A stretch of DNA of 61,486 nt, from positions 1-61,486 of the forward strand of contig JBKJLC010000057.1 of assembly GCA_046597055.1 (NCBI GenBank), in the 5' to 3' direction. The notes under the pieces are model-generated. The model was not told the DNA's origin and did not search any database. It worked only from the letters and a program-made list of their open reading frames with translations. The stretch is from Kofleriaceae bacterium. Its GTDB lineage: Bacteria; Myxococcota_A; Polyangia; Haliangiales; Haliangiaceae. Below are positions 1-61,486 of the stretch, one piece after another (within the stretch, counting starts at the first letter, position 1; each line of letters opens with the position of its first letter). The translations under genes were made by a program, and so were the position numbers.

Positions 1-312
1 CGGCGTGGTCTCGACCAGCGGCAGGCCCATCTTCTGGCTCCACCACAGCAGGCCGGTCACCAGCTGGCGGCGATCGTCCACGAACGACGGCTTCTTGCCT
101 TCGAACGCGTGGCCCACGAACTGGAAGGCCCAGCCGACCGCGAACAGCGGGATCGCCAGCGGCAGGCCGACCACGGTCGCGGCGAGCGGCAGCGACGCGG
201 CGATCATGGGGATGCCGATCGAGTGGCAGACCTGGTTGGTCTTGTTCTGGTGGTCGTCCTGATACTTCGCCATCAGGCTGGACCATTCGGGACCGAGTTT
301 CACGAGGGCCAT
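1..312 (-). CDS. DUF962/Mpo1-like small membrane protein (runs off window edge)
   Basis: Manual translation MALVKLGPEWSSLMAKYQDDHQNKTNQVCHSIGIP...GWAFQFVGHAFEGKKPSF shows the HxNxxNxxxHxxGIP and QFxGHxxEGxxP motifs; overlaps the TetR stop. Confidence 0.85.
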   Translation of the reverse strand, partial: MALVKLGPEWSSLMAKYQDDHQNKTNQVCHSIGIPMIAASLPLAATVVGLPLAIPLFAVGWAFQFVGHAFEGKKPSFVDDRRQLVTGLLWWSQKMGLPLVETTP

Positions 313-995
313 GGGTGCTCCGGGGCAACGGGGACGGTGGCGAGCAGATCGAACGACGGGAGAGCGATGCGCAGGAGCGCCTCGACCAGCGCGTCGATGA
401 AGCGAGCGTCGTCGACCAGCGGGCGGCCGAGGACGTGGGCGTGGACGGCGCCCTCGAGCGCCCCGAACAGGACGAACGCGATCGGCAGCGGATCGTTGAC
501 ATGGCCCCAGCGGACCAGCAGCGCCGCGATCCGCTCGACCAGCTGACGCTCGCCGTCGCTGGTGAGGCGGTCGAGCTCGACGTCGGCGTGGCGGCGCTCG
601 GCGAGCACGGCGTGCAGGCCGGGATCGCTGGTGTGATAGGCGATCACGAGGTCGACGACGGTGCGCATGCGCTGGCGCACGTCGCGCAGCAGCGCGGCGC
701 GATCGCCGGCCGCGAACGGCGGGGTCGACTCGAGCAGCGCGAGGGTGCGGGTGGCGACGTCGACCTGGCGCGCGGCCGCGATCTGGCGGAGCACGTCGTC
801 CTTGCTGGTGAAGTACTGGTAGAAGCTGCCGGTCGCCGTCCCGGCCCGTTCGGCGATGCTGCGCGCCGTGGTCGCGGCGTAGCCGCGGGTCGAGAACTCG
901 CGCTCGGCGGCCATCAGCAGCGCGGCGCGGGTACGAACGGCGCGCTCTTGCGACGGCACCCGGGTGCGCGGCTGGGTCGCGGTCACGGCGCTCAC
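300..995 (-). CDS. TetR/AcrR family transcriptional regulator
   Basis: PSQERAVRTR...GYAATTARSIAERAGTATGSFYQYFTSKDDV N-terminal HTH. Confidence 0.93.
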   Translation of the reverse strand: MSAVTATQPRTRVPSQERAVRTRAALLMAAEREFSTRGYAATTARSIAERAGTATGSFYQYFTSKDDVLRQIAAARQVDVATRTLALLESTPPFAAGDRAALLRDVRQRMRTVVDLVIAYHTSDPGLHAVLAERRHADVELDRLTSDGERQLVERIAALLVRWGHVNDPLPIAFVLFGALEGAVHAHVLGRPLVDDARFIDALVEALLRIALPSFDLLATVPVAPEHPWPS

Positions 996-1008
996 TCGAC
1001 CACAAATG

Positions 1009-1028
1009 TGAACTAGAGGTCAAGTTCA
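1009..1028. promoter_or_regulatory. Putative TetR operator (imperfect palindrome)
   Basis: TGAACTAGAGGTCAAGTTCA is 16/20 self-complementary, lies 14 nt upstream of the tetR start and overlaps a minus-strand TTGACC. Confidence 0.65.
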
Positions 1029-1146
1029 ATAGAACGGTCTCGCGAGGTGGGCTGGGTGGGCTGAGGCTCCGTGCGCGCCGGCGCTGTGCCGCGACGGCAC
1101 GATCGATGGCTTGTCTCCGACCGGAGCGGCGGGGGAAGATGCGGCG

Positions 1147-3438
1147 ATGTTCGGGTTCGCCCGACGGGGGTTCACGACTGCGGCAGGGGTGCTGCTCGTG
1201 CTCACGAGTGGCGCCAGCTCCGCATGGGGTGACGACCTGCCCTCACCTGCGGGAGCCGTCGAACCAGCCCCCGACGACGGCGCGCCCCCGCCGGCCGCCG
1301 CCGAAGAGGAGCTCAGCGATCTGTCGCTCGAGCAGCTGATGGCGGTGTCGATCACGACCGCGTCCAACGTCGACGAGAAGCTCGGCGACGCGCCGGCGTC
1401 GGTCATCGTCATCACCCGCGCCGAGCTGGAGGAACGTGGCTATCGCCAGCTCGGCGACATCTTCGACGACCTGCCCGGGATGGACGTCGCGCGGCCGTAC
1501 GGCGACAACTGGGTGCTCGTCTACTGGCGCGGCTTCCGCGGCGACGTGTCGGCGCCGTTCCTGCTGATGATCGACGGCCTGCCGGTGAACTCGCTGTCCT
1601 TCGTCGACGTCGACGTGCCGCTGACCGCGGTGCCGCTGTCGGCGGTCGAGCGGATCGAGGTCGTGCAGGGCCCGGCGTCGTCGGTGTACGGGCCCAACGC
1701 GTTCATGGGTGTGATCAACGTGATCACCCTGTCGGACGCCGAGCAGGACGGCGTCATCACCTACGCCCGCATCGGCATGGGCTCGGAGGCGGCGCGGATC
1801 GCGGACGCGACCGTGTTCTACAAGCAGGGCCCATGGCGGCTGCGGGTGAGCGCGCGGTTCGAGACCGGCGTCCTCGACGACGCCCACAACGATCAGTACG
1901 AGTTCACCCGGGATGCCTACTACCAGGACGGCGAGCTCGGCCGCTCGCTGTGGGGTGGCTTCGTCGACAACCCGAACCTCGCCGGCTCTTACTCGCGCCA
2001 CGCTGCCCAGGCCGCCGAGGTGCACCTGTTCCACGAGAACACCGAGCTGGCCGTGCGCGGCATGAGCTTCGCGAGCGGCTATGGGGTCGAGTACACCGGC
2101 GACCGCGTGCTCAACAACTCGGTGTGGAACCGGTACGAGCTCGACGCCTACCTGCGCCACCAGCACGTGCTGACCCGCCTGCTCACGTCACGCACGGTGC
2201 TGCGCTATCGCGGCAGCGGGATCGCGAGCGACTCGTTCTTCGTCGACGGCTACACCGACGAGACCGAGGGGCGGCTGGCCGCGTTCTCGTACTGGCAGTC
2301 ACGCAATACCAGCTGGTCGGCGTACCAGGACGTCACCATGACGCCGGTCGATGGCTGGTCGCTGGTCGCCGGCCTCAAGCTCGAGCAGAAGGATCTGCAG
2401 AAGGCCTACAACATCAACGGCGAGGGCCCGGCCGGCACCCCCGGCGGCTACCAGGCGGTCGACACCATCGATGCCAGCACCTACTGGTATCCGGAGCCGC
2501 CGCAGCCGGTCCGCGAGGCGCCCAACCGGATCCTCACGGAGGATTTCGGCGCCTACGCCCAGCTGCGGCGCGAGCTCACCGACAACCACCATGTCCACCT
2601 CGGCGGCCGGGTCGATCGCAACTCCGGCTACGACGTCGCACCGACCGTACGCGCCGGCTATGTCGGGCGGCTCGCCCGCGGGCTCGTGCTCAAGACCCTG
2701 TACGGGCAGGCCTTCCAGGAGCCGCCGCCGCGGGTGCTTTACGGCGGGTGGACCGGATCTGGCTCGGACCCCGCGCTGCGCCCACAGCGCTCGCAGACCT
2801 TCGAGCTCGACGCGACCTTGACCCTGCCCGACGTGTGGCAGGGCCTGGCCGCGTACGCGGTGCGCTCGACCGACACGATCTCGGCCGGGTCGGTCCCGCG
2901 CAACTCCGGCGAGCAGCTGGTGCTCGGGCTCGACTGGTCGTTCCGCGCGCACGTCGCCGTGCCCCACCTCGACCGGCTCGAGCTGTCGGGCAGCTACACC
3001 CGGCTGTTCCATGCCGAGGAGGAGCTGACCGCCGCCGATGGCTCGCGCACGGTCGTGCGGATCGGCGATCTGTCGCGCGACAAGCTCCACCTGGGCGCGA
3101 CCGCTCGCTACGACCGCGACCTGTCGGTGAACCTGCGCGGGCGCTGGTTCGGACGGCGCACGACCACCCCGACCAACCCGCTGGGGGCGGTCGACGGCTA
3201 CGCCACGCTCGACGCGACGCTCGCCTACCGCAACATCCGCAAGTCCGGCGTCGGGGTCTCGGCGACGATGCTCAACGTCACCGATGCGCGCTACGTCCAT
3301 CCCGGCATCAACGACGCGTCGGGTGGCGACGACGCCTACGCTGCCGACGGCAGCTTCGTCGGCTCGCAGGGGTTCTTCAGCTCGGCGATGCCACAGCCCG
3401 GACGTGCGTTCCTGATCTCGCTATGGCTCGCGCCCTGA
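1147..3438 (+). CDS. TonB-dependent receptor (plug plus beta-barrel)
   Basis: Signal peptide, DLSLEQLMAVSITTAS, plug motif VERIEVVQGPASSVYGPNAFMGVINVIT, C-terminal PGRAF; start chosen at ATG 1147. Confidence 0.92.
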   Translation: MFGFARRGFTTAAGVLLVLTSGASSAWGDDLPSPAGAVEPAPDDGAPPPAAAEEELSDLSLEQLMAVSITTASNVDEKLGDAPASVIVITRAELEERGYRQLGDIFDDLPGMDVARPYGDNWVLVYWRGFRGDVSAPFLLMIDGLPVNSLSFVDVDVPLTAVPLSAVERIEVVQGPASSVYGPNAFMGVINVITLSDAEQDGVITYARIGMGSEAARIADATVFYKQGPWRLRVSARFETGVLDDAHNDQYEFTRDAYYQDGELGRSLWGGFVDNPNLAGSYSRHAAQAAEVHLFHENTELAVRGMSFASGYGVEYTGDRVLNNSVWNRYELDAYLRHQHVLTRLLTSRTVLRYRGSGIASDSFFVDGYTDETEGRLAAFSYWQSRNTSWSAYQDVTMTPVDGWSLVAGLKLEQKDLQKAYNINGEGPAGTPGGYQAVDTIDASTYWYPEPPQPVREAPNRILTEDFGAYAQLRRELTDNHHVHLGGRVDRNSGYDVAPTVRAGYVGRLARGLVLKTLYGQAFQEPPPRVLYGGWTGSGSDPALRPQRSQTFELDATLTLPDVWQGLAAYAVRSTDTISAGSVPRNSGEQLVLGLDWSFRAHVAVPHLDRLELSGSYTRLFHAEEELTAADGSRTVVRIGDLSRDKLHLGATARYDRDLSVNLRGRWFGRRTTTPTNPLGAVDGYATLDATLAYRNIRKSGVGVSATMLNVTDARYVHPGINDASGGDDAYAADGSFVGSQGFFSSAMPQPGRAFLISLWLAP

Positions 3439-3453
3439 CCGCGTCCGGTCGGA

Positions 3454-3747
3454 TCAGCGCGCGGCGTCTTCGATCGGCTGCGGCTCGGTGCCGCGCGCGC
3501 GGACCACGCCACGGCGGAGCAGCCGCGACGTGACCTCGGCCCAGCTCGCCTCGGCCGCGACCATGTCGATGCTGGCCAGGCGCGCGACCTGGTCGAGTTC
3601 CATCTGTTCGGGGCTCGCAACACACGGCGCGAGCAGGTGCGCGGCCTCGGCGAGCTCTTCCGGCAGGTGTTGAGCACAGGCCCAGTCGCCGCTCAGGACC
3701 AGCTCGGACAGGGTACGGAAGGCCTGGTGATCGAGAGGGTGCGACAT
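3454..3747 (-). CDS. Hypothetical protein (97 aa)
   Basis: GGAGGA RBS before ATG 3747; protein-like sequence MSHPLDHQAFRTLSELVLSGDW. Confidence 0.6.
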   Translation of the reverse strand: MSHPLDHQAFRTLSELVLSGDWACAQHLPEELAEAAHLLAPCVASPEQMELDQVARLASIDMVAAEASWAEVTSRLLRRGVVRARGTEPQPIEDAAR

Positions 3748-4062
3748 AGGTCCTCCAAGGCGAACCGGTGCCCGCGGTGCCGGCAACCGGACCAGTTCAG
3801 ATGGAGAGCGCAGATGCTCGCGGCGTGCCACCGGAGCGCACCCGTGGCTTCGAGCACTTCCCTACGTCGCGCGCGCGGCCCGAGCGCCACTGCCACAGCT
3901 CGATGGGGCGAGCGAGCGGCGGAGCGCGATCGCGTGGGGCTCATGGTGTCGATAGCGTGGCGCACGAACCCCACACGCCCTCGACGGCCCTACGAGGCGG
4001 GGACCGGGGAGGGGGAGAAGGAGAGGGAGGGGAGAAGGAGACGCCCGCTGCGACGGAAGGCG

Positions 4063-4182
4063 ATGCCTGCCAAGAAGCAGGCGACGAGGGCGGCCACGAA
4101 GAAGGCGGCGGCCGCGACGAAGCCGGCGGCGAAGGCCAGGCCGGCGAAGGGCCGGCGGGCTGCGGTCACTCGACGGCGGTGA
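4063..4182 (+). CDS. Short Lys/Ala-rich histone-like peptide (39 aa) or relic
   Basis: GGAAGG then ATG; MPAKKQATRAATKKAAAATKPAAKARPAKGRRAAVTRRR; AAG codons in frame. Confidence 0.4.
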   Translation: MPAKKQATRAATKKAAAATKPAAKARPAKGRRAAVTRRR

Positions 4183-4648
4183 TCACGAGCTCGCGGGTCT
4201 TGCCGGCCAGCTTGAGCTCGACCTCGTCGGAGACGCGGCGACCGGTGAGCGCGCGGCCGAGCGGTGACCGAGGGGTGACCACCTGGACGGCGCCGGCCAG
4301 GGTGGCGCCGCCGCCGTGAGGCGCGACGAAGAAGCAGCGGGCGTCGCCGTCCTCGTCGACGGTGACCAGCGCGCCGCCACCGATGGGACCGCCCGGCCCG
4401 AAGGTCGGCACCGCCATCGCCTGCAGGTCGGCGAGCTCGGCCTCGAGCTCGACCACGCGCTGGGCCTGGCCGCGTGCCAGGTACGACTGCTCGAGCCCGC
4501 GGGTATCCTTGTCGTTCTCGGCGCGCGACTCGGCGTGGGTGGCGCCCTCGATCGCCGCGGCGTAGGCGCGCCGCGCCAGCTCGAGCACGCTGGCCACGTG
4601 CTCGATCAGCTCCTGCTTGAGCGCCTGCTTGCGCGTCAGCGTGTCCAT
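4166..4648 (-). CDS. GreA/GreB family elongation factor-like protein
   Basis: AENDKDTRGLEQSYLARGQ and VVTPRSPLGRALTG motifs. Confidence 0.88.
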   Translation of the reverse strand: MDTLTRKQALKQELIEHVASVLELARRAYAAAIEGATHAESRAENDKDTRGLEQSYLARGQAQRVVELEAELADLQAMAVPTFGPGGPIGGGALVTVDEDGDARCFFVAPHGGGATLAGAVQVVTPRSPLGRALTGRRVSDEVELKLAGKTRELVITAVE

Positions 4649-4653
4649 GACGG

Positions 4654-5466
4654 TCAGGGCCCACCGGTGAGCGCGTCGACGTCGGCGAGGCAGGCGGTGT
4701 CGAACAAGATCGAGTTGCCCGAGACCACGTACTCGCGCGCGAACGCCGCCATGTCGGAGGCGCCCTCGTTGAGCCAGTACATGACGCAGCGGTCGTTGGA
4801 GCAGTGCGCGCCGTGGGCCGCGTCGTGGTGGGCCGACGTGGTCGCGACCCCGTTGGCGACCAGGCCGATGCCGTGCGCCAGCTCGTGGACCAGCACCGAT
4901 TGCTCGACGAAGCGCTCGAGGTTGGGGAACGCCACCACGCCGGTGCCGGCGATGACGTCCTTGAACATCGCGATCACGCCGGTGTCGCCGAGCGACACCC
5001 CGAGCACGCCGGTCTGGACCCCGGCGGCGTCGGCGAAGTGACCGCTGACGAAGACGACGAAGTAGGTCTTCGTGGTCGCGGTGTCGCGCTGGCCGCGGTG
5101 CCGGTCGGCCAGCGCGAGCAGATCCGCCACGGTCAGCTCCTCGTCCGCGACCGCACCGATGTCCTGCATCGCCGCGGTCGTGGTCGGGAGGGTGACCTGC
5201 TTCTTGCCCGCGAACAGGCGCCCGATGTTCGCGGTCGACAGCGCGAAGGTGTCGCCGAAGCCGACCACGGTGCCCGTGTAGGGCGCCTCGCCGGTCTCGT
5301 AGTCGATCTCGATGGTGACGGAGGTGACGGCGGGGTCGAACACGCCGCGCGCGCCGGGCCCATCGCCCCCGGAGTCATCGTCGTCGCCCTCGCTCCCGCC
5401 GCAGCCTGCGCCAAGGCCGCACATCACCAGGAACAGCGCCGCGATGCCCGTGCTGATCGTGCTCAT
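4654..5466 (-). CDS. Zinc metallopeptidase-like lipoprotein
   Basis: Lipobox GAGC; HELAHGIGL...HCSNDRCVMYW (HExxH, archaemetzincin-like Cys/Met turn). Confidence 0.8.
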   Translation of the reverse strand: MSTISTGIAALFLVMCGLGAGCGGSEGDDDDSGGDGPGARGVFDPAVTSVTIEIDYETGEAPYTGTVVGFGDTFALSTANIGRLFAGKKQVTLPTTTAAMQDIGAVADEELTVADLLALADRHRGQRDTATTKTYFVVFVSGHFADAAGVQTGVLGVSLGDTGVIAMFKDVIAGTGVVAFPNLERFVEQSVLVHELAHGIGLVANGVATTSAHHDAAHGAHCSNDRCVMYWLNEGASDMAAFAREYVVSGNSILFDTACLADVDALTGGP

Positions 5467-5648
5467 CTCGGAAGCGTACAACTCTCGTTCGCGGTCGGGG
5501 GCGGTACGGAACCAGAGCCGCCTCGCCACGCCCGGCGCGCCCCCGGTGGGGTGAGCGCGGACGCGCGCGACACGCATGTCGTACCGGAGCCCACCCATCT
5601 TGGGTGATGTTATCGGGCAGGCGTTGGTGGCAAGCTCCGGGCGTGTCG

Positions 5649-6161
5649 ATGTACGGCGAGCGTGCGGAGCCGGGGCAAGAGCCCGGCGCTGGTGACGAGG
5701 TCGCCTCGAGCCCCCGGCGCGTGTTGGTGGTGGACCACGACGCCGACCTGGGCGCGTGCGTCCGCGAGCTGGTGATGTTCCTCGGCCATCGCGAGGTCGA
5801 GGTGTCCCAGCCCGACCAGGCGCTCGCGGTCGCCGCCAGGCTGGGCCCCGACATCATCGTGCTCGACGTCGGTCAGCCCGGCGGCGCCGGGCTCGAGCTC
5901 GCCAGCCGGCTGCGCCGGCTCGCAAGCGAGCGCCCGCTGCTGCTGATCGCGCTCACCAGCTGGAGCAGCCCGAACGAGGCGGCGCGAGCGGCAGCGGCCG
6001 GCGTCGACCACTACCTGCAGAAACCGGTCGGGCTCCACGTGCTGCGCCGCCTGGTCGGCAGGGTCGGGACCGTGGCCCCGGTCGCACCCGCGGCGTGGGC
6101 CGAGGGCTCCGACGCCTGGCGCGCGCTGGCCGACCTCGTCATGGACGACGATCTCGGCTGA
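5649..6161 (+). CDS. Single-domain response regulator (receiver)
   Basis: RVLVVDHD, PDIIVLDVGQPG, LIALT, YLQKPV; start uncertain. Confidence 0.85.
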   Translation: MYGERAEPGQEPGAGDEVASSPRRVLVVDHDADLGACVRELVMFLGHREVEVSQPDQALAVAARLGPDIIVLDVGQPGGAGLELASRLRRLASERPLLLIALTSWSSPNEAARAAAAGVDHYLQKPVGLHVLRRLVGRVGTVAPVAPAAWAEGSDAWRALADLVMDDDLG

Positions 6162-6243
6162 TCGCGCCCGCGCGGCCCCGGCCCGCCCGCGCGGCGATCG
6201 GCCGCGTGGTATCGACCGATCATGAGCCAGCGCGGGGCGGTCG

Positions 6244-7278
6244 GTGACTGAGCGGCTCCGCGTCGGCGTGATCGGCGCCGGCTCGATCGGCTGCTACGTC
6301 GGCGGCCGGCTGGTCGCGGCCAACACCGCCGATGTCGTGCTGGTCGGACGGGCCCGGCTTGCCGACGAGATCGCGGCCCACGGCCTCACGGTCAAGGACT
6401 TCGACCGGCCGGCGGTCCCGGTCGCGGCCGCGCGGATCGAGTTCGCGACCACGGTCGGCGCGCTGGCCGCCTGCGACGCGGTGCTGTGCTGCGTGAAGAG
6501 CGCCCAGACCGCCGAGGTCGCGCACCAGCTCGCCGGCGTGCTCCGGCCCGACGCCGTGGTCGCGAGCCTGCAGAATGGTGTCCGGAACCCGGACGTCCTG
6601 CGCGACGGCCTGGCCGGTCGCCCGGTGATCGCTGGCATCGTCAGCTTCAACGTCGTGGCGCGTGGGGGCGGCTTGTTCCACCGTGCCACCAGCGGGCCGC
6701 TCATGCTCGAGGATCGACCGGAGCCGCACGCGCGCGCCCTGGTCGCCGCGCTGCGCGCCGCGCGGATGGAGGTGGAGTTGCGCGCCGACCTCGCACCCGA
6801 CCAGTGGACCAAGCTCCTGGTCAACCTCAGCAACGCGGTGAGCGCGCTGTCGGGCGCACCCACCCGCGAGATCCTGCAGTCGCCGCGGTATCGCCGCGTC
6901 GTCGCCGCGGTGGCCGAAGAGGCCATCCGCGTCCTGCGGGCCGCGAAGCTCCGCCCGGCCCGGCTGCGCGGCGTGCCGGTCGCGGCGATGCCGAGCATCC
7001 TGCGCCTGCCGACCGCGCTGGTCCGGGTGGTGCTGCGCGCGCAGCTGCGCGTCGATCCGGCGGCGCGCTCGTCGATGTGGGACGACCTGACGCGCGGGCG
7101 CCCGACCGAGGTCGACTACCTCAACGGCGAGATCGTTCGCCTCGCCGAACGCGCCGGGGTGCCGGCGCCGCTCAACCGCCGCGTGGTCGAGCTGGTCCAC
7201 GAGGCCGAGCGCGCCGGCCCGGGCTCACCGCAACTCGGCGCCGACGCGCTGTGGGCCGGCCTGACCGCCCGCCTGTGA
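6244..7278 (+). CDS. panE: 2-dehydropantoate 2-reductase family (PanE/ApbA)
   Basis: GAGSIG, CVKS, SLQNGV, QWTKLLVN, SSMWDDL...TEVDYLNGEI. Confidence 0.88.
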   Translation: MTERLRVGVIGAGSIGCYVGGRLVAANTADVVLVGRARLADEIAAHGLTVKDFDRPAVPVAAARIEFATTVGALAACDAVLCCVKSAQTAEVAHQLAGVLRPDAVVASLQNGVRNPDVLRDGLAGRPVIAGIVSFNVVARGGGLFHRATSGPLMLEDRPEPHARALVAALRAARMEVELRADLAPDQWTKLLVNLSNAVSALSGAPTREILQSPRYRRVVAAVAEEAIRVLRAAKLRPARLRGVPVAAMPSILRLPTALVRVVLRAQLRVDPAARSSMWDDLTRGRPTEVDYLNGEIVRLAERAGVPAPLNRRVVELVHEAERAGPGSPQLGADALWAGLTARL

Positions 7279-7323
7279 TGACGCGATCGCTCGCGGCGAC
7301 CCGATCGGCATCGCGCGATCGAT

Positions 7324-8163
7324 CTAGAACGGGCCGCGGACGACGAGGCCGCCGCCGTCGCGGTCGATCGAGCCGCTCAGCTCCATCCTGCGATCGGCGC
7401 GTCGGCCGAGATAGTAGAGCGTCACGCCGGCGGTCGTCACCAGCGCGCCCGAGAGGCCGAGGATCAACGCACGCCGGGCCGCGCTCTCGCCGCGCTCGTA
7501 CCGCTCGGCGTCGCCGACCCCCCAGCGATGGCCCTGCGGCAGCGACTCGATGTCGCTCTCGAACGAGCGCGCCCGGATGGCCTCGACCGCACCCGAGACG
7601 AGGCCGACCGCCCCGACCGCAGTCACCACGAGTCCTACCGGTGCCAGCCGCGAGCGACGGCGAGGTTGGTCACCGGTGCTGCTGGCGACGGCGCTGGCGC
7701 TGGCGTCAAGCGGGTGGCTCGCGACGCTCGGGGCCACGGCGAGGACCGGCGCGGTCGCGACGGTCGGCGGCGCCTCGGCGCGAGCGACGGCGGTCTGGTC
7801 GGGTGTGAGCATCGCGATGGTCCGCTCGGCCAGCGTCCGGCGCGGATCGGTCACCGGCGCGGTCGCGAGGAAGCGGCGATAGGCGCTGACCGCCTGGGCC
7901 GGCTTGCCGGCGCGACGCCAGCACGAGGCGATGTTGAACATCAGCACCGGATCGGCGTTGATCGCGTGGGCCCGCTCGAACGCGAGCCGCGCGTTGGTGA
8001 AGCGCTCGTCTCGGAACGCGGCGGTGCCGCGCTCGACCTCGGCGCGATAGGTCGCGAGCGCGTCGTCGCGGGCGGCGCCGGCACCGGGCGGGTCGGCGCC
8101 GCCCCGGTCGGGATCCGTGCGTGCGTGACCCGCGGTCGCCACGAGCGTGGCGATCACGAACAT
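7324..8163 (-). CDS. TPR-containing exported/membrane protein (kinase-associated type)
   Basis: ERGTAAFRDERF...LMFNIASCWRRAGKPAQAVSAYRRFL TPR, C-terminal hydrophobic segments; start approximate. Confidence 0.78.
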   Translation of the reverse strand: MFVIATLVATAGHARTDPDRGGADPPGAGAARDDALATYRAEVERGTAAFRDERFTNARLAFERAHAINADPVLMFNIASCWRRAGKPAQAVSAYRRFLATAPVTDPRRTLAERTIAMLTPDQTAVARAEAPPTVATAPVLAVAPSVASHPLDASASAVASSTGDQPRRRSRLAPVGLVVTAVGAVGLVSGAVEAIRARSFESDIESLPQGHRWGVGDAERYERGESAARRALILGLSGALVTTAGVTLYYLGRRADRRMELSGSIDRDGGGLVVRGPF

Positions 8164-8176
8164 CGCGGGCAGCGCC

Positions 8177-9694
8177 TTAATAGAGCGTCGGGGGCTCGAC
8201 GGTCGCAAAGCTTGGCTCCTTCGCCGGTGCCGGCGCGTCGGGGGTCACGGAGGTGGGGGCCGACGGCCCGGGCGCGGGCGTCGCCGGAGGTCCGCTGGCG
8301 CGGCGCGGCCGGGGTCGGGTCGCGACTGGCTCGCGGACCGACGCTCGCGCCGAGGCCTGGCCGCGGTCACGGTCGGCCTGGGGCTTGGCAGCGACGCGCC
8401 GGTCGCGCTCGCGCGGGTCGGCGCCGCGCCGGAGGTCCTCGCGTTGTTCGGGGGCGCGCCGGGGCGCCACCGGTGACGCTACCGGCGGTTCGGCGACCAT
8501 GATCACCCGCGCGGCCGGCACCGCGATCACCGCGACCGGACTCGGGCTGGCGACCGGCGCCGCGGCCTGAGGCGACAGCACGCGCACGAGCAGCGCGGCA
8601 GCGAGCCCGAGCCCAGCCGCGCCCACGCTCGCGAGCATCCAGATCGACGCGGCCGGCGCCCGCGAGGCGCCCGACTCCCACCGGGTGGCGTCGCTCGCGG
8701 ACGCGGGCAACGTGATGGCGATCCGGCTGGTGGAGGTGTCGTCGCGGCCACCGGCTGCGCGTTCGTCAGGCGAGGTCGGCTCGTCATCGCCGAACAACCG
8801 GCGGCGCGGCACCGCGTCGTCGTCGAACCCCGCCTGGCCGGGCAGGGTCGGTGCTTCAGCGGTCGCCAGCCCGGCGAGGGCCTCGTCGAGCGCCGCCATG
8901 GTCGCGAACCGTTCGCTGGGTCGCTTGGCCAGGCACCGCTCGATGATCGCCGACAGCGCGGCCGACACCGGCGCGATCGCGGACGGCGGACGCGGCGCGC
9001 AGAACGCGTGCTCGGCCATCATGTCGGCGGTGTTCGTGCCGGCGAACGGCAGCGTGCCGGTGACCATGTGATAAGCCACCACGCCCAGCGCGTAGACGTC
9101 GGTGCGAGCATCGACGTCGTGGCCACCCTCGGACTGCTCGGGCGCCATGTAGGCCGGCGTGCCCAGCACCACGCCGGTCTTGGTCGGCTCGCGACCGTCG
9201 ACGTCACGCTTCGCGATGCCAAAGTCGAGGAGCTTCACGCGCTCGCCGGCCGCCGCCGCAGCATCGGGGACCACGAACACGTTCTCCGGCTTGAGATCGC
9301 GGTGCACGATGCCAGCCGCGTGGGTGCACGCGAGCGCGGCGGCCAGCTGCCGGGCGAACGCGACCGCGCACGCCTCGCGAAGCCGGCCGCGCCGCAGCCG
9401 ATCGCTCAGCGGCTCGCCGACCAGCCGCTCCATCACGACGTAGGTGCGACCGTCGAGCGTGGTGCCGACGTCGAGGACCGCGACGATGCCGGGGTGACGG
9501 ACCGCGGCCATGGTGTGAGCCTCGTCCACCATCCGCCGCACCATGGTTGCGTCGCCGACGAGGTGGGGGTGTAGCACCTTGATCGCGACCGGCAGGCGAA
9601 GCGTGCTGTGCTCGCCAGCGAAGACCACGCCCATGCCGCCGCGGCCAATTGGCTCCAGCACGCGGTAGCGACCGAGATCCTCCAGGAGCGTCAC
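8177..9694 (-). CDS. Hanks-type Ser/Thr protein kinase with TM helix and Pro-rich tail
   Basis: IGRGGMG, VAIK, HRDLKPEN, DFGIAK, GTPAYMAPE; GTG start 9694 supported by the sigma54 promoter. Confidence 0.95.
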   Translation of the reverse strand: MTLLEDLGRYRVLEPIGRGGMGVVFAGEHSTLRLPVAIKVLHPHLVGDATMVRRMVDEAHTMAAVRHPGIVAVLDVGTTLDGRTYVVMERLVGEPLSDRLRRGRLREACAVAFARQLAAALACTHAAGIVHRDLKPENVFVVPDAAAAAGERVKLLDFGIAKRDVDGREPTKTGVVLGTPAYMAPEQSEGGHDVDARTDVYALGVVAYHMVTGTLPFAGTNTADMMAEHAFCAPRPPSAIAPVSAALSAIIERCLAKRPSERFATMAALDEALAGLATAEAPTLPGQAGFDDDAVPRRRLFGDDEPTSPDERAAGGRDDTSTSRIAITLPASASDATRWESGASRAPAASIWMLASVGAAGLGLAAALLVRVLSPQAAAPVASPSPVAVIAVPAARVIMVAEPPVASPVAPRRAPEQREDLRRGADPRERDRRVAAKPQADRDRGQASARASVREPVATRPRPRRASGPPATPAPGPSAPTSVTPDAPAPAKEPSFATVEPPTLY

Positions 9695-9706
9695 GCAGAG
9701 CCGTGA

Positions 9707-9722
9707 TGCAAGGGGTGTTCCT
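9707..9722 (-). promoter_or_regulatory. sigma54 -24/-12 promoter (kinase)
   Basis: Minus strand AGGAACACCCCTTGCA = GG-N10-GC with TTGCA. Confidence 0.65.
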
Positions 9723-9852
9723 CCCTCCGGATCGTCGGAGCGCGTGACCACCGCGACGGATCGGCCAACCAAAGTGGGGTCTCATCTCCGTCGATCGGGG
9801 GAATGGTCCCATGGGGACACCTCGAACTCGACGCGAGCTACCGGTACCGGAG

Positions 9853-9868
9853 TGGCACCCCCCATGCA
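9853..9868 (+). promoter_or_regulatory. sigma54 -24/-12 promoter (FG-GAP gene)
   Basis: TGGCACCCCCCATGCA. Confidence 0.75.
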
Positions 9869-9880
9869 CTGCACGGCGTC

Positions 9881-11083
9881 ATGGGAACGCGAACTTCGAT
9901 CATTGTTGGATGTCTCGGCGTGTGGGGATGTTTCCAACCCCACGTCGAGGACGGGGCGGTCGCGTGCGGCGAGGCCGGTTGCCCGCCGGGCCTCGCCTGC
10001 GTGGAAGGCGTCTGTCGGACCCCGGTCGAGGGAGGCCCGGGCGGGGGATCCCCGGGTGAAGCCGGCGACGTGGTGCTGGCCATCGCCCGCCACAACGCGA
10101 CGAGCGAGGTCCGCGCCTACTGTGATGGCGGGCTCGAGCCGGCATGGGAGATCGCACCCGGATGGAGCGCCAGCACGGTCGCCTGGGGCAAATCGCACGG
10201 GGCGCGACCGGAGCTGGTGGTCGGCAGCAGCGACGACGAGCTGCGGCTGTTCGAGATCAAGGGCAACGCGCTCCATCAGGTGGCAGCGCTCGACTGGCTG
10301 CGGCAGTCGCGCAGCACCGGCTGGGCCGACTATGACGGCGACGGCGATCTCGATCTCGCGATCTCGGACGGCGAGCACTCGCTGAAGGTGATGCGCAGCC
10401 GGCGCGACGGGCTCGAGACCCTGTGGCACGCCGAGGACATGGTCGAGCCCTGGGGCCTGGCCTGGGGTGACCTCGACGGCGACCGGCTGCCGGATCTGGC
10501 GGTGGCCTCGTCGACCACGGTCAGCGTGTACCGGAATATCGGCGAGGCCTTCACGCGCGCGTGGACCCGGCCGGGCACCGAGGACACCCGCAGCGTGGCC
10601 TGGGCCGATCTCGACGGCGACGGCGATCTCGACCTGGTGTCGGGGTCGCTCGCGGGGCCGGTGCGCGCGTTCACCAACCAGGGCGGCGTGCTGATCGAGA
10701 GCTGGGCGTCGCCACAGCACGGCGACGTGCCGGCGCTCGCGTTCGGCGACTACGACGGCGACGGCGATCCTGATCTGGCGGTGGCCGGGCGCGATCAGCC
10801 CAGCCGCGTGTACCGCAACGACCGGGGTGCCCTGGTGCCAGCGTGGGCGACCGAAGCCTCGCTCACCACGTGGAGCGTCGCCTGGTTCGACGTGGACAAC
10901 GACGGGGACCTCGATCTCACCCTCGGCAACCATGACCAGCCGAGCCGCATCCTGCGCAACGACGACGGCAGGCTGGTCGACTGGCTGACCCTCGACGTCG
11001 GTCAGGTGCGCGAGCTGAGCTGGACCCGCTGGCCGCTGGACGCCGGCGAGGCCTCGGTCTGCGACAACGGCCGCGGCTGGTGA
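9881..11083 (+). CDS. FG-GAP/VCBS repeat lipoprotein with Cys-rich N-terminal module
   Basis: Lipobox VWGC; CGEAGCPPGLACVEGVC; five W/F-x-D-x-DxDxxxDL repeats. Confidence 0.88.
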   Translation: MGTRTSIIVGCLGVWGCFQPHVEDGAVACGEAGCPPGLACVEGVCRTPVEGGPGGGSPGEAGDVVLAIARHNATSEVRAYCDGGLEPAWEIAPGWSASTVAWGKSHGARPELVVGSSDDELRLFEIKGNALHQVAALDWLRQSRSTGWADYDGDGDLDLAISDGEHSLKVMRSRRDGLETLWHAEDMVEPWGLAWGDLDGDRLPDLAVASSTTVSVYRNIGEAFTRAWTRPGTEDTRSVAWADLDGDGDLDLVSGSLAGPVRAFTNQGGVLIESWASPQHGDVPALAFGDYDGDGDPDLAVAGRDQPSRVYRNDRGALVPAWATEASLTTWSVAWFDVDNDGDLDLTLGNHDQPSRILRNDDGRLVDWLTLDVGQVRELSWTRWPLDAGEASVCDNGRGW

Positions 11084-11106
11084 GCCGGCACACCAGCCGC
11101 GCCGGT

Positions 11107-11176
11107 GCAGCGACGGGCAGCGACGGGCAGCGACGGGCAGCGACGGGCGGCGACGGGCGGCGACGGGCGGCGACGG
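11107..11176. repeat. 10-bp tandem repeat, 7 copies of GCRGCGACGG
   Basis: Read directly: four GCAGCGACGG then three GCGGCGACGG. Confidence 0.9.
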
Positions 11177-11287
11177 CAAGCCGCAGCTGGTCTTCGACGG
11201 TCTGCCCTCAGGTTTGATCCCGAGTCTGCATGTGATCGGAAGCGCTCACCCTTTCCCGGTGCCCCTGCGCCGGCGCCGAAGGCGCCG

Positions 11288-11490
11288 CGTCGAAGGGCAG
11301 CGCGGCCAGGATCCGCACGCCGCTCCGACGGGCTGCCCTTCGACGGCGGGCTCGCGTGCGCTCGCCCTGGCTCAGGGCCACCGGAACCTGGCTGGATCCT
11401 GAGGCTGGCCCTTCGACGTCGGGCTCGCAACGAGCCTTCGGTCAGGGCCACCGGAACCTGTGCGGGATCTCGAGGCTGGTCCTTCGGCGC
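11288..11490. repeat. REP/REPIN-like intergenic repeat cluster
   Basis: 14-bp perfect IR at 11288-11301 and 11332-11345; about 70-bp unit (GGCTG..CCCTTCGAC...TCAGGGCCACCGGAACCTG..GGATC) present twice plus a partial third copy. Confidence 0.75.
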
Positions 11491-11521
11491 GCAGGTCGCT
11501 GCCGGCGCGCGGGTCGCCGCG

Positions 11522-12799
11522 TCAGTCGTCGGTCTCGGTGACCAGGCCGTAGCGATGGGCCAGCTCGCTGAGGTGGCTGCGGTCCATCTTCACCGCGCGG
11601 GCCGCCTTCGACAGGTTGCCGTCGTGCGCCGGCAGCAGCTCGCCGAGGTAGCGCTTCTCCCAGTCGCTGGTCGCGCGGCCCTTGGCGTCGCGGAACGACA
11701 GCTCGGTGTCCATGGACGGCTCGTCCTCGAGCAGCGGCGCGCCGACCAGCGCGCGCTCGATGGCGCTGCGCAGCTCGCGCACGTTGCCCCGCCAGACGCC
11801 GCGCATCATGGCCCGCACCAGCTCGACCGGCGGCGCCGCGGTCGGATCGGCGAGCAGCTCGCGGTAGAACGACGCGACCAGCATGGCGACGTCGTCGCGG
11901 CGATCACGCAGCGGCGGCAGCACCACCCGCACGGTGTTGAGCCGGTACCAGAGGTCGGAGCGAAACGTGCCCTGGTTGACCTCGCGGCGGAGATCTCGGT
12001 GGGTCGCGGCGATCAGGCGCACGTCGATCGGGACCTCGCGGCTCGAGCCGACCCGACGGATCACGCGACGCTCGAGCGCGCGCAGGAGCTTGGGCTGGAG
12101 GTCGAGCGGCAGCTCGCCGATCTCGTCGAGGAGGACGGTGCCGCCGCTGGCCGACTCGAACAGCCCGACCCGGGCCTCGACCGCGCCCGTGAAGGCCCCG
12201 CGCTCGTGCCCGAACAGCTCGGACTCGAGCAGGGTCCCGGGTAGCGCACCGCAGTCGACGACCACGAACGGCCCCGACCCGCGCCGGCTGACCTCGTGGA
12301 CCGCCTCGGCCAGCGCGCTCTTGCCAGTGCCGGTCTCACCCTCGATCAGGATGGTGGCCTCGGCGACCGCGACCCGCTCGAGCAGCGCGAACACCCGCCG
12401 CATCGCGACGCTGCGACCGAGCACCCGCCCGAAGTGATCGTGGGGCGACAGCGCCTCGCTGACGGTGTCGTCGAGGAGCTCGATCGCGAGCACGCTCTCG
12501 CCGATCGCGATGGTGTCGCCGGACGCGAGCACCGCGCTGGTGACGCGGTGACCGGACACGAAGGTGCCGTTGGTGCTGCCAAGATCCTCGCAGTGGAAGC
12601 CGTGGTCGCCGATGCGGATCGTGCAGTGATGGCGCGACACGCAGCGATCGCGCAGCCGCAGCAACTGCCCGGTGCCGGAGCCGACCGTGATCTCCTCGGC
12701 GGTCGACTCGACCGCCAGCGGGGCGTCGGGGCCGCTCATCACGACGACCCGGAAGCGAGCTATTTCCACGCGATCGCGGGTTATCCGACGGGTGCCCAT
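11522..12799 (-). CDS. FHA-domain sigma54 enhancer-binding protein (FHA-AAA-Fis HTH)
   Basis: VSRHHC and DLGSTNGT (FHA), [42 protein letters not shown]. Confidence 0.95.
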
Positions 12800-12814
12800 G
12801 TGTGGCCACAGTTC

Positions 12815-12830
12815 AGCAACCAACGTGCCA
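12815..12830 (-). promoter_or_regulatory. sigma54 -24/-12 promoter (EBP gene)
   Basis: TGGCACGTTGGTTGCT, consensus match. Confidence 0.85.
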
Positions 12831-12911
12831 CTGCCGCTCCCCAATCAATGTCGCGCGCTTGGCCGGCGGGCGCCGAATACCGAGCTTCGGTTGCGGGCTC
12901 CAGCCAACAGA

Positions 12912-12938
12912 AGCTGGGTACCCAGCTCCCAGCTGGGT
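12912..12938. promoter_or_regulatory. Palindromic site, candidate upstream activator sequence
   Basis: AGCTGGGTACCCAGCT perfect 16-bp palindrome plus a third AGCTGGGT at 12931-12938. Confidence 0.5.
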
Positions 12939-12958
12939 GCCACGTCCGCGTCTCAGAT

Positions 12959-13930
12959 TCAGAGATGGCCGTCGCCGGCGATCTCGTCGACGCCGAACAC
13001 GGTTCCGGACAGGGCCAGGCCCAGCGAGGACCAGGTCAGGCCGCCGTCGGCGGTCGACAGCACCTCGCCGTCGTCGCCGGCCGCGAGCCCCACGCCGTGC
13101 GCGTTGACGTGGACCGTGCGCAGCGTGCCGACCCCGCGGGTCGCGATCGCCACCGCGTCGCGGCCGTCGATCCGCGCGATCACGCCACCGGCGCCGACCG
13201 CGATCACGTCACCGCTGCCGGTGACCCACGCGCCGTGCAGGTCGAGCTCGCGGCCGAGATCGATCGTGCGCCAGCTGGCGCCGCCGTCGTCGCTGCGCAG
13301 GAGCGCGCGGCCGGCCCCGGCGGCGACGCCCCGGGCGCCGTCGTGCGACATCGCGACCACCCGTGCGCCATCGAGGCGCGCGACCTGCCCGGCCGTGCCG
13401 ACCCCGGCGTCGTAGCGCCAGACCTGCCCCTCCCCATCGAGCGCGAGCGCGCGATCACCACCGTGGCCGGCCGCGACCGTGAGCCACGAGGAGGCCGGAT
13501 CGACCGGCAGCGGGGCCCAGGTCGCGCCCGAGTCAGGCGACATCATCAAGAGGCCATCGCCGCCGACATAGATCGAGTCGCCGCCCGCCGCCGCGACCGA
13601 GCGCAGCGTGCGGGTGGTCTCGAGATCGATGACGTCCCAGCTGGCGCCGCCGTCGAACGTGCGCAGCAGCGTGCCGAGCTCGCCGACGACAAACGCGGTG
13701 TCGAGGCCGCGACACGCGATGCCGAGCAGGTCGTGCTCGCTGTCGAGCTGGTAGCCGTCGCCCATCACGCCGCGCTGATCGAGGTCGGCCATCAAGCCGT
13801 CCTCGCCCACCAGCCAGGCGCCACCGCCACCACCGCCGTCACCGGTGTCCTTCTTCTTGTCGCAGCCGGTGGCGAGCACCGCCACCGCGCACGCGCTGGC
13901 GAAGAGAGTCTGCTTCATCGATCGCTTCAT
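12959..13930 (-). CDS. Ycf48/BNR-repeat beta-propeller lipoprotein
   Basis: Lipobox ATGC; repeated S/TxDxGxS/TW Asp-boxes; GGAGA RBS. Confidence 0.88.
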   Translation of the reverse strand: MKRSMKQTLFASACAVAVLATGCDKKKDTGDGGGGGGAWLVGEDGLMADLDQRGVMGDGYQLDSEHDLLGIACRGLDTAFVVGELGTLLRTFDGGASWDVIDLETTRTLRSVAAAGGDSIYVGGDGLLMMSPDSGATWAPLPVDPASSWLTVAAGHGGDRALALDGEGQVWRYDAGVGTAGQVARLDGARVVAMSHDGARGVAAGAGRALLRSDDGGASWRTIDLGRELDLHGAWVTGSGDVIAVGAGGVIARIDGRDAVAIATRGVGTLRTVHVNAHGVGLAAGDDGEVLSTADGGLTWSSLGLALSGTVFGVDEIAGDGHL

Positions 13931-13964
13931 TGATCATCTCCGTTGAGGGTTGCGCCGGAGCCAG

Positions 13965-13980
13965 TGCAAGGACGAGTCCG
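13965..13980 (-). promoter_or_regulatory. sigma54 -24/-12 promoter (Ycf48-like gene)
   Basis: Minus strand CGGACTCGTCCTTGCA. Confidence 0.55.
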
Positions 13981-14111
13981 GGCACGCCGGTAATGACGAC
14001 GCGGACTCGCGGCGACGAGGATGGGGAAGCCGGGGCCCTGGCTGTCGGCTGGCGCCTGCAGTTCGCGACGCGCGCGACCGCGGAGCCCTTGATCTCGTTC
14101 GATCGCGGGCC

Positions 14112-14127
14112 CGGCACACACGTTGCT
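14112..14127 (+). promoter_or_regulatory. sigma54 -24/-12 promoter (heme operon)
   Basis: CGGCACACACGTTGCT. Confidence 0.82.
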
Positions 14128-14139
14128 GAAGAGCCAGGC

Positions 14140-16293
14140 ATGACCAGACGAATGCTCGCGTTGTTCGCCGCATGCAGCGGGGCCTTCGCGCTCGGCTGTT
14201 TCGGAGCGCCACCCGCGTCGGAGGGCGATCCGCTCCTCGACCCCGCCTGCCAGCTCGACACCCAGGGGGAGCGGACACCCGGCTATCCGTTCGACGTCGA
14301 TCGCTTCACCACGACCGTGCTGCCGGTGGTCGCACAGAGCTGCGGCGCCGGCGGCTGTCACGGGTCGCCGACCGGCAACGGCGGCTTCACCGTGTGGGCC
14401 GCTGCGCAGCCCGGCGACTGCGACTTCGGCAAGACCTTCAACAACGTCATCGGCAAGATCGATCTGACCACCCCCGCCAACAGCCGCCTGACCGCGGCGG
14501 TGTCGGGCGGCTCGGCGACCCACCCGTTCACGTTCCCGGCGACCGCGCCCGGGCTCGAGGCGCTCAAGGGCTTCGTCGACGCCGCCGCCGCCACCGCCGC
14601 GGCCGACGGGGGTGGCGTGACGCCGCCGCCGGGCCCGAGCCCGTTCAACTACACCGTCTACCAGCAGGTCGTGCAGCCCGCGCTCAACGCGGCGACCTGC
14701 GCGGCCGCCGGCTGCCACGGCAGCGGCGCCGCCGGCTTCACCCTGGCCGCGGCGCCGGCTGCCGGCAGCCCCGAGATGGAAGCCAACTTCATCGCGGTCA
14801 CCAGCCGCGCCAACCTGGCCGCGCCGGCCAACTCGGTCTTCTACGTACGCTCGACCGTGCTCCACGCCGGCGGCGGTTCGCGCGCGGTCGACGGCACCGC
14901 GGGCGCCGCCATCCTCGCCTGGATCGAGGACGCCAAGGCCAACGCCGGCAACGGCGGCGGTGGTGGCAACCCGACCTGCGCGCCGATCGACAAGTTCAAC
15001 GCCGGCGTGTTCCGCACCGAGATCTTGCCGATCCTCTCCGGTGATCTCGATCTCAACGCGGCCAACGGCCAGGGCCAGGGCGCCGGCTGCATGTCGGGCG
15101 CCTGCCACGGCATCGACCGCGGCCCCGGCACGTTCAGCCTGCTGCCGACCGCCGACACCGCGACCCAGCTGCAGAACTTCGCCTGCTTCGTCAACCTGAC
15201 CTCGCCGTCGGCGTCCGAGGTGCTGGCGTGCCCGCTCAACGACCCGCGGTGCCGACGCTACCCGCACCCGGGCCAGGACGTGCTCGGGGGCGCCAACGAC
15301 CTCAACTACCAGCGGCTGCTCGCCTTCCTCTACGGCGCCAAGTCCGACGTGTCGCCGCTCGACTTCGCGTTCTTCGTCCGCCGGATCAACCCGATCTTCA
15401 ACGACGTCAACGCGGTCGAGGCCGGCGCGCAGGGCCGCACCTGCGGCGACGCGATCGGCTGCCACGGCGTGAGCGTCGCCGGCCAGGCGCCGCCCAACGG
15501 CTCGGACTTCGCGATCATCCCCAACGCGGCCGACCTGGGCCGGCTCAGCTTCAACTTCGTGTCGGCGACCGGGTTCGTGAACTTCCTCAACCCGGGTGAG
15601 AGCTCGCTGTTCCTCTACCCGACCGACGAGATCGCCAACCGCGCCGACCACCCGTTCGCGACCGGGCTGCCTCACCCCGGCGGTCGCGACTTCGCGGTCG
15701 ACAGCCTCGAGGCCCAGGCGATCCTGCAGTGGGCCGCCGGCCTGCGCCCCGACCGCAACGGCTTCCAGCGCAACTGGCTGGTGCTCGGCGACTTCCCGGC
15801 CAGCCGGATCGCCGACCAGACCCTGGTCGACGAGCCCACCGCGATCCCGACCATCTTCGACCGCGGTGGCGGCTCGTTCAACCGCGGCGAGTGGGACGGC
15901 TTGTTCTCCGACCGCGCCGAGGTCGACCTCAACGTCGCCTTTCCGCGCGCGGCCACCGGCGGCCGGGTCGCCTACGCGGTGTCGTACGTCGTCAACACGG
16001 TGCCGCGCACCCAGCTGGCTCAGCTGGTGGTCGCCACCAACAACCCGATCCGCATCTACGTGAACGGCGCGGTGGTGGCGCAGAACGACCAGAGCGGCGG
16101 CGCCACCGCGCTGCTGACCCTGCCCGCGGCCGGTGGCACCACCCCGCCGGTGCGGATCATGATCAAGGCACTCCAGCGAGCCGACGACGCCCGGTTCGCC
16201 TTCACCGCCCAGCTCCGCGACGAGCTCGGCGTCCTGCTCACCGATCGCACCGGCGAGCTCGTGTTCACCCTCGGCCCGACTGGAGGCATCTGA
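14140..16293 (+). CDS. Lipoprotein with four cytochrome-c-like domains (CX4CH x3, CX5CH x1) and a C-terminal beta-sandwich
   Basis: Lipobox ALGC; CGAGGCH, CAAAGCH, CMSGACH, CGDAIGCH, each preceded by F/Y-x3-V/I-x-P and followed by a distal His (HP, HAGG, HPG, HPGG). Confidence 0.75.
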   Translation: MTRRMLALFAACSGAFALGCFGAPPASEGDPLLDPACQLDTQGERTPGYPFDVDRFTTTVLPVVAQSCGAGGCHGSPTGNGGFTVWAAAQPGDCDFGKTFNNVIGKIDLTTPANSRLTAAVSGGSATHPFTFPATAPGLEALKGFVDAAAATAAADGGGVTPPPGPSPFNYTVYQQVVQPALNAATCAAAGCHGSGAAGFTLAAAPAAGSPEMEANFIAVTSRANLAAPANSVFYVRSTVLHAGGGSRAVDGTAGAAILAWIEDAKANAGNGGGGGNPTCAPIDKFNAGVFRTEILPILSGDLDLNAANGQGQGAGCMSGACHGIDRGPGTFSLLPTADTATQLQNFACFVNLTSPSASEVLACPLNDPRCRRYPHPGQDVLGGANDLNYQRLLAFLYGAKSDVSPLDFAFFVRRINPIFNDVNAVEAGAQGRTCGDAIGCHGVSVAGQAPPNGSDFAIIPNAADLGRLSFNFVSATGFVNFLNPGESSLFLYPTDEIANRADHPFATGLPHPGGRDFAVDSLEAQAILQWAAGLRPDRNGFQRNWLVLGDFPASRIADQTLVDEPTAIPTIFDRGGGSFNRGEWDGLFSDRAEVDLNVAFPRAATGGRVAYAVSYVVNTVPRTQLAQLVVATNNPIRIYVNGAVVAQNDQSGGATALLTLPAAGGTTPPVRIMIKALQRADDARFAFTAQLRDELGVLLTDRTGELVFTLGPTGGI

Positions 16294-19202
16294 TGTCACG
16301 CCTGACCTGCACCCTGCCCTTGGCCCTCGGGCTCCTCCTCACCGCCGGCTGCGTGAGCGGCGTCGGCGACTCGCCCCCCACCAGCCCCGATGACCCCGGC
16401 GCGGTCGATCCGCTGCCGCCCCCGCCCCCGCCCGAGCCGCCGCCGCCGGCGCCCGGCGTCTACAAGCGCGGCTCGCTGACGCCGCTCTACCAGCTCACGC
16501 CCCGGGCCGAGTACGGCCGCTTCACCGAGAGCGCCGTCACGATGAAGGACGCCGACTTCGTCTCGACCGCCAACAACTTCGTCACCGCCAGCCAGAAGCT
16601 CGACGAGGTCGCCGCCCAGATCGCCCGCGAGCGCGGCGTGCCCTCGGTCAACCTGGCGCCCAAGGCCGAGGACCGCCAGCGCGCCCAGCAGATCCCGTTC
16701 CGCGGCAACCCGTCCGACGTCGACGTCGTCCGCATCGACGGCCGCCGCAAGGCGTACCTGCCGCTCGGTGGCGACCTGATGACGGTCGGCAACGAGATCG
16801 CCGCGGTCGACCTCGACAGCGGCCTGGTCACCCGGGTGAAGGTCGGCGTCCGCCCCCAGCGGATCGCCATCCATCCGGCCGGCCTGGTCTTCGTCTGCAA
16901 CCAGTACTCGAACTACATCTCCATCATCGACGCCCGCACCGATCAGCCGCTGCGCAACGCCGCCGGCCCGATCGAGATCAAGACCGAGTTCTACTGCTCC
17001 GACCTCGCGTTCGTGCCGCGCAGCGTGGCCGCGCCCGACCCCGACGAGCAGGACCTGTACGTCGCCAACAGCTGGCGGGCCAGCGTCCTCAAGTACGGCC
17101 TGACCGTCACCCGCGACGCGCTGTCCGACGACCCGATCGACGTGCGGGTCACCACGCCGGCGGCCCCGGCCACGCCCAACCAGCCCGAGGCCGAGATCAG
17201 CGGCGTCGGCGCCAACCCGTACCGCATCACGGTCAGCCAGGACCTGCGCGCGCTGTTCGTCGCCAACAACCGTGGCGGCGAGCTGGCCCGGATCGACCTG
17301 GGCACCCGCGCGGTCCGCCGCATCGCGATCAACGCGCCGGTGTCCGACGTCATCCAGGCCAACGACATCCTGATCGTCCCGACCACCACCATCGACCGCG
17401 GCCTGCCCGACGGTCGCGATCAGCAGCCGACCCAGATCGTCGCCGGCGCGGTGCGGGTCACCGGCATGGATGGCGCCCAGCACATCGCCCACCCGGGCGC
17501 GCTGTTCGACAACACCAAGGCCTACAACTTCGAAGATCTCCGCAACGGGCTCCTGACCGTCGACGCCCAGCTGAACGGCGGCGCGCCGCCGGTCTACTTC
17601 ACGGACTCGGTCTCGGCCGAGCCCAACTTCGCCGCCGCGCAGAAGGTGCTGCAGGGCACGCTGCCTCAGGCGGTGGTGGTCAACGCCGCGCGCAGCCGGG
17701 CCTTCCTGGCGATGTCGGGCTCCGACACGATCCAGGAGGTGACGATCAACGCCGGTGCCTTCCGCATCGCCGACGCCCCCGGCGCGCTGATGCGGACCTC
17801 CGAGCGCCCGTTCGCGCTCGCGCTCGACGAGGTGGCCCGCGAGCTGCTGGTCGCGACCTGGGGCGGCGAGACGCTCGAGGTGTTCGACACCGCCAGCGGC
17901 ACCCGGACCCGCCGCATCGACCTCGGCTACGCGATCGCCGACTACCCGGCGACCAACATGGAGCGCGGCGAGTACCTCTTCTACAACACCGGGTGGTCGA
18001 ACAACGGCACCAAGTCGTGCGCGACCTGCCACTACGACGAGCTCCTGCTCGACGGCGTCGGCTACGCCAACGGCGCCACCGCGCCGACCGCGTATCACAA
18101 GGTCCCGGCCAACTTCAACCTGATGACGACTGACTCCTACTTCTGGAATGGTTCGTTCGCCAATGGCACGTACGCGTCCCTGGCGGCAGATGCCCAGTCG
18201 CGCACCAACTGCGAGCTGATCCTGTTCGGCCTCACCGAGGGCATCGCGTCCGACCCGGCCCGCCGGGTCGGTGACCCCGGCAACCGCGTGCGCAGCGGCC
18301 AGGACGCGCAGTGCCGGCCCGACACCTCGGGCCCCGGGATCCTGCCCCGCAACTTCGCCCAGATCGCCGGCATCATCGCGGCCCAGAAGCTGGTTCGCGA
18401 ACAGGTGGTGCGCGCCGCCACCGGCCTCAGCTTCAACGACGTCGCGCGCATCGTCGACTTCTACTCGGTGTCCGAGCTGCGGCTGCCGCCCAACCCGCTG
18501 ACCTACCTGGCCGCCCGCAACGAGCTCGGCGCGGCCGACGCGGCCAAGCTGGCCCGCGGCAAGGAGCTGTTCACCACCGGCGGCTGCACCGGTTGCCACG
18601 ACCCGGGCAACCAGCGCCATCCGTACAGCGACGGCCTCGAGCACGGGTCGGGCACCGCGTGGTCGTCCAACTTCGTCGACACCTACAGCACCGACGCCCG
18701 GATCGTGAACTCCATCGGCGCCATCCCGCAGCTGATGCTGGAGGCCATCTCCGGCTCGACCCCGGACCGCGAGATCAACATCCACCTCGACCCGATCGAC
18801 TACTTCGCGCCGTTCTGCTTCGACGTCACGTCATGCCTGGTGTTCGAGGATCCGCTGGCGGTGCGCGGCAACCTGGCCGCCGAGACCGAGCGCCTCGACG
18901 TGCTGGTCCAGATCAACCTGGCCAACGTCGACCGCGGCTTCGTCCCTGGCAACCTGCGCGGTCAGCCGGCCACCAACACGCCGTCGCTGCGCGGCATCTG
19001 GTTCCAGACCAACTACCTGCGCCACGGCCACGCGCACACGCTGAAGGAGACCATCCTGGCCCCCGGCCACCCGGCGCTCGGCGCCGGCGAGCGCGGCTAC
19101 GCCATCGATGGGCTCGGCAACCGGGACGTCCACGGCAAGACAACCACGATGTCGGCCGCCGACGTCGACGCGCTCTACCTGTTCATCCAGTCGATCGAGT
19201 AG
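16293..19202 (+). CDS. Beta-propeller (YVTN/YncE-like) plus di-heme cytochrome c peroxidase/MauG-like lipoprotein
   Basis: TGATG coupling; lipobox TAGC; propeller repeats (VKVGVRPQRIAI, LYVAN, LFVAN); GEYLF...SCATCH...YFWNG; GKELF...GCTGCH; NTPSLRGIW. Confidence 0.85.
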   Translation: MSRLTCTLPLALGLLLTAGCVSGVGDSPPTSPDDPGAVDPLPPPPPPEPPPPAPGVYKRGSLTPLYQLTPRAEYGRFTESAVTMKDADFVSTANNFVTASQKLDEVAAQIARERGVPSVNLAPKAEDRQRAQQIPFRGNPSDVDVVRIDGRRKAYLPLGGDLMTVGNEIAAVDLDSGLVTRVKVGVRPQRIAIHPAGLVFVCNQYSNYISIIDARTDQPLRNAAGPIEIKTEFYCSDLAFVPRSVAAPDPDEQDLYVANSWRASVLKYGLTVTRDALSDDPIDVRVTTPAAPATPNQPEAEISGVGANPYRITVSQDLRALFVANNRGGELARIDLGTRAVRRIAINAPVSDVIQANDILIVPTTTIDRGLPDGRDQQPTQIVAGAVRVTGMDGAQHIAHPGALFDNTKAYNFEDLRNGLLTVDAQLNGGAPPVYFTDSVSAEPNFAAAQKVLQGTLPQAVVVNAARSRAFLAMSGSDTIQEVTINAGAFRIADAPGALMRTSERPFALALDEVARELLVATWGGETLEVFDTASGTRTRRIDLGYAIADYPATNMERGEYLFYNTGWSNNGTKSCATCHYDELLLDGVGYANGATAPTAYHKVPANFNLMTTDSYFWNGSFANGTYASLAADAQSRTNCELILFGLTEGIASDPARRVGDPGNRVRSGQDAQCRPDTSGPGILPRNFAQIAGIIAAQKLVREQVVRAATGLSFNDVARIVDFYSVSELRLPPNPLTYLAARNELGAADAAKLARGKELFTTGGCTGCHDPGNQRHPYSDGLEHGSGTAWSSNFVDTYSTDARIVNSIGAIPQLMLEAISGSTPDREINIHLDPIDYFAPFCFDVTSCLVFEDPLAVRGNLAAETERLDVLVQINLANVDRGFVPGNLRGQPATNTPSLRGIWFQTNYLRHGHAHTLKETILAPGHPALGAGERGYAIDGLGNRDVHGKTTTMSAADVDALYLFIQSIE

Positions 19203-19212
19203 GAGGCCGCCC

Positions 19213-20556
19213 ATGCGCGCTCGCACCATGTCTCTGATCTGCTCGTTGATGGTGACGGCCACCGTGTCGGCGGTCCACGCCGAGGATCGCGCGGCGGTCT
19301 TCACCCGGCGCGGCACCAACCTGCGCGCCCGTCCCGGCGAGACCGCGCCGGTGGTGGCCCGCGCCGACTCCGGCGAGGAGCTCACCGTGGTCGGTAGCCG
19401 CGGCCGCTGGCTGCGGGTCCGCCGCGGCAAGCGGGTCGGGTGGGTGACGCGCAGCCAGGTCGAGGACCGCGGGGCGACCGCGCCGCGCCAGCGGGCCCAG
19501 CGCACCGGCTTCTCGGGCAGGCCCCTCGAGGACGCGCTGCGGGTCGCGGTCACGATCGACCGGGTCCGCGGCTTCGACGACCCGACCACCAAGGCGAACC
19601 TGGTGCTCGACCTCGAGCGCGGCGACACCGTCACCGTGCTCGGCCGCGGGCACGACGGCTGGCTGCTGGTCGAGGCCAGCGCCGGTGGCGTCGGCTGGAT
19701 TCCAGCGACCGCCGTGACCGACGGCGGCCGGTTTGCCGGCGACCCGCGGCGAGCCCCGGGCGCCCCACCCGCGACGGCCCGTGACCTGACGGTGGTGGTC
19801 ACCGACGACGACACGGTCGCCCCGACCAACGCCGGCCCCGCGCCACGCGCGGCGACCTCGCGGCGGCGGGTGGTCGGGACCCTGGTCGCGACCGCGGGTG
19901 CGCAGACCTTCGCGATGCGCCAGGTCGGCGCCGGCGGGGAGGCGCTGGCGACCGCGCGCGGAGCGGCGGCGGCGTTTGCCGCGAGCGCCGGCGTGCGCCT
20001 CGCCAGCAACCTCTGGGTGGGCGCCTCGGCCGACGGCGAGCTCGGCACCGGCGCGCTCGTCTACACGACCCCGGGCGAGGCGTCGCCCCCGATGACGACC
20101 CGGGCGACCAGCCTCGATGGCCGGGCCCAGCTCGGCTGGGGCCGGCGCTGGCAGGTGGTGGCCCGCGGTGGCTACCACTTCGGCGCGCTCACCATCGCGT
20201 CCGACCGGGCCGAGCCCATGCTGGTCGGCGAACAGGTCGCCGGGCTCACCGTCGGGCTGGGCGGCGCCGTGCCGCTCGGCCGCCGGGCCGCGCTGACCAC
20301 CGCGATCGACGTCATGCCGGCCGGCGCCCAGCGGCCATCCGAGCTGCTGCCCGGCATCCTCTACGCGAACGGGATGCGCGCGGCCTGGTTGCACACGACC
20401 GTGTCGCTGCGGCTACCGGCCCGCATGGTGGCCGCCGTGAGCTACCGCGGCACCCTCGCCACCGTCGATCTGACCGACGGCGCCGCCGCGCCGACCACCG
20501 CCACCCGCACCGACCAGGCACACAGCGTCACCGCCGGCCTCGGGCTGGCGTGGTGA
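19213..20556 (+). CDS. SH3b-domain outer-membrane beta-barrel protein
   Basis: AGGAGG RBS; signal peptide; two SH3b domains (NLRARPG...WLRV...GWV; GDTVTV...WLLV...GWIP); amphipathic strands ending GLGLAW. Confidence 0.78.
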   Translation: MRARTMSLICSLMVTATVSAVHAEDRAAVFTRRGTNLRARPGETAPVVARADSGEELTVVGSRGRWLRVRRGKRVGWVTRSQVEDRGATAPRQRAQRTGFSGRPLEDALRVAVTIDRVRGFDDPTTKANLVLDLERGDTVTVLGRGHDGWLLVEASAGGVGWIPATAVTDGGRFAGDPRRAPGAPPATARDLTVVVTDDDTVAPTNAGPAPRAATSRRRVVGTLVATAGAQTFAMRQVGAGGEALATARGAAAAFAASAGVRLASNLWVGASADGELGTGALVYTTPGEASPPMTTRATSLDGRAQLGWGRRWQVVARGGYHFGALTIASDRAEPMLVGEQVAGLTVGLGGAVPLGRRAALTTAIDVMPAGAQRPSELLPGILYANGMRAAWLHTTVSLRLPARMVAAVSYRGTLATVDLTDGAAAPTTATRTDQAHSVTAGLGLAW

Positions 20557-20573
20557 TGGGAAGGAGTGACCCC

Positions 20574-20789
20574 ATGGCCTTCAAGGACGTCAAGCAAGAG
20601 CTCATCGATCAGTTCGAGCATCGCTACCTGTGTCACCTGCTCGAGCGTCACGGATGCAACCTGACTGCCGCCGAGCGCTCATCCGGCCTCTCCCGCCATC
20701 ACCTGCGCGCGCTGATGCGCAAGCACGGCCTGTACGAGGCGGTCGTGAGGACGCGGATGGCCTCCCTGTTGCAGAAGGAGCTGTCATGA
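20574..20789 (+). CDS. Stand-alone Fis-type HTH protein (71 aa)
   Basis: AAGGAG RBS; FKDVKQELIDQFEHRYLCHLLERHGCNLTAAERSSGLSRHHLRALMRKHGL resembles the EBP C-terminal HTH; ATGA overlap with pntA. Confidence 0.75.
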   Translation: MAFKDVKQELIDQFEHRYLCHLLERHGCNLTAAERSSGLSRHHLRALMRKHGLYEAVVRTRMASLLQKELS

Positions 20790-21931
20790 GGATCGCAATC
20801 CCCCGAGAGACCCTGCCGCGCGAGGCCCGCGTGGCGATCACCCCGGACACCGTGGCCCGCCTGATCGCCAAGAATTTCGAGGTCTCGGTTCAGCGCGGCG
20901 CCGGCCTGGGCGCGCAGATCAGCGATCCCGAGTACGAGGCGGCCGGCGCCCGACTGGAGCCTGACGCCCCGGTGCTGTGGCGTGCGGGCGAGGTCATCGT
21001 GAAAGTGCGGCCGCCGACTGACGACGAGATTGGCCTGCTGAGCTCCGGTCAGACGCTGATCAGCCTGCTCTACCCGCTCGCCGACGGCGAGAAGGTGCGC
21101 GACCTGGCCGCGCGCGGGGCGACCGTGCTCGCGGCCGACATGGTGCCGCGGTCGACCCTCGCGCAGATGATGGACGTGCTGAGCTCGCAGGCGACGATCG
21201 CCGGCTACCGCGCCGCGCTGCTCGCCGCCACCGCGCTGCCCAAGCTGTTCCCGATGTTGATGACGGCGGCCGGCACCATCACGCCGGCGCGCGTGCTGGT
21301 GCTCGGCGCCGGCGTCGCCGGTCTGCAGGCGATCGCGACCAGCCGCCGGCTCGGCGCGGTGGTCGAGGCCTTCGACGTGCGCAAGGCGGCCAAGGAGCAG
21401 GTCGAGAGCCTGGGCGCCCGCTTCATCGAGGTGCCGTCAGACGAGGACGCCGCGACCGCCGGCGGCTACGCCCGCGAGGTGTCCGAGGAATACAAGGCTG
21501 CGCAGGCGGCGCTGCTGCTGCAGGCGCTCGGCCGCTGCGACGCGGTGATCACCACCGCGCTCATCCCGGGCCGGCGCGCCCCGGTCCTGATCACCGCCGA
21601 GATGGTCCGGGTGATGAAGCGGGGCGCGGTGATCGTCGACATGGCCGCCGAGCAAGGCGGCAACTGCGCGCTGACCCGACCCGGCCAGCGCAAGATCACT
21701 GACGGCGGCGTGCTCATCGTCGGCGAGCTCGACCTGGCCAGCCAGGTCGCGGTCCACGCCAGCCAGATGTACGCGCGCAACATGGAGAAGCTGCTGCTGC
21801 ATCTCTATCGCGGGCCCACCGGTGGGCTCGACGTCGCCGACGAGATCGTGAAGGGCATGTTGATCATCCGCGAGGGCGCGGTCGTGCACGGCGGGGTCAC
21901 CGCCGCCGCGCAGAAGGAGCTGGCCGCGTGA
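20786..21931 (+). CDS. pntA: NAD(P) transhydrogenase alpha subunit part 1 (dI)
   Basis: MRIAIPRE...EARVAITP, DVLSSQATIAGYRA, GAGVAGLQAIAT, GGYA, TTALIPG, DMAAEQGGNC. Confidence 0.96.
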   Translation: MRIAIPRETLPREARVAITPDTVARLIAKNFEVSVQRGAGLGAQISDPEYEAAGARLEPDAPVLWRAGEVIVKVRPPTDDEIGLLSSGQTLISLLYPLADGEKVRDLAARGATVLAADMVPRSTLAQMMDVLSSQATIAGYRAALLAATALPKLFPMLMTAAGTITPARVLVLGAGVAGLQAIATSRRLGAVVEAFDVRKAAKEQVESLGARFIEVPSDEDAATAGGYAREVSEEYKAAQAALLLQALGRCDAVITTALIPGRRAPVLITAEMVRVMKRGAVIVDMAAEQGGNCALTRPGQRKITDGGVLIVGELDLASQVAVHASQMYARNMEKLLLHLYRGPTGGLDVADEIVKGMLIIREGAVVHGGVTAAAQKELAA

Positions 21932-22233
21932 GCACCACCCTCGTCATGGGCCTGTACGTCTTCGTCCTCGGCGCGTTCGTCGGCTGGCAGGTGCTGTCGA
22001 AGGTGCCCCACCTCCTCCACACGCCGCTGATGAGCGCGACCAACGCCATCTCCGGCATCTCGCTGGTCGGCTCGCTGGTCGCGGCCGGCAGCAACCACGA
22101 CGCCCTCACCACCCTGCTCGGCTCGATCGCGGTCACCGCGGCCACGATCAACGTCGTCGGTGGCTTCCTCATCACCGACCGGATGCTGCGCATGTTCAAG
22201 AAGAAGCCCGCCCGCGCCGGAGTCGTCCGATGA
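21928..22233 (+). CDS. pntA: NAD(P) transhydrogenase alpha subunit part 2
   Basis: LHTPLMSATNAISG, INVVGGFLITDRMLRMF. Confidence 0.95.
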   Translation: MSTTLVMGLYVFVLGAFVGWQVLSKVPHLLHTPLMSATNAISGISLVGSLVAAGSNHDALTTLLGSIAVTAATINVVGGFLITDRMLRMFKKKPARAGVVR

Positions 22234-23636
22234 CCACCACCGACCTCGTCCAGCTGCTCTACCTCGGGGCCTCGGTCCTGTTCATCCTCGGCCTGCAGCA
22301 GCTGGGCGCCGCCGACACCGCCCGCCGCGGCGTGCGCTTCGCCGAGCTCGGCATGGCGCTCGCGGTGATCGGCACGCTGCTGCACCACGAGATCGTCAGC
22401 TACCAGTGGATCGTCATCAGCATCGTGATCGGCTCGGCGATCGGCACCGCGATGGGCCTGTACATCCCGATGGTGAAGATGCCCGAGCGCATCGCGCTGT
22501 CGCACGCGTTCGGCGGGCTCGCGGTCGCCCTGGTCGGCGTGTCCGAGTACCTGCGCCACGGCAGCCAGGCGACGGTCCTGACCATCGCGGCGATCGGCCT
22601 CGAGGTCTTCCTCGGCGCGCTGACCTTCACCGGCAGCCTGATGGCGTTCGGCAAGCTGCAGGGCTCGATCACCGGCAAGCCGGTGACCTACCCGGGCCAG
22701 AACCTCACCAACTTGATGGCGGTCGCGGTCGCGGTCGCCGGCATCGGCTACCTCGTCGCCAACCCGTCGGCGGCCACCGTCTTCTACGTCGTGCTCGGCC
22801 TGGGTGTCGTGCTCGGCGTGCTGCTGGTGCTGCCGATCGGCGGGGCCGACATGCCGGTCGTGATCTGCCTGCTCAACGCCTACGCCGGTCTGGCCGCGGC
22901 GGCGACCGGTTTCGCGCTCGGGAACAACGTCCTCATCATCTGCGGCGCGCTCGACGGCGGCTCGGGCGTGATCCTCGGCCTCATGATGAGCAAGGCGATG
23001 AACCGCTCGTTCCGCAACGTCGTGTTTGGCGCGGTCGGCAAGGCGCCGGCGGCCGCGGCCGGCGCCGCCGGGGTCGCCACCCCGACCAGCGCGGCCAACG
23101 TCGGCTCGGTCGACGACGCGGTCGCGGTGCTGACCAGCGCCCGCTCGGTGATCATCGTCCCCGGCTACGGGATGGCGGTGTCGCAGGCCCAGCACATCGT
23201 GCGCGACCTCGCCAGCGCGCTCGCCGCCCAGGGCGTGACCGTGCGCTACGCGATCCACCCGGTCGCCGGCCGCATGCCCGGCCACATGAACGTGCTGCTC
23301 GCCGAGGCCAACGTGCCCTACGAGCAGCTGTTCGATCTCGACACGATCAACGACGACTTCGGCTCCACCGACGTCGCGATCGTGGTCGGCGCCAACGACG
23401 TGGTGAACCCGGCGGCGCGGACCCAGCCGTCGAGCCCGATCTACGGCATGCCGGTGCTCGCGGTCGACCAGGCGAAGACGGCGATCTGCTTCAAGCGGTC
23501 GTTCAACCCGGGCTTCGCCGGCATCGAGAACGAGCTGTTCACGCGGCCGAGCACGATGATGATCCTCGGCGACGCGCGCCAGAGCCTGCAGGCGCTGGTG
23601 CAGGCGGTGAAGGGCGAGCTGCGGCTGGCGGCGTGA
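22230..23636 (+). CDS. pntB: NAD(P) transhydrogenase beta subunit
   Basis: IGGADMPVVI, MSKAMNRS, PGYGMAV, IHPVAGRMPGHMNVLLAEA, GANDVVNP. Confidence 0.97.
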   Translation: MTTTDLVQLLYLGASVLFILGLQQLGAADTARRGVRFAELGMALAVIGTLLHHEIVSYQWIVISIVIGSAIGTAMGLYIPMVKMPERIALSHAFGGLAVALVGVSEYLRHGSQATVLTIAAIGLEVFLGALTFTGSLMAFGKLQGSITGKPVTYPGQNLTNLMAVAVAVAGIGYLVANPSAATVFYVVLGLGVVLGVLLVLPIGGADMPVVICLLNAYAGLAAAATGFALGNNVLIICGALDGGSGVILGLMMSKAMNRSFRNVVFGAVGKAPAAAAGAAGVATPTSAANVGSVDDAVAVLTSARSVIIVPGYGMAVSQAQHIVRDLASALAAQGVTVRYAIHPVAGRMPGHMNVLLAEANVPYEQLFDLDTINDDFGSTDVAIVVGANDVVNPAARTQPSSPIYGMPVLAVDQAKTAICFKRSFNPGFAGIENELFTRPSTMMILGDARQSLQALVQAVKGELRLAA

Positions 23637-23653
23637 GCCGCGGCCACGCCCGG

Positions 23654-24118
23654 TCAGCGCGTGGTCGGCGGACCGTCGGGATGCTTGCGGGCCAGGTGCA
23701 GGTTGGCCGCGTTGAGCGCGGCGTCGAAGCGCCCGAAGATGCGCTTGGCGCCGGCGACCAGCCCGGGCCGCCCATGGCGGGTGACGAACGCGGCCTCGAC
23801 CACCTGGCCGGTCAAGAGCCACTGCGCAAGCTCGTCGATCACGGTCTCGCGGGTCCACGGGCGGCGCTTGCCATCGGGCACCGACGACGGCGCCGGTGCG
23901 GCCGCGACCGGCGCCGGGTCGGCCACCACCGGCAGCGGCAGCTGGGCACGCGACGCTGGCGGCCGGGTCCGGGGCGGCGGCGGCGCCGCGGCGCGGCGGC
24001 GCGCCAGCTCGGCGGTGAGAACGCTGCGAACGACGGCGTACGCGAGGTGGCGAAGCTCTTGCTCGAACCGATCCACCTCTTCATCGAGTCGAAGCGGCGG
24101 TTGATCGCGGCGAACCAT
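23654..24118 (-). CDS. Putative DNA-binding protein with a C-terminal homing-endonuclease-associated-repeat-like unit
   Basis: N-terminal helix, Pro/Ala linker, WTRETVIDEL...FGRFDAALNAANL. Confidence 0.55.
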   Translation of the reverse strand: MVRRDQPPLRLDEEVDRFEQELRHLAYAVVRSVLTAELARRRAAAPPPPRTRPPASRAQLPLPVVADPAPVAAAPAPSSVPDGKRRPWTRETVIDELAQWLLTGQVVEAAFVTRHGRPGLVAGAKRIFGRFDAALNAANLHLARKHPDGPPTTR

Positions 24119-24178
24119 CGACCGCAGCTTGCCTGACGTCACACCGATCGCAAGCATGGAGCACCGGCGAAACGCATG

Positions 24179-24571
24179 TCAGGCGGCGTTGTGGCGACGG
24201 GGCGTGACCGGGGTTGTGCCGCCGGCGCCACCCGCGCCTCCGGCGCCCGCCCCGGCCCCGGTGATCCGACGATAGCCCTGGACCCACATGTTCTGCGCGT
24301 CGCTCGGGGCCGAGTGGATCTCGACCCCGACCACGAACCGGGTGCCCTCGATCCGGACCGAGCGGGTGACCAGGACCAGCGAGACATTGACGCCATCGAG
24401 CGCGATCTCGACGTCGATCAGATAGTTGACCTCGGGCGCTTCGCTCGCGACCAGGGAGGCACCGTGCACGTTCAGCTCACGGATCCGCACCGGCACGCGA
24501 CGAGGCCCGCGCTTCCAGACGGCCTCCAGATCAGTGGTCGCGCGCTGGGTTCGTCGCCTGTCGCGGTGCAT
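24179..24571 (-). CDS. PilZ domain protein
   Basis: RRTQR (RxxxR), ELNVHG (degenerate D/NxSxxG), FVVGVEI; start set by the adjacent promoter. Confidence 0.72.
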   Translation of the reverse strand: MHRDRRRTQRATTDLEAVWKRGPRRVPVRIRELNVHGASLVASEAPEVNYLIDVEIALDGVNVSLVLVTRSVRIEGTRFVVGVEIHSAPSDAQNMWVQGYRRITGAGAGAGGAGGAGGTTPVTPRRHNAA

Positions 24572-24585
24572 CAGGGGGGTAGGGC

Positions 24586-24601
24586 TGCAACCCCCGTACC
24601 G
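24586..24601 (-). promoter_or_regulatory. sigma54 -24/-12 promoter (PilZ gene)
   Basis: Minus strand CGGTACGGGGGTTGCA. Confidence 0.72.
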
Positions 24602-24792
24602 TCGCACGCAACGCAGGCGGGAGAGTTCGAGCGCCGCGAGCGTCGCCACCGCGCGCACCGGGCGCCTCCGCACGTCAACCAGGCGAAGCGGAAATGACGC
24701 AAGGGGTGTTCGGCCCTGGCGATCGGGCTGCCCGGCGACGGTACGACCGGCCCGGGAGCTCGATCAGTCGAGCTCGACGATGGGGCGATCGG

Positions 24793-26712
24793 TCAGTTGG
24801 CCGCGAGGACGATCACGCGGTCGGCCGCGGTCAGCCGCAGCGCGCGGTGCTTGGCCGGGTTGACCGCGACGCCGAACGAAGCGGCCGGGTCGTGGGCGGA
24901 CGCGGCCCGGCGGATCCCGAGCGCGATCTCGCCCCGCCGCAGCGCAGCCTCGACCACCGTGTGGTACGGCACCTCGGCGTCGAGCTGCACGTAGTCGCCC
25001 GCCGGCTTGAGGTAGATCTCGTGCCCGCCCGCGGTGAACAGCGCGTGGAACACCCGGGTGAGGTGCCGGTTCTCGGCGACCTGAGAGATGAGCAGCGAGA
25101 CCAGCGTGTTGCTGACGATGAAGTCGTCGGCTGCGGCGACCGCCGCCAGATCGCGGTTCTGGATGTCGAGGATCTCGCTGGTGATCGGCACGCTGACGCC
25201 GGCGCGACGCTGGATGTCGCGCAGGTGGAGCAGCGTGATCATCGTGCGCGCGTCGGCCATGTCCTGACCCCGTCCGACCAGCTCGGACAGCACCAGCACC
25301 GCCTGGTAGCTGCCGACGTCGAGGCTGTCGAGCAGCGCCCGATCGGTCGGATCGCCCACGCGCAGGCTGACCGTCGAGTTGGCGGTCACGCCGGCCAGCG
25401 CGCCGAGCCCGGCCAGCACCGCGCCGTCACCGACGACCAGCGTCTCGCTGCCCGCGCTGACGTAGGCGTCGAGTTCGGCCAGGACCAGCGCGAGGCGCGG
25501 GCTGGCGCCGAGGATGAGCGTGCGCTCGCGGTGCCGGACCGGGGTCGCCGGCGCCGCGACGATCGCGGCCTCGCTGGCCGGGGCCGGGCGGCCGTTGAGC
25601 ACGACCGTGTCGTCGTCGAGGCTGATCGCGATCACCTGATCACCGGCGACGAACCGGCGCTCGAACGGGGGCGGCAGCAGCAGCTCGCCCCCGGCGGCAA
25701 CCACGCCGAGCAGCGACGAGTCGTCGTACGCGAACACCCCCTCGCGGAAGGTCTTGCCGGTCAGCGCCGGCTCCGCCTTGACGTACATCTCCATGCCGCC
25801 GAAATCGAGCAGCTCGGTGTAGACCACCGACAATCCCGACTGCCGGCCGGTCTGGACCAGCAGCCGGCTGATCAACGGCGGCGCCACGATCAGCGCGGCG
25901 CGCTCGCCGACCACCATGCGGGCGACCGTCTCGCTCTTCTCGTCGGACAGCTCGGCGACGATGTGGACCGGCGCGTCGACCATGACCTTGGTCACCGCCA
26001 GGAGCACCTTCAGCACCACCGTATCGGCCTCGTGCGGCGCCATCGGCGCGCCGTCGGCGTGGACCTCGGGCGCGAGCACGACCACCGCCTTCGAGGTCTC
26101 GAGGCTGACCAGCGCGAGATCGGCCATGGAGGTCGGGCTGCCGGTGCGGGTCACCGCGCGCAGCCGCTTGCCGGCGAGCGCGGCGGTGACCTCGTCGTCC
26201 ATCGCGACCTTGTCGCGCGGCGCCAGGATCACCACGCAGGCGTCGCGCTGGTTGGCGCCGGCGGCGGCGAGCTCCGACAGCAGCGTGTCGATCTTCGGGC
26301 TCCAGCCGAGGATCACGGTGTGGCCACGCTCGATCACGACGCTGCGGCCGCGCCGCAGGCTCTCGATCAACGCCCCGAACCCGTTGTTGAGGATGCCGAT
26401 CAGCGCCGACAGCACGAACAGGCCGCCGATCGTCACGAACAGCATGATGAAGAGGAAGGTCCAGCTGCCGGGATCGCCTCCGACCGCGCCGGCGTCGAGC
26501 GCGTGCATGAGCGCCTTCCACAGCAGCCGCCCGAACGAGTCGCGCCGGCCGGCCTCGTCCGCGGGCACCACCCCGAACCCCACGAGCGCGACCGCGGTGA
26601 TCGCGATCAGCGCGAGCGTCGCGGCCGCGAGCAGCAGGATCTGCGCACCGGTGCCCCGCGCCATCAGGTTGTCGAACCGGTACCGCAGCCGCTGGCGAAG
26701 GCCGTGTGACAT
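24793..26712 (-). CDS. CASTOR/POLLUX-like cation channel with tandem RCK domains
   Basis: RLRYRFDNLMARG, LRRGRSVVIERGHTVILGWS, RQSGLSVVYTELLDFGGMEMY, DDFIVSN, GHEIYLKP. Confidence 0.88.
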   Translation of the reverse strand: MSHGLRQRLRYRFDNLMARGTGAQILLLAAATLALIAITAVALVGFGVVPADEAGRRDSFGRLLWKALMHALDAGAVGGDPGSWTFLFIMLFVTIGGLFVLSALIGILNNGFGALIESLRRGRSVVIERGHTVILGWSPKIDTLLSELAAAGANQRDACVVILAPRDKVAMDDEVTAALAGKRLRAVTRTGSPTSMADLALVSLETSKAVVVLAPEVHADGAPMAPHEADTVVLKVLLAVTKVMVDAPVHIVAELSDEKSETVARMVVGERAALIVAPPLISRLLVQTGRQSGLSVVYTELLDFGGMEMYVKAEPALTGKTFREGVFAYDDSSLLGVVAAGGELLLPPPFERRFVAGDQVIAISLDDDTVVLNGRPAPASEAAIVAAPATPVRHRERTLILGASPRLALVLAELDAYVSAGSETLVVGDGAVLAGLGALAGVTANSTVSLRVGDPTDRALLDSLDVGSYQAVLVLSELVGRGQDMADARTMITLLHLRDIQRRAGVSVPITSEILDIQNRDLAAVAAADDFIVSNTLVSLLISQVAENRHLTRVFHALFTAGGHEIYLKPAGDYVQLDAEVPYHTVVEAALRRGEIALGIRRAASAHDPAASFGVAVNPAKHRALRLTAADRVIVLAAN

Positions 26713-26761
26713 CGAGCAGAACACTATCAGGCGCGACCGCGAGATCTCGGGAGCGGGCACG

Positions 26762-26926
26762 GTCGCCAACCGGACCCGCGAGATCGAGGTCGTGATCGGC
26801 TTCCACGCCACGCCCGGCATCCTCATCGGCTCCATCGTCCGGTCGGGCGTGATGGGCCTGATCGGCGGCCGGCTGCCCGCGATCCGGGCGGCTCGCAGCT
26901 CGCCGGTCGAGGCGATGCGCGGCTGA
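26762..26926 (+). pseudogene. Relic C-terminus of a MacB/FtsX-type ABC permease
   Basis: VANRTREI joined to EVVIGFHATPGIL...GLIGGRLPAIRAARSSPVEAMRG*. Confidence 0.7.
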
Positions 26927-26956
26927 GCGCGCCCCTGAAGGTCCCGCGGCCGCGCC

Positions 26957-27604
26957 TCAGCGCGGATCGATATCGCCCGAGCCGGACACCCGGCGGGCGA
27001 TCTTGGCCGGGTTACCGCGGTAGCGGATCCGGCCGCTGCCGCTGACGCTGGCGTCGAGGGCCTCGGTGACCGTGAGCTCGATGTCGCCCGAGCCGGAGAC
27101 CGAGGCGCGGGCCTGGGCCGCGGTGAGGCCGGCGGCTTCGATCGCGCCCGAGCCGGTGACCCGGGCGACCAGGCGCTCGGTCCGGCCGGCCGCGTCGATC
27201 TCGCCAGAGCCCGACACGAGCAGGTCGAGGTTGGCCCCGGCGGTGCCGCGCACGGTGCTGTCGCCCGACCCGCTCGAGGCCAGGGCGGTGAGCCGCGGGG
27301 TGGTGACCCGGACCACCAGCGGCTGCTGGCTGGAGTAGGACTCGCGGGTGTCGATCACCAGCCGGTCGCCGCGCACCGCGGTGCGAACCAGCGGCACGAC
27401 ATTGGCGTCGCCGGTGACGACCACGCTGGTCGCCGGGCCGACCGTGACCTCGAGGGCCATCGAGCCGGCCAGCGAGATCTCCGAAAACGACGCGACCTTG
27501 CGGGCCTCGCGGCCAGGCTGGCCGGAGCCGCGGACATCGGCGTCGGCCAGGGTGCACGAGGCGACAGCGACCAGGACCGAGACGGCGAGCAACGAGCGAG
27601 TCAT
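26957..27604 (-). CDS. DUF2807 (GIN) domain protein
   Basis: VRGSG, repeated SGSGxI beta-helix motifs, YRGNP. Confidence 0.9.
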   Translation of the reverse strand: MTRSLLAVSVLVAVASCTLADADVRGSGQPGREARKVASFSEISLAGSMALEVTVGPATSVVVTGDANVVPLVRTAVRGDRLVIDTRESYSSQQPLVVRVTTPRLTALASSGSGDSTVRGTAGANLDLLVSGSGEIDAAGRTERLVARVTGSGAIEAAGLTAAQARASVSGSGDIELTVTEALDASVSGSGRIRYRGNPAKIARRVSGSGDIDPR

Positions 27605-27709
27605 GGCTTGAAGGAGCCATGACTCGGGCGGCCGGTGGACCCGCGCCGGCCGCCTGGGTCAGATTTGCCGCTGGCTACCGGAATTTCCGGGGCCGCGCGC
27701 CCCGGGTCA

Positions 27710-28822
27710 TCAGGGCCCGGCGTGATCCCAGGCAGCGTCGCCGCTGAGCATCGCGGTCAGCCACGCCCCGAGCGTGGTGCCGCCGACGCTGGTCTGGCTG
27801 AACGGGCTGAACAGCCACACGTGGGTGGCGCCGGTGAGCGTGAACATCTTGAAGTTTGTGGTGTCGGCCAGGACGTTGGTCCGCAGCGACGTGATCGCCT
27901 CGGTGTACGCGGCCGCCGGCATCGGCTGGGTGCTCATGCAGGTCGGGTATCCGAACCCGAAGAACGAGCGGATGACGCCGTCCTGGGTGCTGGTGATGAG
28001 CGCCAGGCGATCGTCCGGGAACTGCGCGGACATGTATGGCAGGGCGTTGCTCAGCCCGCCGCCATCGGCGCCGGTGCACGCCGCGCAGCCGGTCGGCAGG
28101 GTCTCGTCCAGCTTCCACAGGTCGCGCATCTGGGTCTGCAGGCACGGCGTCAGCCACTGGTCCTGGATCGGAGGCCCCGAGTCGTCGACCAGGAACACCT
28201 TGCGCGTGCCGAACGCGGTCTTCACGCGCGGGTAGTTGTAGAGCGCGCCGAAGCCGCCGGCGCTCGAGCCCGTCAGCACGACCCGCCGCACCGGCTCGGA
28301 TGCCGGCACGATCACGTCGAGATACTTGCCGACGTTGTCGTAGCCGACCTGGGTGCGGCCCCCGAAGCCGGACTCGCTCGAGCCCGCGAAGATGTCGCCG
28401 CTGCAGTACGGGAAGAACACGAAGGTCGCGTCGCGCAGCGGGTTGGCCGGGTCGGTCCGGTCGAACAGGCCTTCCGTGCCGAGGTTCTGGATGGTCACGG
28501 CCAGGGCCGCCGACGAGAACCCGTTGGCGTGCGCGACGGACGCGCAGGTGAAGGCGTTGAAGCAGGCGCCGCCACCCTCGAGGAAGATCACCAGGTCCGA
28601 GCTGGTGCCGAGATTGACCCCCATGCCGGTCTCGCTGTTGTTCATGCACCGGGTGCCGGGCACGTCGGTCCAGGTCCACTGACCGGCGGTGCCGACCAGG
28701 GCGGGCGGTCCGCCCGGTCCGCCCGCGGCGTCGACGTTACCCACGTCGTCGCCGTCATCTCCGCCGCTGCAGGCCGCGAGTAAGACCATGAAATAGAGCG
28801 CGCCGAGTCGTCGCTTGTGCAT
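27710..28822 (-). CDS. Pectin acetylesterase/Notum family hydrolase lipoprotein
   Basis: Lipobox LAAC; FLEGGGAC, PYCSGD, TGSSAGG, DDSGP. Confidence 0.9.
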   Translation of the reverse strand: MHKRRLGALYFMVLLAACSGGDDGDDVGNVDAAGGPGGPPALVGTAGQWTWTDVPGTRCMNNSETGMGVNLGTSSDLVIFLEGGGACFNAFTCASVAHANGFSSAALAVTIQNLGTEGLFDRTDPANPLRDATFVFFPYCSGDIFAGSSESGFGGRTQVGYDNVGKYLDVIVPASEPVRRVVLTGSSAGGFGALYNYPRVKTAFGTRKVFLVDDSGPPIQDQWLTPCLQTQMRDLWKLDETLPTGCAACTGADGGGLSNALPYMSAQFPDDRLALITSTQDGVIRSFFGFGYPTCMSTQPMPAAAYTEAITSLRTNVLADTTNFKMFTLTGATHVWLFSPFSQTSVGGTTLGAWLTAMLSGDAAWDHAGP

Positions 28823-29152
28823 GAGAGCCTCCCGTGGGGCATGGTCGATCAGGTCGGCCTGGATCCGAACGACCGTTCGCAAACGGTCGCTGACGTCCGC
28901 TGTCCGAGCTGCGACGCCGACGTCTGCGTCGTGCCGGGGTGACGGCGTCCGGATGCCCGGCCGGACCGAGCGCGAACCGGCGATGGTGCCGGGTGGCCGG
29001 ACCCGGTCGGGCCGGACCCCTCCTCGCGGGGTGACGCCGACTCGGAGCGGCGCCGCGCGACCAGGACCTGTCAGCGAAAATTCGCGGACTCACGTTGGTC
29101 GAACGCCAGCGGCGCCGTAGCTTGTGCAGGCGCGGCGAGGCCGCACCAAGTC

Positions 29153-29440
29153 ATGGCGAGCCTGCCACCGATCATCACGCTCGAGCTCGACGACCTTGAC
29201 GACGCGGACCTCGACCCGGTCGAGCGACCGCGCCGGTCCAAGGCGGCACCGGCCGCCCCGGCCACGCCCCGCCTTGCGCGCGGCAGCGCCGGCTACGACC
29301 TGCCGCGCTTGACGCGAGCGCTCGATCTCGAGCTGGCCTCGTACCTCCTCGACCTCGACGCGCCGCCGGACGCGACGCCGGTGCTCGACGCTGGCCCGAC
29401 CGAGCTGGACGCCCGGCGACCGGGCGGTCCGCACCGGTAG
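29153..29440 (+). CDS. Hypothetical acidic protein
   Basis: ORF with host-like codon usage filling an intergenic gap. Confidence 0.45.
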   Translation: MASLPPIITLELDDLDDADLDPVERPRRSKAAPAAPATPRLARGSAGYDLPRLTRALDLELASYLLDLDAPPDATPVLDAGPTELDARRPGGPHR

Positions 29441-29544
29441 GAGACCATACGCCATAGCTCCCCTGGCCCAGGCACACCTCGCGCCTGACTCGTGACCCCG
29501 GACCCCGGCGTCATTGGTGACCGCTGCGCTTCGCTCGCTGGGGG

Positions 29545-30267
29545 CTAGTACCGGCGACCCGGCGCCCGGTAGTGACGGCTCGGCGGGGCCTGCACGATCA
29601 CGCGGCGGGGTCGGTCGCGGATGATCACCAGCGGCCGGTTCACGTACAGGTGCGTGTGATAGGCCGGGTCGTACCACCAGTACGGCCCCCCGCCCGACTC
29701 CAGCTTGGCCGTGCTCGTGCCCAGGTATTCGCGCTCGATCCGCTGGAAGCCGGTCCGCTGCTCGATCGGCCGCTGGCCGGTGTGGACCTTCCACAGCAGC
29801 TCGAAGCTGGCCAGGTCGTCCGCGTCCCGGACACCCGCGGGCACCGGGAAGTACAGATCGAGGGTCCGCCGCTCACGCAGGCCGGCCGTCACGATCGGCG
29901 TCCGGGCCACGTCCGAGTTGACGAACATCGCGCGGCCGCGGCCCTCGTCCGGGATCTCGATCAGCTGTTCGCGGGTGTCGATCACCCAGCCACGGGCGTC
30001 GCCCTGATTGTCCACGGTCATGCGCACGTGGAGCGCCGGGAGATCCCGGTCGCCGGCCCGGAGCCCGGTGACCCCGAACGAGGTCAGCTGGACCTCGCCC
30101 TGCGGGCGCTCCGGGGGAATATCGACCCGGGTGGCCGGATACCCGTCGACCCGCGCGCTCGCCGGCTCGGGCGCGTAGACGTACTCGTCGAAGCCAGCGC
30201 AGCCGCCGGCGGCGAACGCGGCCGCGGCGATGACCGCCGGCCACACGAAGCGAGGTTCACGGGCCAC
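29545..30267 (-). CDS. Hypothetical lipoprotein
   Basis: GGAGG RBS before GTG; lipobox AGGC; Tyr/Trp-rich C-terminus. Confidence 0.7.
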   Translation of the reverse strand: MAREPRFVWPAVIAAAAFAAGGCAGFDEYVYAPEPASARVDGYPATRVDIPPERPQGEVQLTSFGVTGLRAGDRDLPALHVRMTVDNQGDARGWVIDTREQLIEIPDEGRGRAMFVNSDVARTPIVTAGLRERRTLDLYFPVPAGVRDADDLASFELLWKVHTGQRPIEQRTGFQRIEREYLGTSTAKLESGGGPYWWYDPAYHTHLYVNRPLVIIRDRPRRVIVQAPPSRHYRAPGRRY

Positions 30268-30316
30268 GGTCCACCTCCCACCCTGGCGGTCTCGTCGAGA
30301 CGACGCTGCCGATCGC

Positions 30317-30332
30317 TGCATCGACCGTGCCC
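30317..30332 (-). promoter_or_regulatory. sigma54 -24/-12 promoter
   Basis: Minus strand GGGCACGGTCGATGCA. Confidence 0.65.
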
Positions 30333-30486
30333 CTGGCCGTGGGGCCCCGCGACCGTCCTGACGGGCCTGCGGGTGACGACGCGTGTCGGTCCCGCTCAGC
30401 GTGCCAGCGGGGCACGCGCGAATCGCGCGACCGACCCGGCCCGCCGATGCCACTGCGCGTGCGCGGTTCGGCGTACCGTCATCGCC

Positions 30487-31425
30487 GTGGAATGGCTCAA
30501 CTACCACCACTTCCTCTACTTCTGGGTGGTCGCCAAGGAGGGGAGCATCGTGGCCGCCAGCAAGAAGCTGCGGCTCGCGCATCCCACGATCAGCGGCCAG
30601 ATCCATCAGTTCGAGGAGGCCCTCGGCGAGAAGCTGTTCGCGCACAGCGGGCGCAACCTGGTGCTGACCGACGCCGGCCGGGTCGCGTTCCGCTACGCCG
30701 AGGAGATCTTCTCGCTCGGCCGCGAGTTCCTCGACACCATCAAGGGCCGGGCGAAGAGCGGTCGACCGCTGCGGCTGGTGGTCGCGGTCGCCGACGTGAT
30801 CCCGCCGTCCCTGGTGCGCCGGTTCCTCGAGCCGGTGTTCCGCATGGCGCAACCGGTCCAGGTGATCTGCCGCGCCGACAAGTCGATGGCCGAGTTCATC
30901 GCGGAGCTGGCGCTCCACCGGATCGACGTGCTGTTCGCCGACGCGCCGGCCGGGATCACGCCGATCCGCGCGTTCAGCCACCTGCTCGGCGAGTGCGGCA
31001 CGACCTTCTTCGCCGAGGCCAAGCTGGCGGCCGCGACCCGGCGCAAGTTTCCGGCCTCGCTCGATGGCAAGCCATTCCTCATGCCGGGCGCGCCCTCGGG
31101 CGTCCGGCGCGCGCTCGAGCAGTGGTTCGCTGCCGAACAGATCCGGCCGTGGGTCGTCGCCGAGTTCGATGACAGCGCCCTCGCCAAGGACTTCGGGCGC
31201 CAAGGCATGGGCATCTTCGCAACCCCGACCGTGATCGAGGCCGAGACCGCCCACGACTACGGCGTCCGCGTGGTCGGCCGCTCGGAGGCGGTGCGCCAGC
31301 AGTTCTACGCGATCTCGGTGGAGCGCAAGATCCGCCACCCCGCGGTGGCGGCCATCTGTGAGGCCGCCCGCCAGGAGATCTTCGCGGCGAAGCGCACCCG
31401 CGCGCCGATCGCGCCGGTCGGGTGA
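30487..31425 (+). CDS. nhaR: LysR family regulator, NhaR-like
   Basis: WLNYHHFLYFWVVAKEGS, EFDDSALAKDFG, FYAISVERKIRHPAV. Confidence 0.88.
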   Translation: MEWLNYHHFLYFWVVAKEGSIVAASKKLRLAHPTISGQIHQFEEALGEKLFAHSGRNLVLTDAGRVAFRYAEEIFSLGREFLDTIKGRAKSGRPLRLVVAVADVIPPSLVRRFLEPVFRMAQPVQVICRADKSMAEFIAELALHRIDVLFADAPAGITPIRAFSHLLGECGTTFFAEAKLAAATRRKFPASLDGKPFLMPGAPSGVRRALEQWFAAEQIRPWVVAEFDDSALAKDFGRQGMGIFATPTVIEAETAHDYGVRVVGRSEAVRQQFYAISVERKIRHPAVAAICEAARQEIFAAKRTRAPIAPVG

Positions 31426-31595
31426 TGCTGACCGTGCTCGACCTGGCACGTGACGCGGGCCGGCCGGCCCGGTCGCGCCCCGACTGCGAACCGTCCCTGT
31501 CGCTGGCAGCGACGCCGTTTGGCTGATCGTGTTGCCATCGTCCGGAAACCGGCCGGCGCGGCCCGCGAAGTCGGGGTCTTACGCGACCGCCCGAC

Positions 31596-31611
31596 CGGCA
31601 CACCGGTTGCT
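31596..31611 (+). promoter_or_regulatory. sigma54 -24/-12 promoter
   Basis: CGGCACACCGGTTGCT. Confidence 0.82.
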
Positions 31612-31623
31612 GAGGCGTGGGAC

Positions 31624-32850
31624 ATGACCCAGCAGTTTGCTTCGTTCACGGCGATGATCGGCCTCGGCCTCGGCCTCGGCCTGGCCGGCTGTAGCGACGA
31701 CCCCGCGAGCAAGGGCCCCGAGGACGCGGTCCCCGTGGACGGCAAGCTCGACTCGTTCGGCCGGCCCACCGATCACGGGGCGATCGCCTTTGGCACCGCG
31801 CCCGAGGCCTCCCTCACCGCATCCGAGAAGCACCACACCTGGACCTTCTCGCTCACCGGTCCGGCCGCCATCCACGCGTACACCGGCCCCTCGCTCACCG
31901 GCCGCCAGACCGTCGACACGGTGCTGTACCTCTACAAGCAGAAGCCGAACGGCAGCTGGGGCGCGTTCCTGGCCCGCAACGACGACGACAACGGCAGCGT
32001 GTGGTCGTCGCTCGACCGCAACCTCGATACCGGCACCTACCGGGTCCTGGTCAAGGGCTACGCCGCCTCGACCCGCGGCCGGTTCTCGACCCACGTCGAG
32101 TGCGAAGGCGCCGGCTGCGGCGCGCCCGCCGCGTCGTGCCTGTTCGGGACCACCTTCGGCGAGCTGCTCGCGTCGACCGCGACCACCATCACCGGCGACC
32201 GCCGCCTGCACGTCGGCGACGCGCTGTCGGCGCTCGATCAGCAGCGAATCGTGCTCGCGGTCCAGCAGTCGTCGCACACCGACGTGACCACTCCGGCCGA
32301 GGCGTTCGCCCGGGTCGATCAGGGCGAGATCCGTCGGGTCGACCTGTACGACGCCGCCGGCGCGCGCGCCTTCGTGGCCTTCGAGTACGGCGCGGGCGAC
32401 AGCAGCTACGGCGCGGTGTTCGCGTACAGCTCGACCACGATCGTCACCAGCATCCACGACGGCGACCTCGCGAGCTGCGCCACCCCGGCGCAGACCTGCG
32501 CGCTCGGCCCCGACTGGTCGTCGACCCGCAACGACGGCGCCTTCACGATCAAGGGCTCGCGCACCGTCACCACGGCCAGCGAGCTGACCGGCGTCGACGC
32601 CGCCAACGCGCTCGCCGCGATCCGCGTCGCCCACGCCGACGCGACCTCGCTCGCCGACGGCCTGCCCCGGCTCGATCAGGGCGAGCTCAACGTGATCGAC
32701 CTCATCCACACCGCCACCGACACCCGGGTGACCGCGTACGAGTACGGCGCCGGCGACAACAGCTACGGCGCGATCTTCAAGACCGGCACGACCACCCAGG
32801 TGGCGTCGATCGTCGACCTCACCTACTACGACTGCGCGTTCGCGAACTGA
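31624..32850 (+). CDS. Lipoprotein with a PPC-like domain and a duplicated C-terminal domain
   Basis: Lipobox LAGC; DGKLDS; VDTVLYLY...ARNDD...GTYRVLV; two copies of DQGE...EYGAGDxSYGAxF. Confidence 0.8.
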   Translation: MTQQFASFTAMIGLGLGLGLAGCSDDPASKGPEDAVPVDGKLDSFGRPTDHGAIAFGTAPEASLTASEKHHTWTFSLTGPAAIHAYTGPSLTGRQTVDTVLYLYKQKPNGSWGAFLARNDDDNGSVWSSLDRNLDTGTYRVLVKGYAASTRGRFSTHVECEGAGCGAPAASCLFGTTFGELLASTATTITGDRRLHVGDALSALDQQRIVLAVQQSSHTDVTTPAEAFARVDQGEIRRVDLYDAAGARAFVAFEYGAGDSSYGAVFAYSSTTIVTSIHDGDLASCATPAQTCALGPDWSSTRNDGAFTIKGSRTVTTASELTGVDAANALAAIRVAHADATSLADGLPRLDQGELNVIDLIHTATDTRVTAYEYGAGDNSYGAIFKTGTTTQVASIVDLTYYDCAFAN

Positions 32851-33009
32851 CCGCGACCGTGGCGCGGGGTGCCGGCACCGCCCCCGTGGCTGACGCGTCA
32901 CGCCGCGCCATTGACCCGGCCCGGGCGCCCCCGCATGATCGCGCCATGCCCGAGGGAGCCCAGGCGACACCTGGATCGAACGGCGCATCGCTCCGGCGAC
33001 GAGAGCTAA

Positions 33010-33167
33010 GGGCCCTCGAATGGATAAGTCGATCGATGATCGCGGCCGAGGCGCCCGGATGGCGAGGCGCGAGGAGGGCGCATACTCTCCGTATGCAACC
33101 GACGAGCAACGAAGCCAGCCGGGATGGATCGGCCGCGAGGGCGAGCGAGTTATTCATTCGCGGGCCC
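33010..33167. mobile_element. MITE (158 bp)
   Basis: 22-bp terminal IRs (19/22; 33010-33031 and 33146-33167) flanked by TAA on both sides; no coding capacity. Confidence 0.8.
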
Positions 33168-33325
33168 TAAAGGCAGCACGCGACCGGGCGCGCGTTCCTC
33201 GATCCCACGCCGCCGGCGTCGTCCACGTGCGCGCGTCCGCGACGCCCGAGCCGCCCGCCGGCTGAGCCTCGGTCGGGCCCTCGGGGCCGGGTCGGCCGGC
33301 AACCTGAAAAAATCGTCATCGGGGA

Positions 33326-33352
33326 TGTCGAGCCGGGCCGGCCGGCTCCGAC
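33326..33352 (+). promoter_or_regulatory. ECF42-type promoter
   Basis: TGTCGA-N17-CGAC upstream of the yciI-ECF pair, matching the described TGTCGA/CGWC consensus. Confidence 0.7.
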
Positions 33353-33403
33353 CTACCGGTGAACCCGCGCTCCATCCCGGACCGGGCATCCAAGGAATCG
33401 ACC

Positions 33404-33796
33404 ATGAAATACATGCTGATGATGAACACCCCGGGCAAGGGTCCGTACCAGGTCGCGAGCTGGAAGGCGCAGGAGCTCCACGCGCACATCGAGTTCATGC
33501 ACACCTTCGTCAAGAAGCTCGGCGACGCCGGTGAGCTGGTCTCGGCCGAGGGCCTGGCCGGACCCGACCAGGCGCGCCTGGTCCGCGCCGGCGACGACGG
33601 CACCCCGGTCACCGACGGCGTGTTCCCCGAGGCCAAGGAGTTCCTCGCCGGCTACTGGATCGTCGACGTCGAGAGTCCTGAGCGCGCCTACGCGATCGCC
33701 GCGGAGGCCTCGGATGCCCCCGGCCCCGGTGGCCGCCCGCTCAAGCTGGCGATCGAGGTGCGGCAGGTGATGAGCGCGCCGCCCACCGACCCGTGA
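33404..33796 (+). CDS. YciI/DGPF family protein
   Basis: MKYMLMM, VTDGVFPEAKEFLAGYWIV, IEVRQV; AAGGA RBS. Confidence 0.93.
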   Translation: MKYMLMMNTPGKGPYQVASWKAQELHAHIEFMHTFVKKLGDAGELVSAEGLAGPDQARLVRAGDDGTPVTDGVFPEAKEFLAGYWIVDVESPERAYAIAAEASDAPGPGGRPLKLAIEVRQVMSAPPTDP

Positions 33797-35055
33797 TGGA
33801 GCCGGCGCCGACGGCCGACCCCGGGCCCCTCCTGCGCGAGCTCGCGCCCCAGGTGCTCGGCGTGATCGTCCGCCGGTACCGCGACTTCGGCGCGGCCGAG
33901 GATGCGGTCCAGGAAGCGCTGATCGCCGCAGCCACCCAGTGGCCCCGCGACGGCGTGCCCGCCGAGCCTCGGGCGTGGTTGATCCGGGTCGCCTCCCGCC
34001 GCATCGCCGACCACGTGCGCACCGAGACCGCGCGGCGCCGCCGCGAGGCCTTCGTGGTCAGCCTGGTGCCGCCCGAGGAGCAGCTCGCCCTGGCCGCCGA
34101 TGACGACGACGTCCCCGTGCACGACGACACGCTGGTCCTCCTGTTCATGTGCTGCCACCCGGCGCTGTCCTCGTCGTCCGCGGTCGCGCTCACGCTGCGC
34201 GCGGTCGGCGGCCTCACCACCGCCGAGATCGCCCGGGCCTACCTGGTGCCGGAGGCGACGATGGCGCAGCGGATCAGCCGGGCCAAGCAGACCATCAAGA
34301 CCTCGGGCGTACCGTTCGAGGTGCCGACCCCGGACGTCTGGGTCGGCCGGCTCGGCGCGGTGATGCACGTGCTCTACCTGATCTTCAACGAGGGCTACAC
34401 CACCAGCGGCGGCCCGGAGCTCCACCGCACCGACCTGTCGAGCGAGGCGCTGCGGCTCGCCCGCCACCTGCACCGGCTGGCCGCCGACGACGGCGAGGTC
34501 GCCGGCCTGCTCGCCCTCATGCTCCTGACCGACGCGCGTCGCGCGGCGCGGACCGGCGCTGCCGGCGAGCTGATCCCGCTCGACGAGCAGGACCGAGCCC
34601 GGTGGGACCGTGCGGCGATCACCGAGGGCGTCGCGCTGCTCACCGCGACCTTGCCGCGCGGCCAGGTCGGTCCGTACCAGCTCCAGGCGGCGATCGCGGC
34701 CGTGCACGACGAGGCCGCCACGGCCGACGACACCGACTGGCCCCAGGTGCTGGCGCTGTACGAGGTCCTGCGACGGCTGTCCGACAACCCGATGGTCGCG
34801 CTCAGCCACGCGATCGCGACCGCGATGGTCCATGGCCCCGCCGCGGGCCTCGAGCGCCTGACCGTGCTCGCGTCCGACCCACGGGTGGCCCACCACCATC
34901 GCCTGACCGCGGTCCGCGCGCACCTGCTCGAGCGCGCCGGCGATCACGCGGCCGCGATCGCCGGCTACCAGCGCGCGGCCGCCGCCACCGCCAGCCTGCC
35001 CGAGCGGACCTATCTGCTCACCCGCGCGGCCCGCCTGCACGACGCCGGTGGCTGA
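33793..35055 (+). CDS. ECF sigma factor, ECF42 type with C-terminal TPR extension
   Basis: AEDAVQEA, LLFMCCHPAL, MAQRISRAK, LYLIFNEGY, LDEQDRARWD, GPYQLQAAIAAVH. Confidence 0.93.
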   Translation: MMEPAPTADPGPLLRELAPQVLGVIVRRYRDFGAAEDAVQEALIAAATQWPRDGVPAEPRAWLIRVASRRIADHVRTETARRRREAFVVSLVPPEEQLALAADDDDVPVHDDTLVLLFMCCHPALSSSSAVALTLRAVGGLTTAEIARAYLVPEATMAQRISRAKQTIKTSGVPFEVPTPDVWVGRLGAVMHVLYLIFNEGYTTSGGPELHRTDLSSEALRLARHLHRLAADDGEVAGLLALMLLTDARRAARTGAAGELIPLDEQDRARWDRAAITEGVALLTATLPRGQVGPYQLQAAIAAVHDEAATADDTDWPQVLALYEVLRRLSDNPMVALSHAIATAMVHGPAAGLERLTVLASDPRVAHHHRLTAVRAHLLERAGDHAAAIAGYQRAAAATASLPERTYLLTRAARLHDAGG

Positions 35056-35097
35056 CGCGTCACGCCGCAGCGCACGCCCCGGTGGACGGTGCGCCGC

Positions 35098-35113
35098 TGG
35101 ACCGCGGCTTGCA
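35098..35113 (+). promoter_or_regulatory. sigma54 -24/-12 promoter
   Basis: TGGACCGCGGCTTGCA. Confidence 0.62.
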
Positions 35114-35129
35114 CCATGGACGACCCATC

Positions 35130-35297
35130 ATGTGGATCCTCATTGGTATCCTGTTCATCGCCGGCTGGCTGGGTCTCAAGCTGGTCTGGGGTGTCGCCTC
35201 GATGGCCGTGCATTTCTTGCTCATCGCGGCGGTGGTCGCGCTCGTCGTCCATTTCGTCCGGGGACGCTTCGGGGGGCGCGGCACCCCAGGCGCGTGA
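35130..35297 (+). CDS. Small two-TM membrane protein (lmo0937/DUF5670-like)
   Basis: MWILIGILFIAGWLG...AVHFLLIAAVVALVVHFVRGR. Confidence 0.7.
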   Translation: MWILIGILFIAGWLGLKLVWGVASMAVHFLLIAAVVALVVHFVRGRFGGRGTPGA

Positions 35298-35374
35298 CCA
35301 CGCCCCACGCCCGAGCGCGAGCGCGCACGTGGTGACGCGACCGGCGCCGCCGCCGACGGGCCGCACGCCGGACG

Positions 35375-35764
35375 TCAGGGCGGCGACGTCAGCGCGAGCT
35401 CGGTCAGCGACAGCGTGTTGCCGTCGGGATCCTTGAACCAGGCCACCTTGATTCCGTCCGGCGAGATCCACATCCCGTCGCTGTCGTCCTGCAGAAAGTC
35501 GAGGCGCAGGAACCGGACCCCGCGCTCGGCGAGGCCGCGCATCACGACCGCGAGCCCGCGGACCTGCCAGCCCAGCAGCGTGTGCGCCGCCGGGCGGTGG
35601 TCGCGGACCTTCTGGATTCGCAGCATCGTGCCGTGCGCGTCGAACACGATCGCCGTCGGCTCGTCCGCGACCAGCCGGAGGCCCAGCACGTCGCGGTAGA
35701 ACTCGATGGCGCGCGCCGGCTCGGTGGTGGCCGAGAAGGCCATGATCGGCTGGTCCTGCAGCAT
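35375..35764 (-). CDS. VOC/glyoxalase family protein
   Basis: AIEFYRDVLGL, AWFKDPDGNTLSL. Confidence 0.9.
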   Translation of the reverse strand: MLQDQPIMAFSATTEPARAIEFYRDVLGLRLVADEPTAIVFDAHGTMLRIQKVRDHRPAAHTLLGWQVRGLAVVMRGLAERGVRFLRLDFLQDDSDGMWISPDGIKVAWFKDPDGNTLSLTELALTSPP

Positions 35765-35778
35765 GGTCGGTCCCGGGC

Positions 35779-36486
35779 TCAGCGCGCGCCGACCGGAAAC
35801 ATCAGCGAGCGCATGTCGTCCTCGAGCGTGGCGCGGATGTGGGCGATGGTGCGGCCCCGCAAGCGCTCCTTGGTGGCGCTGAACGGCGCGCGACCCAGCG
35901 CACCCAGGCGGGCGGCCTCCGCCAGCGCGCGCGTCATCACCTGATCGGGCGCGACCACCTCGTCGACGTAACCGGCCGCCAGCGCCTCCTCCGGCGAGTG
36001 CACGTGGGCCAGCAGCGTCGCGCGGGTCAGCGCGGTCGGCAGCAGGCGATCGCGCGCCAGCTCCATCGCCAGGACCGGCACCGGCATGCCGATCGCGACC
36101 TCGTTGAGCCCGATGCGATACGGGCCGGTCGCCGCGATGCGGACGTCGCCGGTGAGCACGACCAGGGCACCACCGGCGAGCGCGTGCCCGGTGCACGCGA
36201 TGATCAGCGGGATCGGCGCCCCGTACAGGCGCATGAGCAGCTCCGAGCCGTGCTGCAGCAACGCCTTGGCCTTGTCGGGCCCGCTGAGCATCACCCGCAG
36301 ATCGAACCCGGCGCAGAAGCGCTCGGCGCGACCGGTCAGCACCACCGCGGTGGCCTCGGCTTCGGCCCGGGTCAGCGCCTGCGCGACTGCCTCGATCATC
36401 GTGTCCGACAGCGCGTTGGCCTTGCCGTCGTCCATCTCGATGACAGCGGTCTTTCCTTCGAGGCGATAGCGGGCGAGCTCACTCAT
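35779..36486 (-). CDS. Crotonase/enoyl-CoA hydratase-isomerase
   Basis: MDDGKANAL, FCAGFDL, CTGHALAGG, IGLNEVAIG. Confidence 0.92.
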   Translation of the reverse strand: MSELARYRLEGKTAVIEMDDGKANALSDTMIEAVAQALTRAEAEATAVVLTGRAERFCAGFDLRVMLSGPDKAKALLQHGSELLMRLYGAPIPLIIACTGHALAGGALVVLTGDVRIAATGPYRIGLNEVAIGMPVPVLAMELARDRLLPTALTRATLLAHVHSPEEALAAGYVDEVVAPDQVMTRALAEAARLGALGRAPFSATKERLRGRTIAHIRATLEDDMRSLMFPVGAR

Positions 36487-36637
36487 GGCGCAGAGCCTAA
36501 CCGATGACGACCGTTCGCGGCCGCGGCCCGCCCACCCGACCGCCGCCGGCGCCGGCGGCAGCCGCGCGTCGGCTTGCGAGGCCGCCAGGCGGCGAGCAAC
36601 GCCTGCTCGCGCTCGCGCGGGGGACCGGCGTGCAGGG

Positions 36638-36688
36638 TTGACACTGACCACGTAACGCTGTTACGTCCCGGAGCGTAACGATGTTACG
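36638..36688 (+). promoter_or_regulatory. sigma70 -35 box with two tandem palindromic operators
   Basis: TTGACA 36638-36643; ACGTAAC-GCT-GTTACGT 36650-36666; CGTAAC-GAT-GTTACG 36674-36688 overlapping the ATG. Confidence 0.78.
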
Positions 36689-37313
36689 TCGCTCCCGCAT
36701 CGAGCTCCCGCCCGAGGTCGCCAGCCAGCTGGTGACCCGGGTCCGCGAGGCGATCGAGCGCGGCACGCTCGGCGCGGACGACCTCACCGCGCGGGCGCTG
36801 TCCGGGTTCCTCGGCAAGACGACCTCGGTCCTCTATCACCACTTCGGCTCGCTCGAAGGCTTCCTCTATGCGGTGTCGATCGAGGGCTTCGGCGTGCTGG
36901 CCGGGCGCCTGGCGACCATGCAGCGCGCGGGCGCGTCGCCGGCGCGCCTGGCCGAGGCCTACCTCGACTTCGGCCTCCAGCAGCCGGTGCTGTACCGGCT
37001 GATGCTCGAGGATCGCTACGACTGGCCGGCGCTGGCGCGCGCCGGTCAGGCCCTGACCCCGGCCCAGATGGGCCCGTGGAACGCGATGATCGCGATCTTC
37101 GCGCGCTCGGGGTCGGACGATCCGGAGACCGACGCCCGCGTGTTCCACGCCGCGGCGCACGGGATCGTGCTGCTCGCGCTCACCGGCCGGATGAACACCG
37201 GCGCCCCCGACCACTCCGATCGCGAGGTCGCGCTGCGCGCGATCCGCCGGCTGATCACGCTCATGTTCCCGGACCGGCCCCAGGCCCCGAAGTCGAGGAC
37301 GAAGACGTCATGA
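36681..37313 (+). CDS. TetR-like regulator with WHG-type C-terminal domain
   Basis: LTARALSGFLGKTTSVLYHHFGS HTH; AYLDFG...LYRLM; HAAAHGIVLL. Confidence 0.8.
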   Translation: MLRRSRIELPPEVASQLVTRVREAIERGTLGADDLTARALSGFLGKTTSVLYHHFGSLEGFLYAVSIEGFGVLAGRLATMQRAGASPARLAEAYLDFGLQQPVLYRLMLEDRYDWPALARAGQALTPAQMGPWNAMIAIFARSGSDDPETDARVFHAAAHGIVLLALTGRMNTGAPDHSDREVALRAIRRLITLMFPDRPQAPKSRTKTS

Positions 37314-39832
37314 CACCGACCGCACCGACTGCATCGCCCCTGTCCTCGCCGCGCCGGCCCCGCCTCACCGCGACGCTGGGTCTCCTCGCCGGCACGCTCG
37401 GCGCCCTGGCCTGCACCGGCTCGCCCGAGCCGACGGTCCCGCTCGCGGCCGACAGCCCGTGGCCGAAGTTCCGCGGCAACGCTCACCAGACCGGGCGCAC
37501 CGACTACCGGCCGCCGTCGACCGGCGGCGTCCGCTGGGACTTCCCGACCGGCAAGGGCATCTTCTCGAGCCCGGTGATCGGCGCCGACGGAACGATCTAT
37601 GTCGGCTCCGCCGATCGGACCTTCTACGCGCTGAACCCGGACGGGACCGTGCGCTGGACGTTCCTCACCGGCGAGATCATCGACTCGGCCGCGCTGCTCG
37701 ACGACCAGGGCCGGGTGGTCTTCGGCTCGGGCGACGGCGTGGTGTACGCGCTCGACGCCGCGACCGGCGCCGAGCTGTGGCGCTTCCAGGCCGACCCGCC
37801 GACGACCAACAACGCGCTCATCAACTGGTTCGAGGGCAACGTCGCGATCGACTCGACCGGCACGCTGTACGTGCCGTGCGACAACTTCTTCGTTTATGCG
37901 CTCGATCGGGCCACCGGCCAGGCGGTGCGCCGGCTCAAGGTGCGCGATCAGACCTGGTCATCGCCAGCGGTCGATCCCGCGACCGATCGCGTCTTCTTCG
38001 GCAACAACAGCCTGGTCGCGGACTTCGGTCCCAACACGTACGCGTTCGACGCGTCCGGCCGCGAGCTGTGGTCGATCCAGGCGCACGACGGCAGCGTCGC
38101 GGCGAGCCCGCTGCTCGCCGACGGCCGCATGATCGTCGGGAGCTTCGACGGCTACGTGCGCGCCTATGCGATGGACACCGGGGTCAAGCTCTGGGAGCAC
38201 GCGACCCGCGATCACATCTATGCGTCACCGGCCGCGCTGTCGGACGGCACCATCATCCAGCCCTCGGCCGACGGCACCGTGTACGCGCTCGACCCGACCA
38301 CCGGGGCCCGGCGCTGGGCGTTCGACACCCGGTCGCCGCTGCGGTCGTCGCCCGCGGTCGACGGCGACGACCGGATCTACCTGGGCTCGGGCGAAGGCCG
38401 GCTGTTCGTGCTCGAGCCCGACGGCACGCTGTCGTGGGCGCTGCGCCTGGTCACCGACGAGCGCAAGGATCTCAACTCGTCGCCGGCGCTCGGCCGCGAC
38501 GCGATCGTGCTCGGCGCCGAGAGTGGCCAGGTCTTCAGCGTGCCGTACGGCTACTGCCTGCGGGCCGAGGCGGCGACCGACCCCGGCTGCATCCGCGGTC
38601 CGGCCGAGGACCTGCCCACGGACGGCGCGCACGTCTACTACACCACCCAGCTCGGCGCCGTGCTCGACGTGGCCCCGGCCGAGCTCGACGCCCACCAGAC
38701 CCTGGCGTTCTCGCTGTTCGTGCGCGCCGCCGGCGACACCGTGCTGACCCTGATCGACTCGCCCACGCTGACCGTGGACGTGACGCCGCCGGCCGCGGTG
38801 ACGGTCGCCGCGTCGGGCGACCGCCGGTTCCTGACCATCGTGCCGACCACGCGGTTCACGCCCGGGCCCGACGGCCGCGTCTCGATCCGCGTGCGCGGCG
38901 ACTACCTGGTGAACCCCGAGCGCCAGGGCCTGCGCTTCTCGGGCGGCACCCGCGGCGGCGGGTTCGATCAGACCTTCGTGTTCGCGGTCCGCCCGGCCCC
39001 GGTCGAGGTCTTCGGCTTCCAGGTGCCGGCCCAGCCCGGCGAGCCCAGCAGCACCTGGGAGATCAACCGGCTGGCGGCGCCCTTGCCGACCATGCTCCCC
39101 AGCTACAACCAGATCGGTTTCGACTCGTTGCACTACCTGGTCGGGGTGGTCGAGGGCAGCCCCGACCGCTTCGTGACGTGGGTCGTGGGCGCCAAGCTCG
39201 CGACCGGCGAGAACCGCACCGTGGTCGATCCGGCGACCCGCGCGATGTTCACGCTCGACGCGCGCTACCAGGACGGCCTGCTCGCGCTGACCAACGACGC
39301 CGGCTTCGCGGTCGAGGTCACCGGGGCCACCCTGACGTTCAGCCAGTTCCGGCTGTCGGCGCGCCTCGATCGCAGCGGCCGCACGCTGGAGACCCCGCGC
39401 CTGCTGATCGGCGCGATCTGCGGCAACATCAGCCTGTATGGCCCGTTCCTGCGTCGACTGGGCCTGTGCAACGAGCAGACGGACGTGCTGTCCGCGTTCG
39501 GCGCGGCGCTGTTCACGCCGATCACCAGCCAGCCATCGATCGACGCCGGCACCGTCGCGTTCGCGGTCACCGACACCGCCGTCACCGCGACGATCACCGC
39601 CAGCGCGCTGCGCGCCGATCAGCACACGCTGGGGATCCTGCTGGTCGACGCGACCACCGGTCGCCCGGTATCGCTCGACTACGGCCTGGTCACCAGCCAC
39701 GAGACCGACCCGAACGGCGTCGTGCGCACGGTGACCCTGGCCGCCGCGCGGGCGTCGCTGCCCGCCTCGGTCCGGGCCTACCTGATGGTCGACACCACGC
39801 CGGCCGCCCGCGCGACGCTCACGATCCGCTGA
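37310..39832 (+). CDS. PQQ-like (BamB-type) beta-propeller lipoprotein with a large C-terminal region
   Basis: ATGA overlap; lipobox ALAC; WPKFRG; repeated SSP...IYVGS...YAL...W blades. Confidence 0.85.
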   Translation: MTPTAPTASPLSSPRRPRLTATLGLLAGTLGALACTGSPEPTVPLAADSPWPKFRGNAHQTGRTDYRPPSTGGVRWDFPTGKGIFSSPVIGADGTIYVGSADRTFYALNPDGTVRWTFLTGEIIDSAALLDDQGRVVFGSGDGVVYALDAATGAELWRFQADPPTTNNALINWFEGNVAIDSTGTLYVPCDNFFVYALDRATGQAVRRLKVRDQTWSSPAVDPATDRVFFGNNSLVADFGPNTYAFDASGRELWSIQAHDGSVAASPLLADGRMIVGSFDGYVRAYAMDTGVKLWEHATRDHIYASPAALSDGTIIQPSADGTVYALDPTTGARRWAFDTRSPLRSSPAVDGDDRIYLGSGEGRLFVLEPDGTLSWALRLVTDERKDLNSSPALGRDAIVLGAESGQVFSVPYGYCLRAEAATDPGCIRGPAEDLPTDGAHVYYTTQLGAVLDVAPAELDAHQTLAFSLFVRAAGDTVLTLIDSPTLTVDVTPPAAVTVAASGDRRFLTIVPTTRFTPGPDGRVSIRVRGDYLVNPERQGLRFSGGTRGGGFDQTFVFAVRPAPVEVFGFQVPAQPGEPSSTWEINRLAAPLPTMLPSYNQIGFDSLHYLVGVVEGSPDRFVTWVVGAKLATGENRTVVDPATRAMFTLDARYQDGLLALTNDAGFAVEVTGATLTFSQFRLSARLDRSGRTLETPRLLIGAICGNISLYGPFLRRLGLCNEQTDVLSAFGAALFTPITSQPSIDAGTVAFAVTDTAVTATITASALRADQHTLGILLVDATTGRPVSLDYGLVTSHETDPNGVVRTVTLAAARASLPASVRAYLMVDTTPAARATLTIR

Positions 39833-39996
39833 CACGCGGCCTCCCGCGCGCCCTCTGGGCCGAGCCGCATCCACCACTTGCGCGATCGGTCGCGCCCCGC
39901 ACGCAACCGGCGCCGGACCTTGACGACAGGAGGCGCAACGGAGCATCAAGCTCCCCGGACGCGCGCGCGTCCTCCCTCGGTCGGTCTGGTGAGGTC

Positions 39997-42900
39997 ATGG
40001 CGAGTCAATCTCAGGTTGCAGGGTCGGTCCCGGAGTCGATGAGCGCCGAGGCCGTGCTCCGCACGCGCATCCAGGCCTGCTGGGCCGCGGCCACGGCGCT
40101 CGAGCCGGTGGCTGGCGCGGTCGGGCACGGGCAGCTGGACCCGATCCGCTCGCTGGTGGCGGCGGCGCTCGCGGCGCGGTTCGATGGCATCGACGGGCTG
40201 AGTGGGCTCGATCGCATGGAGACCGAGACCGCGCTGGCCACCTCGGTGGCGCGCGCGGCGGTGGTCGCGATCGCGGCCGGCGACGACGGCACCGCCCGGG
40301 CCTGGCTGGCCGAGGCCGGGCGGCTGACCGGCGACCACGAGCAGCGCGCCGAGATCGCGGCGGCGGCCGGGTCGCTCGAACGCTACCGGGTGCTCGTCCA
40401 CGGGCGCAACCGGTTCGCTCGCGACGATGTCGCCGGGGCCCACGCCCGCTGGCAGGCGCTGCTCGACGACGACGGACCGGATGACGCGATCCGGGACGCC
40501 GCCGAGCGCGAGCTGCATGCCCCGCGGGCCCTTGCCGGCAACCAGCCCGAGCTGTTCAGCTGGAACGGCATCGGGGTGGGGTTCTACGGCACGCGCGACC
40601 GCCGTTCCGACGGTTCGCACGTGACGACCCACTGCGTCTCGGTGATGTTCGTCCCGCTGATCCCGCTGGCCGCGTATCGCGTCCATCAGCGCGGCGACGG
40701 CTACCTGGTGGTCGCCAAGGAGCCGCTGTCGCGGTTCGCCCGGATCGCGCGGGTCGCGGTCGCCACCACGGCGGTGCTCGCGATCGCCGCGATCCTCCTG
40801 GTGAGCTACCTGCGCGATCCCGACCGGCTGGCCCGCCAGCGCTTCGACGCGGCGATCGCGGCGCACGGCGAGCCCGAGGCCGTGCTCCGCCGCCTCGATG
40901 GCGAGCTCGGCGGGCCCGACCTCGCCCGGGTCGACACCGATCGCGCCCAGCGGGCCGGCGCCGCGGTGGTGCGGCTCACCGCCGGGTTCGTGCCGCAGCC
41001 GTTCGCGCGCGCGCACGTCGATCAGGTCGCGCGGGTGGTGGCCCGGTATCACGCCCTGCCGGATCGCGCCCGCGGCGGCGTCGCCCGCGACACCCTGGTG
41101 CACACGCTCACCGGGTGGGCCGACGGCCTGGCCGCGCCCGCCGATCGCGACGCGCAGCTGACCGTGCTCCGCCAGGCGCACACGGTGGCGGGCGCCGCCC
41201 ACCCCGGGCTCGCGTCGCGACTCACCGCGCTCCGGCTCGAGGTCGCCGCGGCCAAGGCCGCCGACTGGCCGCTCGACGCGCTCGCGGTCCTGCTCGACGA
41301 GCCGCGCGGACCCGCGACGGTGAACCAGGCGACCCTGGTGATCGCGCGCCTGGTCGATCACCCGTCGCTGCTCGAGGACGCCGGCCCCGACCTCGACGCG
41401 TGGCTCGTCGCAACCTCGGCGGGCGACGGGGTGCTTCGCGAGCGGGTCCTGGCGCAGCGCGCGCTCGCGGTCGCCGGCCGCATCGAGGCCGAGGCCGAGG
41501 GGGTCACCCCCGCGCAGCTCGCCGCCATGCAGGCCGAGCGTCCGTGGGATCAGGTCGTCGCCGCGCTGCTCGCCAGCGAGGAGCTGCACAGCGGCAAGCC
41601 GGAAGCGGCCGAGGCGCGGCTGCGCCGCTTCGGCGCACCCGGCCGGCTGACGCGCAACGCGCAGCTCGCGCTGGCGCAGATCGCCGCCGCCCGCGATCAG
41701 CTCGACGTGGCCGATCAGCTCGTGACCCAGCTCCTGTCGAGTCGGCTGCCCCGGTTCCTGGCCGCGAGCACCGCGCTCGAGGCGACTGGCCGGACGGTGC
41801 AGGCTCGGCTGGAGCAGCGGCTCGAGCACGACGTCCCCGAGGCGCTGCGCCTCGCGCACGAGGCGGCCACCGACGACGACGCGCGCCAGAAGCTGGTGGA
41901 CGCATGGTTCGCGGCGCAGCTGGACGCCGACCCCGAGCTCGCCGTCCGGCGGGCCACCCACCGTGCGTACGCCGACGTGGTGCCGGTCGCGATCACCGGC
42001 GGCACCATCAAGCTGCGCCGCGCGCAGGGTCTGACCGGCGGCGAGCGCGACGCCATGCTGGCCGACGCCGAGCGTACGTTCCTGGCGATCCGGACCCAGG
42101 CCGCGGGCCAGCCCGAGTTCCACCTCGGGCTTGGCGAAATCTACGCCCGCCTCGGCAAGCTCGCGGAATCGGACGCCGAGCTCGGCGCCCTCCTGACCCG
42201 CAACGACGCCGGGCTGACGCTCGAGGTCATCCACGTCTATCGCAACATCGGGAGCGTCGCGCGTGCCACGCAGATCGCCACCGACGCCTACGGCACGTTC
42301 CCGTCGCCCGAGCGCGAGGGGTTCGCCTCGCTGCTCGGCGCGCTCACCTCCAGCAACGACGACGAGAGCGAGGGCTGGTACCGCAAGGCCGACCAGCGGA
42401 GTCCGTACGTGCAGACATCCCTGCTGGAGATCGAGGCCAGCCGCCTGGGGCGACAGGGCAAGTACGAGGACTGCGCGCGCACCTACGCCGCGGCCGCGAA
42501 GGCGTTCCTGGACCAGGCCGGCGCCAGCGATGACAGCGCGTTCAACAATGCAGCCGTCGCACATCAGAGTGGCTACCACTGCAGCGGCGACCCGGCGGCG
42601 CTCGCCGAGGCCGAGAAGGCGCTCGAGCACGCCTACCGGCTCGCCGGCGAGGATCCGATCGTGCTGGGCAACCTCGTCGACACGCTGATGCAACGCGGTC
42701 GGGTGCGCGTCCTGGCCCGGCGGGTCGACGTCCAGGGCCTGCGCCTGTCCTCGGCCGAAGCCGACGCCCTGCTCGACCGCCTCCTCGACGGCAGCGAGCG
42801 CGACGCGCTCCTGGTCGAGCTCACCGCCGACCCCGGGCTGCGTCGCGGTCGCGACCTGGTCCGTCAGCACGAGGTGCTGGCCCCCAACAGCATCGGTCCC

Positions 42901-43635
42901 TACCGCATTCAGTTCGAGTGGGCCCGGACCGTGCGCGACCGGGCCGCGGCGGCCGCGGTGCTCGAGCGCATGCGCCAGGCCCGGGCGCTCGAGACCAGCG
43001 CGATGCAGGCTGGGACGGCGTACGCCGCCAGCGACGACGGCGGCGACGAGGTGCTCGCGCACTACGCGACCGCGCTCGCCCGCCTCGAGGCGGTGCTGGC
43101 CCGGCCCCGCCTCGACCCGCGGACGCGCGCGACCGCGCTGCGGCTGCGCGGCGAGACCCTGGCCCAGCGCGGCGTGCTGAGCGGCACGGTGGCCGACCAG
43201 GCGGAGGCCCGCGAGTCCCTGCTGGCGTCCGACGCGCTGTGGCCCGCGCAGGCCCAGCCCCTGGCGGCGGTCGTCACGCTGATCGACGAGCTGGGCCTCC
43301 AGCACGACGCGGCGCGGTGGACCTCCTTGCGTCGGAGCCACGACTCGATCCCGCTCCTGGCCAAGCTGGCGGTCGAGCGCGACCCGCTGGCCGAGGCCAT
43401 CCGCAGCGCGCCGGCCTGGGCCACCGTGCGCGAGCTGGTCGGTCGCGACCACACCCGGCCCGGCATCGACACCATCTGGCTGGCCCGCCTCGTGGACGAT
43501 CCCGCGGTCACCGCCCGCGCCCGGGCCGCCCTCGACGACGAGCTCGTGCGCCTCCCGTTCGAGCTCCGCGCGCTGACCGTGCCCGGCGACGCTCACGCCG
43601 CCGCGGCACTCGCCGACCTGACCGCTGGCCGGTGA
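39997..43635 (+). CDS. Large membrane-anchored alpha-solenoid/TPR-like protein (1212 aa)
   Basis: GAGG RBS; NGIGVGFYG...FVPLIPLAAYRV module, one TM helix, TPR-like FHLGLGEIYARLGK. Confidence 0.72.
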   Translation: MASQSQVAGSVPESMSAEAVLRTRIQACWAAATALEPVAGAVGHGQLDPIRSLVAAALAARFDGIDGLSGLDRMETETALATSVARAAVVAIAAGDDGTARAWLAEAGRLTGDHEQRAEIAAAAGSLERYRVLVHGRNRFARDDVAGAHARWQALLDDDGPDDAIRDAAERELHAPRALAGNQPELFSWNGIGVGFYGTRDRRSDGSHVTTHCVSVMFVPLIPLAAYRVHQRGDGYLVVAKEPLSRFARIARVAVATTAVLAIAAILLVSYLRDPDRLARQRFDAAIAAHGEPEAVLRRLDGELGGPDLARVDTDRAQRAGAAVVRLTAGFVPQPFARAHVDQVARVVARYHALPDRARGGVARDTLVHTLTGWADGLAAPADRDAQLTVLRQAHTVAGAAHPGLASRLTALRLEVAAAKAADWPLDALAVLLDEPRGPATVNQATLVIARLVDHPSLLEDAGPDLDAWLVATSAGDGVLRERVLAQRALAVAGRIEAEAEGVTPAQLAAMQAERPWDQVVAALLASEELHSGKPEAAEARLRRFGAPGRLTRNAQLALAQIAAARDQLDVADQLVTQLLSSRLPRFLAASTALEATGRTVQARLEQRLEHDVPEALRLAHEAATDDDARQKLVDAWFAAQLDADPELAVRRATHRAYADVVPVAITGGTIKLRRAQGLTGGERDAMLADAERTFLAIRTQAAGQPEFHLGLGEIYARLGKLAESDAELGALLTRNDAGLTLEVIHVYRNIGSVARATQIATDAYGTFPSPEREGFASLLGALTSSNDDESEGWYRKADQRSPYVQTSLLEIEASRLGRQGKYEDCARTYAAAAKAFLDQAGASDDSAFNNAAVAHQSGYHCSGDPAALAEAEKALEHAYRLAGEDPIVLGNLVDTLMQRGRVRVLARRVDVQGLRLSSAEADALLDRLLDGSERDALLVELTADPGLRRGRDLVRQHEVLAPNSIGPYRIQFEWARTVRDRAAAAAVLERMRQARALETSAMQAGTAYAASDDGGDEVLAHYATALARLEAVLARPRLDPRTRATALRLRGETLAQRGVLSGTVADQAEARESLLASDALWPAQAQPLAAVVTLIDELGLQHDAARWTSLRRSHDSIPLLAKLAVERDPLAEAIRSAPAWATVRELVGRDHTRPGIDTIWLARLVDDPAVTARARAALDDELVRLPFELRALTVPGDAHAAAALADLTAGR

Positions 43636-43655
43636 CATCGACGCCGGCCGCTGGC

Positions 43656-44177
43656 TCAGCCGGCGGCCACCGCGTGCGCCATCGCGGCGAGCTTGGTCAC
43701 GGTGTTGATGTTGCGCGCGGTCCCAGCCGCCATGCCCGGCACCTTCAGCTTCGACGTGCCCTGCCCGTCCGGGTACCAGATGTAGAGCTCGCGGGCACCG
43801 AGCGCCACCTGCTCGCCAGCGGACGCCTGCACCGCGGCCAGGGTGTCCACCGGCGGAGCCTTGGCGAGGAACACGACCATCACCCGGCTGGGCGGCGCCG
43901 CCTTGAATGGATTGTCCGCCAGGACCTGGTCGAGCTCGGCCGCGCGGCGCACGAACACCGCGACCGGCTTGCCCAGCTTCGCCGCGAGCGCGCGCTCGAG
44001 GTTCGCCTGCACGCTGGCCTCGCCCGCCCGGCTGCGGAAGACCACGTTGCCACTCTGGATATACGTCTTCACGCCGGTGAACCCGGCCTGCTCGCACATC
44101 GTCACCAGGTCGGCCATCGCCAGCTTGCCGGTGCCACCCACGTTGACCGCCCGCAACAGGGCCACGAATTCCGCCAT
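43656..44177 (-). CDS. DUF1697 family protein
   Basis: VALLRAVNVGG, VKTYIQSGNVVF, TARNINTV. Confidence 0.92.
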   Translation of the reverse strand: MAEFVALLRAVNVGGTGKLAMADLVTMCEQAGFTGVKTYIQSGNVVFRSRAGEASVQANLERALAAKLGKPVAVFVRRAAELDQVLADNPFKAAPPSRVMVVFLAKAPPVDTLAAVQASAGEQVALGARELYIWYPDGQGTSKLKVPGMAAGTARNINTVTKLAAMAHAVAAG

Positions 44178-44389
44178 GAACCCTTCATATCCCGAACCTG
44201 CTCGCCTGCCCCCTCGCTCGCCCCTCCCGCCGGTGTCAGGGGCACCTCGCGCCCGGTCATGGCTCGTCTTCGTCATCGATGACCGCGTCGACCAGCTCGA
44301 CGCCGCGATCCACGCCCGGCTGAAGGACTACCAGGTCTCGCGCGGTGCGCGTCAGACCAAGCGCTGGTTCATGGGACGCTGACAGCCCG

Positions 44390-44827
44390 TCACGGCCGGG
44401 CGGCGGCGCAGTCGAAGCCGTCGGACACGACCTGCCCACCGCCGCCGGTGACGGTGAAGCTGCCGATGCGACCGGTGACGGCCCGGTCCGCGGTGCCACC
44501 GTTCACCGCGATCCCGACGACGAGCTCGGCCGGCAGGAAGACGGGGCCCATCTCGAGCGTTTGGTCACCGACCGTGCCCGAGATCCTGATCTCGTGGCCG
44601 ACCCGGCGTGCCCGCAGGGTGGCGCGCGTGCTGTCCACGCCACGGGCCCGCTGCGAGTTGCCGTTCGAGACGCTCAGGTTGGGGAGAAAGCCGGTGCCGC
44701 CCCAGATCGAGGTCGTCGCGACCGTGAGAAAGCCGTGGTTGCCCGGCCCGACCAGGAACAGGTCGACACCCTCGAAGGCGCGCGCCCCGGCCACGGCCTC
44801 GACCTCGACCGCGACCTCGAAGTGCAC
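44390..44827 (-). CDS. Hypothetical beta-rich protein, possibly 5'-truncated
   Basis: Protein-like ORF with in-frame TGA shortly upstream; no clear RBS. Confidence 0.4.
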   Translation of the reverse strand: MHFEVAVEVEAVAGARAFEGVDLFLVGPGNHGFLTVATTSIWGGTGFLPNLSVSNGNSQRARGVDSTRATLRARRVGHEIRISGTVGDQTLEMGPVFLPAELVVGIAVNGGTADRAVTGRIGSFTVTGGGGQVVSDGFDCAAARP

Positions 44828-45079
44828 GACTGGAGCCAGCGCGCGTCACGCGCCGTGACGATGGTTCGTACGGTCCCAGCCCCGCAGATTCGCTGCGCGC
44901 CCCGCGCTCGGATGTCCGCCCCATGCGGTCCCTGCAACCCGCGGCGCCGACGGAACCGCCGAGCCGGTGACACTCACGATGCAACACGCTGTGAACACGC
45001 CGTCACGGAAAACCAGGGTAAGGACGTGGCAAGGAAGGATGCCAGTCCGAGCCGCTGGCGGTGACGGGCCCGGACCGCC

Positions 45080-46735
45080 TCACCCGCCCGCGAGTGACCA
45101 GCCGGCGATACCCGGCACCGTCGCGAGCGGCGCGACGTCGCGCGGATTCACGCCACGCAGGCGGCGGTTCCACGCGTAGTGCCCGAACGGTGCATACAGC
45201 GGCGTGTACGGGAGCTCGTCGATCAGCAACCGCTGCAGCTGCTCGTAGAGCTTCTTGCGCGCATCTCGGTCGAGGGTGGTGCGCGCGTCCTCGACCAGCT
45301 TGTCGACCGCCGGGTTGGAGTACGCCGCGTAGTTGGCGCCGGCCGCGGCCTGCGACGAGTGCAGCAGCGCGGCCGGATCGGGGTCGGAGAGGTCGGGCAG
45401 CCAGCCGAAGTAGACGCCGTCGTAGTCGCGACGCTCGATGCGGTCGTAGTACTCCTTGCGCGGCAACACGGTCAGCTCGAAGGTGATGCCGAGCGCGGCC
45501 AGATCCTTGGCGAAGATCGCCGCCATGCGATCGGTGCCGGCGCCTGCGAGGGAGTCGACCGCGATCACCTCGAGGTTGAAGCGCTTGCCGGCCCGGACCG
45601 GCGCGGCCGCGTCGAGCACCTTGCGCGCCCCCGCGGGATCGAACGGCAGCGGCGCCACCGACGAGTCGTAGCCGAACATCGTGGGGAACAGCGGCGCCGA
45701 GATCGCCTGGGCCTGGCCGAGCAGCACGTCGGCGATCACCCGGGGCCGGTCGAGGGCCATGGTCAACGCCTTGCGCACCCGCTTGTCGGTGAGCGTCGGC
45801 CGCTGGGTGTTCCACGCGATCAGCCGGATGCGCGGCTCCACCACCTCGGAGGTCTCGAGCTCGTCGAGGAACCCGGGCTGCTGGGTCGCCTCGAGCCACG
45901 CGTCGACATCGCCCACGCGCGCGATGTCGACGTCGCCCCGGCGCAAGGCAGCGATGACGTCGCTGTCGGCGGTGCCGAACACCAGCTCGATCGGACCGAG
46001 CGAGACCGGCCCGTGCCACCAGCGGGAGTTGACCTCGAGGGTCATCGACTGGCCCGGGGACCAGCGCCCGAACTTGTACGGTCCGGTCCCGATCGGCTCG
46101 ATGCGCGCCTTGCTGGCCGCGAGATCGAGCGCGCCCGCGTCGCCGCCGGTCGCGCCCGCGACCACGTACGCGTGCCGGGGCAGGATGGCGACCGACCAGC
46201 TCGCCAGCGCGGGCGCGAACGGCGCGACGTAGGTGACGACCACGGTCCGGTCGTCGGGCGTGGTCAGCGACTCGACCGCGGACATGTACGACTGCCACGA
46301 CGCGGCCGCCGGCGTCGCGCGGATCGTCTGGTACGTAAAGGCCACGTCGGCCGAGGTGAACGGGGTGCCGTCGTGCCACAGCACCCCGGCGCGGAGGGTG
46401 AACGTGAGGGTGCGCCGGTCGTCGGAGACCTTCCAGGACTCGGCCAGCGCCGGCACCGGCTGCAGCTTGGCGTCGAATGCGACCAGCCCCTCGAACAGCA
46501 GCGCATTGGCGACGACGAAGCGCGGCTCGATCAGCGGATTGAGGTAGCGCGGCTCGTTGGACGGGATCCGCACCGGATGAGCCCCGCGCGCGCCAGCGTC
46601 GGCGTGCGTCGCGCTCGTTCGTGCGCGCGGCTTCCCGCGCTCGGATTTACAGGCCGCCAGGCTGGCGGCAAGGGTGAGCAGGGCCACTCCCGCCCACCGC
46701 CCTGGAGTTGATCGATACCGCCTCCTCGGTTCCAT
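45080..46735 (-). CDS. ABC transporter peptide-binding lipoprotein (SBP family 5)
   Basis: LFEGLV, PALAESW, WHDGTPFTSADVAFT, PIGTGPYKF, DKRVRKAL, YSNPAVDKL. Confidence 0.93.
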   Translation of the reverse strand: MEPRRRYRSTPGRWAGVALLTLAASLAACKSERGKPRARTSATHADAGARGAHPVRIPSNEPRYLNPLIEPRFVVANALLFEGLVAFDAKLQPVPALAESWKVSDDRRTLTFTLRAGVLWHDGTPFTSADVAFTYQTIRATPAAASWQSYMSAVESLTTPDDRTVVVTYVAPFAPALASWSVAILPRHAYVVAGATGGDAGALDLAASKARIEPIGTGPYKFGRWSPGQSMTLEVNSRWWHGPVSLGPIELVFGTADSDVIAALRRGDVDIARVGDVDAWLEATQQPGFLDELETSEVVEPRIRLIAWNTQRPTLTDKRVRKALTMALDRPRVIADVLLGQAQAISAPLFPTMFGYDSSVAPLPFDPAGARKVLDAAAPVRAGKRFNLEVIAVDSLAGAGTDRMAAIFAKDLAALGITFELTVLPRKEYYDRIERRDYDGVYFGWLPDLSDPDPAALLHSSQAAAGANYAAYSNPAVDKLVEDARTTLDRDARKKLYEQLQRLLIDELPYTPLYAPFGHYAWNRRLRGVNPRDVAPLATVPGIAGWSLAGG

Positions 46736-46847
46736 GGACCGAACCTACCAGAGGGAAGCGGTCGCTGGTTGCCAGGGTCCGATCCAGCCCCCACGGATGG
46801 GACCTCGCAGGCTTCCCGAGACCTCCCTCCGTTGGACCGATCGGCCG

Positions 46848-49180
<2,333 letters not shown>

Positions 49181-49287
49181 GGATGCGGCCCACGCCGCGC
49201 GCGTCCGCGTGGCGGACCTGCCCCAGCCCGCGCCGGCGGCCAACCCGCTGCGGCCGGGCGATGAGCACCAGCGCGCTGCCGCTGCGG

Positions 49288-49965
49288 CTAGCGCGGCCGC
49301 TGCCGGCGCGTCTTGCGGGCCTTCTCGAGATCCTCGGGCAGCTTGCTGACCACCGCCGCGCGATCCGGCGCGCCCACCAGGTGGACGCGCGTGTCGGCCG
49401 GCGTGCGGTACCGGCCGGGGTTCGACGCGTTGGCCAGCTGCGCCCGCGCGAGCACGACGACCTCGTCGCCGATGACCAGCACGCCCTCGCCGAACTCGAC
49501 CTGATCGGCCTGAGCGTGCAGTCGCGCCAGGTCAGGGTCGGCGTGCGGGTAGCTCTCGAGAGACGGGACCCGTACGTCCAGCTTCATCTGGACCACCGCG
49601 CCGCGCGGGTCGACGACCGCGCGGCCGCTGTCGTCCTCGAGGACGAACGGCGTGCCTTGCAGGCGACGCGCGAGCGGCTTCCACATCGTGACCGGATGAC
49701 CCAAGCCGTCGACCCGACCGGGCACCGGACCGTAGCCCAGCACGCCCGCATCGAAGCACACGCACGTGCGACCCGTGATGGGCGCGGTCAACGCGCCGCC
49801 CTCGACCACCACGCCGGCGACCCGGACGAACTGGCCGTCCACCAGGTCAGCGACGCGCGCGAGCGGCTCGCGCTTGCGCCACCAGACGGCGCTCCGGTCG
49901 CCGACCGAGCGGACCCCGGCGACGACGCGGTCGAGATCCGCGCGCGACCGCCGAAACAGCATCAC
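49288..49965 (-). CDS. GIDE-like domain protein
   Basis: LTAPITGRTCV, PFVLEDDSGRAVVDP, EGVLVIGDEVVVL. Confidence 0.65.
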   Translation of the reverse strand: MMLFRRSRADLDRVVAGVRSVGDRSAVWWRKREPLARVADLVDGQFVRVAGVVVEGGALTAPITGRTCVCFDAGVLGYGPVPGRVDGLGHPVTMWKPLARRLQGTPFVLEDDSGRAVVDPRGAVVQMKLDVRVPSLESYPHADPDLARLHAQADQVEFGEGVLVIGDEVVVLARAQLANASNPGRYRTPADTRVHLVGAPDRAAVVSKLPEDLEKARKTRRQRPR

Positions 49966-50085
49966 GCGGCGCCGCCCCCGGCGATCTCGATGATCGCCGC
50001 CGGGTCATAGATCGCGAACGCGGCAGTCCTCATGGTCGACGCAGCGTGGCACGACCGCGCCCGGCTCGCGACCGGTCGATCGGGA

Positions 50086-50610
50086 TCAGGGCTGCCAGAA
50101 CAGGCGCGCACCCGGGTGGTTCGTGACGTTGCCATGGAAGTCCTCGACGGTGCCGGTCCAGGCCAGCGACACCGAGGCAGGGTTCCAGCCCGACGGGCAG
50201 GAGTCGGCGTACTCGCGCAGGCGCACGAACCGGCCGACCCACGCGCCGTTCTTGACCGTGCTGCCGACCCCGCCGGCCTGGGTTTCGGTCTTCGGCGTGT
50301 GGTGGCCGTACTTGACCTGCGCCACCCCGCCGCTCTCGCAGTAGGTGGTGGTCGAGAACGACAGCGTCGCGGTCCGAGTCCCGCCGTCGTCCGTGCCGGC
50401 GGTGATGATGAAGGTGTACTCGTCGAGGGTCGGGACTCGCTGCGTGAACGACTCCAGCGACAGCTGCTGGTAGGTCTCGTGCTTGTAGATCGCCGCCCAC
50501 GCGGTCGGCCGCGTGCTGTCGAACACCGGAACCACGACATCAAAGAAGAAATCACACCCAGTCAGCGCCGACGCGAGGCCGGCGGCCACTACGAAACGAC
50601 CAAATCTCAT
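50086..50610 (-). CDS. Hypothetical lipoprotein
   Basis: AAGGAG RBS; MRFGRFVVAAGLASALTGC lipobox. Confidence 0.75.
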   Translation of the reverse strand: MRFGRFVVAAGLASALTGCDFFFDVVVPVFDSTRPTAWAAIYKHETYQQLSLESFTQRVPTLDEYTFIITAGTDDGGTRTATLSFSTTTYCESGGVAQVKYGHHTPKTETQAGGVGSTVKNGAWVGRFVRLREYADSCPSGWNPASVSLAWTGTVEDFHGNVTNHPGARLFWQP

Positions 50611-50635
50611 GGGCAACTCCTTGTGAACCCTGGGG

Positions 50636-50651
50636 AGCAAGCCGCGTACCG
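50636..50651 (-). promoter_or_regulatory. sigma54 -24/-12 promoter
   Basis: Minus strand CGGTACGCGGCTTGCT. Confidence 0.72.
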
Positions 50652-51045
50652 CCGCGCGATGCCGGTGGATCGGCCAGTTGCCGGCGCGATGTTTCCGGTC
50701 GGACAACGTACGGCGAGGACCGTGTTGCCGTCGCGGCAACACGCAGGTCCGCACGGCGCGATCGCGAACCCCAGCAGCGGCGGATCCGGGAACCGGCCAG
50801 CGTCGGTCACAGCCAACCCCGACGACACCGCGCAGCGACGATCGGAGCGCTGGTTCAATCGCAGATGCCACGGCTACGCCCACGCTCGACCTCGCTCTCT
50901 GGATCGCCTCCCTTGCATCCGCCGCCGGCGCGCCAGTCGAACTCGATGCCTTGGCCGCGCCCGCCAGGCGACGGCTTCTCGGGCGGGGCCGCGGGGCCAT
51001 CATTCCTGGACGATTGCCGGGGGCGACAGCCCAGTCGGCGCGGCG

Positions 51046-52178
51046 TCAGGGATGGCGCTTGCGCCACGTCTTGAACTCGGGCGTCCCGATGAAGCCGGCG
51101 GCGTTGGGCATGGCACCCAGTTGCTCGTCAGACAGCTTCACCCCGAGGTTGCGCTCGAGCGCATCCAGCGTCGACAGCGCCGTCGACCACTGGCGTCGGG
51201 CCATGGCGACCCCGACCTTGACGAGCTGAGGCATCACGAGCGTCGGCTCGGCGTGCGCCGCCCGGTCGGCGCGCGCGGTCGCTGCCGCGAGGTCGTCAGG
51301 CCCCTGGCGCGCCACCAGCAGGCTGGCGCGGACCGCGTCGAGGAACGGATCGCCGCCGATCGCGGCGTCGAGGACATCGACCTGACGCAGCGCCTCGGTG
51401 AGGTCGCCGCGCCCGACGGCGCGGTTCAGGGACGTGAGCGGCGTCGGCTTGTCGTCGGAGAACCGGCGCGCTTGCTCCATGATCGCCTGACCGTGCGCCT
51501 CGCTCGAGATCCGACCTGCGATCGCCACCCGCAGGCGCTGCATCGGGCGCGTGTCGCGAACCACTAACGGCAACGAGTCCAGGTCCGCCAGCGCGTCCGC
51601 ATGCTTGCCCTCGTCGTCCAGCGCATTGATCCGTTGCACGGTCCGCGCGACGCTCGGGTCGTCGGTGCCGGGAACCTGCAGCGTGGCGGCGATGTCCTCG
51701 GAGATCCAGGTCCCGTTGTTGTGGGAGTAGACGTCGAGGATACGAGGCTCGTTCGCGCCACCCCTGACGCGGAGGTCGAAGTAACCGAAGCCGTTATCTG
51801 ACACCTTGCGAAACACGGTTCGTTCCTCGCCATCCGTCGCGCGGACCCGGAGCACGCGCAGATCGACCGCCGCGTCGACCCACGCGCAGAACTTGGTCGC
51901 GGCCACCGAACCGAACAACTCGACCAGCGCACCTCGGTGTCGTGCCCCGGCGCGCGCGTCTGCACGAGCTGCACGAAGCCCTCGCGGTCGAACAGCGCCG
52001 CGACCTTCGCCACGTCGCATGGCATGGCGACCGCCTGGAGCCGGGCGGCCACGGTCCGGAGGCCGGCCACGTCGCTCGCGCGCGCAGCGAGGCCAGGCGG
52101 CGGCAGCGGCGCTGGTGACGACGCCTGACCCGAACAGGCCGCGACCATCGACACCGCCGCCAGCACCGGAACACGCAT
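51046..52178 (-). pseudogene. Frameshifted lipoprotein gene with TPR-like C-terminus
   Basis: Signal peptide MRVPVLAAVSMVAAC in one frame; protein-like reading continues in another frame from about 51932 (ALVELFGS...). Confidence 0.65.
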
Positions 52179-52357
52179 CCCCAAGGTATCGGACGATGCA
52201 TGGCGGGACTCATAGCTCCGGAAGGCCTCTTCTCTGGACCAAGCGCCATCGTCTACGCCGACCGAGGTCTTCAACGATCCGGAGCGCGTCTACCTCGACC
52301 TCGCTGACGCGACGCCCGCCGAGCCGCGACGCCGTAGCGGCGCTAGACTCGCCGGCC

Positions 52358-52915
52358 ATGGGACTCCTCACCTTTGGCCTCAACCTCACCCTGGACGGTT
52401 GCGTCGACCACCAGGAGGTGATCGCGGACGACGAGACGCACGCCTTCTTCACCCGTCTCATGGACGAGGGCGGGGCGATGCTGTGGGGTCGCGTCACCTA
52501 CGAGATGATGGAGAGCTACTGGCCGGCCGTCGCCCACGGCGACGAGGAGGCGCCACCCGCCATGCGCGAGTGGGCGGTCAAGCTGGAGGCCAAGCCCAAG
52601 TACGTGGTGTCGTCGACGCGCAAGGACTTCCCGTGGACCAATAGCCACCACATCGCCGGCGATCTGCGCGAGGGCGTGCAGAAGCTCAAGGACGCGACCG
52701 CGGCCGGGGTGCTCCTCGGAAGCGGCAAGCTCGCGACCGAGCTCGACCGGCTCGACCTGATCGACGAGTACAAGCTGCTCGTCCATCCCAGGATCGCCGG
52801 CCACGGCCCGACGCTGTACCAGGGCGGGCTACCCGCCACGCGCCAGCTCGAGCTGCTCTCGGCGAAGCCGCTCCACAACGGCGCGGTGGCCATGCACTAC
52901 CGCCGCGCGCGCTGA
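52358..52915 (+). CDS. Dihydrofolate reductase/RibD C-terminal family protein
   Basis: NLTLDGC, LWGRVTYEMM, KYVVSST, DLIDEYKLLVHPRIAGHG. Confidence 0.92.
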   Translation: MGLLTFGLNLTLDGCVDHQEVIADDETHAFFTRLMDEGGAMLWGRVTYEMMESYWPAVAHGDEEAPPAMREWAVKLEAKPKYVVSSTRKDFPWTNSHHIAGDLREGVQKLKDATAAGVLLGSGKLATELDRLDLIDEYKLLVHPRIAGHGPTLYQGGLPATRQLELLSAKPLHNGAVAMHYRRAR

Positions 52916-52984
52916 ATCAAAGGAGTGGCATCGGCGACCAGCTCACCAGCCAGCGCGGCGTCCGCCTCGAGCTCGCCGCGCAGC

Positions 52985-53160
52985 ACACCTCTGCTGCGAG
53001 CGCACCATGTACCGCATCCTCGCCGCGCTCGACGAGGTCCGCGAGCGCCGCGCCCAGCTCCGCCACCCCCACGACGCCGCGCCCGAGCTGCTCGCGACCG
53101 GGCCGAAGCGGCGCTGGGCGTGGGACATCACCAAGCTCCAGGGGCCGACGACCTGGTCGG
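52985..53160 (+). mobile_element. IS3-family transposase fragment
   Basis: HLCCERTMYRILAALDEVRERRAQLRHP...PELLATGPKRRWAWDITKLQGP, truncated after the first catalytic Asp. Confidence 0.82.
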
Positions 53161-53177
53161 GTACCGACGTGACCTGT

Positions 53178-55571
53178 TTACCGGCGAATGTCCTGCGGCG
53201 CGCTGGTGGTGTCGACGAAGAGGACAGCGTCGAACTGACGCGAGAGGTAGAACACGCCTTCCATGTTGATATCGGTCGTGTAGGTCGCGCCGATGTCCCG
53301 GGTGAAGTGCGGCGCGTCGAACCACGCGCGGACGACGCCCTTCGGTGCGCGCCGCAGGTCGAGCGCAAAGAGCGGGATGGCGGCACGCGCGAGCGTCGCG
53401 CCCAGGCCGCCCTTGGACTCCGGCCCGACGGTGTGGAGCCGCTTGCCGTCCGGCGACGAGGCCCGGAATCCGCCCTGGTTCCACAGGAAACCGATGCTCA
53501 GGTAGGCGCGGCCATAGCGCTTCGCCGTGCGCTCGCCCACCGACGTCCAGCCATCGTAGCCGGTGCGCGAGATGTGGCCGTTATGGGCCCAGAAGACGAC
53601 GCGCGCGCCGGGCTCGGCCGTCTCGACGATCCAGGCGATGTTCTCGGCCATGCCCTTGTCTCGGGTCACATAGCCGGCCTCTCCTGGCGGCGGATCGAGG
53701 AGGAGCTCGTGCTGGCGGAGCACGTTCACGTGCTGGCGCGCGAGCATGTGCTCGCGCGCCGACGACGTTTTTGCGTAGCGCACTCGCTCGCGGTCGAAGC
53801 GGACGAGGAGCGCGGCGATGCCGTCGCGGATTCCCTTGCGTTGCACGGCGGGCAGCGCGCGATATGCGGTGTCCAGCAGATCGGCGCCGAGCGGGGCGAG
53901 CAACGCCGCGACCCGCTTCGCCTCGTCCGGGTCGACGCGCTGGAGGTAGGCGAGCGCGGCGGCGTAGGTGCGCGCCGACTCCTGGACGTCGACGCCGTAG
54001 ACGCGAAGCTTGGTGGTATGCGCCGGGTCGGCGTTCCACGTCCGCATCCACTCGATCATCGCCCGCACTTCCTCGGTCTTCCAGATGCCGAAGATGCTGG
54101 CCAGCGCCGCGTCCATGTCGCCCTTGCCGTCGACGACGTAGTCGTTCAGTGTCGTCACCTCGCCATACTGGCTCTCGATCGCGAACACCGAGAAGCCGTG
54201 GCGCATGACGAGGTACTCGAGCATGCGGTGCTTGAGCTGTGAGAACTCGCGCGTGCCGTGGGTCGCTTCGCCCACGGCCACGATCCGCGCCTTGCCGATG
54301 GCGGGCGCGAAGCCGTCGAGATCGTCGACGCCGCGTCCCGCCTCGGCGGTGGCGAGCGGCACGGCGTTCGACTTCACCCAGTCGACGACCGCGGCGGGGG
54401 CGTCGACCGCGAGCTCGACACGCGGCGCGAAGCGCAGGTCGAGCCGGCGATTCTTCGCGAGGTCGAACGACGCCGGCGGCGCGGTGAGGCCATCGACGCC
54501 AAGCACGCGCTGCGTGTAGTGCCCCGGTGGCAGGGCGATCTGGTAGGCGCCCTTGGCATCGGACTCGACGAGGAACAGGGGCATCGACCCGCCGGGCCGC
54601 ATCTCGCTCACGCCGGCGAGCACGCCGGCGACCGGCTTGCCGCCCAGCGAGCGCACGCGTCCCGAGACCACGTGCGCCCGTCCACCCGCGCGCACCTCGA
54701 GCCCCCTCACGGCGGCGAGCGGCGCGACCTTCACCTCGGAACGCACACCGGCGGCCACCGTCGGGCTCGTGGCGACGATGTCGTAGGCCCATCCGCTAGG
54801 TGGCACGCGGAGCTCGAAGCTGCCGTCGGAGGCCGTGGTCACGGCGTCACCAGCCAGGACGGGCCGATCGTCGGTCGGCTGGCTCGCGCGTATGGTCATG
54901 CCGGGCAGCGGTTGCTTGTCGCCGTCGACGACGACGCCCGCGACCGTCACCGGCGCGCGAAACTCCTCGTCGGTGATCGCGCCCTCGCGCGTGATCGCGA
55001 GATCGTCGAGCCACACGTCGCCACTTCCGACGACGAGCGACCCGCAGAGCACGGCGTCCGTCGAAGGCGGGGCGATCACGCGCACCGTGACCCGCGTCCA
55101 CCCAGTCGTGCCCGTGACCGGGCGGTCCTCCATGTTGTCGAAGCTGAGCATCGCGCGCTCCGGGCCGTCGACGCGGCACCAGAGTCCGGCCCAGCCCGAC
55201 GAGAGCTCCGTCCGCAGCCACGCGGAGACCGCGAGGCGATGGCCGCGCGCCTCGGCCAGCGGCATGGCGCCCTGGGTCGCGACGAAGCCCCCCGACGTCG
55301 ATGCGGCCCGCAGTCGCAGGCTCTGTCGACCGCCGTGCGCCACGCTGGCATCCACGCTCATCGCGTCGCTGCTGTTGCGCATCGTCCATGTCGTCGTGTC
55401 GAGCGGCGCCTCGAAGTCAAAGGCGAGCGGATCGTCCGCGATTGGCGCGACCGCCGTTCCGGGCGTCACCGGCCTGACCTCCGGTGGCACGACCGCTCGT
55501 GCCGCACCGCCACCACGACCGCCGCCGCACGCGACGAGCGCCAGGACACTACCGGCGAGCCATTGATTCAT
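53178..55571 (-). CDS. Erythromycin esterase family lipoprotein with N-terminal CBM-like and carboxypeptidase-regulatory-like domains
   Basis: Lipobox LVAC; GWAGLWCRVDG...FDNM; VGEATHGTREF, RDKGMAEN, FWAHNGHI, FDAVLFVD. Confidence 0.9.
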   Translation of the reverse strand: MNQWLAGSVLALVACGGGRGGGAARAVVPPEVRPVTPGTAVAPIADDPLAFDFEAPLDTTTWTMRNSSDAMSVDASVAHGGRQSLRLRAASTSGGFVATQGAMPLAEARGHRLAVSAWLRTELSSGWAGLWCRVDGPERAMLSFDNMEDRPVTGTTGWTRVTVRVIAPPSTDAVLCGSLVVGSGDVWLDDLAITREGAITDEEFRAPVTVAGVVVDGDKQPLPGMTIRASQPTDDRPVLAGDAVTTASDGSFELRVPPSGWAYDIVATSPTVAAGVRSEVKVAPLAAVRGLEVRAGGRAHVVSGRVRSLGGKPVAGVLAGVSEMRPGGSMPLFLVESDAKGAYQIALPPGHYTQRVLGVDGLTAPPASFDLAKNRRLDLRFAPRVELAVDAPAAVVDWVKSNAVPLATAEAGRGVDDLDGFAPAIGKARIVAVGEATHGTREFSQLKHRMLEYLVMRHGFSVFAIESQYGEVTTLNDYVVDGKGDMDAALASIFGIWKTEEVRAMIEWMRTWNADPAHTTKLRVYGVDVQESARTYAAALAYLQRVDPDEAKRVAALLAPLGADLLDTAYRALPAVQRKGIRDGIAALLVRFDRERVRYAKTSSAREHMLARQHVNVLRQHELLLDPPPGEAGYVTRDKGMAENIAWIVETAEPGARVVFWAHNGHISRTGYDGWTSVGERTAKRYGRAYLSIGFLWNQGGFRASSPDGKRLHTVGPESKGGLGATLARAAIPLFALDLRRAPKGVVRAWFDAPHFTRDIGATYTTDINMEGVFYLSRQFDAVLFVDTTSAPQDIRR

Positions 55572-55603
55572 GCCGCATCTAACCGCCTCTGCGCGCCGCC
55601 GTC

Positions 55604-55993
55604 TGTTGACGGCAGCCAGTTCGCGTCGAATCTGACACCGACCCGGTCATGGGCGCTTGCGATGTGAGCGGCTGGGCCTGGGCGGGGGCCGGTCGGGATC
55701 GAGCCGTGCTTGTCGCGCCACGACTCGCCGACAATCTCGAGGCGGTGGCAGTGCTGGGCGAAGCGGTCGACCCGGGCGACGACGCAGGCCGCGCCGGGGA
55801 ACCCCGCGCCCCACGGCTTGAAGGCGAGATTGGTCGTGATGACGGGGGAGCATTGCTCGTGGCGGCGGCTGATGGTTTCTCCGCGTGGCTCCCCACGCGG
55901 ATCGTCGCAACCGGGCTGGGGGAGCAGAGAGCCCGACCGCCGTGGTAACGAGCACCTCGCACCGGTGCGGTCGTGGTCAACCCGATGTCAACA
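55604..55993 (-). mobile_element. Internally deleted IS21-family element (390 bp)
   Basis: Ends TGTTGAC and GTCAACA; CGTC direct repeat at 55600-55603 and 55994-55997; IstB C-terminal remnant ISRRHEQ..ITTNLAFKPW...VDRFAQHCHRLEIVGESWR. Confidence 0.85.
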
Positions 55994-55996
55994 CGT

Positions 55997-56018
55997 CCCG
56001 ACCCGATGGTTAACAGCC
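55997..56018 (-). other. Degenerate tRNA-Asn fragment (att-like relic)
   Basis: CCCGACCCGATGGTTAACAGCC is 20/22 identical to the reverse complement of the tRNA-Asn anticodon-to-variable region. Confidence 0.65.
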
Positions 56019-56136
56019 TCTCCTGTTTGGCTGAAATCATTTCCAGCACCACCACGCTAGCCGCCTTTCCTCATTCGCAAACAACTCCGGCTCCGGCCGC
56101 GAGTGGCCGACAGCCGCTGCGAACGAGGAGACCTCA

Positions 56137-56784
56137 ATGCCTAACTGTTGCCGCGCCGCCGTCTTGGCGGTGATGTCCGTCCTGTCCACCACCGCCATCG
56201 GCTGTTACCGCACGCGCCACCACCCACCGCCGTCCGTCCCCGCGAGCATCGCGCCGAACATCGTCGTCGAGGGAACCCCTGGGCCGGGACTCACGCGGGT
56301 CGTGCTCGACGTCGCCGACGGCCCCGCGCTGGTCGAGCGGGTGCAGGGAGGGAGCCTCGCCGGCGCTGCGGGCAGTTCCACCTTCGGCGCCTCGCTCAGC
56401 CTGTCGCGCAACGTGTGCGTGACTCCCTGCGTGTTCGACACCGCGCCGGGCGTCTACGAGCTCCGCTTCACCTCGCTGAGCAACCGGTCGCGAACGAGCC
56501 GGGGCTTCATCAACGTGGGGCTGGAGCGGACCGCATACCGCCACGCTCTCGGCACTCGCCGTAACAAGGCCTGGAAGGGCTTCGTTGGCTGGCCAATCGT
56601 CGGTGTTGGCGGGCTGGTCGGGCTCGCCTCGCTGGGGATGAACGACCGCGAGTTCTATTCCGGCGCCGACCAGGTACGCGGGCTGGCGGTCGGCGCCGGT
56701 CTGACCATCCTCGGCGCATGGCTGGTCCATGGCGCGGTGATCGACGACCAGCCCGGCAGCGGCGCACAGTGGCTCGTGAAGTGA
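56137..56784 (+). CDS. Hypothetical membrane lipoprotein
   Basis: GAGGAG RBS; AIGC lipobox; CVTPC motif; two C-terminal TM helices. Confidence 0.75.
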   Translation: MPNCCRAAVLAVMSVLSTTAIGCYRTRHHPPPSVPASIAPNIVVEGTPGPGLTRVVLDVADGPALVERVQGGSLAGAAGSSTFGASLSLSRNVCVTPCVFDTAPGVYELRFTSLSNRSRTSRGFINVGLERTAYRHALGTRRNKAWKGFVGWPIVGVGGLVGLASLGMNDREFYSGADQVRGLAVGAGLTILGAWLVHGAVIDDQPGSGAQWLVK

Positions 56785-57315
56785 TCTACCCGAGTGGCAC
56801 CGCACTGTCCGCGCCGGCTGCCGGCGCCGACTCTCTGCGGCCCGCGCCCGACGTAGGCGGGCTGGCGACCGCGCTGCGGACCACGCCGGGCGCATTGACG
56901 ACCGCGCCGCGCCACCCTGGTCTTGCTCGACCTGGGCGGGGAGGGACAGCTGCGTGCCGCGGGGGGCCGACCTCGGCCACTCTGCCCGCCAGCAGCCGCT
57001 CGCGCTGCGGCTGAAAGACCGCAGCTCAGGCGATCGACGTAGGGCGAGGTGAGGGAGATCCGCTTGGACATCCAAGCGGCCTCCAGCACCGCCCAGCGCG
57101 CGGCCCCCGATCCAGCAGCAGCCGCGCCCGCTACGCGTGGCCGCACCCGCCAACCTGGCGCCAGCGCTCGCGATCGTCCGCAGGCCGCCGCGGACACCGA
57201 GGCCGCCTCGTCAACTCCGCGATTTCGCCCCGGAAACCTGCGACCTGTCTCTTGACACCATCGCGCGGCTGCGGCACACATACGGTCCTCCAGGAACTGC
57301 CACGTCCTGGGTTCT

Positions 57316-57390
57316 TCCGAAGTAGCTCAGTGGTAGAGCAGGCGGCTGTTAACCGCCGGGTCGGGGGTTCGAACCCCTCCTTCGGAGCCA
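57316..57390 (+). tRNA. tRNA-Asn (GTT)
   Basis: Acceptor TCCGAAG/CTTCGGA-G-CCA, D-loop AGTGGTA, anticodon arm GGCGG-CTGTTAA-CCGCC, T-loop GGTTCGAACCC. Confidence 0.98.
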
Positions 57391-57483
57391 TCTGGATGAA
57401 GCGACGGTGCTCCTTCGGGCGCCGCCCTCTTCGGGGAGCGGGCGTAGAAGTGCCGAATCCAAAAGGGTTCTGATCCGCCGCGC

Positions 57484-57661
57484 CTTCCGGCAGCGTTAAC
57501 CACGGCGCCGCGGTGACCCTCTCTCAGCGCTCTCTGCCGCCGCTCTCGGGGAGAGAGCAGGTCGAGTGGTTAACAGAACAGAGAGCGTTTCACCTTCAGG
57601 GTGCGACGGCCCGCAAACAGTCCGTTTGGAGGGTGACCCCGTGGTTAACGAGGTTCGGAAG
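57484..57661. other. Nested inverted-repeat region, candidate structured ncRNA or recombination site
   Basis: 12-bp perfect IR 57494-57505/57639-57650 enclosing a 9-bp IR 57528-57536/57579-57587 and small hairpins. Confidence 0.4.
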
Positions 57662-58188
57662 CTGCTGTTATAACTCATCTTTTATTGACTGCTGGGGCGC
57701 TGGCGATGGTCGGACCTCGCTTGGCCGATGATGGCTAGTCGCCCGCCGCTGCGTTCGACCGGTTGAGGTCGAGGCGGCCCAGCGGGTTAGGCGAACGGCT
57801 ACTTCGGGGCGGGGCGGGCGACACTTGGGGCGCCTCCAATGCGTCTGCGGCGGACGTCGTGGCGACATGCTTGGCCTCTGGCGACTGCGCGGGCTTCGTG
57901 TCCCGGCGCTCGAACGGCTGCACGGTGAGGTTGCGCCCGGCGACCGCGGCACCCCAGACGCAGCGGATCAAGCTTGGTTTCGCAGTTGCGAACGCAGAAC
58001 CGTGCAGCTCAACGATGCCGACCTTCTGGTTCACTTCGTGCTGCGCCAGGCGCAGGCCGGCGTCGTTGTCCGCCGCCGAGACGACCCACCGACCGCTGAG
58101 CGGCCACTACGGAGCTGCGCGGCGCTCAGACGCGGTTGCAACTCGGTCCCTCGCGAATCGTTCGAGGGGAACGGGCTGGTCAGATTCG

Positions 58189-59496
58189 CTATGCCTCCTG
58201 CGCAGCGAAGTGCGAATCGACCACGAAACGCGCGTGCGCGACGGCTTGGCCGACGCTTCGGCCGGCGATGCCCTCGCCGACGAAAAAACATCTCCCAACA
58301 CCCTGCAGCGCCTCGATCCGCCCGTAGATGTTTTCGGCCACATCGGCGCAGCTAAAGTGCAAGTTGTGGTCCGTCCAACGCGCGACTCGCAAGGTCTCGG
58401 TGACCCGACCGCCCAAGCGCGCGACGTCTTCGGTCGCGGCCCGGACCAGGGCCTCGTCGTCGTGGCCATCGGTGAAGTGATAGAAGACGTAAACTTCCCC
58501 CGCCTGTTCATGCGCTCGGCGGGCGGGACGATCGTGGAAACAGGCCGTGTAGAAGCCCACGGGCCGCCCGACGTACCTCCGCGACAAGGCGTTCGGCGTG
58601 ATGAAATGCCACCTGGGACGCGGGCCCCAGCCGGTGACGCGGTGCCAGGTTTTGGCAAAATCTTGGGAGCGGACCCTCTGGAAGAGCGCACGCTCGTCGG
58701 CGCTCGCGTCCAGGATCGCCGGAACGTGCGTGGCCGGAAACGCGACAAAAGCTGCGTCGAACGTTTCACGCATCTCGCCCCCCCCGTCCTTATACCGCAC
58801 CTCGACTCCCGATCGACCGCGCGAAACCGAGGTCACCCGGCAGTTGAGCTTCCATCGGGCGGGCTCCAGTTCGGCGGCTACCCGGCGCCAGAGTTCCTGG
58901 AACCCTTCGCGGAAGTAGTACCGTCGCAGGATCGCCCGCCTCGTGGACACCGACGAGAGGACTCGCAAAAAGTTCCAGGTGGGGATGTCATCTTCGGCCA
59001 GGCTTTCGCTCGTCGCTGCCATGTTGCCCAGCACGAAGGTGCGTCCGGCCTCCGACAGGCCGACTTGCCCAAGCCAACGCGCCAGCGGAAGGCACAACTC
59101 CGGTCGCGCCCCGGCCATGGTCGGCTGCCGGAGCGCGGTCTTGAGCTGCCGCAGACTTCGCACCAGCTTCACAACGTCGCCCAGCGGTGGCCCCCACCGA
59201 CCCGTTGTTCGCCCCGTGTCCAACTCTCGGCCGGTGGCGAAGGGTTTGTGCAACGCGACAGTCAGCCCGTATCGGCGTCCCATCGCGAAGAGGTCGGCCG
59301 TGAGCGGAATCATCGCTCCGGCTTCCCAAATAACGCCGTGGCCGACGGCCACACTTTGGACCTGCCCGCCGACCTCGGCACCTGCGTCGAAAACGGTCAG
59401 CTGGCGGCTGCCGGCGCGGATCAGCGACTGGGCGGCGGTCAGTCCGGCCGGACCCGCTCCGAGCACGGCGATACGCAGATTTCGGGCGTCAAGCAT
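58189..59496 (-). CDS. FAD-dependent oxidoreductase, polyunsaturated fatty acid isomerase (PAI)-like
   Basis: RIAVLGAGPAGL, VGG, WEAGA; C-terminal RW...HF...YGRIEALQG...FFVGE...ARFVVDSHF. Confidence 0.8.
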   Translation of the reverse strand: MLDARNLRIAVLGAGPAGLTAAQSLIRAGSRQLTVFDAGAEVGGQVQSVAVGHGVIWEAGAMIPLTADLFAMGRRYGLTVALHKPFATGRELDTGRTTGRWGPPLGDVVKLVRSLRQLKTALRQPTMAGARPELCLPLARWLGQVGLSEAGRTFVLGNMAATSESLAEDDIPTWNFLRVLSSVSTRRAILRRYYFREGFQELWRRVAAELEPARWKLNCRVTSVSRGRSGVEVRYKDGGGEMRETFDAAFVAFPATHVPAILDASADERALFQRVRSQDFAKTWHRVTGWGPRPRWHFITPNALSRRYVGRPVGFYTACFHDRPARRAHEQAGEVYVFYHFTDGHDDEALVRAATEDVARLGGRVTETLRVARWTDHNLHFSCADVAENIYGRIEALQGVGRCFFVGEGIAGRSVGQAVAHARFVVDSHFAAQEA

Positions 59497-59918
59497 AAAC
59501 GCACGGTACGAGCCGATGCCTGACTGCGCCAGAGCGTTCTCACGCAAGTCGCGAGGCCGACCCCGATACCTGACCCTTGCGATCGGACCGCATGCTTGGT
59601 CCGGGTGAATCACGGACTACGCGCGCCCGCGTCGGCCAGCATGCCGCGGCAGAACCAGCCCGGGTATCCCGGTGGCTTCCCAGCTAACGCGACCCTGCGC
59701 GCCAGTGCTCATCGCGCTCGTTCCCGGCGCCCGCGCCGGCCATTGCCTTGCGGTCTGTACCGATGAGCTGCGGCGGGACTGGCGAACCCACGGTGGCTGC
59801 ACCGATGGTCGCCGCCGCTGGCTGATCGAGTTGCCATAGTGGCGGCATAACGGGCTGTTTCTTCGTCTCCGCAGCGCGATTTCGGCCACTTGACGGCGTC
59901 GAGATTTGCCGTTTTGTG

Positions 59919-59934
59919 TGGTACGCGCCGTGCT
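59919..59934 (+). promoter_or_regulatory. Possible sigma54 promoter for the prenyltransferase
   Basis: TGGTACGCGCCGTGCT. Confidence 0.5.
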
Positions 59935-60157
59935 GTTGGGCCTGTGGTGGACGTCGATCGAATCTTTCGCGCCGTGCTCGCGCTACAGCGCGCCGGCCTG
60001 AGCCGCTCTCACGCTCACCATGGCGAGGTTGCTACCCCGCACAACGCGGCCACCGGTGACCGTTGATGCGTCCGAGCCTTGCCGCGCCTATGGCGGCATC
60101 GGCAGCCACGGAGGTTCGCTCGACAAACTTCGCCGTCCCTGACCGAAAGAACTTTCC

Positions 60158-61234
60158 ATGAGTGCTCGCGATGTAATCGGCCCGCCGCCGTTTGTCCTGA
60201 TGGCGGCGGTGCACGCAATGGTTCGGCTGGGGCGATTCAAGTTCCTGCCATACAGCGCGGTGCTTTATGGATTCGGCGCGACGATCGCCATGCATCGTGG
60301 CGTCGATATCGAGTTTTCCACTTACGTGCTCGGCCAGCTGTTCGTGTGGTGTGCCCACTTGATGACGCACTACTGCAACGAGTATTTCGATCTAGAGGCC
60401 GATCGCGCTAACCGTGCGCCCACCCCAATGACGGGAGGCAGCCGGGTCTTGGTCGAGGGACTGCTGCCCCCAATCGTGAGTCTGAGCGCTGCGCTCGTGT
60501 TGCTGATGCTTGCCCTGTGGCTGCTGATGGCAATACCAGCGTTCGAGGCCCGTGCGATCGGCTGCGGCATGCTCGCCCTAGCTTGGTTCTACACCGCACC
60601 ACCATTTCGCCTCAACTACCGTGGCTTGGGCGAGATTACAGTCGCATTGGTGCTCAACGTGGCCACACCTCTACTTGGCTATCAGCTTCAGACTGGGTCG
60701 CTGGACCTGCGGGTCGGCGCACTACTTCTGCCAGGCGCCATCATTCAGGTGGTCCGGATGGTGATGATGAACCTCATGGACTACGAAGGCGATCTCGCCG
60801 TAGGCAAGACGACGCTTGTCACCTTGATCGGGCGCGAGCACGTGAAGCACCTGTACGTAGTGGGCCATGCCGTAGGGTATGGACTCGCATTTTTGATGCT
60901 GGGCCGAGTGTTTCCGGCCACCTGTGTGGTTCTGCTCGCGTTGACGTTGCCGCTATCGATCTGGCAAGGGTCGCGGCTCTGGCAGGAGCTAGATCGCGAT
61001 GTTGCGACGGCTGGCAGCATGGCATTTTGGGCCTCGACGCATGTTGCGCTGGTGGTGGTCGCAACAAGTCTCGGGTTGGGACTCGATCGCGCGTTGGGGG
61101 GCGTGGAGGAGGTCGACCGCTCGCTGTTGTTCTGCGCAGCGATCCCACTCATGTTCCTCTGCCTGATCGTGCCACAGGCACGAAAATCGAATCGGGCGCG
61201 AAGCAGTGCAAGCACATCCTCGGCGCCGGCCTGA
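60158..61234 (+). CDS. UbiA/MenA-family prenyltransferase
   Basis: NEYFDLEAD, GGSRVL, YTAPPFRLNYRGLGE, NLMDYEGDLAVGKTTL; multi-TM. Confidence 0.92.
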   Translation: MSARDVIGPPPFVLMAAVHAMVRLGRFKFLPYSAVLYGFGATIAMHRGVDIEFSTYVLGQLFVWCAHLMTHYCNEYFDLEADRANRAPTPMTGGSRVLVEGLLPPIVSLSAALVLLMLALWLLMAIPAFEARAIGCGMLALAWFYTAPPFRLNYRGLGEITVALVLNVATPLLGYQLQTGSLDLRVGALLLPGAIIQVVRMVMMNLMDYEGDLAVGKTTLVTLIGREHVKHLYVVGHAVGYGLAFLMLGRVFPATCVVLLALTLPLSIWQGSRLWQELDRDVATAGSMAFWASTHVALVVVATSLGLGLDRALGGVEEVDRSLLFCAAIPLMFLCLIVPQARKSNRARSSASTSSAPA

Positions 61235-61486
61235 CCCGAGGAGCGTGCGACCACCCCATCGCCGACCGGAGCGCAGGCCGCGGCGATTCCTCGTGATCTT
61301 CGAGAGGCGGTAGTCGCCTCGGGCGTCCCCGCCTCGGGGGACAGGTCGGAACGTGTCAACGACCTTGAGACCGAGGCGGATGCGATCCTGATCATGCCAG
61401 GGGCCGAACTTCACGCCGGTGCTTGGCCGCGTAGGGCTGCCAGGCGGTGGTCCAGCGGTCCGAGAGCGCGAGCCCGCGCGTCACGA

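Follow-up and report, generated by a model that had tools for sequence, protein, structure and literature searches.

MbnH and MbnP form an enzyme-substrate pair. MbnH belongs, together with MauG and the di-heme CCPs, to one protein family (PF03150; 2c1u, 1iqc, 6e1c). A CCP-like di-heme domain also occurs in hydrazine synthase of anammox bacteria, in which the beta and gamma subunits (PDB 5c2v chains B and C) supply a seven-bladed YVTN-type propeller and then the heme domain. Fused homologues outside anammox bacteria, with both parts in one protein, are surveyed in PMC12758564. The weak gamma-like Foldseek hits in Table S6 of that survey include a Kofleriaceae protein of 972 aa, and Myxococcota are not mentioned in its main text. 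The PSCyt1 domain (PF07635, 'Planctomycete cytochrome C') is a fold family within which the spacing of Cys before His is variable, and CXXXXCH is handled as a heme-binding motif in PMC11492766. Three-gene proton-translocating transhydrogenases are encoded by pntAA, pntAB, and pntB.

The locus and its genes

The DNA analysed, hereafter the window, is a 61,486-nucleotide stretch from a Kofleriaceae bacterium (contig JBKJLC010000057.1). The genes considered are the following.

8177..9781, minus strand: Ser/Thr protein kinase gene (Pkinase 157.8 bits; an open frame, with the true start inside)
9881..11083, plus strand: FG-GAP repeat protein gene (FG-GAP_3 150.7 bits, five repeats)
11522..12799, minus strand: FHA-domain sigma-54 enhancer-binding protein, the activator (Sigma54_activat 221.6 bits, FHA 61.7 bits; start ATG 12799)
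12959..13930, minus strand: Ycf48/BNR-like beta-propeller lipoprotein (PSII_BNR 57.2 bits)
14140..16293, plus strand: B717 lipoprotein (lipobox FALGC; no Pfam family)
16293..19202, plus strand: C969 lipoprotein (lipobox LTAGC; CCP_MauG 38.3 bits against a cut-off of 25.6; YVTN repeat)
19213..20556, plus strand: SH3b protein (SH3_3 61 bits, two domains; signal peptide)
20574..20789, plus strand: 71-aa stand-alone Fis-type HTH (NCBIfam Fis match E 0.0069, far below cut-off)
20786..21931, plus strand: pntA1, transhydrogenase alpha, NAD(H)-binding part (AlaDh_PNT_C 212.5 bits; NF006942 414.7 bits against a cut-off of 383)
21928..22233, plus strand: pntA2, alpha, four-helix membrane part (PNTB_4TM 119.3 bits)
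22230..23636, plus strand: pntB, beta subunit (PNTB 568.8 bits)

The eight genes from the Ycf48-like gene to pntB had been named in a preliminary description; all are real and lie where it placed them, seven on one strand. As it claimed, these seven are joined by overlaps or by gaps under 20 nt: the junctions are, in order, a 1-nt overlap (the B717 stop and C969 start codons), a 10-nt gap, a 17-nt gap, which is the largest, and three 4-nt overlaps. The activator gene (11522-12799) was overlooked in that description, as were the FG-GAP and Ser/Thr kinase genes, which are members of the same conserved block. The kinase gene adjoins the block and is conserved in G008, G012, G004, G299, G021, and G023; its product has one predicted membrane helix (hydrophobic stretch at residues 377-400). 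The FG-GAP protein, read from ATG 9881, has a lipoprotein-like N-terminus (MGTRTSIIVGC).

In the SH3b protein, the two SH3b domains are accompanied by a C-terminal part that resembles an outer-membrane beta-barrel; Atlas feature matches of 0.94-0.96 to OpcA/OMP_b-brl/autotransporter clusters serve as a lead only. The 71-aa HTH resembles the C-terminal DNA-binding end of the activator (BLASTP 38% identity over 53 aa, E 2e-10). It is absent in G008 and lies after C969 in G280.

A conserved lipoprotein gene pair

The conserved core of the island is the gene pair B717-C969. Among 29 species-representative loci, of which four end too early to judge the pair, C969 follows B717 in 19 of the 25 that are assessable, all from uncultured Myxococcota; in the set of loci taken by handle it directly follows in all ten assessable cases. 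Six loci hold B717 paralogues at 39-47% identity without C969. The gene-neighbourhood comparison that the preliminary description had proposed finds conserved synteny, the pair being constant in most assessable loci. The idea of a fixed four-protein envelope complex did not hold, as only B717 and C969 are constant, and the roles of 'assembly propeller' and 'anchor' were guesses. B717 is split into two reading frames in G021, G023, and several other MAGs, through either assembly errors or decay.

Sigma-54 elements and the adjacent activator

Elements of the sigma-54 -24/-12 type, and a further repeated element, are found at these positions.

9853..9868, plus strand: sigma-54-type -24/-12 element before the FG-GAP gene, TGGCACcccccATGCA, then 12 nt to ATG 9881
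12815..12830, minus strand: sigma-54 element before the activator gene, TGGCACgttggTTGCT, no mismatch to consensus, 15 nt upstream of the ATG
12892..12910, minus strand: 19-nt element, copy 1, a candidate activator-binding site
13965..13980, minus strand: sigma-54-like element before the Ycf48-like gene, cGGACTcgtccTTGCA, a weaker match
14042..14060, plus strand: 19-nt element, copy 2, between the divergent promoters
14112..14127, plus strand: sigma-54-type element before B717, CGGCACacacgTTGCT, one mismatch to consensus, then 12 nt to ATG 14140
20758..20773, plus strand: internal sigma-54-like match, TGGCCTccctgTTGCA, two mismatches, 12 nt before the pntA1 ATG

Motifs thus precede four transcription units (FG-GAP, activator, Ycf48-like, and B717), and their conservation extends across genera: all six relatives have an equivalent element before the FG-GAP gene, seven of eight loci have one before the activator gene, and 6/6 loci have one before B717, the site noted at 14112. 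The second promoter claimed, that of the Ycf48-like gene, is weaker in its match but lies at the equivalent place in 7/7 loci, separated from the ATG by about 34 nt that include a GGAG. The pattern is not enriched across the whole window (24 matches against 17.4 expected); four sites in the window have at most one mismatch, and two of them sit exactly before B717 and the activator gene. The 19-nt element has just two matches in the window, 12892-12910 and 14042-14060, from which its pattern was derived, and its CTGTCGG is seen at both places in relatives too.

The internal match TGGCCTccctgTTGCA ahead of pntA1 is probably not functional: such a site is missing in G008, G012, G004, and G299, and no 19-nt element lies near it. 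Independent internal promoters for the SH3b and pnt genes were looked for; no conserved one was found, and no sigma-70-like promoter or terminator is predicted inside the operon. The genome contains rpoN, and 21/29 loci have an EBP-like gene no more than 4 kb from B717. It is likely, as judged from these motifs, that expression of the lipoprotein pair is driven by the conserved sigma-54-type elements together with the adjacent FHA-domain activator gene.

The transhydrogenase genes

The pntB of the island is an extra paralogue. A second copy, at 48% identity, lies on another contig and falls, in the tree, into the other clade, the one carried by members of the genus that lack the island; by sequence, the island pntB is a second, separate lineage. 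The pnt genes follow C969 or the SH3b/HTH genes in G000, G008, G012, G004, G299, G021, and L087, are divergent and precede B717 paralogues in L078 and L082, and are represented in L091 by a pntA1-type gene before B717-C969-SH3b. The proposed link between heme module and pntAB therefore recurs, with pnt genes adjoining B717-family genes in three gene orders and four genera. Not every genome with the pair has cluster-type pntAB, however: G280 has a single pntB match (50% identity), which is not of that type, and in G040 no pntB match is found at all. In the window's genus, the operon of the pair likely also makes the SH3b/beta-barrel protein, the small HTH, and the extra PntAB.

An unlikely reading, yet one worth weighing, is that the pntAB neighbourhood has no functional meaning: a B717-C969(-activator) cassette would have landed in an older sigma-54-controlled Ycf48-like/pntAB unit and be carried as one island. 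In G023, the Ycf48-like gene and pntAB face each other directly, a sigma-54-like site lies 28 nt upstream of pntA1, and B717-C969-activator lies on another contig; the pair may therefore be an insertion into an older unit. The pair without cluster-type pntB in G280 and G040 also fits this reading. Within the genus the Ycf48-like gene, which was not found in G040, is distributed as the island is, and the extra pntB, searched directly, is present in 6/6 genomes with C969 and 0/10 without (one further genome, 75% complete, has neither), a co-occurrence that reflects no more than the presence or absence of one island. Against it stand the recurrence of the adjacency, which includes paralogues of 40-48% identity in another genus, and the cluster-adjacent pntB of G021, which is on a different tree branch from that of the window's genus. 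The presence of further NAD(P)-linked genes close to the pair, NAD_binding_1 in G040 and Fer4 and Pyr_redox_3 in G137, argues in the same direction, although genes of this kind are common.

B717, a four-repeat lipoprotein

B717 contains four PSCyt1-like repeats, with CX4CH at residues 68, 187, and 317 and CX5CH at 435. In profile-profile comparisons, five of the six repeat pairs reach an hhalign probability of 95-99% (R1-R4 48%), and repeat 2 matches an alignment of relatives' PSCyt1 domains at 96.2% (R1 71.5%, R3 50%, R4 1%; reversed control at most 1.1%). By these profiles the four repeats are mutually homologous and akin to PSCyt1 domains. Each modelled repeat has four helices, the motif coming right after helix 1. 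Distant relatives have CXXCH, CX3CH, CX4CH, or CX5CH at the equivalent site, and relatives' PSCyt1 matches above the Pfam cut-off have CX2CH, CX4CH, or CX6CH. We know of no precedent for CX5CH as a heme-binding motif. Cytochrome c assembly genes are present in the genome. B717 is thus predicted to be a four-heme protein via its CX4-5CH sites; the earlier label 'putative tetraheme lipoprotein' depends on these four motifs, and B717 has no canonical CXXCH.

Six further cysteines are invariant, and HP(G)G motifs are conserved. The C-terminal domain (residues 535-717) is PA14/galactose-binding-like, with PA14/GH2-sugar-binding-like matches (Foldseek E 6e-4 to 1e-3; VIA Z 8-10). Pfam searches gave no family and no PSCyt1 match, Cytochrom_C reaching just E 0.034 in 4/20 members. 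B717 has few relatives, with 167 clusters at E <=0.001 among 1.84 billion representatives.

C969, a propeller fused to a di-heme domain

C969 has a YVTN beta-propeller at about residues 140-545, followed by a CCP/MauG-type di-heme domain (C576ATCH, C765TGCH) that is poorly modelled (pLDDT mostly 20-70). Its FWNG aligns to FWDG of CCPs, and its PSLRG...HG core to their PTLRN...HDG core. Sequence comparison places C969 in the CCP/MauG family, with a beta-gamma-like architecture. Its description as a propeller/di-heme lipoprotein is upheld by the CCP_MauG match above cut-off. C969 is not unprecedented, its architecture being that of the fused homologues in PMC12758564.

The best solved matches of C969 are hydrazine synthase gamma by sequence (E 3.3e-10; CCPs 1e-4) and beta by fold (E 1.3e-15, TM 0.69 on target). 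They raise a reading that we consider less likely still, namely nitrogen-oxide chemistry like that of the gamma subunit (NO binding or reduction, or hydroxylamine handling). The propeller would then shape a substrate tunnel and B717 feed electrons, and the role of the island would lie in nitrosative stress or the nitrogen cycle, with NADPH serving cytoplasmic detoxification. Several features fit, in part by comparison with PMC12758564. C969 shares its domain order with the fused beta-gamma subunit (weak match to NF052342). An invariant Cys640-Glu641 follows the histidine of heme I at a distance of 60 residues, and in that paper the distance from gamma-His106 to gamma-Cys165, which makes the third link to heme, is 59 residues; from this spacing, Cys640 may be the counterpart of Cys165. 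A long conserved loop (367-416, invariant NFED), poorly modelled, interrupts the propeller, and the beta subunit has a functional loop in blade six. An FG-GAP gene is in the block, as in clades I-III. However, C969 scores far below the curated cut-offs (27.2 against 1250, 27.0 against 625, and 21.9 against 560 bits), a CCP/MauG-like Trp aligns at the place of gamma-His144, no alpha-subunit homologue is present and B717 has no HZS_alpha match, and, by the conclusion of that survey itself, non-anammox homologues do not conserve the key residues.

The least probable reading is that C969 does not clear a small oxidant but, like MauG or MbnH, creates a cofactor or a metal site by oxidative modification of a partner, either B717 or another protein of the island: family membership with the tryptophan retained, weak matches to the MbnH and MauG models and to 6e1c, a strict two-gene pairing that resembles enzyme-substrate pairs such as MbnH-MbnP, and the invariant cysteines and HP(G)G motifs of B717 favour it, but the models lie far below cut-off (MauG 19.5 against 443.85 bits, MbnH 24.9 against 362.85), the cytochrome-like B717 repeats suit an electron partner better, and B717 paralogues occur without C969.

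A proposed redox module

B717 and C969 likely form an envelope redox module. The reading we favour, about equally likely to be right or wrong as a whole, is a sigma-54-induced periplasmic heme redox module of peroxidase type, together with NADPH supply, carried as an accessory island of uncultured Kofleriaceae-type soil myxobacteria. A signal from the neighbouring Ser/Thr kinase would reach the activator's FHA domain, and the activator would open four sigma-54 promoters, its own and those of the FG-GAP gene, the Ycf48-like gene, and B717. Four c-type hemes would be attached at the B717 CX4-5CH sites, and electrons would pass from B717 to heme II of C969; heme I, capped by the propeller, would reduce a small oxidant, by family most likely hydrogen peroxide. 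The extra PntAB would simultaneously raise cytoplasmic NADPH for thiol-based repair, and the activator may face competition from the small HTH at its DNA sites. We counted against the peroxidase reading that the nearest solved relative of C969 is hydrazine synthase and no peroxidase. Of the envelope oxidoreductase linked to NADPH balance proposed earlier, the conserved heme module and the recurrent pntAB are kept and the fixed four-protein complex is given up.

Comparison with known systems

The pair appears to be a conserved, uncharacterised extracytoplasmic heme-protein module, and no close match to a characterised complex was found. C969 shares with hydrazine synthase beta/gamma the seven-bladed YVTN-type propeller followed by the di-heme domain, with the fused homologues in PMC12758564 the union of both parts in one protein, and with the beta-gamma homologues a nearby FG-GAP gene. 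It differs from hydrazine synthase in its scores against the NCBIfam models, in the Trp at gamma-His144, in its upstream partner, a PSCyt1-like four-repeat protein instead of an alpha-subunit homologue, and in its hosts, which are soil myxobacteria rather than anammox bacteria.

Like di-heme CCPs, MauG, and MbnH, C969 is above the Pfam cut-off and has two CXXCH motifs, and it aligns with them at the tryptophan of FW(D/N)G and over the PSLR...HG core. In contrast to them, its heme domain spans about 425 residues with large insertions and is joined to a propeller in a lipid-anchored protein; the DVHGxT motif near its C-terminus finds its counterpart in DMHGRT of hydrazine synthase gamma, and E-values to CCPs are no better than 1e-4 to 1e-2.

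B717 resembles PSCyt1 proteins in its repeat 2 profile and in its variable Cys spacing, and the cytochrome c proteins with PA14 of Planctomycetota and Verrucomicrobiota in its C-terminal domain; Atlas feature search (0.75-0.76, a lead only) points to Cytochrom_C + PA14 and PSCyt clusters. It differs from PSCyt1 proteins in lacking a Pfam match, in its four tandem copies, and in having His-Pro where PSCyt1 has Met-Pro.

The island transhydrogenase resembles the known three-gene enzyme in full Pfam matches for all three parts, with pntA1 above the NF006942 cut-off; its pntB is below the NF006974 equivalog cut-off (457.5 against 689 bits). It differs in being a second copy, placed behind heme-protein genes and under sigma-54-type motifs.

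Organization of the gene island

The window has a G+C content of about 72%, and real reading frames were chosen by third-position G+C together with family matches. The genes of the island are the following.

Genes of the island (window positions, strand, description)
8177-9781, minus: Ser/Thr kinase gene
9881-11083, plus: FG-GAP repeat gene
11522-12799, minus: gene of an FHA-domain sigma-54 activator
12959-13930, minus: Ycf48/BNR-like lipoprotein gene
14140-16293, plus: B717, four-repeat lipoprotein gene
16293-19202, plus: C969, propeller/di-heme lipoprotein gene
19213-20556, plus: SH3b protein gene
20574-20789, plus: 71-codon HTH gene
20786-23636, plus: pntA1, pntA2 and pntB

From B717 to pntB, the seven plus-strand genes follow one another with a 1-nt overlap, then gaps of 10 and 17 nt, then three overlaps of 4 nt. 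The genes and junctions given in a preliminary description of this operon agree with the frames, the family matches, and the overlaps and gaps found here; its gene list left out the activator, FG-GAP, and kinase genes of the same block.

Conservation of the B717-C969 pair

Of 301 genomes from the class, 11 contain B717, counting that of the window. Seven of an initial sample of 40 relatives yielded a full-length C969 orthologue (one truncated at residue 56, where its contig starts), and there was one fragment besides; within the same sample, 5 of the 16 other genomes of the window's genus carry C969. A survey of species representatives yielded 29 B717 loci, all from uncultured MAGs. Leaving aside four loci that end less than 450 nt from B717, C969 lies directly 3' of B717 in 19 of 25 assessable loci, so that the synteny on which the preliminary description staked its proposal is indeed conserved. 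The six loci without C969 hold B717 paralogues of 39-47% identity. An activator-like gene lies within 4 kb of B717 in 21 of the 29 loci. The constant core of this sigma-54/FHA-activator island is thus a new pairing, that of a PSCyt1-like four-repeat lipoprotein with a propeller/di-heme enzyme resembling hydrazine synthase's beta and gamma subunits. Around this core the gene order varies.

Gene orders around B717-family genes
Window's genus and one other: FG-GAP, activator, Ycf48-like / B717, C969, SH3b, (HTH), pntAB
Genome G021 and locus L087: as in the window's genus, without SH3b and HTH
Further order: activator / B717, C969, (HTH), kinase
Further order: B717, C969, activator
Genus labelled Haliangium sp., loci L078 and L082: pntA1A2B / B717 paralogue
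Genus labelled Haliangium sp., locus L091: pntA1-type gene / B717, C969, SH3b

Several neighbourhoods have features of their own. In the genus labelled Haliangium sp., seven loci (L023-L025, L079, L081, L083, and L084) carry B717 paralogues at about 40-45% identity without C969, and SpoIID-like genes adjoin those of L023, L024, and L025. Near the pair there are also other genes linked to NAD(P): in genome G137 (L021) a Fer4 and Pyr_redox_3 protein is encoded upstream of it, and in G040 (L018) an NAD_binding_1 protein downstream. At 2.8 kb downstream, G137 has a second gene that combines a propeller with cytochrome c (864 aa). The Ycf48-like protein was considered as an obligatory partner and rejected, as in genome G023 its gene lies on a different contig from B717-C969.

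Association with transhydrogenase genes

All three parts of the window's PntAB have full-length family matches. The window's genome has a second pntB, 48% identical to the island copy (contig C77:3373-4755), in which one TAG is read through in the matched frame; the cause may be an error, a broken gene, or the presence of two genes. In a tree of 22 pntB sequences there are two deep clades with 100/100 support. One contains a copy from each of the family's genomes that the tree covers, whether they have the island or not. The cluster-adjacent copies all fall in the second clade, that of G021 as a separate branch within it. In the window's genus, second-clade pntB is found in all six genomes with C969 and in none of the ten without it; G007, a genome 75% complete, has neither. 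The Ycf48-like gene has the same distribution in the genus, and the pattern therefore reflects one island rather than independent co-occurrence of pntB and C969.

A link to pntAB is favoured by the recurrence of its neighbourhood with B717-family genes in three arrangements and four genera. Evidence against a strict link comes from G280 and G040, which contain the pair and lack cluster-type pntB, and from G023, where pntAB is faced by the Ycf48-like gene and B717, C969, and the activator gene lie on another contig. The preliminary interpretation, an envelope heme redox module tied to NADPH balance, holds in part: its B717-C969 core is conserved, and an SH3b protein and pnt genes repeatedly accompany that core, with the exceptions just named.

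Predicted sigma-54-dependent control

The window's genome contains rpoN, and the FHA activator encoded in the island is an enhancer-binding protein. There are 24 loose matches to the sigma-54 consensus in the window, four of them with at most one mismatch, and three of these four stand directly before island start codons, namely those of the FG-GAP gene, the activator gene (a perfect match), and B717. The GG-N10-GC (-24/-12) elements are conserved in relatives before B717 (6/6), the Ycf48-like gene (7/7), and the FG-GAP gene (6/6). The element of the activator gene is kept in seven of eight loci; in the eighth, the activator gene directly follows C969. Only well-placed, conserved sites were used, because chance alone would give about 0.6 matches to the loose GG-N8-NTGC pattern per 270 nt.

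The distance from the -12 element to the ATG in the window is 12 nt at the FG-GAP gene (9853-9881) and B717 (14112-14142) and 15 nt at the activator gene (12799-12830). This leaves no space for a ribosome-binding site, so that transcripts from these three promoters would be nearly leaderless. A 19-nt element is shared by 12892-12910 (minus strand) and 14042-14060 (plus strand), where 17 of the 19 bases agree. It stands 52-62 nt upstream of the -24 elements belonging to the activator promoter and the divergent pair, and relatives have its CTGTCGG part at both positions. As a candidate binding site, it would serve the activator or the small HTH protein. The latter, 71 aa long, is 38% identical to the DNA-binding end of the activator and, speculatively, might compete with it for the same sites. 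Three other B717 paralogues of the genus labelled Haliangium sp. (L078, L082, and L091) have TGGAAC-N5-TTGCT elements at a distance of 100-250 nt upstream (L074 was not counted in this survey of upstream elements).

Independent promoters within the operon would speak against a single transcript. A simple scan of the operon gave no sigma-70-like promoter. A sigma-54-like match before pntA1 (20758-20788) also has the 12-nt spacing to the ATG; the four nearest relatives do not keep it, and it lacks a 19-nt element. The sequence is therefore most simply read as co-transcription of the seven genes from the B717 promoter. None of the sequencing runs listed with this DNA carries an RNA label. No terminator-like site lies within the operon; the whole scanned stretch has two where 2.6 would be expected, and both fall inside the Ycf48-like gene.

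The four-repeat lipoprotein B717

B717 has a lipobox and matches no family in Pfam or NCBIfam. A word-indexed search gave 253 relatives at E ≤0.001, every one of them named hypothetical; wherever a taxon is given, it is that of a Kofleriaceae MAG. Only 167 clusters among 1.84 billion representatives match B717, and a PDB sequence search with its profile gave 0 matches at E ≤10. The family alignment shows the C-X4/5-C-H-G motif four times; its Cys and His are invariant, and a conserved His-Pro or His comes after each copy. The CXnCH spacing of the B717 repeats R1 to R4 is n=4, 4, 4, and 5; among relatives n ranges from 2 to 5, the equivalent site of distant ones being CXXCH, CX3CH, CX4CH, or CX5CH. 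The hhalign comparison gave 95-99% for five of the six repeat pairs (98% for R4-R2) and 48% for R1-R4; as judged from these profiles, the four segments are mutually homologous.

The Pfam model of PSCyt1 (PF07635) has no match at E ≤1 in any of 20 family members. In profile-profile comparison with an alignment of PSCyt1 domains from relatives, R2 reaches 96.2%, R1 71.5%, R3 50%, and R4 1%, with reversed controls at ≤1.1%. PSCyt1 domains above the Pfam cut-off in related genomes (L051-L062) contain CX2CH, CX4CH, and CX6CH motifs, and the latter two would be overlooked by cytochrome counts based on CXXCH only.

The AlphaFold model of B717 (mean pLDDT 70.4) has four helices per repeat, with the motif after helix 1, and a PA14/GH2-sugar-binding-like sandwich at residues 535-717. 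Matches in fold searches cover this C-terminal domain only: Foldseek gave E 6e-4 to 1e-3 (a PA14 match at E 1.3e-3, probability 1.0), and VIA scored GH2 sugar-binding and PA14 domains at Z 10.0-8.1. Pfam PA14 has no match in B717. Taken together, B717 is predicted to be a four-heme cytochrome, probably bis-His, with a carbohydrate-binding-type end.

Variants of the gene also occur. Free-standing two-repeat proteins of 260-300 aa exist, and one MAG (L072) has, at 3453-3899 and directly upstream of full B717, either a short B717-like fragment or a gene with two repeats. No longer, fused forms were found in a search that is weak evidence on this point. B717 is split over two or three frames, at varying places, in L016 (G021), L017 (G023), L085, L087, L088, L090, and L091; these breaks may be assembly errors or gene decay.

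The propeller/di-heme lipoprotein C969

C969 combines a YVTN propeller with a di-heme domain that matches CCP_MauG (PF03150) at 38.3 bits (gathering score 25.6); PF03150 is precomputed on 119 of 120 C969 homologues among the matches listed. In 20 sequences the lipoprotein Cys20 is invariant, as are all four Cys and both His of the heme c motifs C576ATCH and C765TGCH. The CCP/MauG tryptophan is kept, since FWNG of C969 aligns to FWDG of 2c1u and 1iqc, and this residue, W618, is likewise invariant. The distal ligand of the second heme is Met in CCP and Tyr in MauG; for C969, the alignment obtained is that of DVHGxT to DMHGRT of hydrazine synthase gamma, in a heme domain modelled at low confidence. 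Model confidence is high in the propeller (pLDDT 80-95) and too low in the heme domain for a meaningful fold search. A poorly modelled, highly conserved 50-residue propeller loop at residues 367-416 (window about 17391-17540), with invariant P401, G402, D406, and N412-F413-E414-D415, is reminiscent of the functional loop that hydrazine synthase beta has in blade six. CCP-like di-heme proteins fused to a propeller are widespread, and to our knowledge hydrazine synthase is the only one with a known reaction.

Possible chemistry and relation to hydrazine synthase

Peroxidase-type chemistry by C969, with B717 as electron partner, is given about an even chance. It is consistent with the conserved CCP-type tryptophan. 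A literature search gave no paper on Kofleriaceae with cytochrome c peroxidase, and nothing relevant by title or abstract, among the matches listed, that joins three of transhydrogenase, pntAB, sigma-54, and cytochrome c peroxidase. The main rivals are nitrogen-oxide chemistry and MauG-like protein modification. The CCP_MauG family match suits the latter as well as a peroxidase, and the tryptophan is common to both.

Nitrogen-oxide chemistry is suggested by the likeness to hydrazine synthase. Its gamma subunit is the best solved sequence match of the C969 heme domain (E 3.3e-10), with CCPs next at 1e-4, and its beta subunit is the best fold match of the C969 model (E 1.3e-15, TM 0.69 on target), leading other propellers by about three orders of magnitude. 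The order of domains is shared, with the propeller N-terminal to a gamma-like di-heme domain. The invariant Cys640 stands 60 residues past the heme-I His, against 59 for the third heme cysteine of gamma, a likeness of spacing only. On the other side, C969 stays far below the curated cut-offs of NF052342, NF052341, and NF052340 (27.2 vs 1250, 27.0 vs 625, and 21.9 vs 560 bits). It also lacks a histidine at the position of gamma-His144, the residue compared in the text of PMC12758564 for beta-gamma homologues; Trp618, which aligns to the CCP tryptophan, stands there, 38 residues past the heme-I His, the same spacing as that of gamma-His144 from gamma-His106. B717 as a hidden homologue of the alpha subunit was dismissed: it has no HZS_alpha or hydrazine_alpha match, and its modelled helical repeats and beta-sandwich are of a different fold class.

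The boldest form of the nitrogen-oxide reading is a soil-myxobacterial working cousin of hydrazine synthase beta-gamma, in which a novel sort of four-heme PSCyt-type partner replaces alpha, and which, under sigma-54 control and with its own NADPH supply, would transform NO or hydroxylamine at the envelope. This is improbable; if true, it would add a new branch to nitrogen-oxide chemistry beyond the anammox bacteria. Should the module be no more than a peroxidase, it would still exemplify a stress island that couples periplasmic detoxification to cytoplasmic reductant supply. Experimental handles are offered by the fixed partner, the regulatory frame (kinase, FHA activator, and four sigma-54-type promoters), and the recurring tie to NADPH production. 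The island further adds a cytochrome-like repeat family whose variable Cys spacing (CX2 to CX6) escapes motif-based counts, and sigma-54 motifs that appear placed for nearly leaderless transcripts.

The island is also relevant to the origin of hydrazine synthase from ordinary periplasmic heme proteins. According to PMC12758564, many fused beta-gamma homologues of unknown function exist outside anammox bacteria, some of them adjoining alpha-subunit homologues and FG-GAP genes and having Trp at the gamma-His144 position. The main text of that paper does not mention Myxococcota; its Table S6 includes a 972-aa Kofleriaceae protein as a weak gamma-like match, and its supplementary trees may already place relatives of C969. 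As far as that paper describes the broad fused beta-gamma group, C969 fits within it and differs in its partner, which is B717.

Follow-up and report, generated by a model that had tools for sequence, protein, structure and literature searches.

The locus of gene P0001 raises the question whether a protein with four Cys..Cys-His motifs, and without a single CXXCH across its 717 residues, may be a c-type cytochrome and, if so, which process its hemes would serve. The window, that is, the whole analysed stretch of 61,486 nucleotides, is contig JBKJLC010000057.1 of the Kofleriaceae bacterium assembly GCA_046597055.1. The initial annotation had proposed four bis-His class I-like heme c domains followed by a galactose-binding-like sandwich, and had considered the motifs unusual and hidden from CXXCH-based surveys.

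Architecture and conservation of P0001

The motifs themselves, three CX4CH and one CX5CH, are exact on the translation of the plus strand, and the flanking patterns F/Y-x3-V/I-x-P and N/D-x3-P-x2-S are present in all four repeats, each with a later His (Table 1). The repeats are about 105-130 residues long, carry the distal His 53-70 residues after the motif, and are mutually homologous, with hhalign probabilities of 96.2-99.6% in 6 of 6 pairs. In shuffled P0001 sequences four C-x(2-6)-C-H motifs appeared in 0 of 100,000 cases and three in a single case. Contigs of two sequencing runs show zero differences from the window over the covered stretches, both runs coming from one study and one of them being possibly the source sample.

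Table 1. Features of the P0001 locus (positions of the window; residue numbers in brackets)
Feature	Position	Strand	Details
Divergent upstream genes: YCF48/BNR propeller lipoprotein, FHA-type sigma-54 activator	11522..13918	-	
P0001, 717-aa four-repeat cytochrome c-like predicted lipoprotein	14140..16293	+	ORF translation, conservation in relatives
Signal peptide ending in lipobox A-L-G-C20	14140..14199	+	from sequence; C20 in 145/151 full-length relatives
Repeat 1, about aa 49-152	14284..14595	+	CX4CH 14341-14361 (C68-C73-H74); distal His128 14521-14523
Repeat 2, about aa 167-270	14638..14949	+	CX4CH 14698-14718 (C187-C192-H193); distal His242 14863-14865
Repeat 3, about aa 285-402	14992..15345	+	CX4CH 15088-15108 (C317-C322-H323); distal His376 15265-15267
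Repeat 4, about aa 405-535	15352..15744	+	CX5CH 15442-15465 (C435-C441-H442); distal His512 15673-15675
C-terminal galactose-binding-like beta-sandwich, GH2 sugar-binding / PA14 type	15754..16290	+	AlphaFold model, fold searches
P0002, 969-aa predicted lipoprotein, YVTN-type propeller and di-heme peroxidase domain, like fused HZS beta-gamma	16293..19202	+	CXXCH 18018-18032 and 18585-18599; Trp618 18144-18146; Cys640 18210-18212; His947 19131-19133
Exported protein with two SH3 domains	19213..20556	+	start uncertain; near P0001-type gene in 9/30 loci (tblastn)
NAD(P) transhydrogenase genes pntA/pntB	20630..23636	+	near P0001-type gene in 11/30 loci; link to system uncertain

Sequence searches returned 253 and 167 relatives of P0001, where all named ones are designated "hypothetical protein" and come from Kofleriaceae, Polyangia or Myxococcales, while the genome loci belong to Kofleriaceae, Haliangium and other Myxococcota-type bins. 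The Cys, Cys and His of the motifs are kept in 118-120 of 120 close relatives, and the distal His stands in its alignment column in 147, 150, 151 and 151 of 151 full-length relatives at sites 1-4, respectively, so that the residues expected to hold heme proved almost invariant. Most of these relatives (140/151) are also free of CXXCH. The spacing is less constant: among the 151 sequences site 1 is CX4 in 138, CX2 in 10, CX6 in 2 and CX5 in 1; site 2 is CX4 in 146, CX5 in 4 and CX3 in 1; site 3 is CX4 in 150 and CX5 in 1; and site 4 is CX5 in 123, CX4 in 23 and CX2 in 5. On a FastTree phylogeny of 40 of the 151 rows (all CX2 rows kept, others thinned at 62% identity, motif columns dropped) site 1 shows a minimum of 6 changes between CX2 and longer spacing and site 4 a minimum of 2, these counts being approximate with 13 of 37 inner branches open. 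Six further Cys (37, 94, 280, 349, 364 and 371) are kept in 148-151 of 151 relatives; probably Cys37 and Cys94 of repeat 1 form a disulfide, and Cys280, 349, 364 and 371 of repeat 3 form two.

The AlphaFold2 model of P0001 (112-row alignment, pLDDT 88.8, pTM 0.67) contains disordered linkers after repeats 1 and 2. It bears out the predicted C-terminal sandwich, since residues 539-697 superpose on a GH2 sugar-binding domain (Z 10.7, rmsd 2.8, 122 aligned) and on PA14 (Z 9.4), with Foldseek PA14 matches near E 1e-4. Fold searches with the full model are dominated by matches of this sandwich domain. For the repeats the structural evidence is weaker: a separate model of repeat 2 reached pLDDT 95, while Foldseek with this model returned zero matches, and the match to a cytochrome fold is weak, FoxE being first in VIA-align (Z 4.7, rmsd 3.2, 77 aligned) and YhjA having Z 4.3, within the noise set by unrelated helical proteins at Z 4.2.

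Relation of the repeat to known heme domains

The protein is cryptic to annotation because the Pfam scan gave no family at E <= 1, with the cut-offs of PF00034, PF07635 and PF22297 unmet, and the NCBIfam match to TIGR01904 is weak (E 0.024; 14.4 bits against a cut-off of 27; 19 residues at a CX4CH motif). The CxxxxCH/CxxCH cytochromes of TIGR01904 and PF09698 were rejected as a family for P0001, the likeness being local to the CX4CH motif, below cut-off and without the paired CX4CH...CXXCH. Among 39 proteins scanned a single ortholog, which carries CXXCH at site 1, passed any cytochrome cut-off, that of PF00034 (Cytochrom_C).

Profile comparison was more informative. With a profile of 105 repeats the top three PDB matches were all heme proteins: FoxE (E 1.2e-4), PccH (E 0.007) and the alpha subunit of hydrazine synthase, HZS (E 0.013). 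A bridge alignment was built from eight C-terminal domains of HZS-alpha-like proteins, whose alpha-II site is CX4CH in four, CX2CH in three and CXCH in one; its match to 5C2V spans the complete alpha-II domain (E 6.2e-21), and the P0001 repeat profile is matched at 98.3% and E 2.2e-14. The link appears only with the eight-row alignment, since one HZS-alpha-like C-terminal domain of this genome, taken alone, found no HZS match in the PDB and reached the repeat profile at a probability of 5.8%. In all these comparisons the Cys..Cys-His stands after the N-terminal helix, in line with the heme motif of the solved members, with a spacing of 4 or 5 instead of 2. The distal position corresponds as well: His242 aligns in the segment before the last helix which holds His745 of the 5C2V chain, equal to His772 (offset 27, fixed by His587), and the same segment is that of a FoxE Met in the profile alignment. 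In the Atlas, which is one source, the repeat lies near the Cytochrom_C (28% of members), PSCyt1 and PccH clusters. The same genome also encodes His/Met versions with CX4CH, one of which matches PSCyt1 at E 0.0015; a short His/Met CX4CH protein gave no match when searched against the PDB.

By sequence, the P0001 repeat shares homology with the alpha-II domain of HZS, which holds a bis-His heme; its homology to FoxE and PccH is weaker. Because of this homology c-type heme binding by the repeats is very likely, and the four bis-His class I-like domains of the initial annotation gain support from the invariant Cys/Cys/His/His set, from orthologs with CXXCH at the same sites and from the alpha-II relationship. 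The alpha-II heme of HZS is of the c type, with bis-His ligation, and is housed in a type I cytochrome c fold; it has no assigned function in the accessible text of PMC12607021 and PMC12758564, and it sits too far from the remaining HZS hemes for electron transfer (PMC12607021). The alpha-II domain of 5C2V_A shares with the repeat the F-x3-I-x-P helix, the Cys..Cys-His and the distal His before the last helix, and in both systems the gene sits with a beta-gamma-like gene. Unlike HZS alpha, P0001 has four tandem copies instead of one, CX4 or CX5 instead of CX2, and no propeller or catalytic heme alpha-I, while it possesses a lipobox and the sugar-binding-type sandwich. The further relatives FoxE (5MAB), PccH (4RLR) and PSCyt1 (PF07635) are connected by profile matches and Atlas proximity. 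FoxE resembles P0001 in being a tandem repeat with an auxiliary disulfide, but combines CXXCH with a distal Met where P0001 has His in the same loop; the FoxE model has the heme of each half ligated by the Met of the other (PMC10654088), so that a swapped His ligation is also possible in P0001.

These domains, and not cytochrome c3, are the proper comparison for the repeat. The tetraheme cytochrome c3 of Desulfovibrio also has CX4CH sites, and packs its four hemes into one small domain of about 110 residues with the distal His ahead of the motifs. Its four His/His hemes and CX4CH attachment are similar to those predicted for P0001, whose host moreover has a CxxxY-type CcmE like that of D. desulfuricans (PMC9084895, accessible text). 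In contrast to c3, P0001 gives each predicted heme its own domain of 105-130 residues with the distal His after the motif. Membership in class III was rejected, with no c3 match in Pfam or the PDB and four separate repeats. Counted by predicted hemes P0001 has 0.56 per 100 residues, and it is therefore seen as a string of tandem monoheme domains and not as a stacked-heme multiheme protein; the corresponding medians in the available text of a recent multiheme survey are 1.13 and 3.7 (10.64898/2026.05.27.727921).

The partner gene P0002 and the proposed electron route

The start of P0002 overlaps the stop codon of P0001. The closest solved relative of its product is HZS gamma (E 1.9e-11 in the PDB), with His947 falling on gamma His332. 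The protein follows the HZS beta-gamma-like pattern, its propeller being joined to a di-heme domain in which there are two CXXCH and a His at the gamma His332 position. Trp618, Gln635, Cys640, Glu641, both CXXCH and His947 are kept in 120 of 120 relatives. Trp618 is aligned with the CcP Trp and lies 38 residues after the proximal His, the same distance as gamma His144. Cys640 follows the second Cys at a distance of 61 residues (60 for Cys165 of HZS gamma), but it lies outside the aligned blocks and has Cys674 as a possible disulfide partner. Assignment of P0002 to MauG or MbnH was rejected (19.5 against 443.85 and 24.9 against 362.85 bits, respectively; His947 on gamma His332). An anammox hydrazine synthase was also rejected because P0002 has Trp instead of His144, P0001 lacks an HZS_alpha domain and the cluster has no catalytic alpha-I subunit. 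A Trp at this position marks the non-anammox, peroxidase-like type (PMC12758564). The non-anammox alpha/beta-gamma pairs of that paper resemble P0002 in the fused propeller and di-heme domain, the CcP/MauG Trp and a Cys near the gamma Cys165 position, and resemble the P0001/P0002 system in having extra heme modules attached. The operon described here differs by the missing alpha-like gene, and its extra hemes would belong to a separate alpha-II-type repeat protein instead of c554 domains. The accessible text of PMC12758564 contains no match to "Myxococc", while its supplements may list myxobacterial beta-gamma homologs.

The two genes are tightly coupled. Among 30 loci with a P0001-type gene, 25 extend at least 600 bases downstream (the other 5 being too short), and in 20 of the 25 a P0002-type gene adjoins; four of the five exceptions are second copies in assemblies where the other copy has the adjacent partner. 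Across 147 genomes of the order, which are kin and not independent observations, the partner was found in 27 and a P0001-type match in 28, all 27 being within the 28, and the distribution is patchy (5/16 in the genus, 4/91 in another genus). In the odd genome of the 28 the P0001-type match is located at the end of a contig, and one of the 28 genomes has no more than a short two-repeat form as its match to P0001. In some genomes copies of either gene type stand unlinked. A three-repeat form also precedes the partner (locus L086), five-repeat homologs adjoin both beta-gamma-like and alpha-like genes (L100 and L101), and two-repeat homologs follow an 11-heme cytochrome gene in 4 loci. The C-terminal part of the SH3 protein looks by eye like an outer-membrane barrel, which found no match in the PDB. 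A promoter search at the locus gave no sigma-70-type promoter, and terminators were not in excess.

The reading preferred for the whole system, with a probability of about 0.6, is that P0001 binds four alpha-II-type hemes via CX4CH/CX5CH and distal His and acts as a membrane-tethered electron donor to P0002; provided that heme is bound, the donor role, which rests on analogy, appears reasonably probable. P0001 would be exported and lipid-anchored, as its lipobox suggests. Heme would then be attached by the general Ccm system of the cell with its CxxxY-type CcmE, the genes of which are present. The result would be four low-spin His/His hemes in separate domains, where flexible linkers would carry repeats 1-2 and a constant core would be formed by repeats 3-4 together with the sandwich, as the model and the three- and five-repeat relatives indicate. 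Electrons may pass to the His/His heme 2 of P0002 (His947 corresponding to HZS gamma His332), through Trp618, and to the open active-site heme 1, which may reduce a small substrate, by analogy most likely peroxide. For electron passage via a Trp to an active-site heme there is a precedent in peroxidases. This route is drawn by analogy with them and with HZS, where a cytochrome partner is the proposed source of electrons for heme gamma-II (PMC12607021).

Several other explanations share a part of this evidence. The tight gene coupling would also be expected if P0001 were a heme protein but served as the substrate, with a MauG-like P0002 oxidising one of its residues, for example Trp546 or Trp585 of the sandwich, which are kept in 118/120 and 120/120 relatives. 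MauG and MbnH indeed modify products of neighbouring genes, and P0002 keeps the CcP/MauG Trp together with the invariant Gln635/Glu641 pair. MauG-type enzymes, however, use a His/Tyr heme, whereas in P0002 the second heme corresponds by alignment to the His/His heme of HZS gamma; P0002 also scores well short of the cut-offs of the MauG and MbnH models, and this explanation is rather unlikely. Of similarly low probability is a surface or periplasmic electron conduit to minerals or humic matter, in which the SH3/barrel protein would be the channel and for which FoxE, an iron-oxidation protein, and PccH are the parallels. It would agree with the homology to both proteins, with FoxE being likewise encoded with a propeller protein (PMC10654088), and with the possible barrel gene following in 9 of 30 loci; but FoxE is His/Met (PMC10654088) where every P0001 site is His, the 3.7 hemes per 100 residues cited above is the median of credible conduit candidates (10.64898/2026.05.27.727921, accessible text) against 0.56 in P0001, and the barrel gene, a fold predicted by eye, is absent from most loci.

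That the hemes sense redox state or gases, or store charge, and do not act as a dedicated donor seems slightly less probable still. In some relatives (P0202, L090, L091) an ECF sigma factor carries a fused copy of repeat 3, a sigma-54 activator gene lies nearby, and HZS alpha-II has no known electron-transfer role in the accessible text of PMC12607021. Nevertheless, signalling domains are absent from P0001, the gene constantly found beside it encodes an enzyme and not a regulator, and the invariant His/His ligation would leave no open heme site. The least probable is the absence of heme, where the Cys pairs would form disulfides or, with His, zinc sites. The three further conserved Cys pairs make disulfides likely in P0001, and the fold match to cytochromes is weak; against this improbable explanation stand the repeated swap to CXXCH at the same sites, the homology to heme-bound domains in solved structures, and the His/Met CX4CH versions of the same genome with their PSCyt1 match.

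Long motifs, heme attachment and significance

The initial annotation regarded the exclusive use of long motifs as unusual, which does not hold for this domain. In this genome 19 repeat-profile matches with a motif were obtained at E < 0.5, four of them in P0001, and the spacings were CX2 in 6, CX3 in 2, CX4 in 7, CX5 in 2 and CX6 in 2, so that 13 of 19 copies are non-CXXCH. HZS-alpha-like proteins have spacings 8/4/4/2 in 65 of 72 cases, two of them from Pendulispora species. Long motifs, CX1-CX8 by sequence, are thereby a normal habit of this widespread domain across Myxococcota and not peculiar to P0001. Within the phylum, 183 of 301 genomes contain a match to the repeat profile, all spacings pooled. 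Described heme motifs include CXCK, CX2CK, CX3CH, CX4CH, CX11CH, CX15CH and CX17CH, while CX5CH to CX8CH are absent from these lists in the accessible text of PMC11492766 and PMC9250108, and neither CX5CH nor CXXXXXCH occurred in the open-access papers listed for heme together with a long-motif term.

The genome encodes CcmE, CcmF-H and a CcmC-like protein, the CcmE being of the CxxxY type. Engineered longer motifs can be matured by E. coli Ccm. A search of the genome, which is 94% complete, gave no ResB-type system, and its three Cytochrom_C_asm matches all lie on other contigs, which indicates that no dedicated lyase stands beside P0001. The CX4CH and CX5CH motifs would be handled by the general Ccm system. 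Dedicated lyases are described for CXXCK and CX15CH (PMC12285233), and CxxxY-type CcmE for D. desulfuricans and archaea (PMC9084895), both in the accessible text.

The domain type, CX4CH attachment and HZS-like gene pairs are already known. A description of the P0001 family was not found in the open-access literature, subscription papers and supplements lying outside this scope. P0001 escapes cytochrome inventories because these rest on CXXCH or Pfam; the claim that surveys would miss it stands for those restricted to CXXCH, but at least one recent survey already allows CXnCH (10.64898/2026.05.27.727921, accessible text). The abundance of the domain in the phylum together with the predominance of non-CXXCH copies in this genome implies that a real heme pool is missed. 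A wider and clearly tentative proposal, rather doubtful at present, is that myxobacteria possess an HZS-like redox module without catalytic alpha, in which the four-heme alpha-II-type chain is the dedicated cytochrome partner of the beta-gamma-like enzyme, and that the repeat represents a large hidden class of c-type hemes with CX1CH to CX8CH motifs varying freely under one general Ccm system. If so, natural CX5-CX8 motifs would be added to the known set, heme counts would rise across the phylum, and the unexplained HZS heme alpha-II would gain an electron-relay ancestry. The fixed pairing with an HZS-like enzyme offers a two-protein system for asking about the role of the widespread non-anammox HZS relatives, and the spacing swaps at one site make the P0001 family a natural test set for substrate reading by heme lyases. 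Beyond this phylum the same CX4CH domain may be carried by planctomycete DUF1549/DUF1553 proteins.

Gene neighbourhood and partner protein

The NAD(P) transhydrogenase genes pntAB lie close to the P0001-type gene in 11 of the 30 related loci compared, and their placement varies from downstream to upstream and divergent (L049, L052, L060). In the partner P0002 the residue Cys640 is invariant, and its offset is nearly that of HZS gamma Cys165, the third heme-linked Cys of that subunit. Several homologs (L002, L043, L051, L056-L060) carry apparent frameshifts, mostly in long-contig assemblies, which are probably sequencing errors.

Coordinates of the features described
Feature	Coordinates
pntAB	window 20630-23636
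P0002 Cys640 codon	window 18210-18212
ECF sigma factor fusion (P0202)	L090:6002-7816; L091:6092-8233
Tandem HZS-alpha-like genes (L065)	G000:C289:18872-25495
Met-Pro lipoprotein and exported protein (L096)	G000:C130:18852-20365
Met-Pro lipoprotein and exported protein (L097)	G000:C107:4072-5636
CcmE and CcmF genes	L066:1955-5303

HZS-alpha-like proteins and heme attachment

The HZS-alpha-like family of about 1,000 aa is widespread (L065, L107, L108; P0290-P0361) and bears two or three N-terminal repeat copies with the motifs CX8CH or CX6CH, CX4CH and CX4CH. The seen region around the L065 tandem pair contains no beta-gamma gene. In L102-L106 the recurrent order is HZS-alpha-like gene, single-domain CX4CH lipoprotein, DUF3570 gene (confirmed in two clusters) and propeller/di-heme gene; the alpha-II site is CXCH in L103, and a molybdopterin oxidoreductase operon stands beside L104. 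In L066 CcmE contains CxxxY and a CcmH-like domain is fused to CcmF.

The repeat domain in other contexts

An ECF sigma factor that ends in a repeat 3 domain (CX4/5CH and distal His), possibly a heme-linked one-component regulator, adjoins a small lipoprotein consisting of a single copy of the same domain. The small CX4CH lipoproteins of L096 and L097 have a Met-Pro distal motif and are PSCyt1-like (E 0.0015 for one); each is directly followed by an exported protein that has a CXXCH near its N-terminus, looks barrel-like over the rest of its length and by eye recalls a cytochrome-porin fusion, with no Pfam match. In L109, L110, L112 and L113 a two-repeat lipoprotein follows an ExtM-like 11-heme cytochrome with one CX4CH site, and 2-oxoglutarate dehydrogenase-like genes adjoin three of these four loci.
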